A stretch of DNA of 34,453 bases from a virus. Below are positions 1 through 34,453 of this stretch, piece after piece. Location: positions 192,001 through 226,453 of IMG/VR virus record IMGVR_UViG_3300017991_000049; one strand, written 5' to 3'. Both the position numbers and the translations under genes were made by a program. Every line of letters begins with the position of its first letter. Positions within the stretch are counted from its first letter, which is position 1. The notes beneath the pieces were generated by a model that saw only the letters and a list, made by a program, of their open reading frames with translations, was not told the DNA's origin and did no database searches.

Positions 1-2321
1 CTCACGATAAACGAACGGATAGGCCATGTGTAACGCTCGCCCAGAATCTTGCGGTAGTCGTCTTCTCTTCGCTTGCTGATGTTCTGGAGTGGCGGCCTAG
101 CCGATGATGCACGACCTGTTTCCTTCACTTGCTGGAAGGAACTACGCACACGCGAGTCATGGCAGGCATACTTTGCGATGCCTCCCCCGTAGATCCTCCG
201 GCCAAGTTCGTCCAGTTGCAATTGGTTCTTAACCATTTTTGGCGGACGAAAGACCGATTTAAGGACCTGGTCGATCAAGCGCACATTCCGTAGTTGGCGT
301 GCAAAAGCATGCTGTGCTCCGAGGATTCCACAGACTTCTTTATCGGTAGATGGTGCCCATTGGTCCTGCTCTCCGCGAGACTCCACCCATGCCCACGGCT
401 TACCCTTGCCCGTCGTCTTGATGGGCTTGAGGTTCAGCGTGAGCGCGCCTTTCGGACGTACGCTGACGCGCTCGCCCGTTGTCTTGTCGCGCTTGGTGGA
501 ATACTTCTCGCCGAACAGGAACTCGACGCACTGTTGGCTGCTGCGCGGGTTGAAGCCCGGCCAGTTGATGTCCTGGCGCAGCTTCTCCAAGTGCTCGACG
601 CTGATCGACTGGAAGAGGTCCGTTAGCGCATCCACGCGCTCCAGATCTATCTTCACCCCTTCCATACCCATCTCGCAGAAAGCCGGGAAGGCCATCATGG
701 AGATGTGGAACGGGACCCAGCAGTCATTGCCGAAGCGGTCGCCATCGAGCAGCTTGCAGTGCACGTCCATGAGCTGACGCGTGTAGGCAGCGTCCTTGCC
801 GCCATACGGGATGAGGATCTCGTCGGGACACTCGCCGTATCCTTCCAGCTCCTCATCCTTCATCTTGTGTTCGTGTAGGTAGTTACGCTTCCACTCCTGT
901 AGCTTGACGTCCCAGCGATCTGCACCGCAGAGCCGTGTTGCCATGACCTCCAGCTTGAAATCACCGGTCTCGTTGTACGCGTGGTGCGCCAACGCCACGT
1001 CGAAGCCGCCGGCGTAGTCACCGCCACGGATGTCCTCGACGTTCTCGGGCACACGGAATCGGTGCGCGATCTTCAAACCGTTGTATTCCAACCACGGAAG
1101 GTCGGCGGAGAAGAAGCTTCCGCCGATCTGCACATCGTCACGATCGAGCAGCCTGTTAAGCTGGTTGATCGCTGACTGGATGCCGGGACGGAACGCGTGC
1201 GCGCCGCCCTGGTTGCGCAGAACGATGACGGCGGCGTATTCGCCGTGGTGGCTGATCTGGATGGTACGCAGGTACGAGCCGGGCTCGCCTGGGTGCTGTC
1301 CGTGCCACTCGCCGTCGACTCCGATCTTCTTGATCCCAGGCTGTGCCAGAATGTAGTCGACCAGCTCAGCCAGGTCACGCTCTTTGTAGAACGTCTGGAT
1401 CGTAATCGTTTCGTCGGAACTTGCCGTGAACTCTTCGCCGCGAATCAACTTCGTGAAGTTGCGGCATGTCGCCTCAAACTGCGGATACAGCTCAGTCGTC
1501 CTGAGCACTGCCGCCGGATGGACTACCGCCATTACCTTAGGCTTATGGATTATGGGCGCCTGGCCCGCCTCGTCCTGCAGCGGCACATCGATCTCGATGT
1601 AGCGGCCGATCATGTTACTGACGGTATGGCCTGGGCCACATACGGCCTTGGTAGCTTCTGCTCCAAGGCACAGGATGTAGTCCGGCCGTACCAGACGCAG
1701 CTCCTGATGCAGCAGCGGCAGGCAGTCTTTGATCCATGCCTGCGGCAGCGCCGAGCTGTTAGAACTGAACTGCTGCCAGCGCACGAGATTGGTGACATAC
1801 CAGTCGTCCATCTCAGTGGTAGACAAGCCATGCCGCTCGAACGTCTCGCGCAGCTGGCATCCTGAGGGCCCAACGAAGTTGCGCCCTGCTGTTGTCTCCT
1901 CCATACCAGGCATCTTGCCAACGATCATCACGCGCGGCACATTGTGCTTCTGCACGTATTCGTCGTCGAGATACTTGGGACCATCAGCGGGACCGCCCCA
2001 CAGGTGGCCAGGCACGATGCGTACAGTCTCCTGCCGGCCCTTCAAATTGACGGGCAGGTCGAAGTCGTTGCTGTACAGGCACCGCAGGTAAAGGCACTGC
2101 AACATGAACCCGACGGATACGACACGTTTGTCCTTGCCGGTGCCCTCTGTCTGCACCGGATTGTCGTCACCGAGGGCACGTGCGTGCTCCACGAAGTTCA
2201 CGCCCGCAGGCGGCATACCCGGTGCTATCAACGGATACATCGCATAGCGCTGCGCGAACGAGTTGTTTGGGTCGCCCCGGAAGATCGCTTCCAGGTCGTC
2301 CACAGAAAGTTCAGGAATCAT
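1..2321 (-). CDS. Family A DNA polymerase (PolA-like), partial: N-terminal UDG-like domain + 3'-5' exonuclease + start of polymerase domain; C-terminus lies beyond window start
   Basis: Manual minus-strand translation is open from the ATG at 2321-2319 down to position 1. The ORF track omits it because there is no stop in the window. N-terminus has VMIVGKMPGMEETTAGRNFVGPSGCQL and VVHPAAV, resembling UDG family-4 motifs. Exo I-like motif IGVDGEWHG. Pol domain motif KETGRASSARPPLQNISKR resembles Klenow TATGRLSS-PNLQNIP. Third-position GC is ~85%. ATGA overlap with the primase stop. Confidence 0.85.
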   Translation of the reverse strand, partial: MIPELSVDDLEAIFRGDPNNSFAQRYAMYPLIAPGMPPAGVNFVEHARALGDDNPVQTEGTGKDKRVVSVGFMLQCLYLRCLYSNDFDLPVNLKGRQETVRIVPGHLWGGPADGPKYLDDEYVQKHNVPRVMIVGKMPGMEETTAGRNFVGPSGCQLRETFERHGLSTTEMDDWYVTNLVRWQQFSSNSSALPQAWIKDCLPLLHQELRLVRPDYILCLGAEATKAVCGPGHTVSNMIGRYIEIDVPLQDEAGQAPIIHKPKVMAVVHPAAVLRTTELYPQFEATCRNFTKLIRGEEFTASSDETITIQTFYKERDLAELVDYILAQPGIKKIGVDGEWHGQHPGEPGSYLRTIQISHHGEYAAVIVLRNQGGAHAFRPGIQSAINQLNRLLDRDDVQIGGSFFSADLPWLEYNGLKIAHRFRVPENVEDIRGGDYAGGFDVALAHHAYNETGDFKLEVMATRLCGADRWDVKLQEWKRNYLHEHKMKDEELEGYGECPDEILIPYGGKDAAYTRQLMDVHCKLLDGDRFGNDCWVPFHISMMAFPAFCEMGMEGVKIDLERVDALTDLFQSISVEHLEKLRQDINWPGFNPRSSQQCVEFLFGEKYSTKRDKTTGERVSVRPKGALTLNLKPIKTTGKGKPWAWVESRGEQDQWAPSTDKEVCGILGAQHAFARQLRNVRLIDQVLKSVFRPPKMVKNQLQLDELGRRIYGGGIAKYACHDSRVRSSFQQVKETGRASSARPPLQNISKRREDDYRKILGERYTWPIRSFIV

Positions 2322-3472
2322 AGATTGAGAAGGTCGACACCTGCTTGGGTGGCGCTCCAGTGAACAAGGTCCCAGAAATACTCCGAATCGATTGACGCGG
2401 GATCCAATCCGTCAGGCAATCGCACGTTGACTACGCGTCCCTGCATATTGCAGTCGCGCTCCAACATGTCTTGTACTTTGACGGCCCGGTCTTGGGCATC
2501 GGCGTCAAGCACGATTACTGCAACTTGCCAGTTGCTACCGATCAGCATGCCCTGTGATGGTGCCATCGTCTTGCCGAGGATCGAAAGCGCCCCGTCGCCG
2601 ATAGCCCACACGTCGGTTACGCCCTCTGCTACAAAGCAGAATGGTGACACCTTGGCGCGGTCAAACCCGTACAACATCAACCGCTTGTTAGTACGCGGAC
2701 AGTTGTAATACTTGGGCTGTCCGGTCAATTTCCAGTCAGTATCGTACGGCGGGCGAGCCTGCCAGCTGACCATTGAGCCGTGCATGTAGATCGGGATGAT
2801 CAACTTGCCGGCCACTATAGGATTGGTCACAGACTCGTGGCAGAACGATACGTCGTACAGTTCGCCCAGCATCTGTGGATCCATGTGCCTGCTCAACAGG
2901 TACTGACACGCTTGATGCGACATTGGCAGCTCGTCGATGCGCTGGCAATAGCCAGGAAACTCTACGACACCTAGCGCCGTAGTCTCAGTAGTGCCCTGTC
3001 GTATCTTGATGCGCTCGCCATGCAGCTCGCGGCCGATGCCGCCGTACAGCATGTTGCGCAACGTCTTCTGATTCGTCGGATCCTCGAGACAGTTCTCGTT
3101 GTAGCACACTGCCATGCGCCAGAACCGGTCTGACGGATCGTGGCACGGCATGTCGGGGTCTAGGCCTACGCCCCAGCGATGGTTGATCCACAGGCGATGG
3201 CGCGTGTCGACCGCATTGCGTTGAATGCAGAACGGGCAGCAGACACGGTAATACTCACCAGAGCTCAACGGCTTATAGCGGTTGTAGCCGTGCTCAAATA
3301 CACAGCCGCCGCCGAACATAGCCTCGCCCTGCTTCGCGATGATCACGCTATCAAACCTACGCTGTAGGCGTTCATATAGCAGCGGATTGAGCACGGAGCC
3401 GGGACTGCCCGTCTCGTCGTACTGCTCCGCTACAACTTTATGCCGCCCTAGTGGGGCTCCTGTATCTGGCAT
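2318..3472 (-). CDS. DNA primase (zinc-finger + TOPRIM, DnaG/T7 gp4-like)
   Basis: Cys cluster VCCPFC...VCYNENC. TOPRIM motifs AEGVTDVWAIGDG (E-G-x-x-D) and IVLDADAQDR (DxD). Stop/start overlap with the helicase upstream (TGATG) and PolA downstream (ATGA). Confidence 0.8.
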   Translation of the reverse strand: MPDTGAPLGRHKVVAEQYDETGSPGSVLNPLLYERLQRRFDSVIIAKQGEAMFGGGCVFEHGYNRYKPLSSGEYYRVCCPFCIQRNAVDTRHRLWINHRWGVGLDPDMPCHDPSDRFWRMAVCYNENCLEDPTNQKTLRNMLYGGIGRELHGERIKIRQGTTETTALGVVEFPGYCQRIDELPMSHQACQYLLSRHMDPQMLGELYDVSFCHESVTNPIVAGKLIIPIYMHGSMVSWQARPPYDTDWKLTGQPKYYNCPRTNKRLMLYGFDRAKVSPFCFVAEGVTDVWAIGDGALSILGKTMAPSQGMLIGSNWQVAVIVLDADAQDRAVKVQDMLERDCNMQGRVVNVRLPDGLDPASIDSEYFWDLVHWSATQAGVDLLNL

Positions 3473-5100
3473 CAGTCCACGTTTACGGTCTGGTGTTGTC
3501 TCGAGATATTCGAATGCACGCGCGCTAGGTCCGATCGCGGAGTCAGGCGGCGTGTTACTTCATCGACTTCAAAGTGTTTGGCGACGTCGACCATGCGACA
3601 TACCGCGCCGTCGATCTTGAGTATCGTAGGTGGGGGCGTCTCGCCGTGTCGTGTCTTGGTCGCGCCGAACTGACACACGTTATGCTCCTGGTCCTTGTTT
3701 CCGATCACGAACGCGTACCAGGCGTGGTCTGCAAATGCGGCACACCACTGTGTCTCCGAATGGTGTGGCATCTTGGCCGGTGGTCGGTTGGTCAGACTAC
3801 TCTTTAGCTGGTGTGGTATCCAGACGCAGCAGTTGAGCGGCCCAGCAATCTCACGCTTCGCGCGGTTGACTAGGTTCTGCAGCTCCAACGTCATCTGGCC
3901 GCCGTCCATCTGGCCCTTCGTGGCCATCAGGTAGTTGGCGACGAGATCACCAGCCCAGTCGAGCACGACCATCTTGATTGGCATACCGCGGTCTTCCTGG
4001 ATAGCGATCAGCTTCTGCTTGACCTCGGTGACATGGCCACGACCACCAACCTTCGGGTCGTTGAAGTCCACGAGCACCAGATGCTTGTCCATCCACGGCC
4101 GGTTCTGCTCGATGCGCTCCAGCTCGCCTAGCTGCTCCTCGGGGTTACCCTGGCGCTGGTACATCCGCTGCTCGTACTCCTCCAGCCGGCCAACACGGCT
4201 CAGCTCAGTGTCGGAGGTCATGTCGCGCAGGCGGTCTTTGAGTATCCTGGCGCTGTACGAGACCGAGCGGACCTGCAGCATGCGGCGGCCGTCCTCGTAG
4301 CTTACGAAGACAACCAGGCCTGGATCACCGTCAGTACCACGGCGCGCCAGCTGACCCTGTAGCCGTGCGGTAGAGCACGCTAACTGCATAGACAACGTGG
4401 TCTTGCCGCCACCGGTAGGTCCGATGATGACGTTGCAGTCACCAGGCTCGCTGCCGCCGCCCATGATATTGTCAACGAAGTCGACGCCAGTGGGCCACTT
4501 AGGGCGTGCCGTCTGTGCCCACGACGTAGGCACAGTAATACGCTCGTCCTCGGCCTTACCGATCGACTCGATGTCTTGGATACGCGCCTGCGCCTTCTCG
4601 ACCAGCTTGGGGAGGTTGATGACGCGATGGCCGACAGCATTAGTGACTGCCCGCCGAAGCTCTTCCTCTGGTCCCCGATCGATCAGGATGGCGCGCAAGA
4701 CCTTCTTGGCCTCGTGCGGCTCCTCGCAGCCAGGCGGGTTGGTCGTACGGTTGTACGCGAACGACAATAGATCCTGCGCGTTCTCCAGCAGCTGCGCGCC
4801 CGTCGTCGGGTCGGCGAGTGCCAGCGGATCGGTCTCGATCTTGCTGGCTACACGTGCGCTGATCGCTTCGAGCTTAGGCATCACGCCGTGCTCGTCGTAG
4901 AAAGCCTTCATCTCCGCCCAGATGTGCCGATAGGCAGTTTCACTGGGCTTAGACAACATGTCTGGATCCAGCTCTGCATAACACAGATTGAATATCACCG
5001 GATCCCAGATGACATGCATCAGCAAAAGCTCTATGAAGCCAGGTCGGACCTCTAGCGGCTTATCCGCAACGGCCGTACCCATTTGTGCTGTCATTTCCAT
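3472..5100 (-). CDS. DnaB-like replicative helicase (RecA-fold ATPase)
   Basis: Walker A IIGPTGGGKTTLSMQLA, Walker B-like MVVLDWAGD, downstream HQLKSS. Directly upstream of and translationally coupled to the primase. The ORF-track start at 5121 is TTG. The ATG at 5100 (MEMTAQ...) is preferred because it follows an AAGGAA SD. Confidence 0.65.
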   Translation of the reverse strand: MEMTAQMGTAVADKPLEVRPGFIELLLMHVIWDPVIFNLCYAELDPDMLSKPSETAYRHIWAEMKAFYDEHGVMPKLEAISARVASKIETDPLALADPTTGAQLLENAQDLLSFAYNRTTNPPGCEEPHEAKKVLRAILIDRGPEEELRRAVTNAVGHRVINLPKLVEKAQARIQDIESIGKAEDERITVPTSWAQTARPKWPTGVDFVDNIMGGGSEPGDCNVIIGPTGGGKTTLSMQLACSTARLQGQLARRGTDGDPGLVVFVSYEDGRRMLQVRSVSYSARILKDRLRDMTSDTELSRVGRLEEYEQRMYQRQGNPEEQLGELERIEQNRPWMDKHLVLVDFNDPKVGGRGHVTEVKQKLIAIQEDRGMPIKMVVLDWAGDLVANYLMATKGQMDGGQMTLELQNLVNRAKREIAGPLNCCVWIPHQLKSSLTNRPPAKMPHHSETQWCAAFADHAWYAFVIGNKDQEHNVCQFGATKTRHGETPPPTILKIDGAVCRMVDVAKHFEVDEVTRRLTPRSDLARVHSNISRQHQTVNVD

Positions 5101-5110
5101 TGATCGTTCC

Positions 5111-5812
5111 TTAGGGGGCAAACATTAGGATGCCTGTAGCCTCGTCTTTCAGTACCTTCGGTATCATGGCACCCCACGTCCGGCTGTAGCCTATCGGGTC
5201 CATCAAGAACTGCGTCAAAGCAGCAGCCCTATGCGCACGCTCTGCCTCGTGCAACTGCTCCGAATGTGCAATGCAGTATCGGTACAGCGCGGGCAGCTCG
5301 TACATTTTGTTCATGAGAACAAAATTCCAAAGCTGCTGGTCCGTGTAGTCAGGGAAGGCGTTAGCTGCCTCGCCCACACAGCATTCGAACTCCAGCTGGT
5401 ATGACTGCAGTGCTTGCAGCATGCTGTTGTCGGCACGCTTGTTGTAATCCAGGTAGCGCTTCAACGCCTTCGGACCCTTGAACGTCGTCGGGTTTGGTGC
5501 TACCGAAAGCGTCTCGTCCGCCGGCACGCTGTATCTGTACTGGACGTGGATGAACCGCTCGAAATTGCTGATGTCTGCCCGTATCAGCGTCCGTGCGAGG
5601 TCCATCCAGACAGGCGTAACATGCCGCGGGCGCGACATTGCCACTGACTGGCCGTCGACTTGCATCTCGCGCACTTGGCGCTCGCGCATATTGGCCAAAG
5701 CCAGCCGATGCGCAGCAATGTACGTCGGGTCTTGTACTGTCGGCAGCTCTTCGGCCTCCTCAGGTGGAGGAGCCTGCATCTGCGCAGCACGTGGTGGATT
5801 AGAATCCGGCAC
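5111..5812 (-). CDS. hypothetical protein (possible helicase-associated factor)
   Basis: 233-aa ORF between the two helicases. GTG start at 5812 preceded by GAGGA. No recognisable motifs. Confidence 0.5.
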   Translation of the reverse strand: MPDSNPPRAAQMQAPPPEEAEELPTVQDPTYIAAHRLALANMRERQVREMQVDGQSVAMSRPRHVTPVWMDLARTLIRADISNFERFIHVQYRYSVPADETLSVAPNPTTFKGPKALKRYLDYNKRADNSMLQALQSYQLEFECCVGEAANAFPDYTDQQLWNFVLMNKMYELPALYRYCIAHSEQLHEAERAHRAAALTQFLMDPIGYSRTWGAMIPKVLKDEATGILMFAP

Positions 5813-7340
5813 GTCTCGTCCTCATTCCTGGTTGCCAGACCTCGCCGTTAGCGAGCATCTGTGTCCATCCGCGTTTGTGGTATGCCCGCCGCCGATTCAT
5901 GGTGCGGTTCTGGAACTTACTGTCCCAGATGTCGTTCAGATCGATCAGGATGCCAGCTTCCTTACCCGTCTTCGGGTCAACGCGGCATACACGTCCCGGG
6001 ATCTGTACATTGAAGGTATCGCTGTCACCGCCGTCGCCGCGGATCAGCACGTTCAACGAGTCGAAGCTGACGCCCGTGGACCACACGCCGGTGGCTATCA
6101 CGCACATCAGTTCGCGGCGCTCGAATTGCTGTCCGAGCATCACACGCCGCTCTGGCGTCATCAGCTCTTCCGGCGTCAGCAATCCCTGGCGCACATAGCG
6201 CGCGTGCTTGACGCTATCCACAGCGCCTTCAGAGTAGCACAGTGACGCCTCGGGCATTAGCTGCCGCAGATTCAGCGCATGGTCGACTGTGTCCACCAGG
6301 ATCAACACTTGCTGCTGATCCTGTAAGAACGAGCGCGCCGCCTCGACGATCACCTGGTTGCGCCACTGGTTGCGCCAGATGCCATTGCGCTTCTGTGCAA
6401 CCAGCTGCTGCAGGTTCTCGATCGGGTTGATTCCGCCACAGTCGACATCGAGCCACTGGACGTAGACGTGCGACACCAGCCCGCACTCCTCTGCTTGCTG
6501 CTGCGTCATCTGGAAGATACGTGGACCGAAGATGCCCTCCATACGATGGTGGGCGTTGTCCAGACGCATATCCGGCGTGGCAGTGAAGCAGTAGTTACGC
6601 GAGCGCCAGTATTGGCCGAGACGCTCAGCGAGTCTGTCGGTCATCAGCTCGTGAGCCTCATCGGCCAACAAGATGTCGGCGTCGAAGTCCGAGTGGTGCA
6701 GGCTGTCCGCCGTATACACGGTGACGCGCCGATTCTTGTCCTTCTTACCGCCGCCGACCATACCTACGCTGGGAACCCAACGCGTCAGCAGATTCTTGAT
6801 ACGCGTGACCACGTCCTTACGCTTCGTGACGATATCGATCTTCGCGTGTGGATACATGCACGCTACCATTGCCATCACATGCGTCTTACCGAAGGCCGGG
6901 GGCGCGTCGATGAGGCCGCAGTCGTGCATGTCGATCTGCGCGAGGCATTGATCCTGCATCGGTCGTAGCTCAAAGCGCTCGAAGATGCGGTCCCAGTTGG
7001 CCGTGTAGACCTTTTCGGGCTTAGGTTCGTCGTTGTCGACGAAGACCACCTGATAGCCCATTCCAACAAGCAGATCCCGTATTCTGGGATAGAAACCCTT
7101 CTGACAGACGAAACGGCCTTTCGTGTCGTACTGGAAGAGCCTACGCTGCTCGTGCGTGATGTTGTGGCGCCCGCCCGAGAATCGGTCATAGGAGCCAGCA
7201 CCACCGTACTGAAACTTGTTGTGCGTGTAGAATAGCGGCTTTTCGAGGGTGCCGTAGTCGCCGGCTGGCAGCGGCCGAGTGCCGTCTGCGGATACCTCTA
7301 TGAAGGGGCCACCCTTCTTCACGATAGCCTGTTTACCCAT
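5799..7340 (-). CDS. SF2 DEAH-box helicase (UvsW/ResIII-like)
   Basis: Walker A DAPPAFGKTHVMAMVA, DEAH box LLADEAHELMTD, TAT-like FTATPD, and C-terminal helicase motifs. ATG at 7340. Confidence 0.8.
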   Translation of the reverse strand: MGKQAIVKKGGPFIEVSADGTRPLPAGDYGTLEKPLFYTHNKFQYGGAGSYDRFSGGRHNITHEQRRLFQYDTKGRFVCQKGFYPRIRDLLVGMGYQVVFVDNDEPKPEKVYTANWDRIFERFELRPMQDQCLAQIDMHDCGLIDAPPAFGKTHVMAMVACMYPHAKIDIVTKRKDVVTRIKNLLTRWVPSVGMVGGGKKDKNRRVTVYTADSLHHSDFDADILLADEAHELMTDRLAERLGQYWRSRNYCFTATPDMRLDNAHHRMEGIFGPRIFQMTQQQAEECGLVSHVYVQWLDVDCGGINPIENLQQLVAQKRNGIWRNQWRNQVIVEAARSFLQDQQQVLILVDTVDHALNLRQLMPEASLCYSEGAVDSVKHARYVRQGLLTPEELMTPERRVMLGQQFERRELMCVIATGVWSTGVSFDSLNVLIRGDGGDSDTFNVQIPGRVCRVDPKTGKEAGILIDLNDIWDSKFQNRTMNRRRAYHKRGWTQMLANGEVWQPGMRTRRAGF

Positions 7341-7360
7341 TTTTACCCGTAGTGCTGGTA

Positions 7361-7389
7361 TTGACAGCGGACGTACGGGGAGATAGGAT
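7361..7389 (+). promoter_or_regulatory. sigma70-like promoter TTGACA-N17-TAGGAT (plus strand)
   Basis: Perfect -35 TTGACA at 7361-7366, 17-nt spacer, -10 TAGGAT at 7384-7389. Lies in an otherwise minus-strand intergenic region. Confidence 0.5.
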
Positions 7390-7395
7390 CAGACA

Positions 7396-7475
7396 ATTGA
7401 ACCGCCTGACCGACCATATCCCCGTGTGGTCGCGAATCACTTGGAGCCCCGTTCCCGCGGGGCTCCTTTTTTGTT
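7396..7475 (+). ncRNA. candidate small RNA (~80 nt), cis-antisense to the 5' leader of the SF2 helicase operon
   Basis: Predicted from the plus-strand promoter (TSS ~7396) and the plus-strand intrinsic terminator ending ~7474. No coding potential consistent with the genome. Confidence 0.35.
7443..7474 (+). terminator. Rho-independent terminator (plus strand)
   Basis: GGAGCCCCG-ttcccg-CGGGGCTCC: 9-bp perfect GC-rich stem with a 6-nt loop, followed by TTTTTTGTTTG. The opposite strand has no U tract after the hairpin, so it is strand-specific. Confidence 0.65.
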
Positions 7476-7561
7476 TGTATGCCGGCGAGCGCCGGTCTTT
7501 CGACAACAAGAGCCGCATGACGCACACGCGTCACACGGCCGCAGCGCTGTCCAGTTTAGGC

Positions 7562-7590
7562 ATCCTAGCTCTCCACAAGATGGCTGTCAA
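7562..7590 (-). promoter_or_regulatory. sigma70-like promoter TTGACA-N17-TAGGAT (minus strand) driving the helicase-to-polymerase operon
   Basis: On the minus strand: TTGACA (plus 7590-7585), 17-nt spacer, TAGGAT (plus 7567-7562). Hexamers are identical to the plus-strand promoter 200 bp away. The two promoters are convergent. Confidence 0.5.
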
Positions 7591-7668
7591 CGGCGGTCTT
7601 GGCGGTATGCACTGGTTCCTACATTTTGTACCGCGCACGGCTGGAATACACCATATATGCGGGTCAAA

Positions 7669-8703
7669 TCAGATCATGTTTGTTGCGATCTGGTGCAGCT
7701 CGTACGCTGCCTTCTCCGTCTGGTGATGGAAGAAGTCCGTCGGACGGAATAGCGGGCACTGCTGCTCAGGTGTCGCAGCGGATTCACGATACAGCTCGCT
7801 CAGCCACGTGTGGCGGAGGAACGCGATAAACCGCTGCGAGCCCCGCAAATCAGCCATGACTGGATCGCCCTCGGGCGCGTTCGGATCGCCTAGGCCAAGC
7901 TTGCGGCCCCATGTCCTCCAGCAGAAATCCCACGGGGCCATGCCCACCAGGTCGCTGCCCTCGACAGGATGCGGCGCGCCAAGCTCATAGCGATAGCGCA
8001 CCTTCTGCTCGGCTGCTCTGTTCTTCCAGCAGTTCAGCACGACCTTGCAGCGTTTGTGGTGCCGCCACGGTTCGCGTGTGCCGTACACGCCGGCCTGCGT
8101 TCGTGGGTTCAAGCCCAGCCACGCTTCCAGCTTGCCGAGACGATCTGGTGCGCACTGGTCTATGTACCAGCGCGGGTCCAGTATGTACGACAGCAGTCCT
8201 GCCACCGACAGTTTGTTGAGTGACTGGATGAACGATAGCGGACGCCACGCAGGATGGCCACGCAGCAGCTGCAAGACATCCACCTCAACTTCTTCGCCGT
8301 GGAGCACACTCTTCGACAGTGCGACTGCCAGGGCATAGGAGCGATAGTCGGACTCGACGACTTCGTGGAAACCACCCAAGCTGGGCGCTCGTGTGAAATC
8401 CCGCATAGCCAACAACATAGCTTCGGGGTTACGGCGATGCTTTTCAATACGCCCGACCAATGGCGTGCATACCTGCACGCTTTGCAGCTTGTCTTTCTGT
8501 TTGAGGTCGTACAACTGCGTGATCAATCTGGCGTTAGCGCACGTGCCTACTAACTGCACGCTATCCGCGCGCGTGAAGGCAGCGCTCTCGAGAAACGCTT
8601 CTGGAGACTCGCCAGAGCATCGCGTGGCGTAGTCTCCGTCGGCATACCAGATCTTTCCGCAGTGCGTATGCAGTTTCATTGTCAATGTGTCGATCGCTCT
8701 CAT
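7669..8703 (-). CDS. hypothetical protein, translationally coupled to sbcC
   Basis: 344-aa ORF. Its ATG at 8703 overlaps the SbcC stop (ATGA). No recognisable motifs. Confidence 0.5.
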   Translation of the reverse strand: MRAIDTLTMKLHTHCGKIWYADGDYATRCSGESPEAFLESAAFTRADSVQLVGTCANARLITQLYDLKQKDKLQSVQVCTPLVGRIEKHRRNPEAMLLAMRDFTRAPSLGGFHEVVESDYRSYALAVALSKSVLHGEEVEVDVLQLLRGHPAWRPLSFIQSLNKLSVAGLLSYILDPRWYIDQCAPDRLGKLEAWLGLNPRTQAGVYGTREPWRHHKRCKVVLNCWKNRAAEQKVRYRYELGAPHPVEGSDLVGMAPWDFCWRTWGRKLGLGDPNAPEGDPVMADLRGSQRFIAFLRHTWLSELYRESAATPEQQCPLFRPTDFFHHQTEKAAYELHQIATNMI

Positions 8704-10835
8704 GCAGCTGGCAGTTCGATTGTGTTGTCAAAATGGTGCGATATCCGCGGTTCGTGTGTAACGAACAGCACCTGCAGCCCGCGCTCATGCGACAGGTCAC
8801 GCAGGCGCTCCAGCGCACGCGGCAAGCTGTCGAGGTTGTGCTCGTCCAGGCCTGCTGTGGGCTCGTCCATAATCAGTACACCAACCTGACCCGCGAAGGT
8901 CGAATTGACGGTGATCCGAAATGCCATCGCAAGTACGATGCGCTCGCCGATCGATAGTCGTCGGTCGGGCTGCACCCGCACGCCGTCAAGGAACCTGGCT
9001 GTGAAACCTAGGCTCTCGTCCATCTCCACGCGGAAAGGCGCTTCGAACATGGAGAGCGCTTCGTTCACCTGTTCTAGCATCATTTCCACGTAGGTGTAGG
9101 ACACCATCCGCGGCGCTTCGTTGCGATGAAACACGCTACGCACGTCGGTCAGGTGCTGCACTACCTCACGGGTCTTCTGTCCTTGAGCCAACGTCTTGCG
9201 AACGTTCTCAATCTGCTCTTGGACAGCAACGCGCTTTGCGTGTGCAAGCGCACGCTCGCGTGTAAACTGCTCCAGTTGCCGTTGCTTGGCCAGTATATCG
9301 GCGTTGGCTGCTTGCGCCTCGTCATGCTGCGCCTTGGTGTGCCACGGCTGTAACGCGTTGTGGGCGTCCTGGGCCTGCTGCAGCGCCTCAGCGAGCTGCT
9401 TACACTCGCCTTCCAGTGAGGACAGCTGCAGGGCCTTACTGGTCTTCTCAGCTTGAACCTGCTGCAAAGCTTCCTGGAAATGCGAACGCTCGTTCAGCGT
9501 CTTTTGAACTTCCTCTTCGGAGGTCTCGGGCGGGCTACACGCTTCGATCGCCAGACGTCGTCCTTCCAGCTGACGCTGGTCAGACGCCTTGTGCTTCATC
9601 TGCACGATGTATGCAGAGTCAGCCCTGTCATACACGTCCCACGTGTCCCTCCGCAGCCGTAGCGGCGGCATCTGCGCCTGTATCGCCGCCAGCTCGTCCT
9701 CCAACTCGGCCTTGCGCTGGGCGCGCTCGTTCGCGCCGGGCATCTTCTGGCCGCATGTAGGACAGGTATCCGCCTGGCCCATGTCCAGCAGATTGATACG
9801 AATATTACCACACGTATCTTCGAGGTACTTCAGCTGCTGCGCCTCCTCGTCGCTCAGGCGTGGCTCTGGTGGCTGCACCGGCGCGACTGTGTTCTCCCAC
9901 GTAGCTTTGAACGTAGCTTCGTCACGCTCAAGTGCAGCCCGCGTGGCTGCAGCAGCATGGTGGGCTTTCCACTGATCGCGTGCCTCCTCGGCGTCTGCAC
10001 AGTCCGGCGCAATCGCGGCTAGCCCAGCTTCAAGGTCGGCTATTGCGGCGTCCAAGTCACGTAGCGGTTCAGCCGCCGCTTTGGCTGCAGCCTCTTTGGC
10101 AGTGTACCGCCCCTGCAGCTCTTCGACGCGCGCCATCGCCTGGCGTTCGTCGTTGTACTGCTGGATCAACGTCTGGTTGGCATGCAGCTCAGTCTCCGGA
10201 TGCTCTGGCAGCTCCAGCGCAGCAATGTTGGCGTCCGCACCGGCGATAGCCTCGTCGTGCGTAGCCGCTTGATCATTCAGCTCGTCCTCCGTCAGCAGCG
10301 ACGTCGGAATCTCGATGGCGCTGACGAACTTACCCAGCTGCTCGTACACGCGCTCGGCGTGCGCCACGCCGAACAGTGCCGCCAAGGAAGCGGCCCGCTC
10401 TGCCGGCGGTTGGTCAAACATCTCGTCGATCTTGCGCTGGCGCACAAAGATGTAGTCGGCGATCTGCTTCTTGGTGGCGCCCAGTCTGCCCCACAGTTCG
10501 GAATTGATCTCGCCTACCGACGTCCACCGCGCATCGTCGATGGTCAGCAGATTGGTAGTACCCTGCAAAGCACGACGGACATGCATCCGCGCGCCGTAGT
10601 GTATCAACCAAGCTTCGACGAAGGCTTCTGCGTTACCTGGCGTACCCTGACGGATATCGTCGGCCTTCTTGCGCTCACCGCCGGCGTCGCCGATCAGTGC
10701 AAGCTGTATGGCGCGCAAGATGTTGGTCTTACCAGCGCCGTTCGGGCCAACGAGCATGTTGAGCCCAGGAGTCAGCTCGAGAGTTAGATCCTCGTGCTGG
10801 CAGAAATTCGCTAGGTGGAGTCGTTCTATGATCAT
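8700..10835 (-). CDS. sbcC: SbcC/Rad50-like SMC-family ATPase
   Basis: N-terminal Walker A MLVGPNGAGKTNIL. Long coiled-coil with zinc-hook CPTCGQ. C-terminal signature LSIGERIVLAMAF, Walker B VLIMDEPTAGLDE, H-loop LFVTHE. Confidence 0.85.
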   Translation of the reverse strand: MIIERLHLANFCQHEDLTLELTPGLNMLVGPNGAGKTNILRAIQLALIGDAGGERKKADDIRQGTPGNAEAFVEAWLIHYGARMHVRRALQGTTNLLTIDDARWTSVGEINSELWGRLGATKKQIADYIFVRQRKIDEMFDQPPAERAASLAALFGVAHAERVYEQLGKFVSAIEIPTSLLTEDELNDQAATHDEAIAGADANIAALELPEHPETELHANQTLIQQYNDERQAMARVEELQGRYTAKEAAAKAAAEPLRDLDAAIADLEAGLAAIAPDCADAEEARDQWKAHHAAAATRAALERDEATFKATWENTVAPVQPPEPRLSDEEAQQLKYLEDTCGNIRINLLDMGQADTCPTCGQKMPGANERAQRKAELEDELAAIQAQMPPLRLRRDTWDVYDRADSAYIVQMKHKASDQRQLEGRRLAIEACSPPETSEEEVQKTLNERSHFQEALQQVQAEKTSKALQLSSLEGECKQLAEALQQAQDAHNALQPWHTKAQHDEAQAANADILAKQRQLEQFTRERALAHAKRVAVQEQIENVRKTLAQGQKTREVVQHLTDVRSVFHRNEAPRMVSYTYVEMMLEQVNEALSMFEAPFRVEMDESLGFTARFLDGVRVQPDRRLSIGERIVLAMAFRITVNSTFAGQVGVLIMDEPTAGLDEHNLDSLPRALERLRDLSHERGLQVLFVTHEPRISHHFDNTIELPAA

Positions 10836-11591
10836 TTACTTTCCATTGCGCTGGCGTGCGCGGGTTGTGTCTACTTTCCTGCTGGCACGCGTTTCGTCAT
10901 GGTCAAGTTCGAATATGTCGAGGGCGCCGCGGATCTCGGACCAGATCTTCTGCAGCTGCCCGTGGGAGCCACAGCCGGCGATTTGGTCCTCGAACAGCGC
11001 TACATCGTCTTCCAGCTTCTTGAGCTTCTTGCCGACGGGGTCTTCGCGGATGAGCGCCGTCAGTTGGCGCTTGCAGTGATCCCGCATTATGTTTGTCGCA
11101 GTGCCGGGATAGCGGTCGAAGGTGCCCTCGTCCTCGTCCTCGTCCTCGTTGCTGTGGTAGCGCCGATAGTTGTTGCGGCGATTGACATGGCTTTGCTGCA
11201 TGTCGGCCGATGGCAGGTCGGCGCGCTTACGCCCCTGCATCTTCTCGACTACGCCACCTTCCAATTCGCGGATCGCTGTATCGAGCTTGTCGCGCTCTTC
11301 ACGCAGGTCTTCCAGATCGACCATCATGTTTTCGACGCCAAAGTGCTCCTCGATGAGCCTCTGGGCCTCTACTACCAAGTCGCGTTTCCAAGTCGGCTTT
11401 TCGGCCTGAATCTGGTCGCGCAATTCCTGGGCACGGCTATCCAGCCGGTCCCGAAAGTGTTGCTTCTCGCTTACTGTCAGTCCCATAAAGTCGGTCTTTG
11501 TATATTCGAAGTAATTCTGTTTGGATGTCACGTGTTCCTGCCAAGCTGACGGCGTCTTCGCAGACGGCTGTAGGCTCAGCGTAGAACTCAC
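10836..11591 (-). CDS. hypothetical acidic coiled-coil protein inserted between sbcD and sbcC
   Basis: 251-aa ORF with GTG start. Contains a DEDEDEDE run and is predicted helical. Overlaps the sbcD 3' end by 155 nt unless it starts at the internal ATG at 11486 (50-nt overlap) or at 11327. Confidence 0.45.
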   Translation of the reverse strand: MSSTLSLQPSAKTPSAWQEHVTSKQNYFEYTKTDFMGLTVSEKQHFRDRLDSRAQELRDQIQAEKPTWKRDLVVEAQRLIEEHFGVENMMVDLEDLREERDKLDTAIRELEGGVVEKMQGRKRADLPSADMQQSHVNRRNNYRRYHSNEDEDEDEGTFDRYPGTATNIMRDHCKRQLTALIREDPVGKKLKKLEDDVALFEDQIAGCGSHGQLQKIWSEIRGALDIFELDHDETRASRKVDTTRARQRNGK

Positions 11592-12576
11592 GGATGCAGC
11601 CGGCTAGGCCGTCGTTCAGCACTACCTGAACGCGCCGCGCCGTATCGACTGCAACCTGCGCACTCTCCACAGGTACCGCCTTGAGGAACAGGTGCGCATC
11701 GCCTGTGACACGCGCCTCTATCCGCTCTCTGGCCTCCGGAACATCTTCCCTGTACCAGACACGGATTATGTTCGCAGACACGGACGCCGGAACGCCCACC
11801 TTCGGTATCCTCGCAGGATGCTGCCGCCAGCTGTCAATGAAAGCGTCCAGGTCTTCCTGGTCATTGATTCTGGCTTCGTAGTAGCCGCGTGTATGCAGCT
11901 GCACAGCCTCGGCCGTCAGATCGTCGTTCAGTATGAAAACGTTCTTTGTATGCGGCTCGCCGATATTCTGCATGCAGATCGATCCAGGCGAGATGATGCG
12001 CTGTTGTCCGCGCGTCTCGTCGATCGTCACATGGAAATCGCCGGTGAGGATGCAACGTGGAGACTTGGCCCAATGGAACCATGCGTCTCCGCGATCTTCG
12101 CCCATGAAGTCCATCCACACCTGGTGTGTGGCTAGGATATCGACGCCTTCCGGAACTGCCTCCAGCGCGGCGCGTACTTCATTGGGTGACTTGTAGTCCA
12201 GTCCGTAGATCCGGAGTCCAGTGCCTGGTATTTCCACCAGCTGCTCGTTGATATGCAGCGGATGTAGATGTAAGGCATGCAACAACGGCGGTGTTGACCG
12301 CTCGTGCTGGCCCTGCACGTACAGTACCTTGCGACCCTGCTGCTGGAACGTATCCAACGCCGAGCGCATCGTCTGCAGCGCATCCGATTGCTGTAGCTTC
12401 TGCTCGAATAGGTCGCCGAGCAGGATCACGTACGGAACATCATACGTATCCGCTATCTCGCAGATCTGTTTGATGCTCCACGCCGTATCCCCGCATAGGG
12501 TGTCCCGGCGGCTCCAAACACGGTCGTGTTTGCGCACATGCCAGTCTCCAGTTGCGAGCGCAATCGGCTTAGCCAT
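11437..12576 (-). CDS. sbcD: SbcD/Mre11-like nuclease (calcineurin-like metallophosphoesterase)
   Basis: N-terminus MAKPIALATGDWHV, ILLGDLFEQ, and further phosphoesterase motifs. AGGAGA SD before the ATG at 12576. Confidence 0.85.
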   Translation of the reverse strand: MAKPIALATGDWHVRKHDRVWSRRDTLCGDTAWSIKQICEIADTYDVPYVILLGDLFEQKLQQSDALQTMRSALDTFQQQGRKVLYVQGQHERSTPPLLHALHLHPLHINEQLVEIPGTGLRIYGLDYKSPNEVRAALEAVPEGVDILATHQVWMDFMGEDRGDAWFHWAKSPRCILTGDFHVTIDETRGQQRIISPGSICMQNIGEPHTKNVFILNDDLTAEAVQLHTRGYYEARINDQEDLDAFIDSWRQHPARIPKVGVPASVSANIIRVWYREDVPEARERIEARVTGDAHLFLKAVPVESAQVAVDTARRVQVVLNDGLAGCIREFYAEPTAVCEDAVSLAGTRDIQTELLRIYKDRLYGTDSKREATLSGPAG

Positions 12577-12958
12577 AATTTTGATCTCCTGAACAAAGTT
12601 CGGGGTCGAGTGTCATCATGAAATGGTAGAAGGCCTCCGGGGGCAGCACCGGGTCATCGAAGTCGATGACATCCGGATCGCGCACCCGAAACAGATTTCC
12701 GTGCTGGTCCATGACCATTACGCTAGCAGTGCCTTCAACCAGGAGCGTCTTCATGCTGAGCAGGAAGGCGTCACCTACGGGCACCAACGCACGTGCCTTA
12801 GCCATGATAACATCGACAGGTAGCGATTCCCAGAAGCCCGAACCGTACAGTACGCGTTCGTATTGTGGCGTCTGGAGCATGTCCATCAGGAGCAGCATCG
12901 CCCGGCAATCCACTGCCAAGGCGTCCTCGTACATTTGCTTGAAATGCTCTTGTCCCAT
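12569..12958 (-). CDS. hypothetical protein
   Basis: 129-aa ORF, ATG start, overlaps the sbcD start by 8 nt. Confidence 0.45.
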   Translation of the reverse strand: MGQEHFKQMYEDALAVDCRAMLLLMDMLQTPQYERVLYGSGFWESLPVDVIMAKARALVPVGDAFLLSMKTLLVEGTASVMVMDQHGNLFRVRDPDVIDFDDPVLPPEAFYHFMMTLDPELCSGDQNYG

Positions 12959-12960
12959 GG

Positions 12961-12989
12961 TTGCCTCGTTTGGGCGAAAAGGGTATACT
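12961..12989 (+). promoter_or_regulatory. sigma70-like promoter for csrA (TTGCCT-N17-TATACT)
   Basis: -35 TTGCCT at 12961-12966, 17-nt spacer, -10 TATACT at 12984-12989. Followed by AAGGAGG and the csrA ATG at 13019. Confidence 0.55.
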
Positions 12990-12997
12990 TAAAGTAT
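12985..12997. promoter_or_regulatory. inverted repeat ATACTT-a-AAGTAT overlapping the csrA -10/TSS (possible operator)
   Basis: 6-bp perfect arms separated by 1 nt, overlapping the -10 hexamer. Confidence 0.35.
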
Positions 12998-13018
12998 CAC
13001 CATCAAGGAAGGAGACTG

Positions 13019-13198
13019 ATGATGCTGGTTCTTTCTCGCAAGACCGGTCAAAGAATACTGATCGGTGACGACATCACTGTTACGCTAGTACGCGTCGACG
13101 GTGACACGGTGCGTATCGGTATCGAGGCGCCTGAGACTGTGCGGATTCTCCGCGAAGAGCTCAAAAAGAAGCAACCTCGACAACCTGTAGCGCATTAG
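13019..13198 (+). CDS. csrA: CsrA/RsmA-family carbon storage regulator (RNA-binding translational regulator)
   Basis: 60-aa product MMLVLSRKTGQRILIGDDITVTLVRVDGDTVRIGIEAPETVRILREEL. It aligns with canonical CsrA ([48 protein letters not shown]) across almost its full length. Strong SD AAGGAGG. Lone plus-strand gene among minus-strand genes. Confidence 0.85.
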   Translation: MMLVLSRKTGQRILIGDDITVTLVRVDGDTVRIGIEAPETVRILREELKKKQPRQPVAH

Positions 13199-13487
13199 CG
13201 ATATCCGCAAAGAGTCGCTTCTTAGCGCATACTGCCAGCTTATGGGCCTGGGACACGCTCACGCAACGCACTGATTCGCGCTGCCCTGCTGCCTGTCCAC
13301 GGCCCGAGGCTGGCCAGTAGTCCGCCAGGTGTTTATCGCCGTACTTGAAACGCCAATGCTGGTCGTTGTCGCTCAGCGTGACAGTGATCTGCTCGAAGGC
13401 AAGCTCGCTCTGGAGCATTTCCAGTTCAGCTGTTGCTGACTGGAGCCGCTGTTTGCGGATCTGCTTCTTCTTGCTCATCTGCTGCAC
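13161..13487 (-). CDS. hypothetical small protein (doubtful)
   Basis: 108-aa ORF. Overlaps the hldE 3' end by 62 nt and is convergent with csrA, overlapping it by 38 nt. Lys-rich N-terminus. An internal ATG at 13418 would remove the overlap. Confidence 0.3.
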   Translation of the reverse strand: MQQMSKKKQIRKQRLQSATAELEMLQSELAFEQITVTLSDNDQHWRFKYGDKHLADYWPASGRGQAAGQRESVRCVSVSQAHKLAVCAKKRLFADIANALQVVEVASF

Positions 13488-14919
13488 AGGCTTTCGCGCG
13501 GATGTCGGTCGCGTGCGTATCGAACTCGAGCGTCGTCGTCATGATACGGCCGCCGACCTCCTCCATCGTCAGCGCTTCTGGAATCCGATCGGTCTTGCCG
13601 GCGTGCTCGGGGCCCTTGAACAGGACCGTCGGTACCAGATTGTGGATAAGTGACTTGGGTGTGTCTTCGTCGAACTTGATGATCGCATCGACGCACGGTA
13701 GCGCTGCCAAACTCGCGGCACGCGTGGCGTAGTCGTTGATCGGCTTGCTCTTGATGCGGGCGGCCGACTCGTCCGAATTCAACATGACGAGTAGGAAATC
13801 GCACTCTTTGCGCGCCTGCTCCAGCATGGAGACATGCCCAGGATGCATCAGATCGAAAACACCGTTGGCTACGCCGAAGTCGCCGCCGCTGACCATCATG
13901 GATGCGCGCAGCAGCATAGCAAAAGGCAGCTCTATCTTCTTGAGCTGATTGCCAGATACAATGGTCAGCCGCCTGTGTATCTGGTGCAGTGACACCGCGG
14001 ATGCGCCAGGGCGCTCTACCTGTATCGCTGCGGCCGTTGCTGCAAAGTGCAACATGGGCATCAAAGACATATCGGCAGCGACGCCATAGGTGAACGCTGC
14101 AGCAACAGTGTCGCCAGCACCGCACGAGTCGACCGCTAGTGCTGGCACAGCTGGCATCTCGGACGGCGTCTCGTTCGGGCGCACTATGAGCATACCGGCA
14201 GCGCCACGCGTCACGATGCAATGCACAGCGTGCAGTTCCTTGCAGACCGCCATAGCCGCCGAGCGTACGTCAGCAATCCGCGGGTCGGCGACTGCCGCAA
14301 GCACCTCATGCTCATTGGGCGTAATGATATGCGCACCACGATAGTGAAGCATATGCTTCGGCGTCGGGTCTACGACCACCGGTACTTTGTGTGCGCGCGC
14401 ATACTCGAAGATGACCTGGAGCGTACGCTCCGTGCAAATACCTTTGTCGTAGTCGGACACAAGGATCGCAAGTGGTTTCGCGTCGTCGACACACTTCATG
14501 AACATGTCGACCACCTTGTCCTCGACATTGGCCTTCGGGCGTGCGTCTATGTCGAAGCGAGCTACCAGACTGTCAGCTGCGTACACGCGGTGTTTGCAGG
14601 GCGTTTGGTAGTTCTTATCCGTGGCTACATACCGCGTCAGCAGCTCCGGTAGTTCCATGTTCAAGAAGTTCCGGCCGGCGGTGTCATCGCCTACGACGCT
14701 TACGAACGCCGTGGGCATCGCCATATGTACGAGATTGGCCATCGCGTTGGCGGCACCGCCCAAGCCAAGGAAGGGCGTACCAGGTGGCACGTCTATGACG
14801 GGAACTGCAGCGGTTTGGTCAAGCTGCTTCACCGTTCCCATGTAGTAGTGGTCCATAAGCACAGGTCCGACTACGACCACGCGGTCGCCTTCATCCTGTG
14901 CTGGGTGATTCGTCGTCAA
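13426..14919 (-). CDS. hldE: Bifunctional HldE/RfaE-like D-beta-D-heptose-7-phosphate kinase / heptose-1-phosphate adenylyltransferase
   Basis: N-terminal pfkB/ribokinase-like domain: VVVVGPVLMDHYY...GLGGAANAMANL and DSCGAGDTV. C-terminal cytidylyltransferase domain with HxGH motif: ANGVFDLMHPGHVSML...LNSDES...KFDEDTP...LFKG. Collinear with E. coli HldE over both domains. TTG start at 14919 preceded by GGAGAG. Confidence 0.85.
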   Translation of the reverse strand: MTTNHPAQDEGDRVVVVGPVLMDHYYMGTVKQLDQTAAVPVIDVPPGTPFLGLGGAANAMANLVHMAMPTAFVSVVGDDTAGRNFLNMELPELLTRYVATDKNYQTPCKHRVYAADSLVARFDIDARPKANVEDKVVDMFMKCVDDAKPLAILVSDYDKGICTERTLQVIFEYARAHKVPVVVDPTPKHMLHYRGAHIITPNEHEVLAAVADPRIADVRSAAMAVCKELHAVHCIVTRGAAGMLIVRPNETPSEMPAVPALAVDSCGAGDTVAAAFTYGVAADMSLMPMLHFAATAAAIQVERPGASAVSLHQIHRRLTIVSGNQLKKIELPFAMLLRASMMVSGGDFGVANGVFDLMHPGHVSMLEQARKECDFLLVMLNSDESAARIKSKPINDYATRAASLAALPCVDAIIKFDEDTPKSLIHNLVPTVLFKGPEHAGKTDRIPEALTMEEVGGRIMTTTLEFDTHATDIRAKACAADEQEEADPQTAAPVSNS

Positions 14920-15106
14920 TACTGCTCTCCGCTGTGACTGAGTCTGGATCTAGTGATACACGTCGCAGCCCACTGACTGCCACGGGCTTTGATGTGCATG
15001 TAGGGCAAATACGGTTACCAGCATGTTGCGACGCAAACGTCGTGCCACAGCGCAAACAGCGCCGCGGCTTAGCTGCTAATCTGTCATCCGCCCTGGGTTT
15101 TGCCAT
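14891..15106 (-). CDS. small zinc-ribbon protein (C-x2-C...C-x2-C)
   Basis: ATG at 15106 with a GGAG SD. RCLRCGTTFASQHAGNRICPTC. Overlaps the hldE start by 29 nt. Confidence 0.35.
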   Translation of the reverse strand: MAKPRADDRLAAKPRRCLRCGTTFASQHAGNRICPTCTSKPVAVSGLRRVSLDPDSVTAESSIDDESPSTG

Positions 15107-15118
15107 TTGTGGCTCCAA

Positions 15119-15790
15119 TCAGACCGTGCTCGGCACCAACCTGACGACCTTGTACGTGCCATCAGGATACGGAAACACGAAGTCTTCGTCCAGACGTTTG
15201 CACGGCGGCAGTGATGGATTTGGCACAGTGGGGTGCACACCCTCCTGAAGGATAAGAAAAGCGTCGATGTAGGCGCCGCCGTCCGCTGGTGCCGCGTTTA
15301 CGATCGCAATCGCGGCTACTGCTCCGTCGGCAAATGTGTGGTACCAGCCTCCAGCAATATCGCCGGGCGCCGCTACGTTACTCTCGAACCCGAGGCCTCG
15401 TCCAAGGATATCCGTGTACGTGGCCATCTCGGCTTGCGGCACGACCAACCGGGCCGTGTCGTAGCCTATGCGTTCGTAGAGCACACCATCTGCTAACAGA
15501 GGCACAAGCTTCTTGAGGCTTGCGCGAGCCAGATTGCGATCGAAGAACGCCTCCATGCACGCCACCTCGCTACCTTTGGGCATCTCTGCCGTAGCGGGCG
15601 GGGCTGTGGCCGACAACGGTGTCGTCAGCTCTTCGTCAAAACTAGTGATGAACGTCTCGAAGTCTTCCTGACTCGTATGATCGATCACTCGTAACAGCGC
15701 CAGCTGGTCGTCAGCTGACAGCTTATGCTTGTCGGTGAGCGCGAGTATGCGCTCAGCAGGAGTTAGATTTGACACGTTTGAAGTATCCAA
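15119..15790 (-). CDS. hypothetical protein
   Basis: 223-aa ORF. Helical N-terminus, Pro/Ala/Thr linker, ~140-aa C-terminal domain. No recognisable motifs. Confidence 0.5.
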   Translation of the reverse strand: MDTSNVSNLTPAERILALTDKHKLSADDQLALLRVIDHTSQEDFETFITSFDEELTTPLSATAPPATAEMPKGSEVACMEAFFDRNLARASLKKLVPLLADGVLYERIGYDTARLVVPQAEMATYTDILGRGLGFESNVAAPGDIAGGWYHTFADGAVAAIAIVNAAPADGGAYIDAFLILQEGVHPTVPNPSLPPCKRLDEDFVFPYPDGTYKVVRLVPSTV

Positions 15791-16583
15791 ATGGGAGTCT
15801 GAATCGCTTGCACCGGATGCTATTCAGGAACGTGGCCATGACAGCCGGGTCGCTCCGAAGCCATCCGGGCGGATATTTGAAAATACCTCCGATCAGCTTT
15901 GCGATCGTGAAGTCGCGCGGACGCTTGACGACCCGGAACGAGTCGCCGAGGTCTGCGTTCCAACCTGCTGGCATTACTGCCACGCAGCTGTGCATTCGCA
16001 GCCACCGGCCGCAGCTACCGTCCTTTGCCGTGGCCTTATAGACCAGCGGAGACAACGTGTACCAGTAGAAGCCGCCAAGGGCGTCCTTCATGTACTTGTC
16101 GCGGAACTGCTTCGGAAACCAGCGCTCCGTCATGAACACTTCGTCAAGGCTGGTGGTCAGCCCACCATCCGCGTCGAAGTAAATGTCCCGATGCTCCGTG
16201 CAGGTGTGCCGGTAGGTCACCAGCGTCGCCTTCCTGCGGCGTACCAGGTCACTCACCTTAGTGTAGATACTGCTGACACGCCTGGAGAAGCACCAAGGAC
16301 AGATGATTAGATTACACGTGGTTGTCCACGGGTCGACGTGGACGCAGCACACCGGGCAGTTGTGCGCGAAGACGAGCTTGCTGGTGCTGATCTGCGCCCA
16401 TTCATGCCGCGCAAGCTCTGCGCAGCGCATACGCCAGATCCCTCGCGCCTCCTGCAGCTTCGGTATGAGCCCATAGGGATAGGGCTTAACCTCGCCTACG
16501 ATCGGCGCGACGGTTGAAAGATATTCACACAGCATCCGCGGGGATTCTGATGGAATACTCAGCTTGGCATCAATCGTCCTCAT
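15753..16583 (-). CDS. hypothetical Cys-rich protein (putative zinc-binding)
   Basis: 276-aa ORF with HNCPVCCVHVD...ICPWCF and additional Cys/His. Function not assignable. Confidence 0.5.
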   Translation of the reverse strand: MRTIDAKLSIPSESPRMLCEYLSTVAPIVGEVKPYPYGLIPKLQEARGIWRMRCAELARHEWAQISTSKLVFAHNCPVCCVHVDPWTTTCNLIICPWCFSRRVSSIYTKVSDLVRRRKATLVTYRHTCTEHRDIYFDADGGLTTSLDEVFMTERWFPKQFRDKYMKDALGGFYWYTLSPLVYKATAKDGSCGRWLRMHSCVAVMPAGWNADLGDSFRVVKRPRDFTIAKLIGGIFKYPPGWLRSDPAVMATFLNSIRCKRFRLPFGYFKRVKSNSC

Positions 16584-16914
16584 CCACGTCGTCCGTGACC
16601 TCTGGTGCGCCCGTTAAGAACGGTCGGATTACGATATCGTCGAGTTCGTCTACCGCGTGGCGCACCTCCGCAAGTGAACCGCCTGCGAAAACTACTTCAC
16701 GCGCATCGTGATCCCAGGCCAGATAAACCTCTTCGCCTGGGCAGTTGAGATCTTCGCAAAGCCTATCGATTTGCTCGAGAGACATCACCGTGATCTCTGC
16801 CATTTGCACGACCCCGTCTAGCAGGATCGGCCCCGTCTCCTCCAACGCCCGCTGGAGCATCCTAAGTCCGGTTAGGATGTGTGCTAGGCCTTGGTCATCC
16901 ACCTCCAGTAACAT
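16570..16914 (-). CDS. hypothetical highly acidic protein
   Basis: ATG at 16914 preceded by GGAGGA. Ends ...VTDDVDEDD. The ORF track extends to 16947. Confidence 0.45.
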   Translation of the reverse strand: MLLEVDDQGLAHILTGLRMLQRALEETGPILLDGVVQMAEITVMSLEQIDRLCEDLNCPGEEVYLAWDHDAREVVFAGGSLAEVRHAVDELDDIVIRPFLTGAPEVTDDVDEDD

Positions 16915-17107
16915 TGGTATCCTCCAATGGACGCGCCCTGTCAACACCCTTCAGGGACAGCCTGAAGAAGCGTAAGAGTTCGCTGTCCTCCAAATGTCCC
17001 TTCCAGTACGCGTCCTTTATCCAGTTGCGTAGCTGTTCAGCGGGAATGTCGTCCAGCCAGTTAACAAATTGTTCCATCGACGCCGCGCGTGCGGGATCTA
17101 TTGGCAT
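16895..17107 (-). CDS. hypothetical small protein
   Basis: 70-aa ORF. ATG at 17107 follows TAAGGAG and lies immediately downstream of an intrinsic terminator. Confidence 0.45.
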   Translation of the reverse strand: MPIDPARAASMEQFVNWLDDIPAEQLRNWIKDAYWKGHLEDSELLRFFRLSLKGVDRARPLEDTNVTGGG

Positions 17108-17122
17108 GTGTGGCTCCTTAGC

Positions 17123-17154
17123 AAAAAACCCCGGGCGCCCGAAGGCGCCCAGGG
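17123..17154 (-). terminator. Rho-independent terminator (minus strand)
   Basis: On the minus strand: CCCUGGGCGCC-UUCG-GGCGCCCGGGG (11-bp stem with one G-U pair and a UUCG tetraloop) followed by UUUUUU. Lies just after the stop of the 17168-17872 gene. Confidence 0.75.
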
Positions 17155-17167
17155 CCCATGAGTTCCG

Positions 17168-17872
17168 CTACGCCTCGATCAGCGCGGCCGTACGTCTCTC
17201 GACGGCTTCGTCGATCATCCGCTTAGCGCTTACCAACGCCGCAGCAGCCTCGATGGGCGCCGTCTGTTGCAACGACGTTGCCGTACCGAGCATGCGCTCG
17301 CCGTGCGCGATGATCTCGCCGGTCGTCAAACCGGACAGGTCGACCACGTTGACATCACTGCTGGGTGCGACGATGCGATCGTCTACCGTCGGCGACGCGC
17401 TCGCGGGAGTCGCTTCGGGCGCGTCGTCGCGGATCGGCTTGATCCGTCGTGGCACGGGCTGGCGGGCGGCCCAGCTCTTGGACCTGTGCGACTCTACCAG
17501 CTCCGGGTCGTGGCCTGCGGCGATGCAGGCGTCCATCGCCTCGGTGTGCGTACCGCGATGCAGATGCTTCAGCCACCACTGGCGCAACCAGCGCGAAGCG
17601 GCCGTCAGGCGCGGGTCGTCGAGACCGTTGGCCTTGCCGTTCTTCTTCGCGTTGCGCGTCTTTGTCAGTTTGCTACGCGCTGCGCGCAGCTTGCCGGCTT
17701 TGTTCAGCAGCCAACGCACAGCGTGTGACCGCTTCAACAGATACTCCTCGTCCTCGTTCTCGAAGCCGTGCTTCTGCAGGTAGGCGACCGCTGTCGGATG
17801 CTCGTCGTCGGGGTGAGCCAACCAGAACTTCTCCAACGCGATCGTCAAAGGCTGCTTTTCCTTACGTGCCAT
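17168..17872 (-). CDS. hypothetical protein
   Basis: ATG at 17872 with a GGAGGTG SD. Basic central region. Last gene of the pilin-like operon before the terminator. The ORF-track start at 17923 is less likely. Confidence 0.5.
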   Translation of the reverse strand: MARKEKQPLTIALEKFWLAHPDDEHPTAVAYLQKHGFENEDEEYLLKRSHAVRWLLNKAGKLRAARSKLTKTRNAKKNGKANGLDDPRLTAASRWLRQWWLKHLHRGTHTEAMDACIAAGHDPELVESHRSKSWAARQPVPRRIKPIRDDAPEATPASASPTVDDRIVAPSSDVNVVDLSGLTTGEIIAHGERMLGTATSLQQTAPIEAAAALVSAKRMIDEAVERRTAALIEA

Positions 17873-17927
17873 GAGACACCTCCATAGGAAAAAGGTTACG
17901 GCGCTGCGCATAGGCAGCACCACGTGT

Positions 17928-18224
17928 TCACCAGTGATACTGGCGAAGGAAATCGCAGATCGGGCCGTCGGCGTCGATCCGCACGAAATCTATCTCGTGG
18001 CTGTGCGCCACAGACAGTATGTGTCCCACCGAGGGACTGAAGCCAAAGTCGTTAAGGGTCTCTAGGATGCCGTCGCCGAAATCGTCCGGTACACCAACCC
18101 AGAAACCCTCAGGGTATTCCTCTACACCTAGATCTGCACACTGGCCTAGCGCATTCGCGTCTTCGGCAGTGATATGACAGGTGTTGATCGTCCAGAGTCG
18201 ACGAATATCTAGCGGTTCGGTCAT
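17928..18224 (-). CDS. hypothetical acidic small protein
   Basis: 98-aa ORF overlapping the pilin-like gene stop (ATGA-type coupling). Confidence 0.45.
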   Translation of the reverse strand: MTEPLDIRRLWTINTCHITAEDANALGQCADLGVEEYPEGFWVGVPDDFGDGILETLNDFGFSPSVGHILSVAHSHEIDFVRIDADGPICDFLRQYHW

Positions 18225-18646
18225 TGCATTAGCTCCCGTACCGCATCTTCGTCGCGCGAATCGACGTCGATCTCAGTCACTGTGCCGTTCGCAATGTCGT
18301 TCGACATCACGGACAAGAGGCGCCCCCTGGGAGCTACATTGCCTTCATACTGTATAATTCCCTGAATTTGCGCTGCCTTGAGGCGTACTTTGCGCACCTG
18401 CGCTACAAGCGAAAGACAATCAGCGTCAGCCGCCTTCACATAGAAATGGTGCCGACTATCGATGACACCTTCCCACTGAGCCTTGGCTGCGACATACTGT
18501 AAGCGCGTTACCGGACCGAACACTTCCTCGGTACGCGTAGTGTGTCCGACAGAGAACTTGCCGATCGCGCCGACGAGCAGCGAAGCCAATATCCCCACGA
18601 TCGCGATGACTACTAGTAGCTCTACAACGGTAAACGCTCGACGCAT
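18221..18646 (-). CDS. type IV pilin / pseudopilin-like protein (prepilin-type N-terminal domain)
   Basis: N-terminus MRRA-FTVVELLVVIAIVGILASLLVG matches the class III signal/N-methylation consensus ([KR]-G-FTLIELLVVIAIIGILAA) including Glu+5, but has Ala instead of Gly at -1. Strong SD AAGGAGG. Confidence 0.6.
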   Translation of the reverse strand: MRRAFTVVELLVVIAIVGILASLLVGAIGKFSVGHTTRTEEVFGPVTRLQYVAAKAQWEGVIDSRHHFYVKAADADCLSLVAQVRKVRLKAAQIQGIIQYEGNVAPRGRLLSVMSNDIANGTVTEIDVDSRDEDAVRELMQ

Positions 18647-18773
18647 TTGGAGCCTCCTTTTTGCTCATGAGATCAAGATTGAAACTACCCAGCCTGCCTA
18701 TCCTCGCTGAAGCCCGTGGAATCTCGAGACAGCGAGGTGTGGTTGAGTGTACTTGTAACCTGTTGTCCGACAA

Positions 18774-18852
18774 GGACTTAGGTCAACACCCCTCGAATGG
18801 CGGTTAGCTCTTAGAAAATGTATATCTAAGTCCTCATTACATTCGGACTTAG
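18774..18852. promoter_or_regulatory. intergenic repeat cluster: GGACTTAG / CTAAGTCC 8-mers including a hairpin-forming inverted pair
   Basis: GGACTTAG at 18774-18781 and 18845-18852. CTAAGTCC at 18826-18833. The latter two form a CTAAGTCC-N11-GGACTTAG inverted repeat. A TTGACC -35-like hexamer sits at 18786-18781 on the minus strand. Confidence 0.4.
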
Positions 18853-18937
18853 AAACCCGCCTCGGCCGGATATTCTATCCGTCCTTCTCCGGGGTGGTAG
18901 TTTTGAAGACTATTTGGGGGTATCGGAGAAATAGGTA

Positions 18938-19474
18938 TCAGTGTCCTGCCTTAGCACTAGCAATTACCAGACAGACAGCTCCAGCTGTCGCCATGATACC
19001 CGTCACCCAAAAGCCCATGCACCAGGCTACCTGGCTGGGGTAAACGACAATGTTTGGCGGTAGCGTGACCTCCACGCCCTCGCTGTCATCGTCCAGGAGC
19101 GTCTCTCGTAGTTTCATCAGTTGGTTGGACACCGTCAAGGGGTCCGCGTCGGTTGGGAACGCGCGCAACTCGTCCAGCGCTGACTTCACATTGTTGTGCC
19201 AGAAGGTCACATCACAATCAGGGGTATACCACAATACGTGTGAGCGCCCTGTCGTGCAGCCGCGCCGGTTCATTCCTTCGAGCGCCGCCGTCAGCTCTGT
19301 CTTGGCCATCTCGATCGAGTTGGCATCCGCGGCGCGCTTCAGTCGCCCGCCAACATCTTGATCGAATCCGATCTCCATGACAAAGCGTGTGACTACCATG
19401 GCTAGCAGTGGTACGCACAGTACGCACCCACCAATGAACCATCCACCAGCTCCGCTACTCCGTCTGTAACTCAT
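18938..19474 (-). CDS. hypothetical membrane protein (N- and C-terminal TM helices)
   Basis: Hydrophobic stretches WFIGGCVLCVPLLAMVV and FWVTGIMATAGAVCLVIA. ATG at 19474. The ORF-track TTG is at 19516. Confidence 0.45.
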   Translation of the reverse strand: MSYRRSSGAGGWFIGGCVLCVPLLAMVVTRFVMEIGFDQDVGGRLKRAADANSIEMAKTELTAALEGMNRRGCTTGRSHVLWYTPDCDVTFWHNNVKSALDELRAFPTDADPLTVSNQLMKLRETLLDDDSEGVEVTLPPNIVVYPSQVAWCMGFWVTGIMATAGAVCLVIASAKAGH

Positions 19475-19853
19475 CGTGTATCCATCCTTCCTGTACGGAC
19501 CAGATGATCCGTTCAATGTTCAAATCGTCGGCCAGCAGGACCGGCGACGGACTGTGTTCTTTGGGACGAAGGCCGCGCGCACGACAACGTGCGATCGCCT
19601 TCGGTTCTAGGTTCTGAAACTTGTATAGGTAGTCCATCGCGTCTGCGTGGTGTCGAAACACGTGCCAGCCGGATAGATACCATGTCTTAGATGTGCCGTC
19701 GCGTACGCGCTTCTTCGCGGCGACCATCCACTTGTTCACAGGCATGACCTTTGAACCGGCCAGGCCATGGAACAACGTCTTGATATTGCCATCGACGATG
19801 TCGACTATCTTGTAGACGACCTCGCCTGGTGCGGCGCTAACCCGATTGGTCAT
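19455..19853 (-). CDS. hypothetical protein
   Basis: 132-aa ORF with ATG start. Overlaps the ndk stop by 17 nt. Confidence 0.45.
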   Translation of the reverse strand: MTNRVSAAPGEVVYKIVDIVDGNIKTLFHGLAGSKVMPVNKWMVAAKKRVRDGTSKTWYLSGWHVFRHHADAMDYLYKFQNLEPKAIARCRARGLRPKEHSPSPVLLADDLNIERIIWSVQEGWIHDELQTE

Positions 19854-20265
19854 AGAACCCGGGGAAGAAGATACGTATCTCGCGCTCCGCCTCTGGCGCG
19901 CTGTCGCTGCCGTGGATGACGTTCCGGCGATAGTTCTCGCCGTAGTCTCCGCGGATGGTGCCGGGTAGCTTCTGCGGCTTGGGCGCTAGCGGCGCACCTA
20001 TCAGCTCGCGCACGACCGCAATGGCATTCTCATGCCGGTGGTCAACGACCATCACCCAGCACAGTCCGCTGACCATGAAGTCGATCAGTCCGTCGATCCA
20101 CGTCTCATGGGCGAACTTCTGGTAGAGATCATTGGCCTGCCGTCGCGTCATGAGGATCAGCTCGCCCTTAATGAAGAAGCAGCCGCGGTCGCGTAGCTTC
20201 GTCATAAGGATCCCGTCGATATTCCTCTCGACCGCGTCCGGCTTGATGATTACGAGGGTTTCCAT
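19837..20265 (-). CDS. ndk: nucleoside diphosphate kinase
   Basis: METLVIIKPDAVERN...GTIRGDYG...NVIHGSDSAPEAEREIRIFF, including the active-site His context NxxHGSD. AGGAGAA SD. Confidence 0.85.
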   Translation of the reverse strand: METLVIIKPDAVERNIDGILMTKLRDRGCFFIKGELILMTRRQANDLYQKFAHETWIDGLIDFMVSGLCWVMVVDHRHENAIAVVRELIGAPLAPKPQKLPGTIRGDYGENYRRNVIHGSDSAPEAEREIRIFFPGFYDQSG

Positions 20266-20295
20266 ATTTTGTTCTCCTGATCAAAATTGGCCGCG

Positions 20296-20544
20296 TCAGC
20301 CTTTACGGGTTCCCGCTGCTCTGCCGCGCCTGATCGGTGATTGTTTCAATCCGATGGTGCGTACGATCGCAGGGCAGAACTCTTCGTCCGCCCCGATCTG
20401 TGCGCGTGGGCGCACACATCGCCGACAAAAGAACGCACCATTGGCGAGCTTGCACGCAGGTGCGCCGCAGTTGCTGCAGACCTTATCGGCAAACGCTTCC
20501 GCAATCAGTTGTTTGGTACTGGCATCCGGTTCCAGTCCTTGCAT
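20296..20544 (-). CDS. small zinc-ribbon protein
   Basis: ATG at 20544 follows AAGGAGA and is just downstream of a terminator-like element. CSNCGAPACK...FCRRC. The longer ORF-track version (to 20718) would run through the structured element. Confidence 0.45.
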   Translation of the reverse strand: MQGLEPDASTKQLIAEAFADKVCSNCGAPACKLANGAFFCRRCVRPRAQIGADEEFCPAIVRTIGLKQSPIRRGRAAGTRKG

Positions 20545-20566
20545 TGTGGCTCTCCTTAGTTGGACG

Positions 20567-20654
20567 AAAAAGCCCCGGGCTGTACTTGTCCAGCTTGAGC
20601 GTAACCGCGACAGTGTTGCCGAGTTCGCTGATTGCTGTCGAAGCAGCCCGGGGC
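20567..20654 (-). terminator. terminator-like structured element: 11-bp GC stem (GCCCCGGGCUG / CAGCCCGGGGC) enclosing a ~60-nt sub-structured loop, followed by U5
   Basis: Minus-strand arms at plus 20644-20654 and 20572-20582. The loop contains a CGACAG/CUGUCG hairpin. UUUUU (plus 20571-20567) follows directly, then the RBS of the next gene. Confidence 0.4.
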
Positions 20655-20764
20655 GTCCGCAGCCAGCATTAACTCCCGTCTCTGCCGGCCTTAGTTTGTA
20701 GGGAAGCGGAGCGTTCATTGCATTTGGTGGGCGTAGCGCCCCGCCTCCCTCAGGAAGTCGTCCG

Positions 20765-21196
20765 TTAGGACGGCTTGGGTTTCTTCTTGGGCAGAGGCGT
20801 TAGCGCCCTGACGAGCGCGGAGCCTTCTGTCCCGTATTCTTCTCGGACGGCCGCCAGCAGCTGCCCGTTAGATTCGACAAGATCCTGACGAAACTTCTCG
20901 ACATCCAGCCCGCGCACGCTGTCGATCCAGTAGTCTTCAAGCTCGCACTTGAATACTTCTCGGAACTTCTTACACTTTTGCATGCGCGCGACGCCGAGCC
21001 TTAGTACCTTTTCCTTTACGCCTGGCAGGAGCTCGGGTCTTCTTGGATCGGCCGGCTGCTTTTTTGGCCTTCCGCGCTTCTTCTTTGTCCCGGGCTCGCA
21101 AGACTTTTGCGTAGTTCGCTTGGCTGTACTCGTCGAACTCCGGGAACTCGTGCGTCGGTTGCCAGTCTTTCTTGTCGTCTGATCGGAGCTTGCCAT
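20765..21196 (-). CDS. basic AT-hook-like protein frame (RGRPKK). Probably the C-terminal portion of a frameshifted larger gene
   Basis: ATG at 21196 with an AAGGA SD. Overlaps the 20970-22049 frame by 227 nt. Its third-position GC exceeds that of the other frame over 20970-21100. Confidence 0.4.
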   Translation of the reverse strand: MASSDQTTRKTGNRRTSSRSSTSTAKRTTQKSCEPGTKKKRGRPKKQPADPRRPELLPGVKEKVLRLGVARMQKCKKFREVFKCELEDYWIDSVRGLDVEKFRQDLVESNGQLLAAVREEYGTEGSALVRALTPLPKKKPKPS

Positions 21197-22049
21197 TTCG
21201 AATCCTTATCTCCGCGTCCATAAAATTACAGAAGCGGGCTTGAGTATCACTGTAGCCTCCACTCTTGTAGAAGGCCTTCCGTGATCGTGCTTCGCGTGCC
21301 TTCCATTTCTGCTTCAGCTCCCGGAACGCCGGGTGCTGCCGGTAGGAATGCTTGCCGAAGACAAACACGAAATACTTGATCGTCTCTAGAAACGTCCAGC
21401 AGACAGAGTACCGCGAGTAGTATCTGTCGTTGGACTCGTAGCTGAGAGATCCTATATACTCCCGCACAAGCTGGCGCATCGCCCACGTGGCGTGGGAGAT
21501 GTCCTGGCACTTGACGGCAGCATTCTTGGCTCGCGTTGCCGCAGCCTTGCGCGCCCGCAAAACACCCTTCGGATTGTAACGAACCTCTTTGATACGCGCA
21601 TGCCAGTTCCCGCCGCGCACCTGGAGCGAGCAGCCCTCTGCGGCCCAGTCGAAGCCGCCTTCGCGCGCCGGATCGTAGTCGAGCTTGCAGCGCACTGCCC
21701 CCAGCTTCTTAGCCAGGGCCAGCACTTCGAGGTTGTCGTCACCATCGTAGAACTGGTCATCCAGCGGCGACACGCGCAGACGCGTTCTTCGCACGTACGA
21801 GCCACGCTCGTACGTTCCCTGCGATTCCCGCACCACACGTGTCAGCCGCGGATCCGACGGCGGATAGCGGACGTCCAGCGCCGCTTGACAGTCCGTCAAC
21901 GTCTCTCCAAAGATGACGTCGTGAATGTCATACTCCAACGCTGTCTCTTCGTCCTTGAATGACCGCCAATAGTCAGGGTTGTCTTTGTCACGGACGATTC
22001 CGACGCATGTCTCGTCTTCGTCGTAATAGCCCATACAGCTAGTTGACAC
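20970..22049 (-). CDS. hypothetical protein with basic C-terminal tail (frame probably ends by frameshift near 21060)
   Basis: 359-aa ORF with GTG start at 22049. Third-position GC drops to ~48% over its last ~45 codons, where the other frame is better. An A6 run sits at 21060-21065. Confidence 0.5.
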   Translation of the reverse strand: MSTSCMGYYDEDETCVGIVRDKDNPDYWRSFKDEETALEYDIHDVIFGETLTDCQAALDVRYPPSDPRLTRVVRESQGTYERGSYVRRTRLRVSPLDDQFYDGDDNLEVLALAKKLGAVRCKLDYDPAREGGFDWAAEGCSLQVRGGNWHARIKEVRYNPKGVLRARKAAATRAKNAAVKCQDISHATWAMRQLVREYIGSLSYESNDRYYSRYSVCWTFLETIKYFVFVFGKHSYRQHPAFRELKQKWKAREARSRKAFYKSGGYSDTQARFCNFMDAEIRIRNGKLRSDDKKDWQPTHEFPEFDEYSQANYAKVLRARDKEEARKAKKAAGRSKKTRAPARRKGKGTKARRRAHAKV

Positions 22050-22689
22050 CCAGCAGCTTGATGCCGTCGGCGAGCTGTCCGTCGAGCATCTCGACCAAGG
22101 CCTTGCCGTCGTCGCTGGCCATCAGGCGCTGCTCGGCCACTGCGGCCTTCGCACGGCGCTCCAAGGACGGCAGGTCAGCGAGCTTGCGCCGCTGCTCGAG
22201 CCAGTCCTTCTTGTTGGCCGCTTGCGCCTTCTCTGCCGCCTTGACTTCGGCGAGCGCTGCCTTGACGGCCGCGGACATCCGAATGGTCTGCTTGACCGTC
22301 CAGTTGATGCGCGGCTTCTCGCCGGTGATGCACAGATGGCAGTCCACCTCGCCTTGGCCGCTGCGGGCCTTCTCGCGATGACCGCCGCACTGCGTATCGA
22401 CCTGCAGGCACTTGACCTTGAGCTCTTCCGCAGCGCGCGTGAGCTGCGCAGCCGCCGTCTGGAAGTGCTGGGCCGCGGCTTCGTTCAGCACGCCGTCACG
22501 CGCCAGCACCGTCTCGTTTACCGCGTCGGTAAGCTGTTTGTCGGCCTTCTTGCACCTGTTGATCTCGCCTTTCAGGTGCTCTTCGGCACGGGACATCAGA
22601 ATCGCAGCGACGTCGTCCTTATCCAGGTTGACTGCCACTTGGACTAGCTCTGCGGACACGGGTAGGTTCTCTTTGTTGGCTTCCGCCAT
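22039..22689 (-). CDS. hypothetical coiled-coil protein
   Basis: ATG at 22689 with an AGGAG SD. Ala/Lys/Glu-rich helical protein with a CHLC motif. The ORF-track start is at 22767. Confidence 0.45.
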   Translation of the reverse strand: MAEANKENLPVSAELVQVAVNLDKDDVAAILMSRAEEHLKGEINRCKKADKQLTDAVNETVLARDGVLNEAAAQHFQTAAAQLTRAAEELKVKCLQVDTQCGGHREKARSGQGEVDCHLCITGEKPRINWTVKQTIRMSAAVKAALAEVKAAEKAQAANKKDWLEQRRKLADLPSLERRAKAAVAEQRLMASDDGKALVEMLDGQLADGIKLLGVN

Positions 22690-22693
22690 TATC

Positions 22694-23005
22694 TCAACTC
22701 CTGCGGTGGTTGTCGTAGCGCTTGCGCCAGAATTCCCACCATACCTCAGACTCAGTAACAAAATCATAGGGGTTCATAGCCGCAGCGATGCCGCGCGGCC
22801 CTACAACGATGACCTGATAGCCACCGCTAACCCTGATCGCCCGATCCGACACGACCACGTACTCCGTGGCTGCCGGCGTTGGCGTGAAGCGAAAGTATAC
22901 TACGTCGCCTAGGCGCAGCACATGTCCATCGTGAGTCCTTACATCATCGTTCGGCAGTTTCGTCAGTTCGACGTCCGGACAGTGATTGATCTGGTACTCG
23001 GACAT
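22694..23005 (-). CDS. hypothetical protein
   Basis: 103-aa ORF, ATG at 23005. First gene of a minus-strand unit that diverges from the plus-strand block. Confidence 0.45.
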   Translation of the reverse strand: MSEYQINHCPDVELTKLPNDDVRTHDGHVLRLGDVVYFRFTPTPAATEYVVVSDRAIRVSGGYQVIVVGPRGIAAAMNPYDFVTESEVWWEFWRKRYDNHRRS

Positions 23006-23035
23006 GGGTTCCTCCTAAATTTTAGAAATGCACCT

Positions 23036-23063
23036 TTGCGATCCCACGCAAATATGGTAGACT
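23036..23063 (+). promoter_or_regulatory. sigma70-like promoter TTGCGA-N16-TAGACT for the plus-strand nucleotide-metabolism block
   Basis: Lies in the 115-bp divergent intergenic region. An inverted repeat TTGCG-atccca-CGCAA overlaps the -35. Confidence 0.45.
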
Positions 23064-23120
23064 TTTAATATCGTGCAAGTGTGGCACGACGTCAGTTTCC
23101 AGTTCAGCATAGGAATCGTA

Positions 23121-24257
23121 ATGGCCAAGAAGACTTCTGCTGCGGCCCTGAGAGAGCTCAAGACGCTTGAGCGCTACTCTAAACTCAGTCTGGACGACAA
23201 GATCCGTCAAATCCGTGACGCGGAGACGAAGCTGGATCGCGAGCGCAGTAAGCACCGCGAAACCAAGCGTAAACTCCGGCAGGCGGAGACCGATCTTACC
23301 ATCAACGAAGAGAAGCTCGGTACTGTCCTGTGTATGCAGGACCACCTGGCTGATCGCAAAATCCCCGCCGCGAAGAAGCGCCGCGGGAAAGGCCAAGCCT
23401 CGGCAATCATCTGTTGCAATGATTGGCATGCCGAGCAGCAGGTTGCGCCCTCGCTGGTCAACGGACTCAACGAGTTCACCAAAGCGATTGCCAAGCGGCG
23501 CATCAAGCGCACATGGGAGCAAGCAGTATACTTGATCGAATTCGCTCGAAAGATCAGCAAGATCGACGAGGTCATCCTGTGGGCAGGTGGTGACCTCATG
23601 AACGGCATGATCCACGAGGAATATCAGCAGACCAACTGGGCTGGGCCGACAGACGCGGCCATTTTCGTACAGCAACAGCTGGTCGACGGTATTAAGTACC
23701 TTCTCAAGAACACGAAGTGCAAGAATCTGCGCTTCCTGGCGAACCACGGCAACCACGGCCGTGCCACCGAGAAGAAGCGCATCCACACGCAGTGGTCGCA
23801 CTCGTGGGAGTACCTCATCTACAACAACGTGGCCCAGGCGTTCGTTGGCGACAAGCGAGTCTCGTCGTTTATTGCCGACGGGCCGCTGCTCAACACGGAC
23901 ATCCAAGGGCACCTGTGTCGGTTCTCGCACGGTGACACCTTGAAGTTCCACGGCGGGCAGGCTGGGCTCATGGGGCCTGCCAACAGGGCGTTGCATCAAT
24001 GGAACGCGCATGGCCGCGCGGAATTGACCGTGATCGGCCATTTCCACCAGTTTCTCACAAAGCCCGGCTTCGTTGCCTGCGGTAGCCTGATCGGCTACGA
24101 TCCGTATGCAGCAGCTATCCGAGCGGAGGCCGAAGCGCCTACCCAGACACTGATCGTCATGGACGCCGAGCACGGCAACATCATGACTACCCGGATCTTT
24201 TGTGAGGACAAGCCTAATGCGAATTCGCACTGGAGCACCCCCCAGTTCTGCGGCTAA
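23121..24257 (+). CDS. calcineurin-like metallophosphoesterase with N-terminal coiled-coil
   Basis: Motifs IICCNDWHAE (DxH), GGDLMNG (GDxxN), LANHGNHG (GNHG), GHFHQ. ATG at 23121 follows AGGAA. The ORF-track GTG at 23073 lacks an SD. Confidence 0.7.
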   Translation: MAKKTSAAALRELKTLERYSKLSLDDKIRQIRDAETKLDRERSKHRETKRKLRQAETDLTINEEKLGTVLCMQDHLADRKIPAAKKRRGKGQASAIICCNDWHAEQQVAPSLVNGLNEFTKAIAKRRIKRTWEQAVYLIEFARKISKIDEVILWAGGDLMNGMIHEEYQQTNWAGPTDAAIFVQQQLVDGIKYLLKNTKCKNLRFLANHGNHGRATEKKRIHTQWSHSWEYLIYNNVAQAFVGDKRVSSFIADGPLLNTDIQGHLCRFSHGDTLKFHGGQAGLMGPANRALHQWNAHGRAELTVIGHFHQFLTKPGFVACGSLIGYDPYAAAIRAEAEAPTQTLIVMDAEHGNIMTTRIFCEDKPNANSHWSTPQFCG

Positions 24258-24819
24258 ACACATCTACCTGGACATGGACGGCGTGATGTGCAACGTGCAC
24301 AAAGCGGTGCTGGCCATGCATGGGCGGATGGACCTGCTCGATAGGATCACCAGTCATGACATGGAAGAAGCCATGGGCATGTCCTTCCAGCAGATCTGGG
24401 GTCCTGTCGTTAAGGCAGGCTACGAGTTTTGGTACGACCTCGAGCCGTATCCGTGGACGTTCGAACTGTGGGCGTGGGCCCACGAAGTAGGCAGCGAGAT
24501 CGGCATACTGAGCCGCCCGCTGATGTTCGAGTTCTTGGATGCGCATGAGGTCGGCTACTGCCTCCAAGGCAAAATGGCATGGCTGCGCAAATACTTCGGC
24601 CGTGACTTCTACGACTTCATATTCACGACCGGCAAGGGCGCAGTATCACAGCCCGGCGTCATCCTCGTGGACGACGACGCGCGCTACGAAGACGATTTCA
24701 ACGCCCGCGGCGGGCGCCAGATCGTCTTCCCACAGCCCTACAATCGATTTGCCGCCCAGTGCGTAGACCCTATGGACTGCGTACGGGCGCAATTTCAACG
24801 AATCGAGGACCAAACATGA
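24217..24819 (+). CDS. HAD-superfamily 5'(3')-deoxyribonucleotidase (NT5C-like)
   Basis: HIYLDMDGVMCNV (DxDGV motif I) and VILVDDDARY (motif IV). Stop overlaps the next ATG (ATGA). Confidence 0.65.
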   Translation: MRIRTGAPPSSAAKHIYLDMDGVMCNVHKAVLAMHGRMDLLDRITSHDMEEAMGMSFQQIWGPVVKAGYEFWYDLEPYPWTFELWAWAHEVGSEIGILSRPLMFEFLDAHEVGYCLQGKMAWLRKYFGRDFYDFIFTTGKGAVSQPGVILVDDDARYEDDFNARGGRQIVFPQPYNRFAAQCVDPMDCVRAQFQRIEDQT

Positions 24820-25331
24820 AGATTGCGGTTTGCGGCCATGGCCGCTGCGGCAAAGACACCGTCTCCAACTGGTTCGATTACAGCACATCCCTGTGCTATC
24901 ATGAAAGCACCAGCCAGGCGGCCGCCGCGCTGTGTTTCTCGCAATTACGCGAGAAATACGGCTATATCACCGTGGAAGAGGCGTTCGACGATCGCCACAA
25001 CCACCGGGAAGAGTGGGCCCAAATAATTTGGGCGCACAACGAGCCTGACGGTTTGACCCTGTATCGTGGTATGCTGGATACCAGCGACATCCTGAATGGC
25101 ATCCGCCGTGCCGGCGAGTTGCAAGCATTGCTGGCACACCAGATGCTGGACCTTACGATCTGGATCGAACGGGATGTCCCAAAGGATCCGTCATGCGAAA
25201 TCACCATCGACGATTGCGACATCGCGATCCCGAACAACGGCACTTTGGAGGAACTGTACCAGCGCTTGGAGCGGTTCTCCAAAGTGACCGGCTTGTTCGA
25301 GCCGGATGTGCACCATCGTCAATATCGTTGA
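24816..25331 (+). CDS. P-loop kinase resembling T4 gp1 deoxynucleoside monophosphate kinase
   Basis: MKIAVCGHGRCGKDTVSNWF matches the gp1 P-loop G-x-x-R-x-GKDT. ATG at 24816 is coupled to the upstream stop. Confidence 0.55.
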   Translation: MKIAVCGHGRCGKDTVSNWFDYSTSLCYHESTSQAAAALCFSQLREKYGYITVEEAFDDRHNHREEWAQIIWAHNEPDGLTLYRGMLDTSDILNGIRRAGELQALLAHQMLDLTIWIERDVPKDPSCEITIDDCDIAIPNNGTLEELYQRLERFSKVTGLFEPDVHHRQYR

Positions 25332-25340
25332 GGTGACCCG

Positions 25341-25919
25341 GTGGACATTGGCCTTGGTTGGTTATCGGACTTTGTGCGATGGGTGTCGCGAATCTTCCCG
25401 CGCGGCTTACACGTGGATGCCACGCAGGAAGGTGTGATGCTCACGCTCAGTAGAGCGAAGCGCATCAGGCCTGGCTTCCATATCTACTGGCCTCCCATCC
25501 AACGGCCGATGGTCCATCCGGTTAAGCGCGACTCTTTCGAAGTCGGCGTGCAGACTCTACCGCACAGATCCGAACGCCCGATTGGCATTTGCATCTCTGT
25601 TACTGTAGTCTACACGATTGGCGACATAATGAAAGCGCTGGTTGACACCTACAACTTCCCGTCGACCATCAAAGACCGAGCGCAGGGCGCTGTCATAGGC
25701 GCATGCATCGGCAAGACGATCACCGAACTAGCCGACAATCACCAGAAGATTAACGCGGCGCTAACACGCAGAATGCGTAAGGCGCTCGACAAATACGGCG
25801 TCGAAGTGGAAGAGGCATTCATGTCCGACTTCCACCTGTCCAACATGCATCGAGTACACGGCGGCACAACAGTCCTACCGATGGACGCTGCCGAGGAAGA
25901 AGAGGAGGAAGAGGAATGA
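25341..25919 (+). CDS. hypothetical protein with poly-Glu C-terminus (weak SPFH/band-7-like segment)
   Basis: GTG start at 25341 (alternative ATG at 25437). The segment INAALTRRMRKALDKYGVEVEEAFMSDF loosely resembles SPFH-domain proteins. Ends EEEEEEEE. Confidence 0.45.
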   Translation: MDIGLGWLSDFVRWVSRIFPRGLHVDATQEGVMLTLSRAKRIRPGFHIYWPPIQRPMVHPVKRDSFEVGVQTLPHRSERPIGICISVTVVYTIGDIMKALVDTYNFPSTIKDRAQGAVIGACIGKTITELADNHQKINAALTRRMRKALDKYGVEVEEAFMSDFHLSNMHRVHGGTTVLPMDAAEEEEEEEE

Positions 25920-26164
25920 TGGCAAAGGCCACCGCAGACCCGCTTGCAGCTTTGAAGTCTCGTACACGGCGCGTGACCCCGAAGGTACTACGCGGCGACA
26001 GCAAGAAGCTCTGGGACGAGTTCGTCCAGAACTATGCAAACGAGGAGTATGCAGGCATCCCAATGACCGATCTCTACGAGTGGGCCAAAGAGCATTGCAA
26101 GCTGACATGCTCGCTTAGCTGCTTCCGGCAGGCGCTGATTGAGCAGGCAGAGAATCGCCCTTAA
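25916..26164 (+). CDS. hypothetical small protein
   Basis: ATGATG start overlapping the upstream stop. The poly-Glu codons (GAGGAGGAAGAGGAA) double as its SD. Confidence 0.4.
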   Translation: MMAKATADPLAALKSRTRRVTPKVLRGDSKKLWDEFVQNYANEEYAGIPMTDLYEWAKEHCKLTCSLSCFRQALIEQAENRP

Positions 26165-26960
26165 TCCTGATCTTGCGGAAACGGCGCCCCAGCTGCCCAT
26201 CGTGCAAACCATCATCGAGATCAACCGCCAGTAGGGCGGCGTACATGGTGGTGCGCAGATGGCGCAGCTCAATCGCAGTTTGGTCTAGCTGTCGCGACTC
26301 GTTGTCGAGCGCCACCTCAACGTCGTACTGCCGCTTCTCGCGTTCGCGAATGGTCGCCAGTCTCTCGCCTTCCTCCACCGTGAACTTCTCGATCCGCTCC
26401 TTTAGATCGGCCTCGCGGACAGCCAATTCGTCTGCGCGATTCTTGAGGATGAGCTTCTCCCGCTGCCGCATCTTCATGAATTCCGCACGATCGCGTTCGA
26501 GCTCCGTCAGCCGTTTGCTGAAATGCTCTTCGGCTTCCGTCTGCTCTACTTCATAGCGCCCAATCTTCTGGCGCCATCTACGGCGGCCGGTCTTGAACGG
26601 GCCGCCCTGTCTAAAGCGTGATTTGACACGTGCGCCAAGCGCGGCGCTGGCTTCTTTGCGGGAGCTGGCTGTAGAGCCCGCCTGATCGACGCTGTTGCAC
26701 CACGTCCAGCAAGCCAGATCCTCAGCATCCTCGCGGCTAGCGAACTCGACCCACATGGCATAGCCGCTGGGGACATGTAGCGCCACCCAGTAGCGTTTGC
26801 CGTTATCGTCGGGATCGTCCTGATAAACCGCCCAGACGCCTTCTGTGCCCAGCACTGGGTACGCCAAGCGCCGTTCGCGCTTATGATTCCAGTCGATCAC
26901 ACGCTCGACCTCGATAGCCGGCGGACCGTAGGGGTCCGCCGGCTCCTTGGTCTTGGTCAT
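26115..26960 (-). CDS. hypothetical coiled-coil protein
   Basis: 281-aa ORF convergent with, and overlapping by 50 nt, the plus-strand block end. Confidence 0.5.
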   Translation of the reverse strand: MTKTKEPADPYGPPAIEVERVIDWNHKRERRLAYPVLGTEGVWAVYQDDPDDNGKRYWVALHVPSGYAMWVEFASREDAEDLACWTWCNSVDQAGSTASSRKEASAALGARVKSRFRQGGPFKTGRRRWRQKIGRYEVEQTEAEEHFSKRLTELERDRAEFMKMRQREKLILKNRADELAVREADLKERIEKFTVEEGERLATIREREKRQYDVEVALDNESRQLDQTAIELRHLRTTMYAALLAVDLDDGLHDGQLGRRFRKIRIKGDSLPAQSAPAGSS

Positions 26961-27532
26961 TCGCAGTAGCCCTTAGACTTGCCCCAAGCGGCGCAGGTCT
27001 TCGACATACTGTTGTTCGCATGAAACCAGTCACGCGCCCAATCCCAGTCGTCGTTGACCAGCGTGGCAAAGTCATGCTCGTTGAGTTCGATGACCGTATC
27101 AGTGGTCAGCTCCAACATGCGGATCACGCGGTCGTAGTCGGCCACATGGTTCGCCGGCGGCCACGCGCGGATGTCCACGCGGATAGCTTTGCCGTCGCGC
27201 AGCTTCTGCGCCTCGCCTTCGAGCTTCTCTGCGGTCTTGGCGCAGAAGCCGGCAAGCGCTTCGTCGCGCATGGTTATATGCTGCTCTCGGTTCTTCCGAA
27301 CGATATCAAGCAGCTTGTCACGTTCCATCGTGCATTTGATGTCCAAGGTAAATCTCCGATACGTGTCGAAACGTGCGCGCGCCAGGCCTTGTGTGTTGCC
27401 TATCGACCCGCCCATCGTTTCATATGCGTAGAATTCCAGCTTGTAGCGCGGCCCCCGAATATACATTTCGGCCGGGAGCCGCGCGCCTGGTATGCTGAAT
27501 GCGCCGTAGCGATTAGGCGTTGACCAGTTCAT
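26957..27532 (-). CDS. hypothetical protein
   Basis: 191-aa ORF immediately downstream of ligA, overlapping it by 20 nt. Confidence 0.5.
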   Translation of the reverse strand: MNWSTPNRYGAFSIPGARLPAEMYIRGPRYKLEFYAYETMGGSIGNTQGLARARFDTYRRFTLDIKCTMERDKLLDIVRKNREQHITMRDEALAGFCAKTAEKLEGEAQKLRDGKAIRVDIRAWPPANHVADYDRVIRMLELTTDTVIELNEHDFATLVNDDWDWARDWFHANNSMSKTCAAWGKSKGYCE

Positions 27533-29618
27533 TGAACTCGTCTTCGGTCAGGATGGTGACATCCAGTTGCCGCGCCTTAGTCAGCTTGCTGCCGGCATCT
27601 GCGCCGGCCACGAGATAGTCGGTCTTGCCCGAGACACTGCTCGAAGCTTTGCCGCCAGCATCCTTGATGGCTTGTTTGATGCCATCGCGGGTGTAGCCGA
27701 CGAGCTTGCCAGTCGCGCAGATGTTCTTGCCGTCCAGCGGACGTGGTCCGGCTGGCACTACCTCTGGCGGGGGATCGCCCATGCCCGTGTTGACGCCCCA
27801 GGTACGGAAGTCTTCCAGGAGCTGTCTGTTCCCGTCATGGGCCAGCCAGTCTTCAAGACTTGCAGCCGTCTCCTTACCTATCCCCTCCAGCTCGCTCAGA
27901 CTATCTGCGCTCCACGAATTGCCCAACTCCACAAAAACGTCGACTGGCTTGCCGGCGCGCGCAACCACGGCCTTGCAAATCAGCTCGGAATTGGTCCGCC
28001 CGACGTGCTTGATGTTGAGCGACGCCATCAGGCGCCACGAGGGACGCGTAGCAGCCTCGTCTATGGCCGCCAGGAGCTTTTTCGACTTCCCAGGCGTCAA
28101 ACCCGGAATGGCCCCAGAATCGGCGTCTACGGTGTCGTAGAGGCACCATAGATCGGCCAGGCTTGTGAGCAGCCCACCAACTTCGCCGTTGTAATCCTCC
28201 GCCATCATCGCCTGGACGGCCTTGGGACCGAGTCCGTCGATATCCAGGCGGCTGCGGTCGGCAGCTGCGAGGATTACGGCTTCTAGCTGGGCTGGGCAGC
28301 CTGCGGTGTTTGTGCAGGACACGAGGGGACCATCGCGCACGGTGTTGGCCTCGCAGACCGGGCACTTCTCGGGCGGCTTGAACTTCCGCGGCCGTCCGGT
28401 GCGCTTGCCCGTGTGTACCCGCACCAGGTGGGGTATGATCTTCCCCGCCTTCTCCAGCGTCACAGTGTCCCCGATGCGGGGGTCCAACCGTTCGACCTCG
28501 TCGAAGTTGAACAGGGTGCTCTTCTGTACCGTAGTCTCAGCGATCTCGACGGGCTCGTAGTAGGCGACAGGCGTCAGCGTTCCTTGCTTACCGACCTGCG
28601 TCTCGAGCCGTACGATCTTGGTTTCAGCCTCATATCGCTCCCATTTGTAGGCCATGGCCCACGAAACGTGGCGCGATGAAACAGAGCCCATTGTTTCACG
28701 ATCGCTGAAACAGTCCAGTTTCAGCACGATCCCGTCGACCGGAATATCAAGACCGTTGATCACGGCGACCATCTGCTCGATCTGCTTGCGCGCGACTGGA
28801 TACGTCAGCGGGTTCATAGTCTCGCAGTTGCTCGGAATGCCCATCAGATGCAGCGCGTACATCGTCTCAACGAATGAGTCGTTGTAGTAGTCCGGATCGA
28901 ACTGGCCGACGCCATGCGCTATGAAGTGCAGCTTGCGCTTCCAGCATTCCTTAGGGTCGTGCTGCCGCAATGCGCCCGACGCCGCGTTTCTGGAGTTCTT
29001 GAAGGGTTCCTCGCCGGCCTTCTCCTGCGCGTCCACCAGCGCGGCGAAGGCCGAGTTGGGGATATAGACCTCGCCGCGGACCTCCACGGTGCCGTCAACT
29101 TTGATCACATGATCATTTTTCGGCAGGTCGTCTCGGACGAGGCGTTCCAGCTTGCGCGGGATACCGCGGATCGACATGGCATTGTGGGTGATGTCATCAC
29201 CCTTCTTGCCGTCGCCGCGGGTCACAGCGCGCGTCAGTACACCGTCGACGTAGATCAGGCTGATGGCGCAGCCATCGACCTTCCAGTCGGCGCTATATAC
29301 CGGGCCTTTCTTGAGCTTATGCGACGCACGGACGTGGAACTTGTCCAACGCATCCACGTCAAAACCGTTGTCGATCGAGAGCATCGACACAGCGTGCTTG
29401 ACGGATTTCAGCCCAGCGATGGGCTCGCCGCCGACACGTTGCGTGGGACTCTTCGGGTCAGCGAATTCCGGATTCTCGGCTTCCAGACGCTGCAGCTCCT
29501 TGAACTGCTTGTCGTAGAACGCATCCGAGACGACCGATTCGCTGTATGTGTAGTACATACGGTCCCATTCTGCGATCGCGTCGCGGAGTTCTTCAATCTG
29601 TGTCCTTACGTCAGGCAT
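27513..29618 (-). CDS. ligA: NAD-dependent DNA ligase (LigA)
   Basis: N-terminal Ia domain (EWDRMYYTYSESVVSDAFYD). Adenylation KxDG motif WKVDGCAIS. OB, Zn-finger (CPVC...C..C) and HhH regions. C-terminal BRCT (TGKLVGYTRDGIKQAIKDAGGKASSSVSGKTDYLVAG). SD AGGAGGGG. Confidence 0.9.
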   Translation of the reverse strand: MPDVRTQIEELRDAIAEWDRMYYTYSESVVSDAFYDKQFKELQRLEAENPEFADPKSPTQRVGGEPIAGLKSVKHAVSMLSIDNGFDVDALDKFHVRASHKLKKGPVYSADWKVDGCAISLIYVDGVLTRAVTRGDGKKGDDITHNAMSIRGIPRKLERLVRDDLPKNDHVIKVDGTVEVRGEVYIPNSAFAALVDAQEKAGEEPFKNSRNAASGALRQHDPKECWKRKLHFIAHGVGQFDPDYYNDSFVETMYALHLMGIPSNCETMNPLTYPVARKQIEQMVAVINGLDIPVDGIVLKLDCFSDRETMGSVSSRHVSWAMAYKWERYEAETKIVRLETQVGKQGTLTPVAYYEPVEIAETTVQKSTLFNFDEVERLDPRIGDTVTLEKAGKIIPHLVRVHTGKRTGRPRKFKPPEKCPVCEANTVRDGPLVSCTNTAGCPAQLEAVILAAADRSRLDIDGLGPKAVQAMMAEDYNGEVGGLLTSLADLWCLYDTVDADSGAIPGLTPGKSKKLLAAIDEAATRPSWRLMASLNIKHVGRTNSELICKAVVARAGKPVDVFVELGNSWSADSLSELEGIGKETAASLEDWLAHDGNRQLLEDFRTWGVNTGMGDPPPEVVPAGPRPLDGKNICATGKLVGYTRDGIKQAIKDAGGKASSSVSGKTDYLVAGADAGSKLTKARQLDVTILTEDEFNELVNA

Positions 29619-29919
29619 AGTCTTCCCCTCCTGGGAGCTTCTCGATTTTCTGTTGGATGATAAACGGCTTCTCGGCTTTGTGCCAATGCGGCCGATCCTG
29701 CAGCCATTCGTCCAGGGTCGTTGTTAGGTCGTATGCGGACCCGGCCATGGAGATGACAATTGTATCGCGCTCACCGTCGAAGAAGATCGGCCCGATGGGC
29801 ATCAAGCCAGCAACCAGTGGATGTACTAGCACTTGATTCATCTGCGGCTGATACCATACGGGCAGCTCGATCTCCGTCTCGACGATTTCGCTCGTTTCTC
29901 CGTGAAGAATCACGGGCAT
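29611..29919 (-). CDS. hypothetical protein
   Basis: ATG at 29919 avoids a 115-nt overlap with the upstream zinc-ribbon ORF. The ORF track extends to 30060. Confidence 0.4.
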   Translation of the reverse strand: MPVILHGETSEIVETEIELPVWYQPQMNQVLVHPLVAGLMPIGPIFFDGERDTIVISMAGSAYDLTTTLDEWLQDRPHWHKAEKPFIIQQKIEKLPGGEDYA

Positions 29920-29945
29920 CTGAATGAACGCCCTGTAGTGGTCGC

Positions 29946-30188
29946 TCACTTCTTCTTCTCCCGCTTGGGCTTCAACTTCGTCTCCTTGCTTTCTAAGCGC
30001 CGGGCAACATCGTAGTCGAGACACTCGCGGTCGTACCGAGAGAGCTCTTCGATGTAACACCGTTCGCAGCGTACGAATGGCAGCCTAGCGCCACCAGTCG
30101 TAGGATACCAATTCGTGGTCACCTCGAGACATCTCGTGCATTTCTTTGTTGGCCGCCTTAGCGGCTTGGCTACGCTTGTAGTCTGCAT
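29946..30188 (-). CDS. small zinc-ribbon protein with basic tail
   Basis: KKCTRCLEV...VRCERCY. C-terminus KPKREKKK. ATG start. Confidence 0.35.
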   Translation of the reverse strand: MQTTSVAKPLRRPTKKCTRCLEVTTNWYPTTGGARLPFVRCERCYIEELSRYDRECLDYDVARRLESKETKLKPKREKKK

Positions 30189-30399
30189 AAAGTGCCTCGA
30201 TTAGTTGTTTGAACCGCCAACGCTGTGTGCCACACGCACACCGCCTAAGGATGTCGGGACGCCTCTGCATGATCCAGAGATCTGCAGCGTTTCTTTGTCT
30301 CGTGGACATGTATTGCGTCCAATAGTCTTCAGCAGCCTCTTGGCCGCGTGTGACCCGCATGTCGAGCGCGTTCTGTATCGACCACGGCAGGTATCTCAC
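30085..30399 (-). CDS. hypothetical protein
   Basis: 104-aa ORF. GTG at 30399 overlaps the stop of a 17-22-aa upstream mini-ORF (GTGA). Alternative ATG at 30360. Confidence 0.4.
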   Translation of the reverse strand: MRYLPWSIQNALDMRVTRGQEAAEDYWTQYMSTRQRNAADLWIMQRRPDILRRCACGTQRWRFKQLIEALYADYKRSQAAKAANKEMHEMSRGDHELVSYDWWR

Positions 30400-30475
30400 G
30401 GCGGGGCGTGCTGCACTCGAATCCTGTTCAGATGGCGCTGTCTGTCCATAGCGGTATCCTCCATGATGAAGGTGA

Positions 30476-32293
30476 TTACAATACTGCGGGCGCTTCGGCG
30501 TCCACAGGTGCCTCGGCAGCTACTACCAGAGGCGGACGACTGTCGTCTTCTTCGTTCTCAGCCGGACCGTGCAGGTTTTCGGCAAGCTCTAGGCCCTCCT
30601 CTAGCCGGTCAGCTTCTCTTAACTCTTGTTCGGTCATCCTGGCGTTCACGAACTCGGCGACGGTTGGCATCCGTACCGAGCAGTTGTACATGAACTGCCC
30701 AATACCCCAGCGGTTGCCCATCCAGTCGTGATAGCGCGCGTAGAACGCTTTGGTGTGCTTGTGCGCCTTGAACGACGGCGTTGAGTGCAACGCCTCGTGC
30801 ACGAGCAAATGGGCGTAGCGCATCCACGCCGTAGGCCCTGTCTTCATGTCGCGCACGTGCTCGCGGTTGATGGCTATGTAGGTCTTGCCGTCCGTCCACG
30901 ATGTCAACGGACCGTACCCAAGCACGATACGCATGTCGTGGAGATTTTTACCAGGACCGCCTGGCCACGCACGCCACAGCTGATTGACGTTCTGCCGTAG
31001 GCATCCCAGGACCACAGATTCAACACGATTGAGCTGAGAGTCATCGATGATCTGCGACTTGGAATTCAGCGAGGCGACCAAATCGCCCCACGGTATGTAC
31101 GTTAGCGCGTAGCGGTCGTACCCGCCGATTACGCGATTAACCAGCGCCACCAACGCTTCGCAGTTCTGCAGCCCGAAACGGGTCAGCGTGGTGTTGTCTA
31201 TCACGCACGCCAGCTGATTGATGGTAATCGCCGCGACATTCGAGCGGTGCCTGTAACTGTAGTTGTCAGCGCCCCGCGGCGGGCTGGTAACTTGGCCACG
31301 GGCCACGTTGTGGACCTGCCGCACAGTAAGATTCGCACGCTGCTCAAATCGCTTGAAGAGCCGAGCATTCTTGAACTGCTGGGCTTCCAGCTCGCCGTCT
31401 TTGGCCTGGTTACAGAGCCGTACACGATCATCCTCGGTCAGCCTAACGGGCGCCGCGCGATTACCTGTCCTACGGCGCTGCGTTCCGGGCGTGGAACGCG
31501 TGCGCGTCTGCTCGGCGTTAGCCCGCTTGGTGATCTCCTTGAGCACCTTACGCCAGACAGGGCAGTCATCCATGATGTCGTTGCGCGCGAAGTTCACCTT
31601 GAGCGGCTTCTTCGTCACGACGTCACCGCCTACACCGTACTTGTACCGGTAGTAGGAGATCACTTTGATGCCCTGGTTGTACACGCGCAGGTCTTGGTTC
31701 GCCCGATACCGAATATCGGCCTCCGGCGTCTCGACGTCCCACGGTACGCGGGCGCGATTGGCGACGAACTTGTCACCGTTCAGCGTGGCGTTCAGCTCAA
31801 CGTACTTGGCGTTGCTCTTGATCTCTTCCTGCAGCTGCGACAACTGGGTGTGCGACAGCTGCTTGAACAGCTCTACTGTGACACTGCACCCGTCGCGGTG
31901 GTCCAGGCCCTCGGTAAGGTGGTAGTCCAGGCCGTCGCGCTCGATGTTGACGACCATCTCGAATTCGCCTGAGCGCCAGATGTTGTGGCCGAAAGCGAAT
32001 AGCTGGCCACGGCCCATCCGGAACGCTCCGAATGTCTTGTTCTCTCGTGCCTCATGCATCTTGCCGAAGACCTCGAAGAAGTCCTCGATGTCGCTTCGGG
32101 AGCGGAAACCCTTTCCGTTGTCCCGAATCGTCAGCATATTTCGCGTGAGTTCGATCTCGCATGTGGAGGCGCCTGCGTCGATGGCGTTCATGACGCCCTC
32201 GATCGTGGCTTTCCACAGGCTGCCGGCCTGACGTTTGATTATGTCAACCAGCAGTTGTTGGTCCATTTTGAAGCTACGTCGTTCTCTGCTCAT
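30476..32293 (-). CDS. GHKL-superfamily (HATPase_c) ATPase with C-terminal HExxH zinc-metallopeptidase-like motif
   Basis: N-box EGVMNAIDAGAS and G1 box LTIRDNGKGF within the first 65 aa (Bergerat fold). C-terminal LLVHEALHSTPSFKAHKH (HExxH). 605 aa, ATG at 32293. Confidence 0.7.
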   Translation of the reverse strand: MSRERRSFKMDQQLLVDIIKRQAGSLWKATIEGVMNAIDAGASTCEIELTRNMLTIRDNGKGFRSRSDIEDFFEVFGKMHEARENKTFGAFRMGRGQLFAFGHNIWRSGEFEMVVNIERDGLDYHLTEGLDHRDGCSVTVELFKQLSHTQLSQLQEEIKSNAKYVELNATLNGDKFVANRARVPWDVETPEADIRYRANQDLRVYNQGIKVISYYRYKYGVGGDVVTKKPLKVNFARNDIMDDCPVWRKVLKEITKRANAEQTRTRSTPGTQRRRTGNRAAPVRLTEDDRVRLCNQAKDGELEAQQFKNARLFKRFEQRANLTVRQVHNVARGQVTSPPRGADNYSYRHRSNVAAITINQLACVIDNTTLTRFGLQNCEALVALVNRVIGGYDRYALTYIPWGDLVASLNSKSQIIDDSQLNRVESVVLGCLRQNVNQLWRAWPGGPGKNLHDMRIVLGYGPLTSWTDGKTYIAINREHVRDMKTGPTAWMRYAHLLVHEALHSTPSFKAHKHTKAFYARYHDWMGNRWGIGQFMYNCSVRMPTVAEFVNARMTEQELREADRLEEGLELAENLHGPAENEEDDSRPPLVVAAEAPVDAEAPAVL

Positions 32294-32816
32294 TCCTCTT
32301 CAGCGAAATGCGGCGAGGCGCCCTGTTCTCGGTGGCGTCTTCTTTGACCTCCGGCGGCTCCTCGTCGTGGGTATGGTAGCGGGGGTGGCGATACAACACG
32401 CGATTCCGAACGGTTTCCTCGATCTTGACGATGTTGTTCATCAGGATTGCAGGCCCGCTTTCGGACTTGCTGTTGTACAGCATGATTGGAACCGTCTGGT
32501 CCCCGTCGCTAAGAGATATGTACCCCTCATCGTAGTCGCCCCAAGCACGCCCGGTCAGCGGGTTGCCGTAGTAGATACGGAAGCGCATCCTATCGATGCG
32601 CAGCGCCAGGCGTATTTGGAAGAAATCGATGATCGCCCTAGGCACGTGTGGGCCGTAGAGCTCAGGGTAGTACGTTGCAGCACGCAACTTAGCTCGAGAA
32701 ATCGTAGATGGTAGCGTCGTCAGGGAGTCCTGGGTATCTTCCACAGAGGATCTTGAGCGCGTGTTTGTAGGTGTCGACGACATCTTCTCTGGCTTGTCTT
32801 GAAACCTCGTCCACAA
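32274..32816 (-). CDS. hypothetical protein
   Basis: 180-aa ORF overlapping the RNase H 3' end by ~128 nt (alternative frames). Confidence 0.4.
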   Translation of the reverse strand: MWTRFQDKPEKMSSTPTNTRSRSSVEDTQDSLTTLPSTISRAKLRAATYYPELYGPHVPRAIIDFFQIRLALRIDRMRFRIYYGNPLTGRAWGDYDEGYISLSDGDQTVPIMLYNSKSESGPAILMNNIVKIEETVRNRVLYRHPRYHTHDEEPPEVKEDATENRAPRRISLKRNEQRTT

Positions 32817-33330
32817 GGATGTTCAGATTCACGCGGTCGCGTTCGACGTGGTGAAACGTCATGACGAAGCCGCGCTTGCGGTACTCGTCGAAAGCGGACC
32901 ACAGTTCCTGGTGTGAACGTCGCGACTCGGGCCGGTTGCCGGCCGTTGCCACGATCTTGCTGTCAGTCACTATATGGATCTGCATCTGGCGGTTGACCGC
33001 CTGCAGTTCTCTTCGCCGGTGTCGTCCCGGGCCGTCTCGCCCGGTATACCAGCTCAGCGCATGCAGATACGGAAACAGCTCGCCTAGCGTCACGGTGCCA
33101 GTATTCATGGCGCCGTAGAACAGCTTGCGCGCGCCGCTGTATCTGTCGATCAGTACGGCTGCCCAGCCTGCACCCATCTTCCAGCCGAGCCCGGACCCAT
33201 CACCGATGATGATGGTGTCCCACTCAGTTATCTTCAGGTGGGCGCGGAGGTCGGCCAAACTGGCCAGTCCGGGAAGCAGGTGCTTCTTGCGCTTCTTTGC
33301 CGCTGTGCGCGTTTTCGTCTCTGTTGTCAC
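32689..33330 (-). CDS. RNase H (RNase HI-like)
   Basis: IIIGDGSGLGWKMGAGWAAVL (DGS...G.G motif). Conserved E (TLGELFPYL) and D (IVTDSKIV). C-terminal HHVERDRVNLNILVDEVS parallels the E. coli HAGHPENERCDELAR region. Start uncertain; may be an internal GTG/TTG. Confidence 0.6.
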   Translation of the reverse strand: MTTETKTRTAAKKRKKHLLPGLASLADLRAHLKITEWDTIIIGDGSGLGWKMGAGWAAVLIDRYSGARKLFYGAMNTGTVTLGELFPYLHALSWYTGRDGPGRHRRRELQAVNRQMQIHIVTDSKIVATAGNRPESRRSHQELWSAFDEYRKRGFVMTFHHVERDRVNLNILVDEVSRQAREDVVDTYKHALKILCGRYPGLPDDATIYDFSS

Positions 33331-33610
33331 TTTGTCTCGCCCTGACCGCCTCTTCGGCAGCCCTAAAGAACTGGGAGAGTCCGCGGCCTAGCACACCCGG
33401 CAGCTCAGCTGCTGTAGCGCCCAGGCGGCAGACTATAGATGGATCTTGCAAATCTCCGAAGGCCAAATGCGCCGGCACACCCGTAAGCTCTGGGGCGTAC
33501 AGCAGCGCGACGGCAGCGCCGTCCAGCTCCGGAAACTCCTCGATCAGCTGTCCGAACATTTCGTGCAGACGTGCATTGATCTCTTCGTCGAATCGCTTAC
33601 GTTCCGCCAT
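33224..33610 (-). CDS. hypothetical protein (doubtful)
   Basis: 128-aa ORF overlapping the RNase H start by 107 nt. Low-complexity C-terminus. Confidence 0.3.
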   Translation of the reverse strand: MAERKRFDEEINARLHEMFGQLIEEFPELDGAAVALLYAPELTGVPAHLAFGDLQDPSIVCRLGATAAELPGVLGRGLSQFFRAAEEAVRARQSDNRDENAHSGKEAQEAPASRTGQFGRPPRPPEDN

Positions 33611-34016
33611 CCGGCAATCGCTCCTTAATGAACCGCAGGATCTCAGCCCCTACCGCATCCCAGTCGAAGTATGGCCGACGGCCGTCCTCTGGGAAGATCA
33701 GCGGAGCGCCAGCTGCGGCGTCGTCGATGTAGTAGTGCGCGTATGCCTTGTTCGAAGTCGTCCAAGGTTGCGGGTTCTCATTCAGCAGATCGAACTCGAC
33801 GCCGACCGATTCGCAGTAATCGACAGCCTCGGTCAGCACACTGCCTTCTACCTGATTGTCGCTCCGCATGGTCCAGAGGATGAGGGTCGCCCCTGCTTCC
33901 TTGAACTTCTTCAACCACTCCAGCGCCTGCGGCACGGGTGGGCCAACATCGGGGAATCGATGCTCTACGATCGTGCCGTCGAAGTCGACGGCGATATACA
34001 CCTTACGTCCTGGCAT
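33597..34016 (-). CDS. HAD-superfamily phosphatase
   Basis: ATG at 34016 with an AGGA SD. VYIAVDFDGTIV (motif I DxDGT). The ORF track extends to 34076. Confidence 0.55.
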   Translation of the reverse strand: MPGRKVYIAVDFDGTIVEHRFPDVGPPVPQALEWLKKFKEAGATLILWTMRSDNQVEGSVLTEAVDYCESVGVEFDLLNENPQPWTTSNKAYAHYYIDDAAAGAPLIFPEDGRRPYFDWDAVGAEILRFIKERLPDGGT

Positions 34017-34029
34017 TTTGTTCCTGTGA

Positions 34030-34191
34030 TCAAGTTTCGTCCGGGTCGAATATCTCTCGATTCTCGTCCAGGACATCCAGCCGCCGTAGCGGCATGGCCT
34101 CAGCGCGGCGCTTGGCCGCGTCTACGTCCTCAGTGTCAACGACTGCCAGGGCGTCCATCGTCACGCGTACGGGTATCTCAAAGGTAGGCAT
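34030..34191 (-). CDS. hypothetical small protein
   Basis: 54-aa product from the ATG at 34191, which overlaps the upstream stop (TGATG). The ORF-track version is longer. Confidence 0.3.
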   Translation of the reverse strand: MPTFEIPVRVTMDALAVVDTEDVDAAKRRAEAMPLRRLDVLDENREIFDPDET

Positions 34192-34451
34192 CAGTCGTTC
34201 TCCGGATCGTTGTCGATCGGCAGCGCTGCGGTGAGCGAGCCAATCAGTAGTGAAACACGGGTAGCCGCCAGGGAGTAGACTGGCAAGTACCAGACTACGT
34301 CCCACGGCGGCGACAGCCATAGGCTTGGTACGTAGAACAGCACCACGAGCCAGAAAGCAGCATGGTACGACAGACAGACGCGGCAGTTGACGAGCCAGGC
34401 CAGCTTGGCCCAGAACCAATCCCGCCGCGGCCGTTCGATCGGCTCCGCCAT
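34191..34451 (-). CDS. hypothetical membrane protein (2 TM helices)
   Basis: FWAKLAWLVNC...AFWLVVLFYVPSLWL. ATG at 34451. Confidence 0.4.
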   Translation of the reverse strand: MAEPIERPRRDWFWAKLAWLVNCRVCLSYHAAFWLVVLFYVPSLWLSPPWDVVWYLPVYSLAATRVSLLIGSLTAALPIDNDPEND

Positions 34452-34453
34452 GA

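Follow-up and report, generated by a model that had tools for sequence, protein, structure and literature searches.

A candidate cis-antisense small RNA opposite the helicase leader of an uncultivated phage and its relatives

The gap upstream of an SF2 DNA helicase gene in a metagenomic phage contig very probably holds a functional transcription unit on the plus strand. A plus-strand promoter and terminator defining an antisense RNA of ~80 nucleotides had been proposed there by the first-pass annotation, and the proposal is supported by the conservation of the whole unit among relatives, by covarying stems, and by a sequence conservation that exceeds the level seen at third codon positions. 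With regard to its function, we tentatively propose that this cis-antisense small RNA (sRNA) would bind the upstream arm of a hairpin in the helicase leader and free an anti-Shine-Dalgarno (anti-SD) element, which would then sequester the SD and the AUG of the helicase mRNA. Throughout the text, the window denotes the whole stretch of 34,453 nucleotides that was analysed, and all coordinates refer to it.

Results and Discussion

Genome setting of the locus

The window derives from a metagenomic contig of 226 kb, the source of which we treat as a large uncultivated phage. Megablast and tblastn searches against 50,697 phage records returned nothing closer than a 24% match to Verrucomicrobia phage P8625, and no relative was found when 185,579 species genomes were searched. 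Metagenomic homologues of the helicase number in the hundreds, and the related contigs, up to 195 kb in length, include several IMG/VR viral genomes. ARAGORN detected no tRNA or tmRNA genes in the window, where no sign of a lysis-lysogeny module was seen either. The phage encodes CsrA.

The locus under study is the gap at 7341-7668, which is indeed flanked by two minus-strand genes as described previously:

7669-8703, minus strand: gene for a protein of 344 amino acids with no assigned function
5799-7340, minus strand: SF2 DNA helicase gene (Pfam ResIII and Helicase_C, PHROG 16)

The SF2 helicase, the presumed regulated target of the sRNA, is the first gene of a helicase / DnaB-like helicase / primase / PolA block, and it is followed on its 3′ side by an unassigned gene for a protein of 233 aa, a DnaB-like helicase gene, a primase-like gene and a gene for a UDG-exonuclease-PolA fusion. 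Two plus-strand ORFs of this region (7352-7726 and 7426-7752) had been dismissed as genes, rightly in our view, since both read through the terminator and the sense promoter described below and cross the segment 7478-7615, which is free of homology. Conservation of the 63/64-aa ORFs spanning the gap was sought in the relatives, and none was found.

Convergent promoters and a plus-strand terminator

The elements that would make up the plus-strand unit, together with the promoter facing it and a small neighbouring hairpin, are the following:

7361-7389, plus strand: sRNA promoter, with a −35 hexamer TTGACA (7361-7366), a 17-nt spacer and a −10 hexamer TAGGAT (7384-7389)
7396-7472, plus strand: predicted antisense sRNA of ~77 nt, made up of a 5′ ACCGCC region, hairpin H1, a GCGAAUCACUU linker and the terminator
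7412-7431, plus strand: hairpin H1, GACCAUAU-CCCC-GUGUGGUC, with a C-rich loop at 7420-7423
7443-7472, plus strand: intrinsic terminator of the sRNA, with a 10-bp stem (7443-7466) and T6 (7467-7472)
7482-7495, no strand assigned: small GC hairpin CCGGC GAGC GCCGG, lineage-specific
7562-7590, minus strand: sense promoter of the helicase leader, TTGACA-17-TAGGAT, predicted start at ~7555

The plus-strand (7361-7389) and the minus-strand (7590-7562) copies of TTGACA-N17-TAGGAT lie exactly where they had been claimed, and both match 10 of the 12 consensus positions of a sigma-70-like promoter. These are the only two exact matches to TTGACA-N17-TAGGAT in the 34,453-base window, against 0.01 expected from shuffled sequences; a search of the 34 kb for further pairs returned no third copy, and a single other sigma-70-like site reaching 10/12 positions was found, at 29686-29657. 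The sameness of the two hexamer pairs is probably incidental and without special meaning, since the −10 hexamers of both promoters differ among the relatives (TAGGAT, TATCAT, TACTAT, TAAGAT), in which both promoters remain near consensus. The convergent layout itself is ancestral, since a consensus-like sense promoter is also kept upstream in the relatives.

Transcription from the plus-strand promoter is predicted to start at about A7396, and the sigma-70-type promoter and intrinsic terminator of the unit at 7361-7472 would thus yield an RNA of ~77 nt. The terminator, which had been described as acting on the plus strand only, consists of 10 pairs (8 of them G-C) and a 4-nt loop followed by T6 at 7467-7472, and it is the best terminator-like site of the whole window. 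The hairpin was not called on the minus strand, where it is not a terminator because no T-run follows it. A second small GC hairpin mentioned in the first-pass annotation exists as well, though at 7482-7495 and not at 7470-7486, where it had been placed. The fold of the sRNA gave a z-score of −4.8, and its GCGAAUCACUU linker is predicted to be single-stranded.

By its position the sRNA is perfectly complementary to the helicase leader from about −56 to −132, and it ends ~55 nt short of the helicase ATG. The ribosome-binding site is therefore not covered, which makes its simple occlusion by the sRNA unlikely; a refolding of the leader fits better.

None of the 4227 Rfam families matched the window at gathering thresholds. 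A permissive scan gave at best ncS54 (RF02871; 25.5 bits vs. 43) and Hrs13 (RF02631; 19.3 bits vs. 52), two RNAs that likewise consist of a hairpin followed by a U-tailed terminator, with Hrs13 also aligning the C-rich loop. Membership of either family was rejected, as the matches are below threshold and stem from the generic terminator. A role as a CsrA sponge was also discarded, as neither the sRNA nor the leader loop has conserved GGA motifs.

The position of the unit next to helicase, primase and polymerase genes, and the large imperfect palindrome with convergent promoters that it contains, could also suit an origin of replication or a gene for a primer RNA, with transcription activating or priming DNA synthesis beside the replisome genes. 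We consider this very improbable, given that the region has neither iterons nor an AT-rich unwinding element (GC ~0.58), that its direct repeats amount to two weak pairs, that the curve of cumulative GC skew stays monotonic over the window and does not bend near 7.4 kb, the flanking genes all lying on the same strand, and that the RNA would end at an efficient-looking terminator. A primer role was once proposed for the OOP RNA of phage lambda and was later dropped (PMC12197685).

Conservation of the unit among relatives

The region upstream of the helicase was collected from metagenomes and IMG/VR viral genomes, and the site TTGAC[ACGT]-N16-18-TAnnnT was sought on the strand opposite the helicase. 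In IMG/VR, a scan with a single protein found nothing, and an alignment-based scan worked, adding no new distinct sRNA sequences. The unit of promoter, body and terminator was present at the same place in ~20 distinct relatives belonging to ~13 sequence groups, with helicase identities of 47-76%. In these relatives the antisense promoter (TTGAC[AC]-N16-18-TAnnnT) occupies the strand opposite the helicase gene, at a distance of 18-31 nt from its ATG. The site was found in all examined relatives with at least ~47% helicase identity except L020 (60% identity) and L031, in which the module is degenerate or missing, and in none of the examined relatives with 45% identity or less. By our own estimate, such a promoter match would occur by chance at a rate of ~0.003 per locus in a 60-nt window.

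All of the distinct sequences (20/20) carried the promoter, a body of ~40-60 nt and a GC-rich hairpin with a T-rich tail. The sequences of the terminator stems diverge between lineages, the hairpin and the T-run being retained, and a C-rich stretch is present in the sRNA of nearly all relatives. A covariance model (R1) built from 12 relative sequences matched the window at 7397-7472 with 82.6 bits, and it found one copy per relative locus, always antisense to the helicase and upstream of it; a second copy was sought with R1 over the 34-kb window, and none was detected.

Compensatory changes were observed in 10 of the 19 pairs of the sRNA helices, and 83.8% of the cells were paired, compared to 52% or less with slid partners. 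Considered separately, helix 1 (H1) showed such changes in 4/9 pairs, with 85.8% of cells paired, and the terminator stem in 6/10 pairs. The alignments behind these counts are not independent of the structures under test, having been fitted to them or derived from them, and the R1 alignment leans towards the model; we take the covariation of the sRNA helices as supporting and not as decisive.

Within the closest group, the sRNA body was 72-88% identical and the promoter/UTR 64-84% identical, compared to 52-58% at helicase third codon positions. Both values exceed this near-neutral level, and the sequence is under purifying selection. Conservation of the body could reflect structure of the sense leader rather than the sRNA. 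Assignment of the strand from folding energy failed, as the sRNA strand folds no better than the sense strand (summed energies of the body of −200 vs. −239 kcal/mol), and an excess of G-U over A-C pairs of 30:10 is only suggestive as strand evidence. By blastn, homology to the relatives extended over 7301-7477 and 7616-7800, with none over 7478-7615.

Alternative pairings in the helicase leader

The leader of the helicase mRNA is predicted to be highly structured. The elements relevant to its folding, all read on the minus strand, are the following:

7341-7555, minus strand: predicted 5′ leader of the helicase mRNA, MFE −100.9 kcal/mol, z-score −5.8
7416-7425, minus strand: G-rich upstream arm, sense ACGGGGAUAU, proposed anti-anti-SD, complement of the C-rich loop of the sRNA
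7374-7384, minus strand: C-rich element, sense AUCUCCCCGUA, proposed anti-SD, within the spacer and the −10 edge of the sRNA promoter
7354-7368, minus strand: small leader hairpin, sense GCUG-UCAAUAC-CAGC, the complement of the −35 hexamer lying within it
7338-7351, minus strand: helicase translation start, with an SD-like UACGGG at 7351-7346 and the AUG at 7340-7338

An inverted repeat (I2), formed by 7375-7384 with 7416-7425, is part of a long leader hairpin. In a MAFFT alignment of seven close relatives, this hairpin was 80.4% paired, compared to 46% or less when slid, and it showed 7 compensatory pairs, a count reached by 8 of 500 shuffles, as well as invariant G-U pairs that are possible on the sense strand only. 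The small leader hairpin is invariant in the closest group, and elsewhere it is swapped for other self-complementary pairs (GUCGGU/ACCGAC, UGGUC/GACCA).

Conservation is unusually high in the spacer of the antisense promoter, which carries a fixed G-rich motif, TACGG[GA] or [GT]CAGG[GA], just 5′ of the −10 hexamer; the spacers of the sense promoters were checked, and none of them carries it. The counterpart of this motif in the helicase mRNA is a C-rich stretch, UCUCCCCGUA in the window, that can pair with the helicase SD (CCCGUA with UACGGG in the window). Both sides of this pairing are altered in L008 (CCGUG/CACGG), L024 (CCCAGC/GCUGGG), L025 (UCCUGCA/UGCAGGA) and L037 (CCCUGCG/CGUAGGG). Alternatively, the C-rich stretch pairs with the upstream G-rich arm ACGGGGAUAU at 7425-7416.

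These pairings were analysed by a permutation test, in which pairing with the own partner was compared to pairing with partners from other groups, and permutations with a sum at or below the observed one were counted (20000 permutations). The anti-SD with the SD gave z = −4.9 (0/20000), the upstream arm with the anti-SD z = −3.3 (24/20000), and the sRNA body directly with the SD z = −2.1 (454/20000). Both alternative pairings of the leader, SD with anti-SD and arm with anti-SD, are cognate-specific. The SD-sequestering helix was 78% paired, compared to 50% or less when slid, and it hardly varies within the closest group; because there is little covariation inside this group, the support for the stem comes from the comparison between groups. 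A leader peptide of the repY kind was also sought; the window has a uORF of 25 codons, but it lacks conservation, being interrupted or start-less in L012 and L013.

These results could be read as evidence that the sense leader itself is the functional element, as an operator of helicase translation or as a hairpin processed by RNase III, the plus-strand unit being secondary, for example a read-through insulator or a weakly used unit. The long hairpin does have G-U pairs specific to the sense strand, the region folds on that strand at least as well as on the sRNA strand, and among the three pairings the SD-sequestering one has the best support. However, a sense structure needs neither a TTGAC[AC]-N17-TAnnnT promoter on the opposite strand nor a T-run, and both are kept in 20/20 distinct module-carrying relatives, so that we judge this reading to be quite improbable.

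It also seems improbable, if slightly less so, that the RNA acts mainly in trans, with its C-rich loop and 5′ ACCGCC as an anti-SD seed and possibly with Hfq on the U-tail and the A/U linker; other mRNAs of the phage or of the host would then be the targets, and the position upstream of the helicase would reflect retained synteny only. A hairpin, a single-stranded linker and a U-tailed terminator are the typical architecture of trans-acting sRNAs, which the weak Rfam resemblance reflects, the C-rich stretch is kept in nearly all relatives along with the primary sequence, and the sRNA pairs slightly better with cognate than with non-cognate helicase SDs (the z of −2.1 given above). Nevertheless, no target stands out within the 34-kb window: RNAduplex, run on both strands, gave no hit that stood out from the tail of the background, and the strongest non-self match (−40 kcal/mol), located inside the helicase coding sequence, was ~4 sd away from the mean of the 13,766 windows compared. 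The tight distance between promoter and ATG (18-31 nt) and the use of the spacer as a leader element argue for a coupling with the helicase instead.

Predicted refolding of the leader

Each leader was folded twice, once free and once with the part complementary to the sRNA forced to be single-stranded, and the accessibility of positions −15 to +3 was recorded. In the window, masking of the sRNA-complementary part lowered this accessibility from 0.67 to 0.29. Over the relatives, the mean decreased from 0.44 to 0.35, with lower values in 17 of 20 and a drop of at least 0.1 in 8 of 20; in about half of the relatives, the prediction was a sequestered SD irrespective of the sRNA.

When the upstream arm of the window was shuffled, none of 60 shuffled arms opened the SD as much as the native arm. 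The native arm outperformed shuffled ones (5% or less of the shuffles reaching the native value) in the window and in L013, L021, L024, L025, L037 and L059, the effect being negligible in L059, where all accessibilities were 0.29. This advantage was absent in about half of the relatives. Taken as predictions, the refolding model is well supported for the window, and for the family it is plausible but not general on thermodynamic grounds alone.

That folding predicts no effect of the sRNA on SD accessibility for about half of the relatives would be expected if the RNA were a plain cis-antisense RNA that does not refold the leader, either because the duplex with the leader is cut by a double-strand-specific RNase such as RNase III, which would destabilise the helicase mRNA or split it from the upstream cistron, or because convergent transcription interferes with that of the sense strand, lambda OOP-cII and P22 sar-ant being precedents. 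Near-consensus convergent promoters and perfect complementarity follow from the geometry, the arrangement is conserved, and known phage antisense RNAs act in this way (PMC12197685). We nonetheless regard this explanation as unlikely, although clearly less so than those considered above, because it leaves unexplained both the cognate-specific complementarity of the spacer element to the SD and to the arm targeted by the sRNA, and the conservation of the primary sequence, for which a purely cis duplex has no need.

Proposed mechanism and relation to known antisense RNAs

According to the refolding mechanism that we tentatively favour, in the free leader the G-rich arm ACGGGGAUAU would pair with the C-rich element UCUCCCCGUA, forming the long hairpin and leaving the SD and the AUG accessible. 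The sRNA would bind the upstream arm, the first contact probably being a loop-loop interaction between CCCC of the sRNA and GGGG of the leader hairpin, and the released C-rich element would pair with the SD/AUG region, so that translation of the helicase would go down. An unusual feature of the proposed system is that the spacer of the sRNA promoter, which encodes this C-rich element, doubles as the anti-SD of the target. If the sRNA promoter is constitutive and its output proportional to gene dosage, replication proteins would be subject to a negative feedback on their synthesis, of the kind known from the control of plasmid copy number, and collisions of convergent RNA polymerases or transcriptional interference may add to the effect. 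Support obtained in silico consists of the conserved promoter, body and terminator and of both cognate-specific alternative pairings; we infer that either RNA is made, as well as the direction of the regulation and its physiological role.

Among phages, cis-antisense RNAs that carry a promoter and a terminator of their own are a familiar class, with lambda OOP, P22 sar and lambda aQ as examples (PMC12197685). Compared to this class, the predicted sRNA likewise has its own predicted promoter on the opposite strand (10/12 consensus positions), at a fixed position in ~20 relatives, a 3′ end defined by a strand-specific terminator, and no credible ORF in the transcript. On these grounds it appears to be a new, family-conserved member of the phage cis-antisense sRNAs, one that belongs to no Rfam family.

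The nearest known RNA in layout is lambda OOP, a 77-nt RNA transcribed from promoter pO between cII and the replication gene O. Both are short phage RNAs with their own sigma-70 promoter and an intrinsic terminator that oppose the main operon, the rightward one in lambda, just upstream of replication genes and are complementary to its transcript (PMC12197685). However, OOP acts on the cII mRNA, whose coding sequence it overlaps at the 3′ end and whose RNase III-dependent decay it sets off, whereas the sRNA described here lies wholly in a non-coding leader, ~55 nt from the helicase start codon, and no sequence or Rfam relationship links the two. P22 sar shares with it the facing promoters (Pant/Psar) and a small antisense RNA that starts inside the leader of the regulated gene, but sar covers the ant ribosome-binding site, whereas the sRNA described here stops short of the SD and would act indirectly through refolding; again, there is no sequence relationship.

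Closest to the proposed mechanism are plasmid systems. In ColIb-P9 (Inc RNA) and IncB plasmids (RNAI), a constitutive antisense RNA, made in proportion to gene dosage, binds a stem-loop of the rep leader and blocks a long-range G-rich/C-rich pairing close to the ribosome-binding site, a pseudoknot, that is needed for translation; in pT181 and pIP501, antisense RNAs refold the rep leader by attenuation. The triad of arm, anti-SD and SD follows formally the same logic as ColIb-P9 and IncB, with the differences that it would form a nested hairpin and not a pseudoknot, that no conserved leader peptide is present, that the target is a helicase and not an initiator, that the replicon is a phage, and that the anti-SD would be encoded by the spacer of the antisense promoter itself.

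Few phage regulatory RNAs are known, and nearly all of them come from model temperate enterobacterial phages (PMC12197685). The predicted gene would add a family-wide, sequence-conserved sRNA at the head of a replisome block in uncultivated phages with contigs of up to 226 kb, and the covariance model R1 could seed a new RNA family. The proposed mechanism is concrete enough to be tested by compensatory mutations, and with near-consensus sigma-70 promoters the switch could be rebuilt in E. coli. Should it hold, the antisense-driven leader refolding of plasmid copy-number control would also govern phage replication proteins, and the switch would represent a compact natural riboregulator part. 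The widest form of this proposal, in which a clade of large lytic-type phages applies plasmid-style copy-number logic to its replisome through an sRNA that flips an anti-anti-SD/anti-SD/SD switch gating helicase translation, the promoter of the regulator and the operator of the target being one co-evolving sequence, seems to us rather doubtful.

Sense promoter and variable upstream cassette

A sense sigma-70-like promoter (TTGAC[N]-N16-18 with a TAnnnT-type −10) was found in 18 of the 21 module-carrying relatives. In most of them, the first gene under its control is an additional one of ~145-170 aa without Pfam match, the 3′ end of which lies just before the sRNA terminator. The position of the sense promoter is −181 to −250 where this gene is missing and about −620 to −770 where it is present. 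The unit had been placed at the entry to the replication operon; in most relatives, however, the sRNA lies in an intercistronic leader after the extra gene of ~150 aa, which the window, L008, L013 and L019 lack.

The replaced part corresponds in the window to segment 7478-7615, which carries the sense promoter and two hairpins and has no homology elsewhere. One of these hairpins is the following:

7511-7540, minus strand: lineage-specific 13-bp hairpin with a weak U-rich tail, just 3′ of the sense promoter (inverted repeat I1)

This hairpin looks like a terminator or an attenuator. With the sense promoter upstream and no minus-strand terminator at the sRNA hairpin, the target transcript would run across the sRNA gene, but it would first have to pass the terminator-like hairpin at 7540-7511. 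At 7608-7610, on the edge of segment 7478-7615, three assemblies of this phage that were made independently are broken, and we read these breaks as strain polymorphism at the cassette boundary.

Variable cassette and promoter-proximal elements beside the predicted sRNA

The segment between the 344-aa gene and the predicted antisense sRNA includes a variable cassette, which spans 7478-7615 in the window. In most relatives this cassette carries a promoter and a gene of about 150 aa (for example, positions 3406-3876 of locus L005); this gene is absent from the window and from loci L008, L013 and L019. The contigs of three independent assemblies of this phage (L002, L003 and L004) end at about 7608-7610, exactly at the cassette edge.

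Downstream of the sense promoter, about 15 nt past the predicted transcription start, lies a hairpin that is restricted to the window's lineage and that looks like a terminator or an attenuator:

7511-7540, minus strand, hairpin of 13 bp; its U-rich tail is weak

The motif ACAAAATGY was found three times in the window, compared to 0.35 copies expected:

5302-5310, minus strand, ACAAAATGY
7621-7629, minus strand, ACAAAATGY
34013-34021, minus strand, ACAAAATGY

In the window, L013 and L019, a conserved copy of this motif precedes the sense -35 hexamer by about 25-35 nt. The motif may represent a promoter specific to the phage, or else a binding site for a regulator.

Phage-encoded CsrA homologue

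The phage encodes a CsrA homologue of 58 aa (13022-13198, plus strand; Pfam CsrA, E = 2e-23), a short distance upstream of which we located a promoter-like TTGCCT-17-TATACT element (12961-12989, plus strand). The CsrA gene is among the few plus-strand genes inside the minus-strand block.

Possible mobile elements in replication genes

The UDG-exonuclease-PolA gene is intact in L001 (15020-18241), where it encodes 1073 aa; in the strain variants L002 (5288-9441) and L003 (5290-9443) it is present in parts of 990 aa and 122 aa, with an HNH endonuclease gene of 235 aa between them. This interrupting gene looks like a mobile homing-endonuclease insertion. Some homologues of the helicase (P0021, P0060 and P0064), of 650-820 aa, carry the Hint/intein Pfam domains PF07591, PF14890 and PF01079, which suggests that inteins are present within the window's helicase family.

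Other genes of the window

Further genes were annotated as follows:

8700-10835 and 11437-12576, minus strand, SbcC-like ATPase and adjoining metallophosphoesterase
13426-14919, minus strand, HldE-like bifunctional protein of 497 aa (PfkB sugar kinase and cytidylyltransferase-like domain)
27513-29618, minus strand, NAD-dependent DNA ligase (PHROG 3869, E = 1e-153)

The metallophosphoesterase may be SbcD-like. The HldE-like protein, whose gene is located inside the replication region, may help to make sugar nucleotides with which DNA or the surface is modified.

Follow-up and report, generated by a model that had tools for sequence, protein, structure and literature searches.

Why should a phage keep a single short gene for a protein of the CsrA family in the middle of a long run of replication and repair genes, on the strand opposite to that run, and is this gene a recent passenger or an established part of the genome? 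The locus lies in a window of 34,453 nt (positions 192,001 to 226,453 of the IMG/VR virus record IMGVR_UViG_3300017991_000049; all coordinates below are those of the window), which is part of a metagenomic phage contig of ~226.5 kb, ENA ERZ27256796 k141_2629452, and the same CsrA protein is found on 11 contigs from several samples. An initial annotation had described the gene as a phage-encoded CsrA homologue and as a self-contained moron with expression signals of its own. Both parts of this description are taken up here, together with the question of which mRNAs the protein might act upon.

Identity and setting of the gene

The gene and the two conserved genes that flank it on the opposite strand are arranged as follows.

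12569..12958, minus strand: 129-aa gene, conserved, divergent from csrA and the first of the sbcD-sbcC run
13022..13198, plus strand: csrA coding sequence, 58 aa plus stop, with an alternative in-frame ATG at 13019
13161..13478, minus strand: 105-aa gene, conserved, flanking the csrA site, function unassigned by Pfam or PHROG

The open reading frame from 13019 to 13198 on the plus strand translates to MMLVLSRKTGQRILIGDDITVTLVRVDGDTVRIGIEAPETVRILREELKKKQPRQPVAH followed by a stop codon. The second of its two ATG codons (13022) is the likelier start because it gives the canonical MLVLSRK N-terminus, of the ML(V/I)L type, because it lies 7 nt past GGAG, and because public gene calls on an identical public contig place the start there, with a product of 58 aa (P0001). 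This 58-aa product is on record in public databases and the exact 59-aa product is not.

The proposed relationship to CsrA is borne out by profiles, structures and fold. The family-profile search that the initial annotation had suggested returns Pfam PF02599 at 82.3 bits (cut-off 27; E=2.4e-23), the match extending over residues 2-51 and over positions 1-50 of the 53 in the profile, and PHROG 9500, 'CsrA-like regulator', matches with E=3.9e-17. The NCBIfam models give a more graded picture, as TIGR00202 is matched barely above its cut-off (71.3 versus 70.1), and the equivalog model NF002469 (67.5, cut-off 73) and NF001844 (55.7, cut-off 106) are matched below theirs. Among PDB sequences, RsmE, RsmA and CsrA chains are matched at E~1e-12, the closest being the RsmE entry 2jpp (E=2.5e-12). 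In alignments the window protein is 40-48% identical to E. coli CsrA, RsmE and B. subtilis CsrA, and in local matches over residues 2-51 (HMMER, Foldseek) it is 47-55% identical to bacterial CsrA/RsmE. An AlphaFold2 monomer model, built on an alignment of database homologues (pLDDT 80.8), resembles RsmE, RsmA and CsrA chains with TM scores of 0.75-0.78 and an rmsd of 1.1-1.5 Å over 49 residues, the Foldseek matches being 2mfc, 1vpz, 5z38 and 2bti. Strands beta1 and beta5 are unformed in this model, which is to be expected of a monomer since both strands pair across the dimer.

Individual residues were compared in an alignment of 15 distinct phage orthologues, which are 29-57% identical to the window protein, with E. 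coli CsrA, RsmE and B. subtilis CsrA. L2, G33, A36, P37 and R44 are invariant across this alignment and R6 is nearly so; the window protein keeps the RNA-contact residues of beta1 and beta5, among them R44, the arginine that is essential to RNA binding in the CsrA family (PMC7366521). The gene is under purifying selection, with dN/dS values (Nei-Gojobori) of 0.13-0.28 for the informative pairs, in which dS is unsaturated or moderately saturated. The segment 13022-13198 on the plus strand is a genuine CsrA-family gene. Its product has the fold and the approximate length of bacterial CsrA, RsmA and RsmE (PF02599; 2jpp, 1vpz, 1y00, 5z38), and differs from them in being phage-borne and outside a flagellar or alaS-csrA context, in scoring below the NF002469 cut-off, in having no antagonist found nearby, and in its C-terminus, which is short and proline-rich, with prolines ending the C-terminal helix.

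According to public gene calls, csrA is the sole plus-strand gene between ~3020 and 23000 of the window, so that its solitary orientation, first noted for ~10 kb, extends over ~20 kb. The surrounding minus-strand module encodes a primase, a DnaB-like helicase, a second helicase, SbcC-like and SbcD-like subunits, an HldE-like heptose kinase/adenylyltransferase, NDK and an NAD-dependent ligase and, further along, an exonuclease, a deoxyribonucleotidase, a dNMP kinase and a phosphoheptose-isomerase-like protein. An intergenic spacer of 63 nt separates csrA from the 129-aa gene. Neither this gene nor the 105-aa gene has a Pfam or PHROG match, and neither offers a hint of a functional partner.

The gene is indeed phage-encoded, as this replication and nucleotide module and its relatives make clear: the module occurs in conserved order on IMG/VR viral contigs of 42-229 kb, and a search of 185,579 GTDB species-representative genomes with an SbcD profile found no relative. 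That so many cellular genomes are devoid of a relative speaks for a large virulent phage rather than a common prophage. The window showed no lysogeny genes, and it also contains no tRNAs and no Rfam families at gathering thresholds. Among 50,697 isolated phages there was no nucleotide match and no match to the SbcC protein, which places the carrier in a clade without a cultured relative in that set; the helicase has an isolated-phage match of only 24%, in the Verrucomicrobia phage P8625. The carrier is probably a huge, virulent phage. Its host is hinted at by the NAD-dependent ligase, whose best named cellular LigA matches are all from Planctomycetota (41-43% identity); a LigA pattern scan for the host gave one irrelevant match, at 32%. 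One window gene has a prepilin-type N-methylation motif, and this pilin-like protein has no homologue beyond itself. The LigA matches and the prepilin-type motif are the only hints as to the host.

Expression signals around csrA

The signals around the coding sequence comprise a promoter candidate, a ribosome-binding site and two further features.

12961..12989, plus strand: sigma70-like promoter candidate TTGCCT-N17-TATACT (promoter scan, 9/12 matches)
12985..12997, no strand: inverted repeat ATACTT-a-AAGTAT, 6 bp, extending over the -10 and the predicted start of transcription, attributed to chance
13005..13015, plus strand: Shine-Dalgarno AAGGAAGGAGA, its two GGA motifs looped out by a weak hairpin of 5 bp
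13161..13198, no strand: convergent 3' overlap of csrA and the 105-aa gene, 38 nt

The claim that csrA has a promoter of its own stands in a modified form. The hexamers are present as described but taken alone are at chance level, with 3 such sites per 10 kb versus 3.4 expected, and the position weight matrix score of the candidate (13.0) ranks fourth-equal over both strands of the 34-kb window. The stronger argument is comparative. When a sigma70 position weight matrix was applied to the 100 nt upstream of 16 csrA orthologues, in 14 of them the best sigma70-like site had a -10 ending 29-40 nt ahead of the ATG, with hexamer pairs that include TTGATT/TATATT, TTGAAG/TACAAT and TTGGAC/TATAAT. Empirical p-values against random windows from the same locus were 0.002-0.13 per locus, and these are optimistic, because the null windows are mostly coding and intergenic DNA is AT-richer; several of the orthologue pairs are related and hence not independent. 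Such a fixed position across sequences that are unalignable supports the view that the candidate is a real host-type promoter. Read on the other strand, the -35 region TTGCCTC supplies the divergent 129-aa gene (start 12958) with its GAGG Shine-Dalgarno, and the conservation of the -35 region may be due in part to this overlap.

The inverted repeat over the -10, which the initial annotation had also pointed out, is present but does not stand out. The window contains 81 perfect 6-bp repeats with loops of 0-4 nt, or ~0.14 per 60 nt, and this one has no conserved counterpart in L001, the locus with the nearest orthologue; it was therefore rejected as a candidate operator. The strong Shine-Dalgarno is present as had been described. 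An A(N)GGA motif within the Shine-Dalgarno is found in 15 of 16 csrA orthologues, compared with 8 of the 34 other genes of the window, and the GGA pair is a candidate site of autoregulation. The hairpin of the csrA leader is not significant (z-score 0.18), being no better than in shuffled sequence.

At the other end of the gene, the idea of a self-contained unit fails, for the terminator scan found no plus-strand terminator-like site past 13198, and the 3' end of csrA overlaps the 105-aa gene by the 38 nt given above. The 3' end of csrA overlaps a convergent gene in L001 likewise, by 59 nt. The promoter scan found no minus-strand sigma70-like site in the 10 kb around csrA. Co-transcription of the minus-strand genes, if it occurs, would yield RNA antisense to the entire csrA gene.

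Distribution, age and inheritance

An SbcD-profile search of IMG/VR led to 47 related loci, in 23 of which csrA lies just upstream of sbcD, on the opposite strand. Among the close relatives the gene order is HldE, 105-aa gene, csrA on the opposite strand, 129-aa gene, SbcD, 216-aa gene and SbcC. The nearest orthologue (L001) has the same place and orientation, and its protein is 57% identical to window CsrA; three loci (L003, L004 and L005) have homologues of the 105-aa and 129-aa genes 40-50 nt apart, with no csrA between them, and L002 likewise lacks csrA. The csrA-positive loci include some whose SbcD is only 26-31% identical to that of the window, and in a neighbour-joining tree of SbcD they fall into three deep branches, with csrA-less loci interspersed among them. 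In one branch (L024, L031 and L033) csrA is followed on the same strand by a gene of ~208-210 aa, an arrangement absent from the window; the L024 copy of this gene has a weak sulfotransferase-like Pfam match and the L031 and L033 copies have none.

This distribution bears on the classical moron scenario, in which a gene was recently captured from the current host, became inserted between two phage genes and serves host manipulation or lysogenic conversion. Several features would fit: csrA is patchy among close relatives, which have an empty site of 40-50 nt in its place; it has a promoter-like site and a Shine-Dalgarno of its own; and its composition deviates from its surroundings, with a GC content of 53.1% compared with 58.5% for the window and a GC3 of 0.53 compared with 0.65-0.69 in the neighbouring genes. 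However, the site and orientation are shared by all 23 loci, down to 26% SbcD identity, and CsrA co-diverges with SbcD, since their pairwise distances are correlated (Mantel r=0.72, p=1e-4; r=0.60 with near-duplicates removed). The low GC of the window gene is part of a systematic offset, and thus no sign of recent import, as csrA GC3 lies ~0.11 below that of SbcD in 13 of 14 loci (Wilcoxon p=0.0009) and yet, ranging from 0.18 to 0.67, moves in step with genome GC (39-58%). The absence of a csrA terminator, of a prophage relative in the 185,579 species genomes and of lysogeny genes in the window also count against recent capture, which we regard as very improbable.

Instead, the shared site, the deep branches, the co-divergence of CsrA and SbcD and a GC3 that tracks the genome suggest that csrA was acquired long ago, has descended vertically with the module and has repeatedly been lost, which would be the simplest reading of these patterns. 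A bacterial CsrA (P0012, from a fliW-csrA-flagellin operon) is about as similar to window CsrA as the phage orthologues are, and because CsrA is short and saturated, monophyly of the phage copies is not provable from sequence alone. As to the term moron, what survives of it is the patchy presence between the same flanking genes in related phages, with an empty site where the gene is missing, and a promoter that is its own by prediction only; a terminator that would make it a self-contained unit and a recent, lineage-specific acquisition are both wanting. The gene thus fails two of four tests for a classical moron.

Other mobile elements provide points of comparison. RsmQ of pQBR103 is a plasmid-borne CsrA paralogue. 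CsrT of Legionella ICEs and the CsrA of pMBA19a are likewise mobile copies, for which interference with the post-transcriptional control of the host, or an addition to it, has been proposed (PMC7366521). These plasmid and ICE copies belong to another type of element with another lifestyle and have no sequence closeness to window CsrA; they act in long-term carriage, whereas window CsrA would presumably act during infection. Phages are known to carry such genes too, with csrA/Rsm genes in 30 of 2517 phage genomes (2020), mostly Pseudomonas phages and of the RsmM type (PMC7366521), and a survey of GenBank and IMG/VR proposed that phage CsrA represses CRISPR-Cas (PMC8450108). Known homologues include those of F116 (RsmM type), phi297, the Burkholderia phages DC1 and Bcep22, and Vibrio phages, together with PHROG 9500 and 8397; a tblastn search gave 80 phage records with a CsrA homologue, all less than 60% identical to window CsrA. 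In the temperate phages examined, F116 and Dartukuta (50-65 kb), csrA is co-directional within an early operon beside a cI-like repressor, and the F116 product has 123 aa compared with 58 aa in the window. The window copy differs from these in being a lone antisense gene within an sbcCD/replication module of a huge, probably virulent phage, and in being conserved across a deep clade; no description of csrA at a fixed antisense site in a deep clade of huge phages was found in the papers searched.

Targets and possible roles

By homology, the CsrA product would form a domain-swapped dimer; bound to GGA motifs in or close to ribosome-binding sites, this dimer would block the initiation of translation. 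The gene would be transcribed separately from its sigma70-like promoter and translated from its strong Shine-Dalgarno, and the host type of that promoter suggests that host RNA polymerase in its unmodified state transcribes the gene early. The csrA gene of E. coli autoregulates; the same is plausible for the window gene, whose product would probably act also on its own GGA-GGA leader. RNA binding, expression timing, targets and autoregulation are what we infer in this way, and on balance we consider it probable that csrA encodes a functional RNA-binding protein of the CsrA family, that it has long resided in the module as a dispensable gene passed on by vertical descent, and that its product is made early and acts as a GGA-binding repressor.

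The main targets, as we infer them, would be host mRNAs, that is, the host's own CsrA regulon. This is the favoured view because of the early expression of host-RNA-polymerase type, because phages with CsrA tend to infect CsrA-bearing hosts according to a published survey (PMC8450108), and because few phage genes have GGA-type sites. The initial annotation had envisaged that the protein reprograms translation of the host, or of the phage's own GGA-rich leaders, and GGA-mediated reprogramming of either kind would be plausible. The scan of phage leaders for GGA motifs in hairpin loops that it proposed was non-discriminating: GGA or ANGGA at gene starts, rejected as evidence for phage targets, was again seen in the 8 of 34 window genes, and leader hairpins at GGA sites have non-significant z-scores. 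The best multi-GGA ribosome-binding site of the window, acaGGAaGGAtGGA, belongs to the 178-aa gene starting at 19474, and a similar multi-GGA site precedes the 178-aa homologue in the csrA-less L002. Two candidates for a sponge sRNA of the phage were also rejected, as the stretch richest in GGA (16874-17133, minus strand) turned out to be coding, with an ORF of 70 aa, and only one GGA is present in the other, a possible small RNA at ~7396-7473. Within the 34-kb window (~15% of the ~226-kb genome) no sponge RNA was matched by Rfam at gathering thresholds, and within the same share of the genome no FliW domain was found in the neighbour genes tested.

The alternatives to this reading differ mainly in what the protein is thought to act upon. 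T4 RegA is a small phage protein, encoded among replication genes, that binds the ribosome-binding regions of many mRNAs, its own included; its fold and family are unrelated to those of window CsrA, so that the analogy is functional only. CsrA could be a phage-internal timer of this kind, acting mainly on phage mRNAs and shutting off early and middle replication and repair transcripts, with antisense read-through silencing csrA itself at a later time. Its embedding in a replication and repair module, at a position fixed across deep divergence, would suit this role, but the position may be merely inherited. Retention over phage genomes of 39-59% GC implies different hosts, the entire gene is antisense to the apparent HldE-to-sbcC run, with no terminator or minus-strand promoter-like site around, and some phage genes, such as the 178-aa gene, do have multi-GGA ribosome-binding sites. 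On the other hand, ANGGA occurs near the start of so few window genes, the similar site in L002 exists without csrA, and repeated loss would be unexpected of a core developmental switch. A RegA-like role on phage mRNAs is therefore best treated as a serious rival, albeit a rather unlikely one.

Two further possibilities retain the host as the target and change the purpose or the manner of interference. Phage CsrA might keep host immunity genes, cas operons for example, from being translated. In Serratia, RsmA represses three CRISPR-Cas systems, an effect that phage copies were suggested by the same study to exploit (PMC8450108); early expression by host RNA polymerase would suit such a gene, but the idea is a hypothesis in that paper too, and we hold it to be improbable as the role of the window gene. 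The protein might alternatively serve as a decoy or dominant-negative form that titrates host antagonists (FliW, Csr/Rsm sRNAs) or enters mixed dimers with host CsrA, or as a FliW-blind CsrA beyond the control of the host. CsrAs that have FliW as a partner are bound by it at an extended C-terminus (PMC7366521); window CsrA resembles these proteins, down to the MLVLSRK N-terminus, and its best named bacterial match lies in a fliW-csrA-flagellin operon, but it is short (58 aa) and without that long C-terminus, prolines closing the C-terminal helix. Planctomycetes, the phylum to which LigA hints, are among those listed as having FliW-type control of CsrA (PMC4682653). This scenario is derived from length and sequence only, and neither FliW nor a sponge RNA was seen in the window; it too appears decidedly unlikely, and a FliW-insensitive CsrA would be only an idea, if a testable one.

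A bolder combination of these elements can be sketched, which we put forward tentatively and consider unlikely to hold as a whole. In this picture, huge phages of one family, which may infect Planctomycetota, would have in their developmental programme a heritable CsrA of an ancient and distinct lineage. Its gene, kept at a conserved antisense site within the sbcCD/replication module, would be transcribed at first by the RNA polymerase of the host. The protein might act as a FliW-insensitive translational master switch that locks the host regulon (flagellin, carbon storage, perhaps defence) in a 'CsrA-high' state, or time the early mRNAs of the phage, or both, before antisense read-through turns csrA off later.

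Phage CsrA is already documented, and the locus reveals no new kind of system. A functional characterisation of a phage-borne CsrA was not found in the papers searched, where its role is a hypothesis (host reprogramming, CRISPR-Cas repression). What the present comparison adds is the long retention of the gene at a fixed site and the conserved position of its predicted promoter. The 15 distinct orthologues and the csrA-less sister genomes form a comparative set that is usable for the question of host versus phage targets, and the locus offers biochemistry a series of short, FliW-type-like and C-terminally truncated CsrA variants. Purifying selection, the retention of R44, the host-type promoter and a fixed position, held while the neighbouring SbcD falls to ~26% identity and genome GC ranges from 39 to 59%, together make an evolutionary argument that csrA matters to the phage.

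Opposed sigma70-like sites in a non-coding gap

The two highest-ranking sigma70-like sites of the entire window both lie inside a single non-coding gap, share the same hexamers, and point towards one another.

7341-7668: non-coding gap of 328 nt
7361-7389, plus strand: sigma70-like site, TTGACA-N17-TAGGAT
7590-7562, minus strand: sigma70-like site, TTGACA-N17-TAGGAT
about 7443-7473: strong intrinsic terminator, GGAGCCCC-gttcccgc-GGGGCTCC-TTTTTTG, ~55 nt past the plus-strand site

The arrangement of the plus-strand site and the terminator suggests a candidate small RNA of ~80 nt. The helicase-DnaB-primase genes have a long leader, to which this RNA would be antisense. The region of this putative RNA within the gap had no match in Rfam.

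Base composition of csrA and GGA motifs

Among the csrA orthologues of the related viral loci L010 to L050, taken together with the copy in the window (13022-13198), 13 of 14 genomes showed a lower third-position GC in csrA than in the adjacent sbcD (mean difference -0.11, p=0.0009), a deficit that could reflect an effect of strand or of expression class. The third-position GC of csrA nonetheless follows the overall GC of each genome.

19455-19500, minus strand: ribosome-binding region of the 178-aa gene, guacaGGAaGGAuGGAuacacgAUG

This stretch, which precedes the 178-aa gene, holds three GGA motifs and partially matches the SELEX consensus of CsrA (ARGGAUGU); a similar GGAAGGAAGAG is found upstream of the 178-aa homologue in L002, a relative that lacks csrA.

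Primase, ligase and small proteins

14891-15118, minus strand: small protein, zinc-ribbon pattern CxxC...CxxC (MAKPRADDRLAAKPRRCLRCGTTFASQHAGNRICPTC...)
18221-18646, minus strand: 141-aa pilin-like or pseudopilin-like protein
27513-29618, minus strand: NAD-dependent ligase

In L001, the nearest csrA-carrying relative, the primase homologue (17853-19907) is in two pieces, the matching regions being ~1 kb apart and corresponding to residues 23-79 and 79-380 of the window primase, a split that suggests insertion of an intron, an intein or a homing endonuclease. For the ligase, the named cellular homologues among the best matches (41-43% identity) all belong to the Planctomycetota (Maioricimonas, Symmachiella, Thalassoroseus and Planctomycetaceae MAGs), and this hint is the sole clue to the host that the analysis yielded.

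The N-terminus of the 141-aa protein, MRRAFTVVELLVVIAIVGILASLL, matches PF07963 (22.8 bits), the prepilin-type N-terminal methylation motif, and the phage therefore encodes a pilin-like or pseudopilin-like protein, whose sole database match was itself. The zinc-ribbon-type ORF, absent from the public gene prediction, lies in what looks like an empty stretch upstream of the HldE-like gene.

Sugar-related genes

13426-14919, minus strand: HldE-like kinase/adenylyltransferase
33597-34076, minus strand: phosphoheptose-isomerase-like protein
L024 5107-5733, minus strand: gene downstream of csrA, weak sulfotransferase-like Pfam match

Two genes of the window resemble those of the ADP-heptose pathway. 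In L024, L031 and L033, a single branch of the clade, csrA is followed directly by a gene of ~208-210 aa in the same orientation, the sulfotransferase-like match being confined to the L024 copy among these three; similar weak matches were also obtained for more distant minus-strand ORFs in L038 and L050. Together, these resemblances may hint at a system that modifies DNA or the cell envelope with sugars.

What the first reader, a model, noticed from the sequence alone, without database searches (positions are those of the whole stretch)
13426..14919. Complete bifunctional HldE (ADP-heptose biosynthesis) homolog in a phage replication-region context
Both the pfkB-type heptose-7-phosphate kinase domain (VVVVGPVLMDHYY, GLGGAANAMANL, DSCGAGDTV) and the heptose-1-phosphate adenylyltransferase domain (NGVFDLMHPGHVSML, LNSDES, KFDEDTP) are conserved and collinear with bacterial HldE. 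No GmhA or GmhB partner is present in this window. A phage has no obvious need for LPS-core precursor synthesis. Possible roles: supplying an activated heptose for glycosylating phage DNA or virion proteins, rewiring host LPS (receptor masking or superinfection exclusion), or producing a different nucleotide-sugar altogether. The small zinc-ribbon ORF (14891-15106) and the doubtful ORF 13161-13487 flank it.
Basis: partly seen in the sequence, partly recalled or inferred. Interest (0 to 1): 0.6.

Follow-up and report, generated by a model that had tools for sequence, protein, structure and literature searches.

The report
Virus-specific divergent HldE sugar-activating enzyme
A lineage of large uncultured phages carries, inside its DNA-replication gene block, its own fast-diverged copy of the bacterial enzyme HldE, which makes the activated sugar ADP-heptose; both catalytic centres are intact, but what the phage uses the sugar for is still unknown.

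Summary
ORF 13426-14919 (minus strand, 497 aa, TTG start with a GGAGAG ribosome-binding site) is a complete two-domain HldE homologue: PfkB kinase plus cytidylyltransferase-like adenylyltransferase, with all catalytic motifs intact.

It is not an ordinary HldE. It scores about half the NCBIfam equivalog cut-off. It belongs to a virus-only clade that is about 31% identical to bacterial HldE. About one third of the positions that are at least 90% conserved in bacterial HldE are replaced in this clade, often by residues that the clade itself conserves (lid motif SPE to DQT, R101 to Y, K179 to V/T).

The gene holds a fixed slot in the replication/recombination operon: Rep-like, unk223, Zn-ribbon, HldE-like, orf105, antisense CsrA, SbcD, SbcC, helicase. 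This holds in every relative examined. Two much more distant relatives keep a bacterial-type HldE in the same slot, so the window's version is derived.

I found no GmhA, GmhB, HldD or heptosyltransferase in about 60 kb of the same 226-kb contig, nor in the fetched loci of relatives. A small HAD phosphatase and a glyco-island near the terminase occur in this phage but not in its relatives.

Best reading: a phage-made ADP-beta-sugar synthase (ADP-heptose or a close analogue) that depends on host enzymes. The acceptor is unidentified. Moderately interesting; a new variant of a known kind.

The parts
13426..14919 (-). HldE-like bifunctional gene, 497 aa, TTG start
   Evidence: ORF. Pfam PfkB plus CTP_transf_like. 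NCBIfam HldE aligned full length at E=2.7e-78 but below the cut-off. The exact protein, P0001, is called on 226-kb contigs.
13969..14886 (-). N-terminal PfkB-type sugar(-phosphate) 1-kinase domain, residues 12-317
   Evidence: TIGR02198 rfaE_dom_I 9.9e-65. HldA 4e84 5.7e-28. The GG motif (G54 G55), N58, TPNxxE (N202/E205) and GAGD (D270) are kept across the clade. Lid motif is DQT instead of SPE, Y104 replaces consensus R, and K179 is V/T.
13492..13887 (-). C-terminal cytidylyltransferase-like adenylyltransferase domain, residues 345-476
   Evidence: TIGR02199 rfaE_dom_II 4.3e-35. HldC 5x9q 5.6e-20. HxGH (H359/G361/H362), NSD, K390, DEDTP and K435-G436 are kept. KGG is KGP, G385 is deleted, and the C-terminal STT motif is altered (motifs from PMC7993394).
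14925..14930 (-). Shine-Dalgarno-like GGAGAG just upstream of the TTG start (five bases between GGAGAG and TTG)
   Evidence: Read directly from the sequence.
14891..15106 (-). Small CxxC...CxxC zinc-ribbon gene, 71 aa from the ATG. Its 3' end overlaps the HldE-like start by 29 nt.
   Evidence: ORF. phrog_13335 1.1e-7, function unknown. Conserved in five of seven relatives at 35-58%. Called as 68 aa in relatives.
13161..13478 (-). orf105, a conserved gene of unknown function. It overlaps the last 53 nt of the HldE-like gene in another frame.
   Evidence: Called as 105 aa on L001. Conserved at 33-62% identity in seven relatives.
13022..13198 (+). Phage CsrA homologue, 58 aa, antisense to the operon. 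It converges on and overlaps the orf105 3' end.
   Evidence: Pfam CsrA is on record for the called 58-aa product. A sigma70-like site lies at 12961-12989. Present in relatives, including the distant L143 and L146.
15119..15790 (-). unk223, a conserved co-operonic gene of unknown function immediately upstream. It is a candidate functional partner, but this is untested.
   Evidence: Conserved at 28-51% identity in seven relatives. No PHROG hit and no PDB hit. The single-sequence AF2 model was unusable.
15753..16583 (-). unk276, a zinc-binding Rep_1/HUH-like putative replication initiator. Context only, not a sugar enzyme.
   Evidence: Family of 140 cluster representatives. 8 of 60 members hit Pfam Rep_1 and 4 of 60 hit Zn_Tnp_IS91. 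Four invariant Cys.
8700..12576 (-). SbcD-like (11437-12576), unk216 and SbcC-like (8700-10835) genes downstream in the same conserved block
   Evidence: phrog_77 SbcC 4.9e-36 and a weak metallophosphoesterase hit. Synteny is conserved.
33597..34016 (-). Small HAD-type phosphatase (BT0820-like, 139 aa, DxDxT at the N-terminus). It could act as an optional GmhB-like step in this phage, but it is not conserved with the HldE-like gene.
   Evidence: phrog_1238 5.7e-30. NCBIfam NF046079 4.6e-23, below the cut-off. The exact 139-aa product is on record. Absent from relatives. The family is widespread in unrelated phages.

Best explanation
The gene encodes a functional, virus-specific descendant of bacterial HldE.

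Proposed mechanism. The N-terminal PfkB domain phosphorylates the anomeric hydroxyl of a pyranose sugar. [quoted passage not shown] After removal of the distal phosphate, the C-terminal HxGH nucleotidyltransferase domain couples the beta-sugar-1-phosphate to AMP, giving an ADP-beta-sugar (ADP-heptose or a close analogue). The phosphatase would be host GmhB, or possibly, in this particular phage, its own small HAD phosphatase.

Expression and history. The gene is co-transcribed with the early/middle replication-recombination operon. An HldE gene entered this slot in an ancestor of a broad group of large phages. In the window's sub-lineage it then diverged strongly around the substrate lid and nucleotide pockets while keeping the catalytic residues.

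Use of the product. The activated sugar is presumably consumed by a phage-directed glycosylation whose glycosyltransferase and acceptor (phage DNA, virion proteins or host envelope) are not identified.

Shown: the architecture, the intact catalytic motifs, virus-specific clade membership, the conserved slot, the derived nature of the substitutions, and the absence of detectable pathway partners.

Inferred: the substrate, the product, dependence on host enzymes, and the downstream use.
For: Architecture and homology:
- Full-length HldE alignment with both domains.

Catalytic and ring-binding residues are invariant or nearly so in 16 clade members:
- GG, N58, D23, D156, NxxE and GAGD-D270.
- HxGH, NSD, K390, DEDTP and KG. 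Most predicted heptose-1-P-contacting motifs of HldC are retained.

The clade is under constraint and is old:
- The same slot is occupied in seven relatives, and the gene diverges at the same rate as SbcC and other neighbours.
- Three further divergent members show the same context.
- Distant relatives L143 and L146 (helicase about 40-44% identical) keep HldE plus CsrA before SbcD-SbcC, with bacterial-type residues at the diagnostic positions.
- NJ tree: clade plus L138 is supported 100/100; the all-phage bipartition 71/100.

The clade appears virus-only:
- None was found among 185,579 species-representative genomes.
- Identity to bacterial HldE is about 31%, against >=39% among the sampled bacterial HldEs.

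Precedents for the chemistry and for phage use:
- E. coli HldE alone turns mannose into ADP-beta-mannose, and its nucleotidyltransferase half accepts several beta-sugar-1-phosphates (PMC10948575).
- HldC accepts beta-glucose-1-P (PMC7993394).
- A phage kinase/phosphatase plus cytidylyltransferase plus glycosyltransferase makes heptosyl-5hmC DNA (bioRxiv 10.1101/2023.12.21.572611).
- Phage isomerase, kinase/nucleotidyltransferase and HAD enzymes make NDP-arabinose for DNA (PMC13326640).
Against: - It scores only about half the curated HldE cut-offs.
- 30 of 82 conserved kinase positions and 16 of 56 conserved nucleotidyltransferase positions keep the bacterial residue in fewer than half of the clade members. 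These include the 100%-conserved D18, S33/E35, V56, N288 and G385. Heptose-7-P and ATP specificity therefore cannot be assumed.
- No GmhA, GmhB, HldD or GT9 heptosyltransferase was found in about 60 kb of the same contig, nor in the fetched loci (+-10 kb around the HldE-like gene, the terminase or the helicase) of the relatives.
- None of the 51 viral contigs with GmhA-like genes belongs to this clade.
- No DNA glycosyltransferase, ThyA-like or TET-like enzyme was recognised in the regions seen.
- The host is unknown, so the availability of host GmhA and GmhB is an assumption.
- About 166 kb of the genome was not seen.
Confidence: 0.5

Rival explanations
1. Substrate switch (neofunctionalisation). 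In the window's clade the enzyme no longer uses heptose-7-phosphate. It activates a different sugar, for example a free hexose or heptose, in a partner-independent two-step route: sugar to beta-sugar-1-P to ADP-beta-sugar. It may also use a different nucleotide donor. This would explain why no isomerase or phosphatase partner accompanies it.
For: - The clade-specific replacements are conserved and sit at positions invariant in bacteria: SPE to DQT in the lid, R101 to an invariant Tyr, K179 to V/T, D182 to H, N288 to V/A, KGG to KGP, and deletion of G385.
- They are derived relative to the bacterial-type HldE of distant phage relatives in the same slot.
- The gene is an orphan across the lineage.
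- E. coli HldE already has the side activity mannose to ADP-beta-mannose (PMC10948575).
- Pfk-2's phosphate-binding Arg90 aligns within two residues of HldE position 101.
Against: - Loss of conserved basic residues in the kinase half is not statistically enriched (5 of 10 against 25 of 72, p=0.49).
- Distant relatives with canonical-type HldE are equally orphan, so orphan status does not require a substrate switch.
- Ring-binding residues inferred from ribokinase homology, and the predicted heptose-1-P contacts of HldC, are retained.
- I could not map the changed residues onto a ligand-bound structure, because the HldA paper is not held.
Confidence: 0.25
2. Plain auxiliary metabolic gene for the host envelope. 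The phage boosts or maintains ADP-heptose supply for host LPS inner-core synthesis during a long infection, or to alter receptors and exclude superinfection. No phage-specific acceptor is involved.
For: - Viral rfaE genes are listed as LPS-related AMGs in pelagimyophages (PMC7029224).
- Other viral contigs carry HldA/HldC-like genes with GT9-like, HldD-like, GmhA- or GmhB-like genes.
- Distant relatives keep a bacterial-type HldE.
- The adjacent, conserved phage CsrA points to host carbon and envelope reprogramming.
Against: - Extra ADP-heptose does not by itself change LPS structure without a transferase, and none was found.
- The gene sits in the replication operon rather than in the variable moron island.
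- The strong, directed divergence from cellular HldE in the window's clade is not expected if it simply duplicates the host enzyme.
Confidence: 0.15
3. The two domains act on a non-sugar small molecule. One option is a hydroxymethyl-pyrimidine or nucleoside-type substrate. Another is a nucleotide signal of a host defence system. In either case HldE is only the evolutionary source of the scaffold.
For: - The gene is placed among DNA-metabolism genes: NT5C, a dNMP-kinase-like protein, exonuclease, ligase and SbcCD.
- There is a weak Phos_pyr_kin similarity, E=0.03.
- Positions invariant in bacterial HldE are extensively remodelled.
Against: - HldE is by far the best full-length match, at 1e-78 against 0.03.
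- Sugar-ring and beta-sugar-1-P contact motifs are kept.
- No literature links ADP-heptose enzymes to defence signalling.
- There is no positive evidence for any alternative substrate.
Confidence: 0.07
4. A decaying or non-functional remnant of a captured host gene.
For: Low score against the curated HldE models and a long branch.
Against: - The reading frame is intact in more than 16 clade members.
- 48 columns are invariant, including all catalytic motifs of both domains.
- Position and length are conserved across highly diverged genomes.
- The start has a good ribosome-binding site.
Confidence: 0.03

Closest known systems
Bacterial HldE (RfaE), including the split forms HldA (B. cenocepacia, PDB 4E84) and HldC (B. 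pseudomallei, PDB 5X9Q). NCBIfam NF008454, TIGR02198 and TIGR02199.
   Same: - Same two-domain order and length, alignable end to end.
- Same catalytic motifs: GG, NxxE, GAGD and HxGH.
- Most predicted heptose-1-P contact motifs are kept: NG, NSD, K, ExTP and KG.
   Different: - Only about 31% identical, against >=39% among the sampled bacterial HldEs.
- Scores are about half the curated cut-offs.
- About one third of positions that are >=90% conserved in bacteria are replaced, including the ISPEAPVP lid signature.
- Encoded by phages in a replication operon, not in an LPS context.
- No gmhA, gmhB, hldD or waaC/F nearby.
Phage-encoded NDP-sugar supply pathways for DNA hypermodification. Examples are AfhE/AfhF-type UDP-arabinose synthesis (RB69, DLP3, HY126; PMC13326640) and the 'contig 53' heptose pathway giving heptosyl-5hmC (bioRxiv 10.1101/2023.12.21.572611).
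   Same: The chemical logic is the same: anomeric kinase, removal of the distal phosphate, then nucleotidyl transfer. The enzymes are phage-encoded and rely on host sugar phosphates. The contig-53 pathway also uses a 'cytidylyltransferase', as that paper labels it.
   Different: - Those kinases are APH-like and fused to an NTP-transferase or HAD domain, not PfkB-type.
- Those genes cluster with DNA glycosyltransferases and with base-hydroxylating or hydroxymethylating enzymes. None of these was found near this gene or in the 60 kb seen.
- No evidence of modified DNA is available here.
Viral 'rfaE/hldE' auxiliary metabolic genes and viral heptose cassettes: cyanophage and pelagimyophage annotations, and IMG/VR loci L019-L044.
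   Same: They are virus-encoded relatives of HldE domains.
   Different: - Most of them are single-domain, either kinase-only or nucleotidyltransferase-only.
- Several sit beside GT9-like, HldD-like, GmhA- or GmhB-like genes.
- The window's gene is a full fusion, is an orphan, forms its own clade and occupies a fixed replication-module slot.

Membership tests
HldE (bifunctional heptose-7-P kinase / heptose-1-P adenylyltransferase) | N-terminal PfkB kinase domain fused to a C-terminal cytidylyltransferase-like domain, collinear over the full length | tested here: met
   Pfam PfkB 51-308 and CTP_transf_like 350-475. NF008454 aligned 12-473 against 11-467 of 475.
HldE (bifunctional heptose-7-P kinase / heptose-1-P adenylyltransferase) | Reaches the curated equivalog score: NF008454 521 bits, TIGR02198 345, TIGR02199 181.5 | tested here: not met
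   263.7, 218.7 and 120.6 bits.
HldE (bifunctional heptose-7-P kinase / heptose-1-P adenylyltransferase) | Catalytic motifs of both halves: GG switch, NxxE, GAGD with the catalytic Asp, and HxGH | tested here: met
   G54, G55, N202/E205, G267-A-G-D270 and H359-x-G361-H362 are invariant or nearly so in the clade.
HldE (bifunctional heptose-7-P kinase / heptose-1-P adenylyltransferase) | Family-invariant non-catalytic residues: D18, the ISPEAPVP lid, V56, R101, K179, N288, G385, R388, KGGDY and the C-terminal G-x-S-T-T | tested here: not met
   The clade has P19, DQT, A59, Y104, V/T186, a variable position at 288 (V, A, I and others), a deletion, K or a variable residue, KGPE(L/H) and D-x-H-T-T.; 103 bacterial HldEs were used as the reference.
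HldE (bifunctional heptose-7-P kinase / heptose-1-P adenylyltransferase) | [quoted passage not shown] | tested here: inconclusive
   N352-G, N381-S-D, K390, D-E-D-T-P and K435-G are kept. The G after the first K is deleted and the second G of KGG is Pro. The published contacts are docking predictions.
HldE (bifunctional heptose-7-P kinase / heptose-1-P adenylyltransferase) | Works within a GmhA / GmhB (/ HldD / heptosyltransferase) pathway encoded by the same genome | tested here: not met
   None was found by tblastn with E. coli proteins in the window, in L045/L052/L054 (about 60 kb of the contig) or in relatives' loci. A GmhA scan of IMG/VR returned no contig of the clade. About 166 kb of the genome was not seen, and host genes may supply these steps.
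HldE (bifunctional heptose-7-P kinase / heptose-1-P adenylyltransferase) | Enzymatic conversion of D,D-heptose-7-P to HBP, and of heptose-1-P plus ATP to ADP-heptose | not testable with these tools
   Requires biochemistry or complementation of an hldE mutant.
Phage NDP-sugar pathways feeding DNA glycosylation (Afh-type arabinose; contig-53 heptose) | Phage-encoded anomeric kinase plus nucleotidyltransferase activities | tested here: inconclusive
   Both activities are predicted from the domains. The kinase fold (PfkB) differs from the APH-like kinases of the described systems, so the two are analogous, not homologous.
Phage NDP-sugar pathways feeding DNA glycosylation (Afh-type arabinose; contig-53 heptose) | Clustered DNA glycosyltransferase and a base-modifying enzyme (ThyA-like hydroxylase/hydroxymethylase, or C5-MTase plus TET) | tested here: not met
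   None was recognised by PHROGs, Pfam or NCBIfam in the window or in the flanking 26 kb, nor next to the gene in relatives. Many ORFs remain unannotated.
Phage NDP-sugar pathways feeding DNA glycosylation (Afh-type arabinose; contig-53 heptose) | Glycosylated base in virion DNA | not testable with these tools
   Needs LC-MS of nucleosides from virions. The phage is known only from metagenomes.

The most novel reading that the evidence does not exclude
In the window's sub-lineage the captured HldE has been retooled into a partner-independent synthase of a non-canonical ADP-linked sugar or related compound. The product would be used, together with the always-adjacent unknown genes (unk223, the Zn-ribbon protein, orf105), for a replication-coupled modification of phage DNA, for instance a new glycosyl base, or for neutralising a host defence. 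That would make the block 'unk223, Zn-ribbon, HldE-like, orf105' a new DNA-modification or counter-defence module.
Probability: 0.12. Interest if true: 0.8.

Novelty: new variant of a known kind. Interest (0 to 1): 0.45.

Why it matters
If the enzyme is active, a whole lineage of large environmental phages (contigs of roughly 40 to 226 kb, seen in many metagenome samples) makes its own ADP-activated sugar as part of its core replication programme rather than as a sporadic 'moron'. That points to a glycosylation step essential to the phage, whose target is unknown. Heptosylated and arabinosylated phage DNA were discovered only recently.

The natural series also helps. Distant relatives carry a bacterial-type HldE and the window's clade carries a remodelled one. 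This series could be used to work out what determines sugar and nucleotide specificity in HldE, which is itself an antibiotic-adjuvant target and the source of the innate-immune agonist ADP-heptose.

The constant pairing with a phage CsrA hints at coordinated rewiring of host carbon and envelope metabolism.

Tried and rejected
1. Megablast of 10 kb against GenBank phages gave no match. tblastn found only matches of 37% identity or less over the aligned part, or single-domain relatives.
2. The HAD phosphatase at 33597-34016 as an obligate GmhB substitute: rejected. It is absent from all relatives that keep the HldE-like gene. Its family is widespread in unrelated phages, and the 'phosphoheptose isomerase' label cannot be right for a HAD fold.
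3. The glyco-island next to the terminase (GT-A, CTP_transf_3, methyltransferase, sulfotransferase) as the consumer of the product: not supported as a general explanation. It is specific to this phage; only one relative has the glycosyltransferase.
4. Loss of a 7-phosphate site inferred from lost basic residues: no statistical support, p=0.49. Alignment to Pfk-2 Arg90 is only approximate.
5. unk276 as a sugar enzyme: rejected. Its family has Rep_1 and IS91-Zn hits.
6. Profile searches of unk276 and unk223 against PDB sequences gave nothing significant.
7. Single-sequence AlphaFold of unk276 and unk223 gave pLDDT 35 and 41, unusable, so no fold searches were run.
8. A concatenated query of four neighbour proteins in the last homologue search returned nothing. 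That search was wasted.
9. Host inference failed. The terminase has no relatives in species-representative genomes, and the clade alignment found only hits at 30% identity or less.
10. The HldA structure paper (PMC3585733) is not held, so kinase substrate contacts could not be taken from the literature.
11. No tRNA and no Rfam family was found in the window. The promoter and terminator scan was not above shuffled expectation, apart from a plausible terminator at 17129-17144 and a promoter-like site before CsrA.
12. No literature links ADP-heptose to anti-phage defence.
Full report
**1. Observation**

The TTG start at 14919 has a GGAGAG Shine-Dalgarno-like sequence at 14925-14930. It also aligns with the ATG-started 'MTT...' N-termini of relatives.

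- Pfam finds PfkB (residues 51-308, E=4e-35) and CTP_transf_like (350-475, E=5e-15).
- NCBIfam aligns the HldE equivalog model end to end (E=2.7e-78), and both half-models match too. All three scores are only about half to two-thirds of their curated cut-offs: 263.7 against 521, 218.7 against 345, and 120.6 against 181.5 bits.
- The closest solved structures are the split enzymes HldA (4e84, 5.7e-28) and HldC (5x9q, 5.6e-20).

G+C content around the gene matches the rest of the window.

**2. Context**

The window is part of a 226.5-kb metagenomic contig. It has no near relative among deposited phages. Around the gene lie:

- a primase, a DnaB-like helicase, a second helicase, SbcC and an SbcD-like protein;
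- an exonuclease, an NT5C deoxyribonucleotidase and a dNMP-kinase-like protein;
- an NAD-dependent ligase and a GHKL ATPase.

Just left of the window are a UDG-fused PolA and a UvsX-like recombinase. The upstream neighbour unk276 belongs to a family of 140 cluster representatives. Of 60 members scanned, 8 hit Pfam Rep_1 and 4 hit the IS91 zinc-binding domain, so it is probably a Rep/HUH-like initiator. 'Phage replication-region context' is therefore correct.

The two small flanking ORFs are conserved genes:

- The Zn-ribbon ORF (14891-15106; phrog_13335) overlaps the HldE-like start by 29 nt.
- orf105 (13161-13478) overlaps its last 53 nt and is 33-62% identical in seven relatives.
- Between orf105 and the next operon gene, on the opposite strand, lies a 58-aa CsrA homologue (13022-13198).

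**3. A virus-specific clade in a fixed slot**

The protein database holds the exact protein plus about 15 relatives at 37-60% identity. Scores then drop to bacterial HldEs at 37% identity or less.

- Clade members are on viral contigs of 44-195 kb. No clade member was found in 185,579 species-representative genomes.
- The clade is about 31% identical to bacterial HldE, whereas the sampled bacterial HldEs are >=39% identical to one another, mean 59%.
- In seven relatives the block is syntenic: unk276, unk223, (Zn-ribbon), HldE-like, orf105, (CsrA), unk129, SbcD, unk216, SbcC, unk344, helicase.
- The HldE-like gene diverges at 32-54% identity, like its neighbours (SbcC 34-53%). Three further divergent members show the same slot with no sugar genes.
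- A scan with the conserved helicase found more distant phages, with the helicase about 40-44% identical. L143 and L146 also have an HldE-like gene plus CsrA directly before SbcD-SbcC.

**4. Residue-level analysis**

I compared the clade against 103 bacterial HldEs, in which 138 columns are >=90% conserved. The clade keeps 73 of them, and its consensus residue differs at 45.

Kept:
- the catalytic and ring-binding set (D22, G51-G52, N55, D151, N195/E198, G-A-G-D264);
- the nucleotidyltransferase set (HxGH, NSD, K384, D-T-P, K431-G432);
- most heptose-1-P contact motifs predicted for HldC (PMC7993394).

Changed, and largely fixed within the clade:

| Position in E. coli HldE | Bacterial residue | Clade residue |
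|---|---|---|
| 18 | D | P |
| 33-35 | S-P-E | D-Q-T |
| 56 | V | A |
| 101 | consensus R | invariant Y |
| 179 | K | V/T |
| 182 | D | H |
| 288 | N | variable (V, A, I and others) |
| 385 | G | deleted |
| 388 | R | K or variable |
| KGGDY motif | KGGDY | KGPE(L/H) |
| 461 / 463 | G / S | D / H |

The distant phage homologues L143 and L146 have the bacterial residue at most of these diagnostic positions. They are 34-38% identical to bacterial HldE but only 27-29% identical to the window's clade. In an NJ tree the clade plus L138 is monophyletic in 100 of 100 bootstraps, and all phage sequences form one bipartition in 71 of 100.

The simplest history is one old capture of a canonical HldE into the replication module of a broad phage group, followed by accelerated, directed divergence in the window's sub-lineage.

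I tested whether conserved basic residues, a possible 7-phosphate site, are preferentially lost. They are not (5 of 10 against 25 of 72, p=0.49). Pfk-2's phosphate-binding Arg90 aligns within two residues of position 101, which is suggestive only. I could not obtain the HldA-substrate contact list.

**5. Pathway partners**

tblastn with E. coli GmhA, GmhB, HldD, WaaC and WaaF found nothing in the window, in the 26 kb of the same contig outside it, or in any locus of the lineage. A GmhA-pattern scan of IMG/VR returned 51 contigs, none from this clade. By contrast, more distant viral HldA/HldC-like loci do carry GT9-like, HldD-like, GmhA- or GmhB-like genes.

Two leads in this phage turned out not to be obligate partners.

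- **The HAD phosphatase.** A 139-aa HAD phosphatase lies at 33597-34016 (phrog_1238 'phosphoheptose isomerase', 5.7e-30; BT0820-family, 4.6e-23).
- **The glyco-island.** A roughly 6-kb island beyond the right edge encodes a GT-A (Nucleotid_trans), a CTP_transf_3 protein, a methyltransferase and a sulfotransferase next to the GpA-type terminase.
- **Why they are not obligate.** Relatives whose terminase is 76-80% identical and which keep the HldE-like gene lack the HAD and nearly all of the island. In those relatives the island ORFs I scanned had no sugar-related Pfam hit; most had no hit at all.
- **The HAD family is not heptose-specific.** It is common in unrelated phages, including Ackermannviridae, Listeria phages, crAss-like phages and Ralstonia jumbo phages.

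**6. Mechanism**

- Shown: a full, constrained, two-active-site HldE-type enzyme.
- Established knowledge: HldE's kinase makes the beta-anomeric 1-phosphate and its HxGH domain makes the ADP-beta-sugar. E. coli HldE can even convert free mannose to ADP-beta-mannose on its own, and its nucleotidyltransferase half accepts several beta-sugar-1-phosphates (PMC10948575; PMC7993394).
- Inferred: the phage enzyme makes ADP-heptose or a close analogue in the infected cell, using host GmhA and GmhB. It is expressed with the replication genes, and its product feeds an unidentified glycosylation.

Phage-encoded sugar activation for DNA glycosylation has direct precedents. These include heptosyl-5hmC (bioRxiv 10.1101/2023.12.21.572611) and the arabinose pathway (PMC13326640). 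However, no DNA glycosyltransferase or base-modifying enzyme was recognised in the 60 kb seen.

Rivals:
- a substrate switch in this clade;
- a plain LPS-directed auxiliary gene, as viral rfaE is usually annotated (PMC7029224);
- a non-sugar substrate;
- gene decay, which the conservation pattern refutes.

**7. Comparison and novelty**

The protein works like HldE and descends from it. It fails two membership criteria I could test (curated score, family-invariant residues) and lacks the pathway context. I therefore file it as a virus-specific HldE-like subfamily rather than as an HldE equivalog.

Viral rfaE annotations and phage NDP-sugar pathways are known. New here are:
- the fixed position in the replication operon of a whole phage group;
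- the constant companion CsrA;
- the derived remodelling in one sub-lineage.

This is a new variant of a known kind.

**8. Limits**

- The host is unknown.
- unk223 and orf105 remain without any fold or family assignment.
- Substrate specificity cannot be decided from sequence alone.

Noticed in passing
window 13022-13198 (+): A phage-encoded CsrA homologue (58 aa) lies antisense within the replication operon and converges on orf105. It has a sigma70-like site at 12961-12989. It is kept next to the HldE-like gene even in distant relatives (L143, L146).
   Followed up: partly
L054 8902-15206 (same contig; equals window coordinates about 37,000-43,200, beyond the right edge): A variable island beside the GpA-type terminase encodes a rare GT-A (Nucleotid_trans) glycosyltransferase with only 3 homologues in 5.8 billion proteins. 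It also encodes a CTP_transf_3 (CMP-sugar-synthetase-like) protein, a Methyltransf_24 protein, a sulfotransferase and three unknowns. It is absent from relatives, except for the glycosyltransferase in one.
   Followed up: partly
window 33597-34016 (-): A small capless HAD phosphatase (BT0820-like). Its PHROG and RefSeq name, 'phosphoheptose isomerase', looks like a propagated misannotation. The family occurs in Ackermannviridae, Listeria phages, crAss-like phages and Ralstonia jumbo phages.
   Followed up: partly
window 15753-16583 (-): unk276 has four invariant Cys and belongs to a family of 140 cluster representatives, some of which hit Rep_1 and the IS91 zinc-binding domain. It is a possible rolling-circle-type initiator in a genome that also has PolA, a primase and a DnaB-like helicase.
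   Followed up: partly
L052 11152-14373 (same contig, left of the window): A 1073-aa DNA polymerase A with an N-terminal UDG-family domain. In a sister contig (L053) the gene is interrupted by an HNH endonuclease ORF. A UvsX-like recombinase lies at L052 15937-17349.
   Followed up: no
window 23022-24263 (-) against 23073-24257 (+): Two nearly full-length overlapping ORFs lie on opposite strands. The plus-strand one is the real exonuclease (phrog_284, 2e-36). The 413-aa minus-strand ORF is a shadow ORF.
   Followed up: partly
window 24202-25919 (+): A short plus-strand cluster inside the otherwise minus-strand region: an NT5C 5'(3')-deoxyribonucleotidase, a dNMP-kinase-like protein and a Band_7/SPFH protein. 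This is a nucleotide-pool-editing gene set and could hint at non-canonical DNA, but it is not diagnostic.
   Followed up: no
window 30476-32293 (-): A 605-aa protein with an N-terminal GHKL (HATPase_c_3) ATPase domain and weak MutL/restriction-enzyme-like similarity. Function unknown.
   Followed up: no
window 17129-17144 (-): A plausible intrinsic terminator (GC-rich hairpin plus a T-run) between unk251 and unk125. It may mark the start of the transcription unit that includes the HldE-like gene.
   Followed up: no
L058-L069 against L005-L017: Between the same pairs of phage genomes the large terminase is 76-80% identical, while replication-module proteins, including the HldE-like protein, are only 32-60% identical. 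The two modules evolve at very different rates, or there is modular exchange.
   Followed up: no

Follow-up and report, generated by a model that had tools for sequence, protein, structure and literature searches.

A class III signal anchor combined with a predicted OB-fold head in a small protein family of uncultured phages

A role of phage-encoded, type IV pilin-like proteins as anti-phage surface replacements has been demonstrated only recently. P-FimU, a FimU encoded by a prophage, is incorporated into pili and blocks the adsorption of tip-binding phages, and virulent phages also carry PilA-like genes, some of which encode only an N-terminal PilA fragment (Sztanko et al., Cell Rep 2026, PMC12952977). 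Phage proteins with this type of N-terminus are hence already known, as besides P-FimU and P-PilA several PHROG families have it, one of which is annotated as pilin. In pilins themselves, the class III signal is sufficient for N-in/C-out insertion, leaders of the studied representatives are quoted with 6-26 aa, and the fold consists of an alpha1 helix of ~50 residues, the C-terminal half of which packs against an antiparallel beta-meander of four strands (PMC4471445).

Here, we analysed a 141-aa phage protein which shares the N-terminal part of this architecture. With moderate confidence we read it as an inner-membrane-tethered, periplasm-facing OB-fold protein that makes use of a host-type class III signal and would most likely bind an envelope ligand. 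The window, i.e. the whole stretch of 34,453 nucleotides that was analysed, represents a phage replication and nucleotide-metabolism module encoding a primase, a DnaB-like helicase, a second helicase, SbcC together with a phosphoesterase, an exonuclease and an NAD-dependent ligase, and also NDK, a 5'-nucleotidase and an HldE-like kinase/cytidylyltransferase, along with a weak dNMP-kinase-like match. From this gene content and the contig size of ~226 kb we infer that the uncultured phage, at about 226 kb, is a giant (jumbo) phage. A tblastn search with the window helicase and SbcC against 50,697 deposited phage records gave no match, and neither did PADLOC, Rfam and tRNA scans. Two membrane proteins are encoded in the vicinity of the gene, a 2-TM protein (18938-19474) and a Band_7 protein (25341-25919). 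The features of the locus are as follows:

17123-17154, minus strand: intrinsic terminator closing the unit (14-bp GC-rich stem, UUCG loop, U6 tract; -29 kcal/mol, z -3.4)
17168-17872, minus strand: ORF234, third gene of the unit, without known family (gene call in locus L001)
17928-18224, minus strand: ORF98, DUF5983 family (PF19419, 46.3 bits versus a cut-off of 27)
18221-18646, minus strand: gene for the class III signal anchor and OB-fold domain protein (ORF with RBS; 141 aa)
18224-18538, minus strand: predicted OB-fold head, residues 37-141 (b1-b2-b3-alpha-b4-b5, short b6 and C-terminal helix)
18563-18634, minus strand: alpha1-N-like hydrophobic helix serving as membrane anchor, residues 5-28 (PF07963 and TIGR02532 above cut-offs; AF2 helix 7-31)
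18635-18646, minus strand: leader peptide MRRA, codons 1-4, with Ala as -1 (read directly from the sequence)
18653-18660, minus strand: Shine-Dalgarno AAAGGAGG (read from the sequence)
18820-18853, minus strand: upstream hairpin running into ATATAC (9-bp stem TCTAAGTCC/GGACTTAGA, 11-nt loop GAATGTAATGA)

We judge the open reading frame at 18221-18646 on the minus strand to be real. It starts with ATG, the Shine-Dalgarno sequence AAAGGAGG at 18660-18653 lies 6 nt 5' of this codon, and the surrounding block TTTGATCACATGAACAA-AAGGAGG is kept across the related loci. Since an in-frame stop is found seven codons further upstream and an alternative start is absent, the leader is exactly MRRA, a peptide with two Arg. 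DNA-identical copies of the gene occur on about 10 to 17 contigs from several metagenomes, including one of 226.5 kb, and all copies of this phage are ~100% identical in DNA.

The start of ORF98 overlaps the stop codon of the 141-aa gene (ATGA), ORF234 begins 55 nt past ORF98, and the -29 kcal/mol stem at 17123-17154 follows; this arrangement bears out the initial annotation, according to which the pilin-like gene heads an operon with ORF98, ORF234 and the terminator. A second, weaker terminator-like hairpin is located between ORF98 and ORF234 (17923-17898). ORF234 has no match in Pfam, NCBIfam or PADLOC, and its slot in loci L011 and L012 is occupied by genes of similar length. On the 5' side, the upstream hairpin (-12.9 kcal/mol, z -2.5) is found in five phage loci with compensatory changes in the stem, is unique in each locus and is a candidate for the promoter or operator of the operon. 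A separate transcription unit for the 141-aa gene, bracketed by the conserved upstream element and the strong terminator, is therefore strongly supported. A DUF5983 gene is next or next-but-one downstream of the family gene in four of six loci; we rejected a strict functional pairing of the two, since the remaining two loci have an unrelated gene downstream. A linkage to the upstream 2-TM protein was also rejected, as it is present in just three of five loci.

The N-terminus of the protein reads MRRA/FTVVELLVVIAIVGILASLL and, over a longer stretch, MRRA/FTVVELLVVIAIVGILASLLVGAIG (the slash marks the position of cleavage), in which -1 is Ala, +1 Phe and +2 Thr, and Glu at +5 precedes a run of 20 uncharged residues. 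It is recognised by the Pfam model N_methyl (PF07963; 22.8 bits versus a gathering cut-off of 21.2, E 6.6e-5) and by TIGR02532 (25.3 bits versus a cut-off of 16.3, E 9.4e-6), and for the ~45 ORFs of the window the number of chance matches expected at such E-values is ~0.003. No other ORF in the window, or in ~8 kb of flanking phage DNA past its left end, has the class III motif. The helix is strongly hydrophobic with a Kyte-Doolittle peak of 3.0. A class III signal judged by the PilFind rule combines a short basic leader, F, M or L at +1 and [GAS]-x4-[DE] with a minimum of 14 uncharged residues, a single TM helix and fewer than 350 aa overall (PMC3244431), and all of this is found here (MRRA/FTVVE, 20 uncharged residues, a single hydrophobic segment, 141 aa), with a leader of just 4 aa. 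A real class III-type signal is thus strongly supported by sequence models, in agreement with the initial annotation, which had assigned the N-terminus to the class III signal/N-methylation domain and had proposed PilFind as a check. The similarity to pilins is limited to this part of the protein. Solved pilins, compared through a sequence-profile search of the PDB, match query positions 3-35 only, extending at most to 51, and none of the NCBIfam models for full-length pilins and pseudopilins (GspG, GspH, PilA, ComG and others) scores above its cut-off (TIGR01708 GspH, 26 bits versus 80; GspG, 18.8 versus 88.85), with all of these matches restricted to N-terminal residues, at most 3-60. Genes for the machinery of type IV filaments (ATPase, platform protein, peptidase) are found neither among the annotated ORFs of the window nor among the genes called in the orthologs' 20-kb flanks.

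The Ala at position -1 had originally been regarded as an anomaly in place of an invariant Gly, a view that does not stand. The PilFind paper already describes cleavage after Gly or Ala and uses [GAS] at this position (PMC3244431). We scanned GTDB, with one genome per species, for DNA encoding F-T-x-x-E-L-L-V-V-I-A-I-[IV]-G-I-L-A and left position -1 free. The scan took in at least 120 loci holding 135 copies, which are not a random taxonomic sample, and the loci were grouped by hand from the record titles, with Planctomycetota, Verrucomicrobiota, Kiritimatiellia and Lentisphaerae combined as PVC group. Among the matches listed, the residues at -1 are distributed as follows:

All copies: Gly 100, Ala 33 (24%), Lys 1, Arg 1; total 135
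PVC group: Gly 19, Ala 23 (52%), Lys 1, Arg 1; total 44
Hydrogenedentota: Gly 33, Ala 1, other 0; total 34
Patescibacteria: Gly 19, Ala 4, other 0; total 23

Ala at -1 is also frequent among the N-terminal-only matches of the exhaustive protein search described below, a set that is biased by the query, and four-residue leaders such as MKKG/FTLIE are present in genomic class III proteins among the matches listed. In work by Strom and Lory (1991), P. aeruginosa pilin with a G-1A exchange was reportedly still cleaved in part. Ala at -1 is apparently a normal, tolerated form of the class III signal, and from its genomic abundance we infer that the prepilin peptidase of PVC bacteria cuts after Ala. 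The Gly-1 rule for judging prepilin signals does not hold across phyla. As Ala at this position is common in PVC-labelled genomes, it can also be taken as a weak pointer to a PVC-type host of the phage.

An exhaustive phmmer search over 1.84 billion representative proteins retrieved five full-length relatives of 140-165 aa with 28-43% identity, so that the family has six known members including the window protein; cellular relatives of the head were not detected in this protein set. Four of the five relatives share their syntenic position, which lies in the replication region of contigs from related uncultured phages: as far as the contigs extend, ligase, NT5C and NDK precede a gap of 300-575 bp, and the gene itself is followed by a gene for ~234 aa, HldE and SbcC. 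The fifth, P0025, lies on a contig of 2.5 kb that is too short for flanking genes. Additional members were found neither by a word-index search with the full protein, which matched only itself, nor by one with residues 5-49 (zero candidates), a profile search with the OB domain, a tblastn search of the 141-aa protein against the 50,697 deposited phage records or pattern scans of IMG/VR and GTDB genomes. The apparent similarity of the planctomycete-like N_methyl proteins P0015, P0018, P0022 and P0023, which reached up to residues 77-99, was rejected because it is insignificant without the first 25 residues (E 0.05-0.09 in a database of 24 sequences), and for the part past residue 25 none of the retrieved N_methyl proteins gives a significant match. 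Matches to P0004, P0007, P0012 and P0017 were judged to be spurious sums of weak repeats. A phage-restricted and syntenic family is strongly supported by these searches.

The N-termini of the six members are listed here, again with a slash at the position of cleavage:

Window protein: A/FTVVE
P0002: G/FTLIE
P0008: G/FSAVE
P0025: A/LTLIE
P0003: D/FTTLK, with a hydrophobic stretch of 52 residues
P0005: AG/RTFHN, with a single TM helix

Pfam N_methyl matches four of the six members, i.e. three orthologs in other phages share the motif with the window protein. The two others lack the prepilin motif, and both retain the OB domain and the TM helix. In P0003, position -1 is D and position +5 is K, and P0005 has lost F+1 and E5. 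Since PilD of P. aeruginosa no longer cleaves after a G-1D exchange (bioRxiv 10.1101/2022.05.13.491915), processing of P0003 is very unlikely, and its topology may also differ, given the long hydrophobic stretch. Remnants of the motif are visible in P0003 and P0005, which indicates an ancestor with a class III signal and its loss in two lineages. Conversely, a buried Glu5 and a full motif in four of six lineages suggest selection for an interaction with the peptidase or with a type IV filament, beyond mere anchoring.

AF2 with the alignment of six sequences, on which the structure model depends, gave a mean pLDDT of 85.5 and a pTM of 0.67 with four of five models above 80, and block means of ~80-96 over residues 41-141 (>90 on average); from the single sequence, the head reaches a pLDDT of just 46. 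In this model, a helix (7-31) and a short linker of lower confidence are followed by b1 (37-52), b2 (57-62), b3 (66-71), an alpha helix (77-89), b4 (93-101), b5 (107-117), a short b6 and a C-terminal helix, and the topology of the head is confidently predicted to be an OB-fold. The best structural matches of the head are B subunits of AB5 toxins: Foldseek against the PDB returned CTB, LTB and pertussis B subunits with marginal E-values of about 1e-3 and TM-scores of ~0.6 per target, so that the predicted fold can be described as AB5-B-like. A weaker match was obtained for the CcmE-type structure 8ce8_E (E 1.4e-2), and the matches in BFVD are generic OB folds only. None of the six members matches a Pfam toxin-B family. 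Seven residues are invariant across the family (E41, G44, Y51, W58, A82, Y100 and G121), three of which are aromatic; E41, Y51, W58 and Y100 are candidates for a putative ligand site. OB folds of the toxin-B type are oligomeric glycan binders.

There is no pilin among the structural matches listed, and the predicted chain departs from the pilin fold in that the helix stops at residue 31 and alpha1-C is absent. Based on this model, the protein is not a pilin, and its pilin part comprises signal and anchor only. The idea of a pilin mimic in the structural sense, as put forward in the initial annotation, is consequently not supported, given a confident model without a pilin fold and two of six orthologs without the prepilin motif. 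Two observations had been named there as speaking against such a mimic, unaffected pilus function and a plain signal anchor lacking a pilin-like fold in structure prediction; the missing pilin-like fold, half of what had been named, is what the prediction gives. The alternative offered at the time, an inner-membrane-anchored infection protein, fits better to a predicted OB-fold head and to the loss of the motif in two of six orthologs.

According to the preferred reading of a tethered OB-fold binder, the class III signal would insert the bitopic protein N-in/C-out into the inner membrane via SRP and Sec, and the host prepilin peptidase would probably take off MRRA after Ala-1. The alpha1-N-like helix would then tether the ~100-residue predicted OB-fold head to the outer, periplasmic face of the inner membrane. 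One may speculate that the head binds a periplasmic or envelope ligand, either a glycan or a protein, and thereby alters the envelope of the infected cell; superinfection exclusion, receptor masking or envelope remodelling are conceivable outcomes. As two orthologs have lost the cleavage motif and Glu5 and nevertheless keep helix and head, the conserved function of the family would be to hold an OB module at the membrane.

Other explanations have to be weighed against this reading. A functional pilin or pseudopilin mimic, whose processed alpha1-N docks on the platform of the host type IV pilus or T2SS, would either be incorporated with the OB head on the filament or cap and jam assembly, and would block pilus-dependent superinfection or secretion. 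Such a role draws on the complete class III motif including Glu5 that is kept in four of six diverged orthologs (with L at +1 in P0025) and on precedents from phages and cells, namely the prophage FimU-like and PilA-like proteins (PMC12952977), the PHROG families with this N-terminus, including the one annotated as pilin, and the archaeal bindosome, in which class III signals carry heads that are not pilins (PMC4471445). We consider it possible but rather unlikely, since pilin head and alpha1-C are absent from the model with its helix ending at residue 31, structural matches to pilins and similarity to host pilins past the N-terminus are missing, type IV filament genes were not found nearby, and two orthologs do without the motif and keep the rest, one of them with the D at -1 that blocks cleavage in P. 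aeruginosa. The same two orthologs, together with a head unrelated to pilins and a leader of four residues, which is below the 6-26 aa of the studied pilins (PMC4471445), would also suit a plain uncleaved signal anchor, in which the class III likeness reflects ancestry or convergence, the helix is only a TM anchor and the prepilin peptidase is not involved. This is unlikely in view of a motif that exceeds curated thresholds in four orthologs and of a charged Glu within a TM helix, which is costly unless selected; moreover, four-residue leaders like MKKG/FTLIE do exist in genomic class III proteins, and Ala at -1 is common in genomes rich in such proteins.

A more far-reaching proposal combines the motif with the fold: a clade of giant phages, probably on PVC-type bacteria, would have built a modular type IV filament subunit, in which an OB-fold lectin resembling the B subunits of AB5 toxins replaces the pilin head, while peptidase and pilus or T2SS of the host process and display or position the module. 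We regard this as quite doubtful. If it were true, host filaments would be decorated or blocked by the phage, for instance to exclude superinfection or to rewire host adhesion, and as a side result Ala and not the textbook Gly would be the majority -1 residue of PVC class III signals. T4 RI-type antiholins consist of an N-terminal TM helix and a small periplasmic globular domain. This likeness and the presence of other membrane proteins nearby (the 2-TM and the Band_7 protein) might speak for a component of lysis timing or of the virion, such as a bitopic protein of the antiholin type or an assembly factor associated with the membrane, but the window has no holin, endolysin, spanin or structural genes, the neighbours belong to replication and nucleotide metabolism, and the strongly hydrophobic helix is unlike signal-anchor-release domains, which makes such a role highly improbable.

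With regard to significance, the predicted structure implies that an uncultured phage lineage can combine the signal and anchor of a pilin with a binding fold unrelated to pilins. A display of the OB head on type IV filaments, or their blockage by it, would constitute a new viral route to manipulate these machines. Even if read conservatively, the analysis assigns an ORFan family a confidently predicted fold and, through the PVC-type signal, provides a weak host clue for a phage clade without cultured relatives.

In comparison with known systems, we did not come across a described protein in which a toxin-B-like OB head is carried by a class III anchor, as predicted here for a clade of uncultured giant phages, and each of the related systems shares only a part of this architecture. 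The TIGR02532/PF07963 proteins of the PVC group have the consensus FT[LV][IV]ELLVVIAI[IV]GILA, frequently Ala at -1 and short basic leaders in common with the phage protein, whereas no homology exists past its first ~25 residues. The B subunits of AB5 toxins (pertussis toxin S5, S2 and S3, SubB, PltB, CTB, LTB and Stx B) are similar in fold at ~10% sequence identity; in contrast to the phage protein, which is anchored by its class III helix, they are released through a Sec signal, and a gene for an A subunit is not adjacent in the phage, where the neighbours are DUF5983 and unknowns. CcmE-type proteins likewise combine an N-terminal TM anchor with a periplasmic OB barrel, but there is no sequence similarity and the structural match is far weaker than those to the toxin B subunits. 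In the sugar-binding proteins of the Sulfolobus bindosome, a class III signal also places a non-pilin binding domain at the surface or membrane (PMC4471445); these proteins are, however, archaeal and cellular, depend on the dedicated Bas assembly system and are not homologous to the phage protein. Finally, P-FimU and the PilA-like proteins of Pseudomonas and Xylella phages are phage-encoded and start with a type IV pilin N-terminus as well, and for P-FimU the pilus-based superinfection exclusion that had initially been proposed for the 141-aa protein was shown experimentally. They are homologous to host FimU or PilA over the whole length and adopt pilin folds, whereas the window protein is similar only up to about residue 35-50, and its predicted head is an OB-fold.

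The membrane protein gene is preceded by 290 nt of intergenic DNA with the features listed below; the main hairpin is conserved across five loci of related phages, and its stem shows compensatory changes among them:

18820-18853, minus strand: main upstream hairpin (stem of 9 bp; loop of 11 nt, GAAnGnAnnGA), directly followed by TATA(C/G)A
18864-18884: second hairpin, upstream of the main one, in which covariation is also seen
18774-18780: box TAAGTCC, a third copy of the half-site, about 70 nt downstream

The stem arms of the main hairpin in the five loci are TCTAAGTCC/GGACTTAGA, TCTTAGTCC/GGACTAAGA, TATTAGTCC/GGACTAATA, TAAGAGTAC/GTACTCTTA and TATCAGTCT/AGACTGGTA, and within the sequence examined each locus holds one copy. 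A comparison of this region with Rfam yielded no match. It is likely that the conserved element serves as operator, promoter or leader RNA of the membrane protein operon.

After the membrane protein gene the operon continues with ORF98, and in this window the start of ORF98 shares bases with the stop codon of that gene. ORF98 and ORF234 are 55 nt apart, with a hairpin in the spacer:

17928-18224, minus strand: ORF98, DUF5983 (PF19419)
17898-17923, minus strand: terminator-like hairpin (-16.6 kcal/mol; stem of 9-10 bp) with CUUUUUC after it

This hairpin could attenuate read-through into ORF234. The DUF5983 gene is conserved among uncultured giant phages; in E. coli, the family is reported to lie downstream of the toxin CbtA (PMC10790755), and a second paper assigns its fold as glyoxalase-like two-layer a+b (bioRxiv 10.1101/2024.01.30.577995). 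In the phage encoding P0003, the ortholog that has lost the prepilin motif, an extra 76-aa ORF (locus L012, 10495-10725) separates the membrane protein gene from the DUF5983 gene, overlapping each of the two by 4 nt and giving no family hit.

Two further membrane-associated proteins are encoded in the window, one of them immediately upstream of the membrane protein gene:

18938-19474, minus strand: 178-aa protein that carries hydrophobic segments at its two ends
25341-25919, plus strand: 192-aa Band_7/SPFH-domain protein

The 178-aa protein is present in two related phages with 46-62% identity and absent from two others.

Three further genes lie in the window or just outside it:

13426-14919, minus strand: HldE-like bifunctional protein with a PfkB sugar kinase (122 bits) and a cytidylyltransferase-like domain (56 bits)
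13022-13198, plus strand: 58-aa CsrA-family protein (PF02599; precomputed Pfam on locus L001)
locus L138, 11152-14373 (contig ena:ERZ27256796:k141_2629452, just past the left end of the window): 1073-aa family A DNA polymerase (UDG, DNA_pol_A_exo1 and DNA_pol_A)

The HldE-like gene is also conserved in locus L014 of a related phage. It could belong to a pathway for heptose-nucleotides or for other sugar-nucleotides, with a role that is either auxiliary or in the modification of DNA or glycans. The CsrA-family gene lies on the opposite strand within the replication module and is possibly a phage-encoded post-transcriptional regulator. The polymerase carries a uracil-DNA-glycosylase-family domain at its N-terminus.

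Concerning the residue before the prepilin peptidase cut, a review states that the bacterial class III leader invariably ends in Gly. We counted class III signals with the core ELLVVIAI[IV]GILA in bacterial genome loci (L018-L137) and, among the matches listed and in a phylogenetically unbalanced sample, found that 24% of the 135 copies have Ala at -1. The share is 52% of 44 copies in genomes labelled as Planctomycetota, Verrucomicrobiota and relatives, and in Hydrogenedentota Ala is rare (1/34). These frequencies contradict the statement of an invariable Gly in bacteria.
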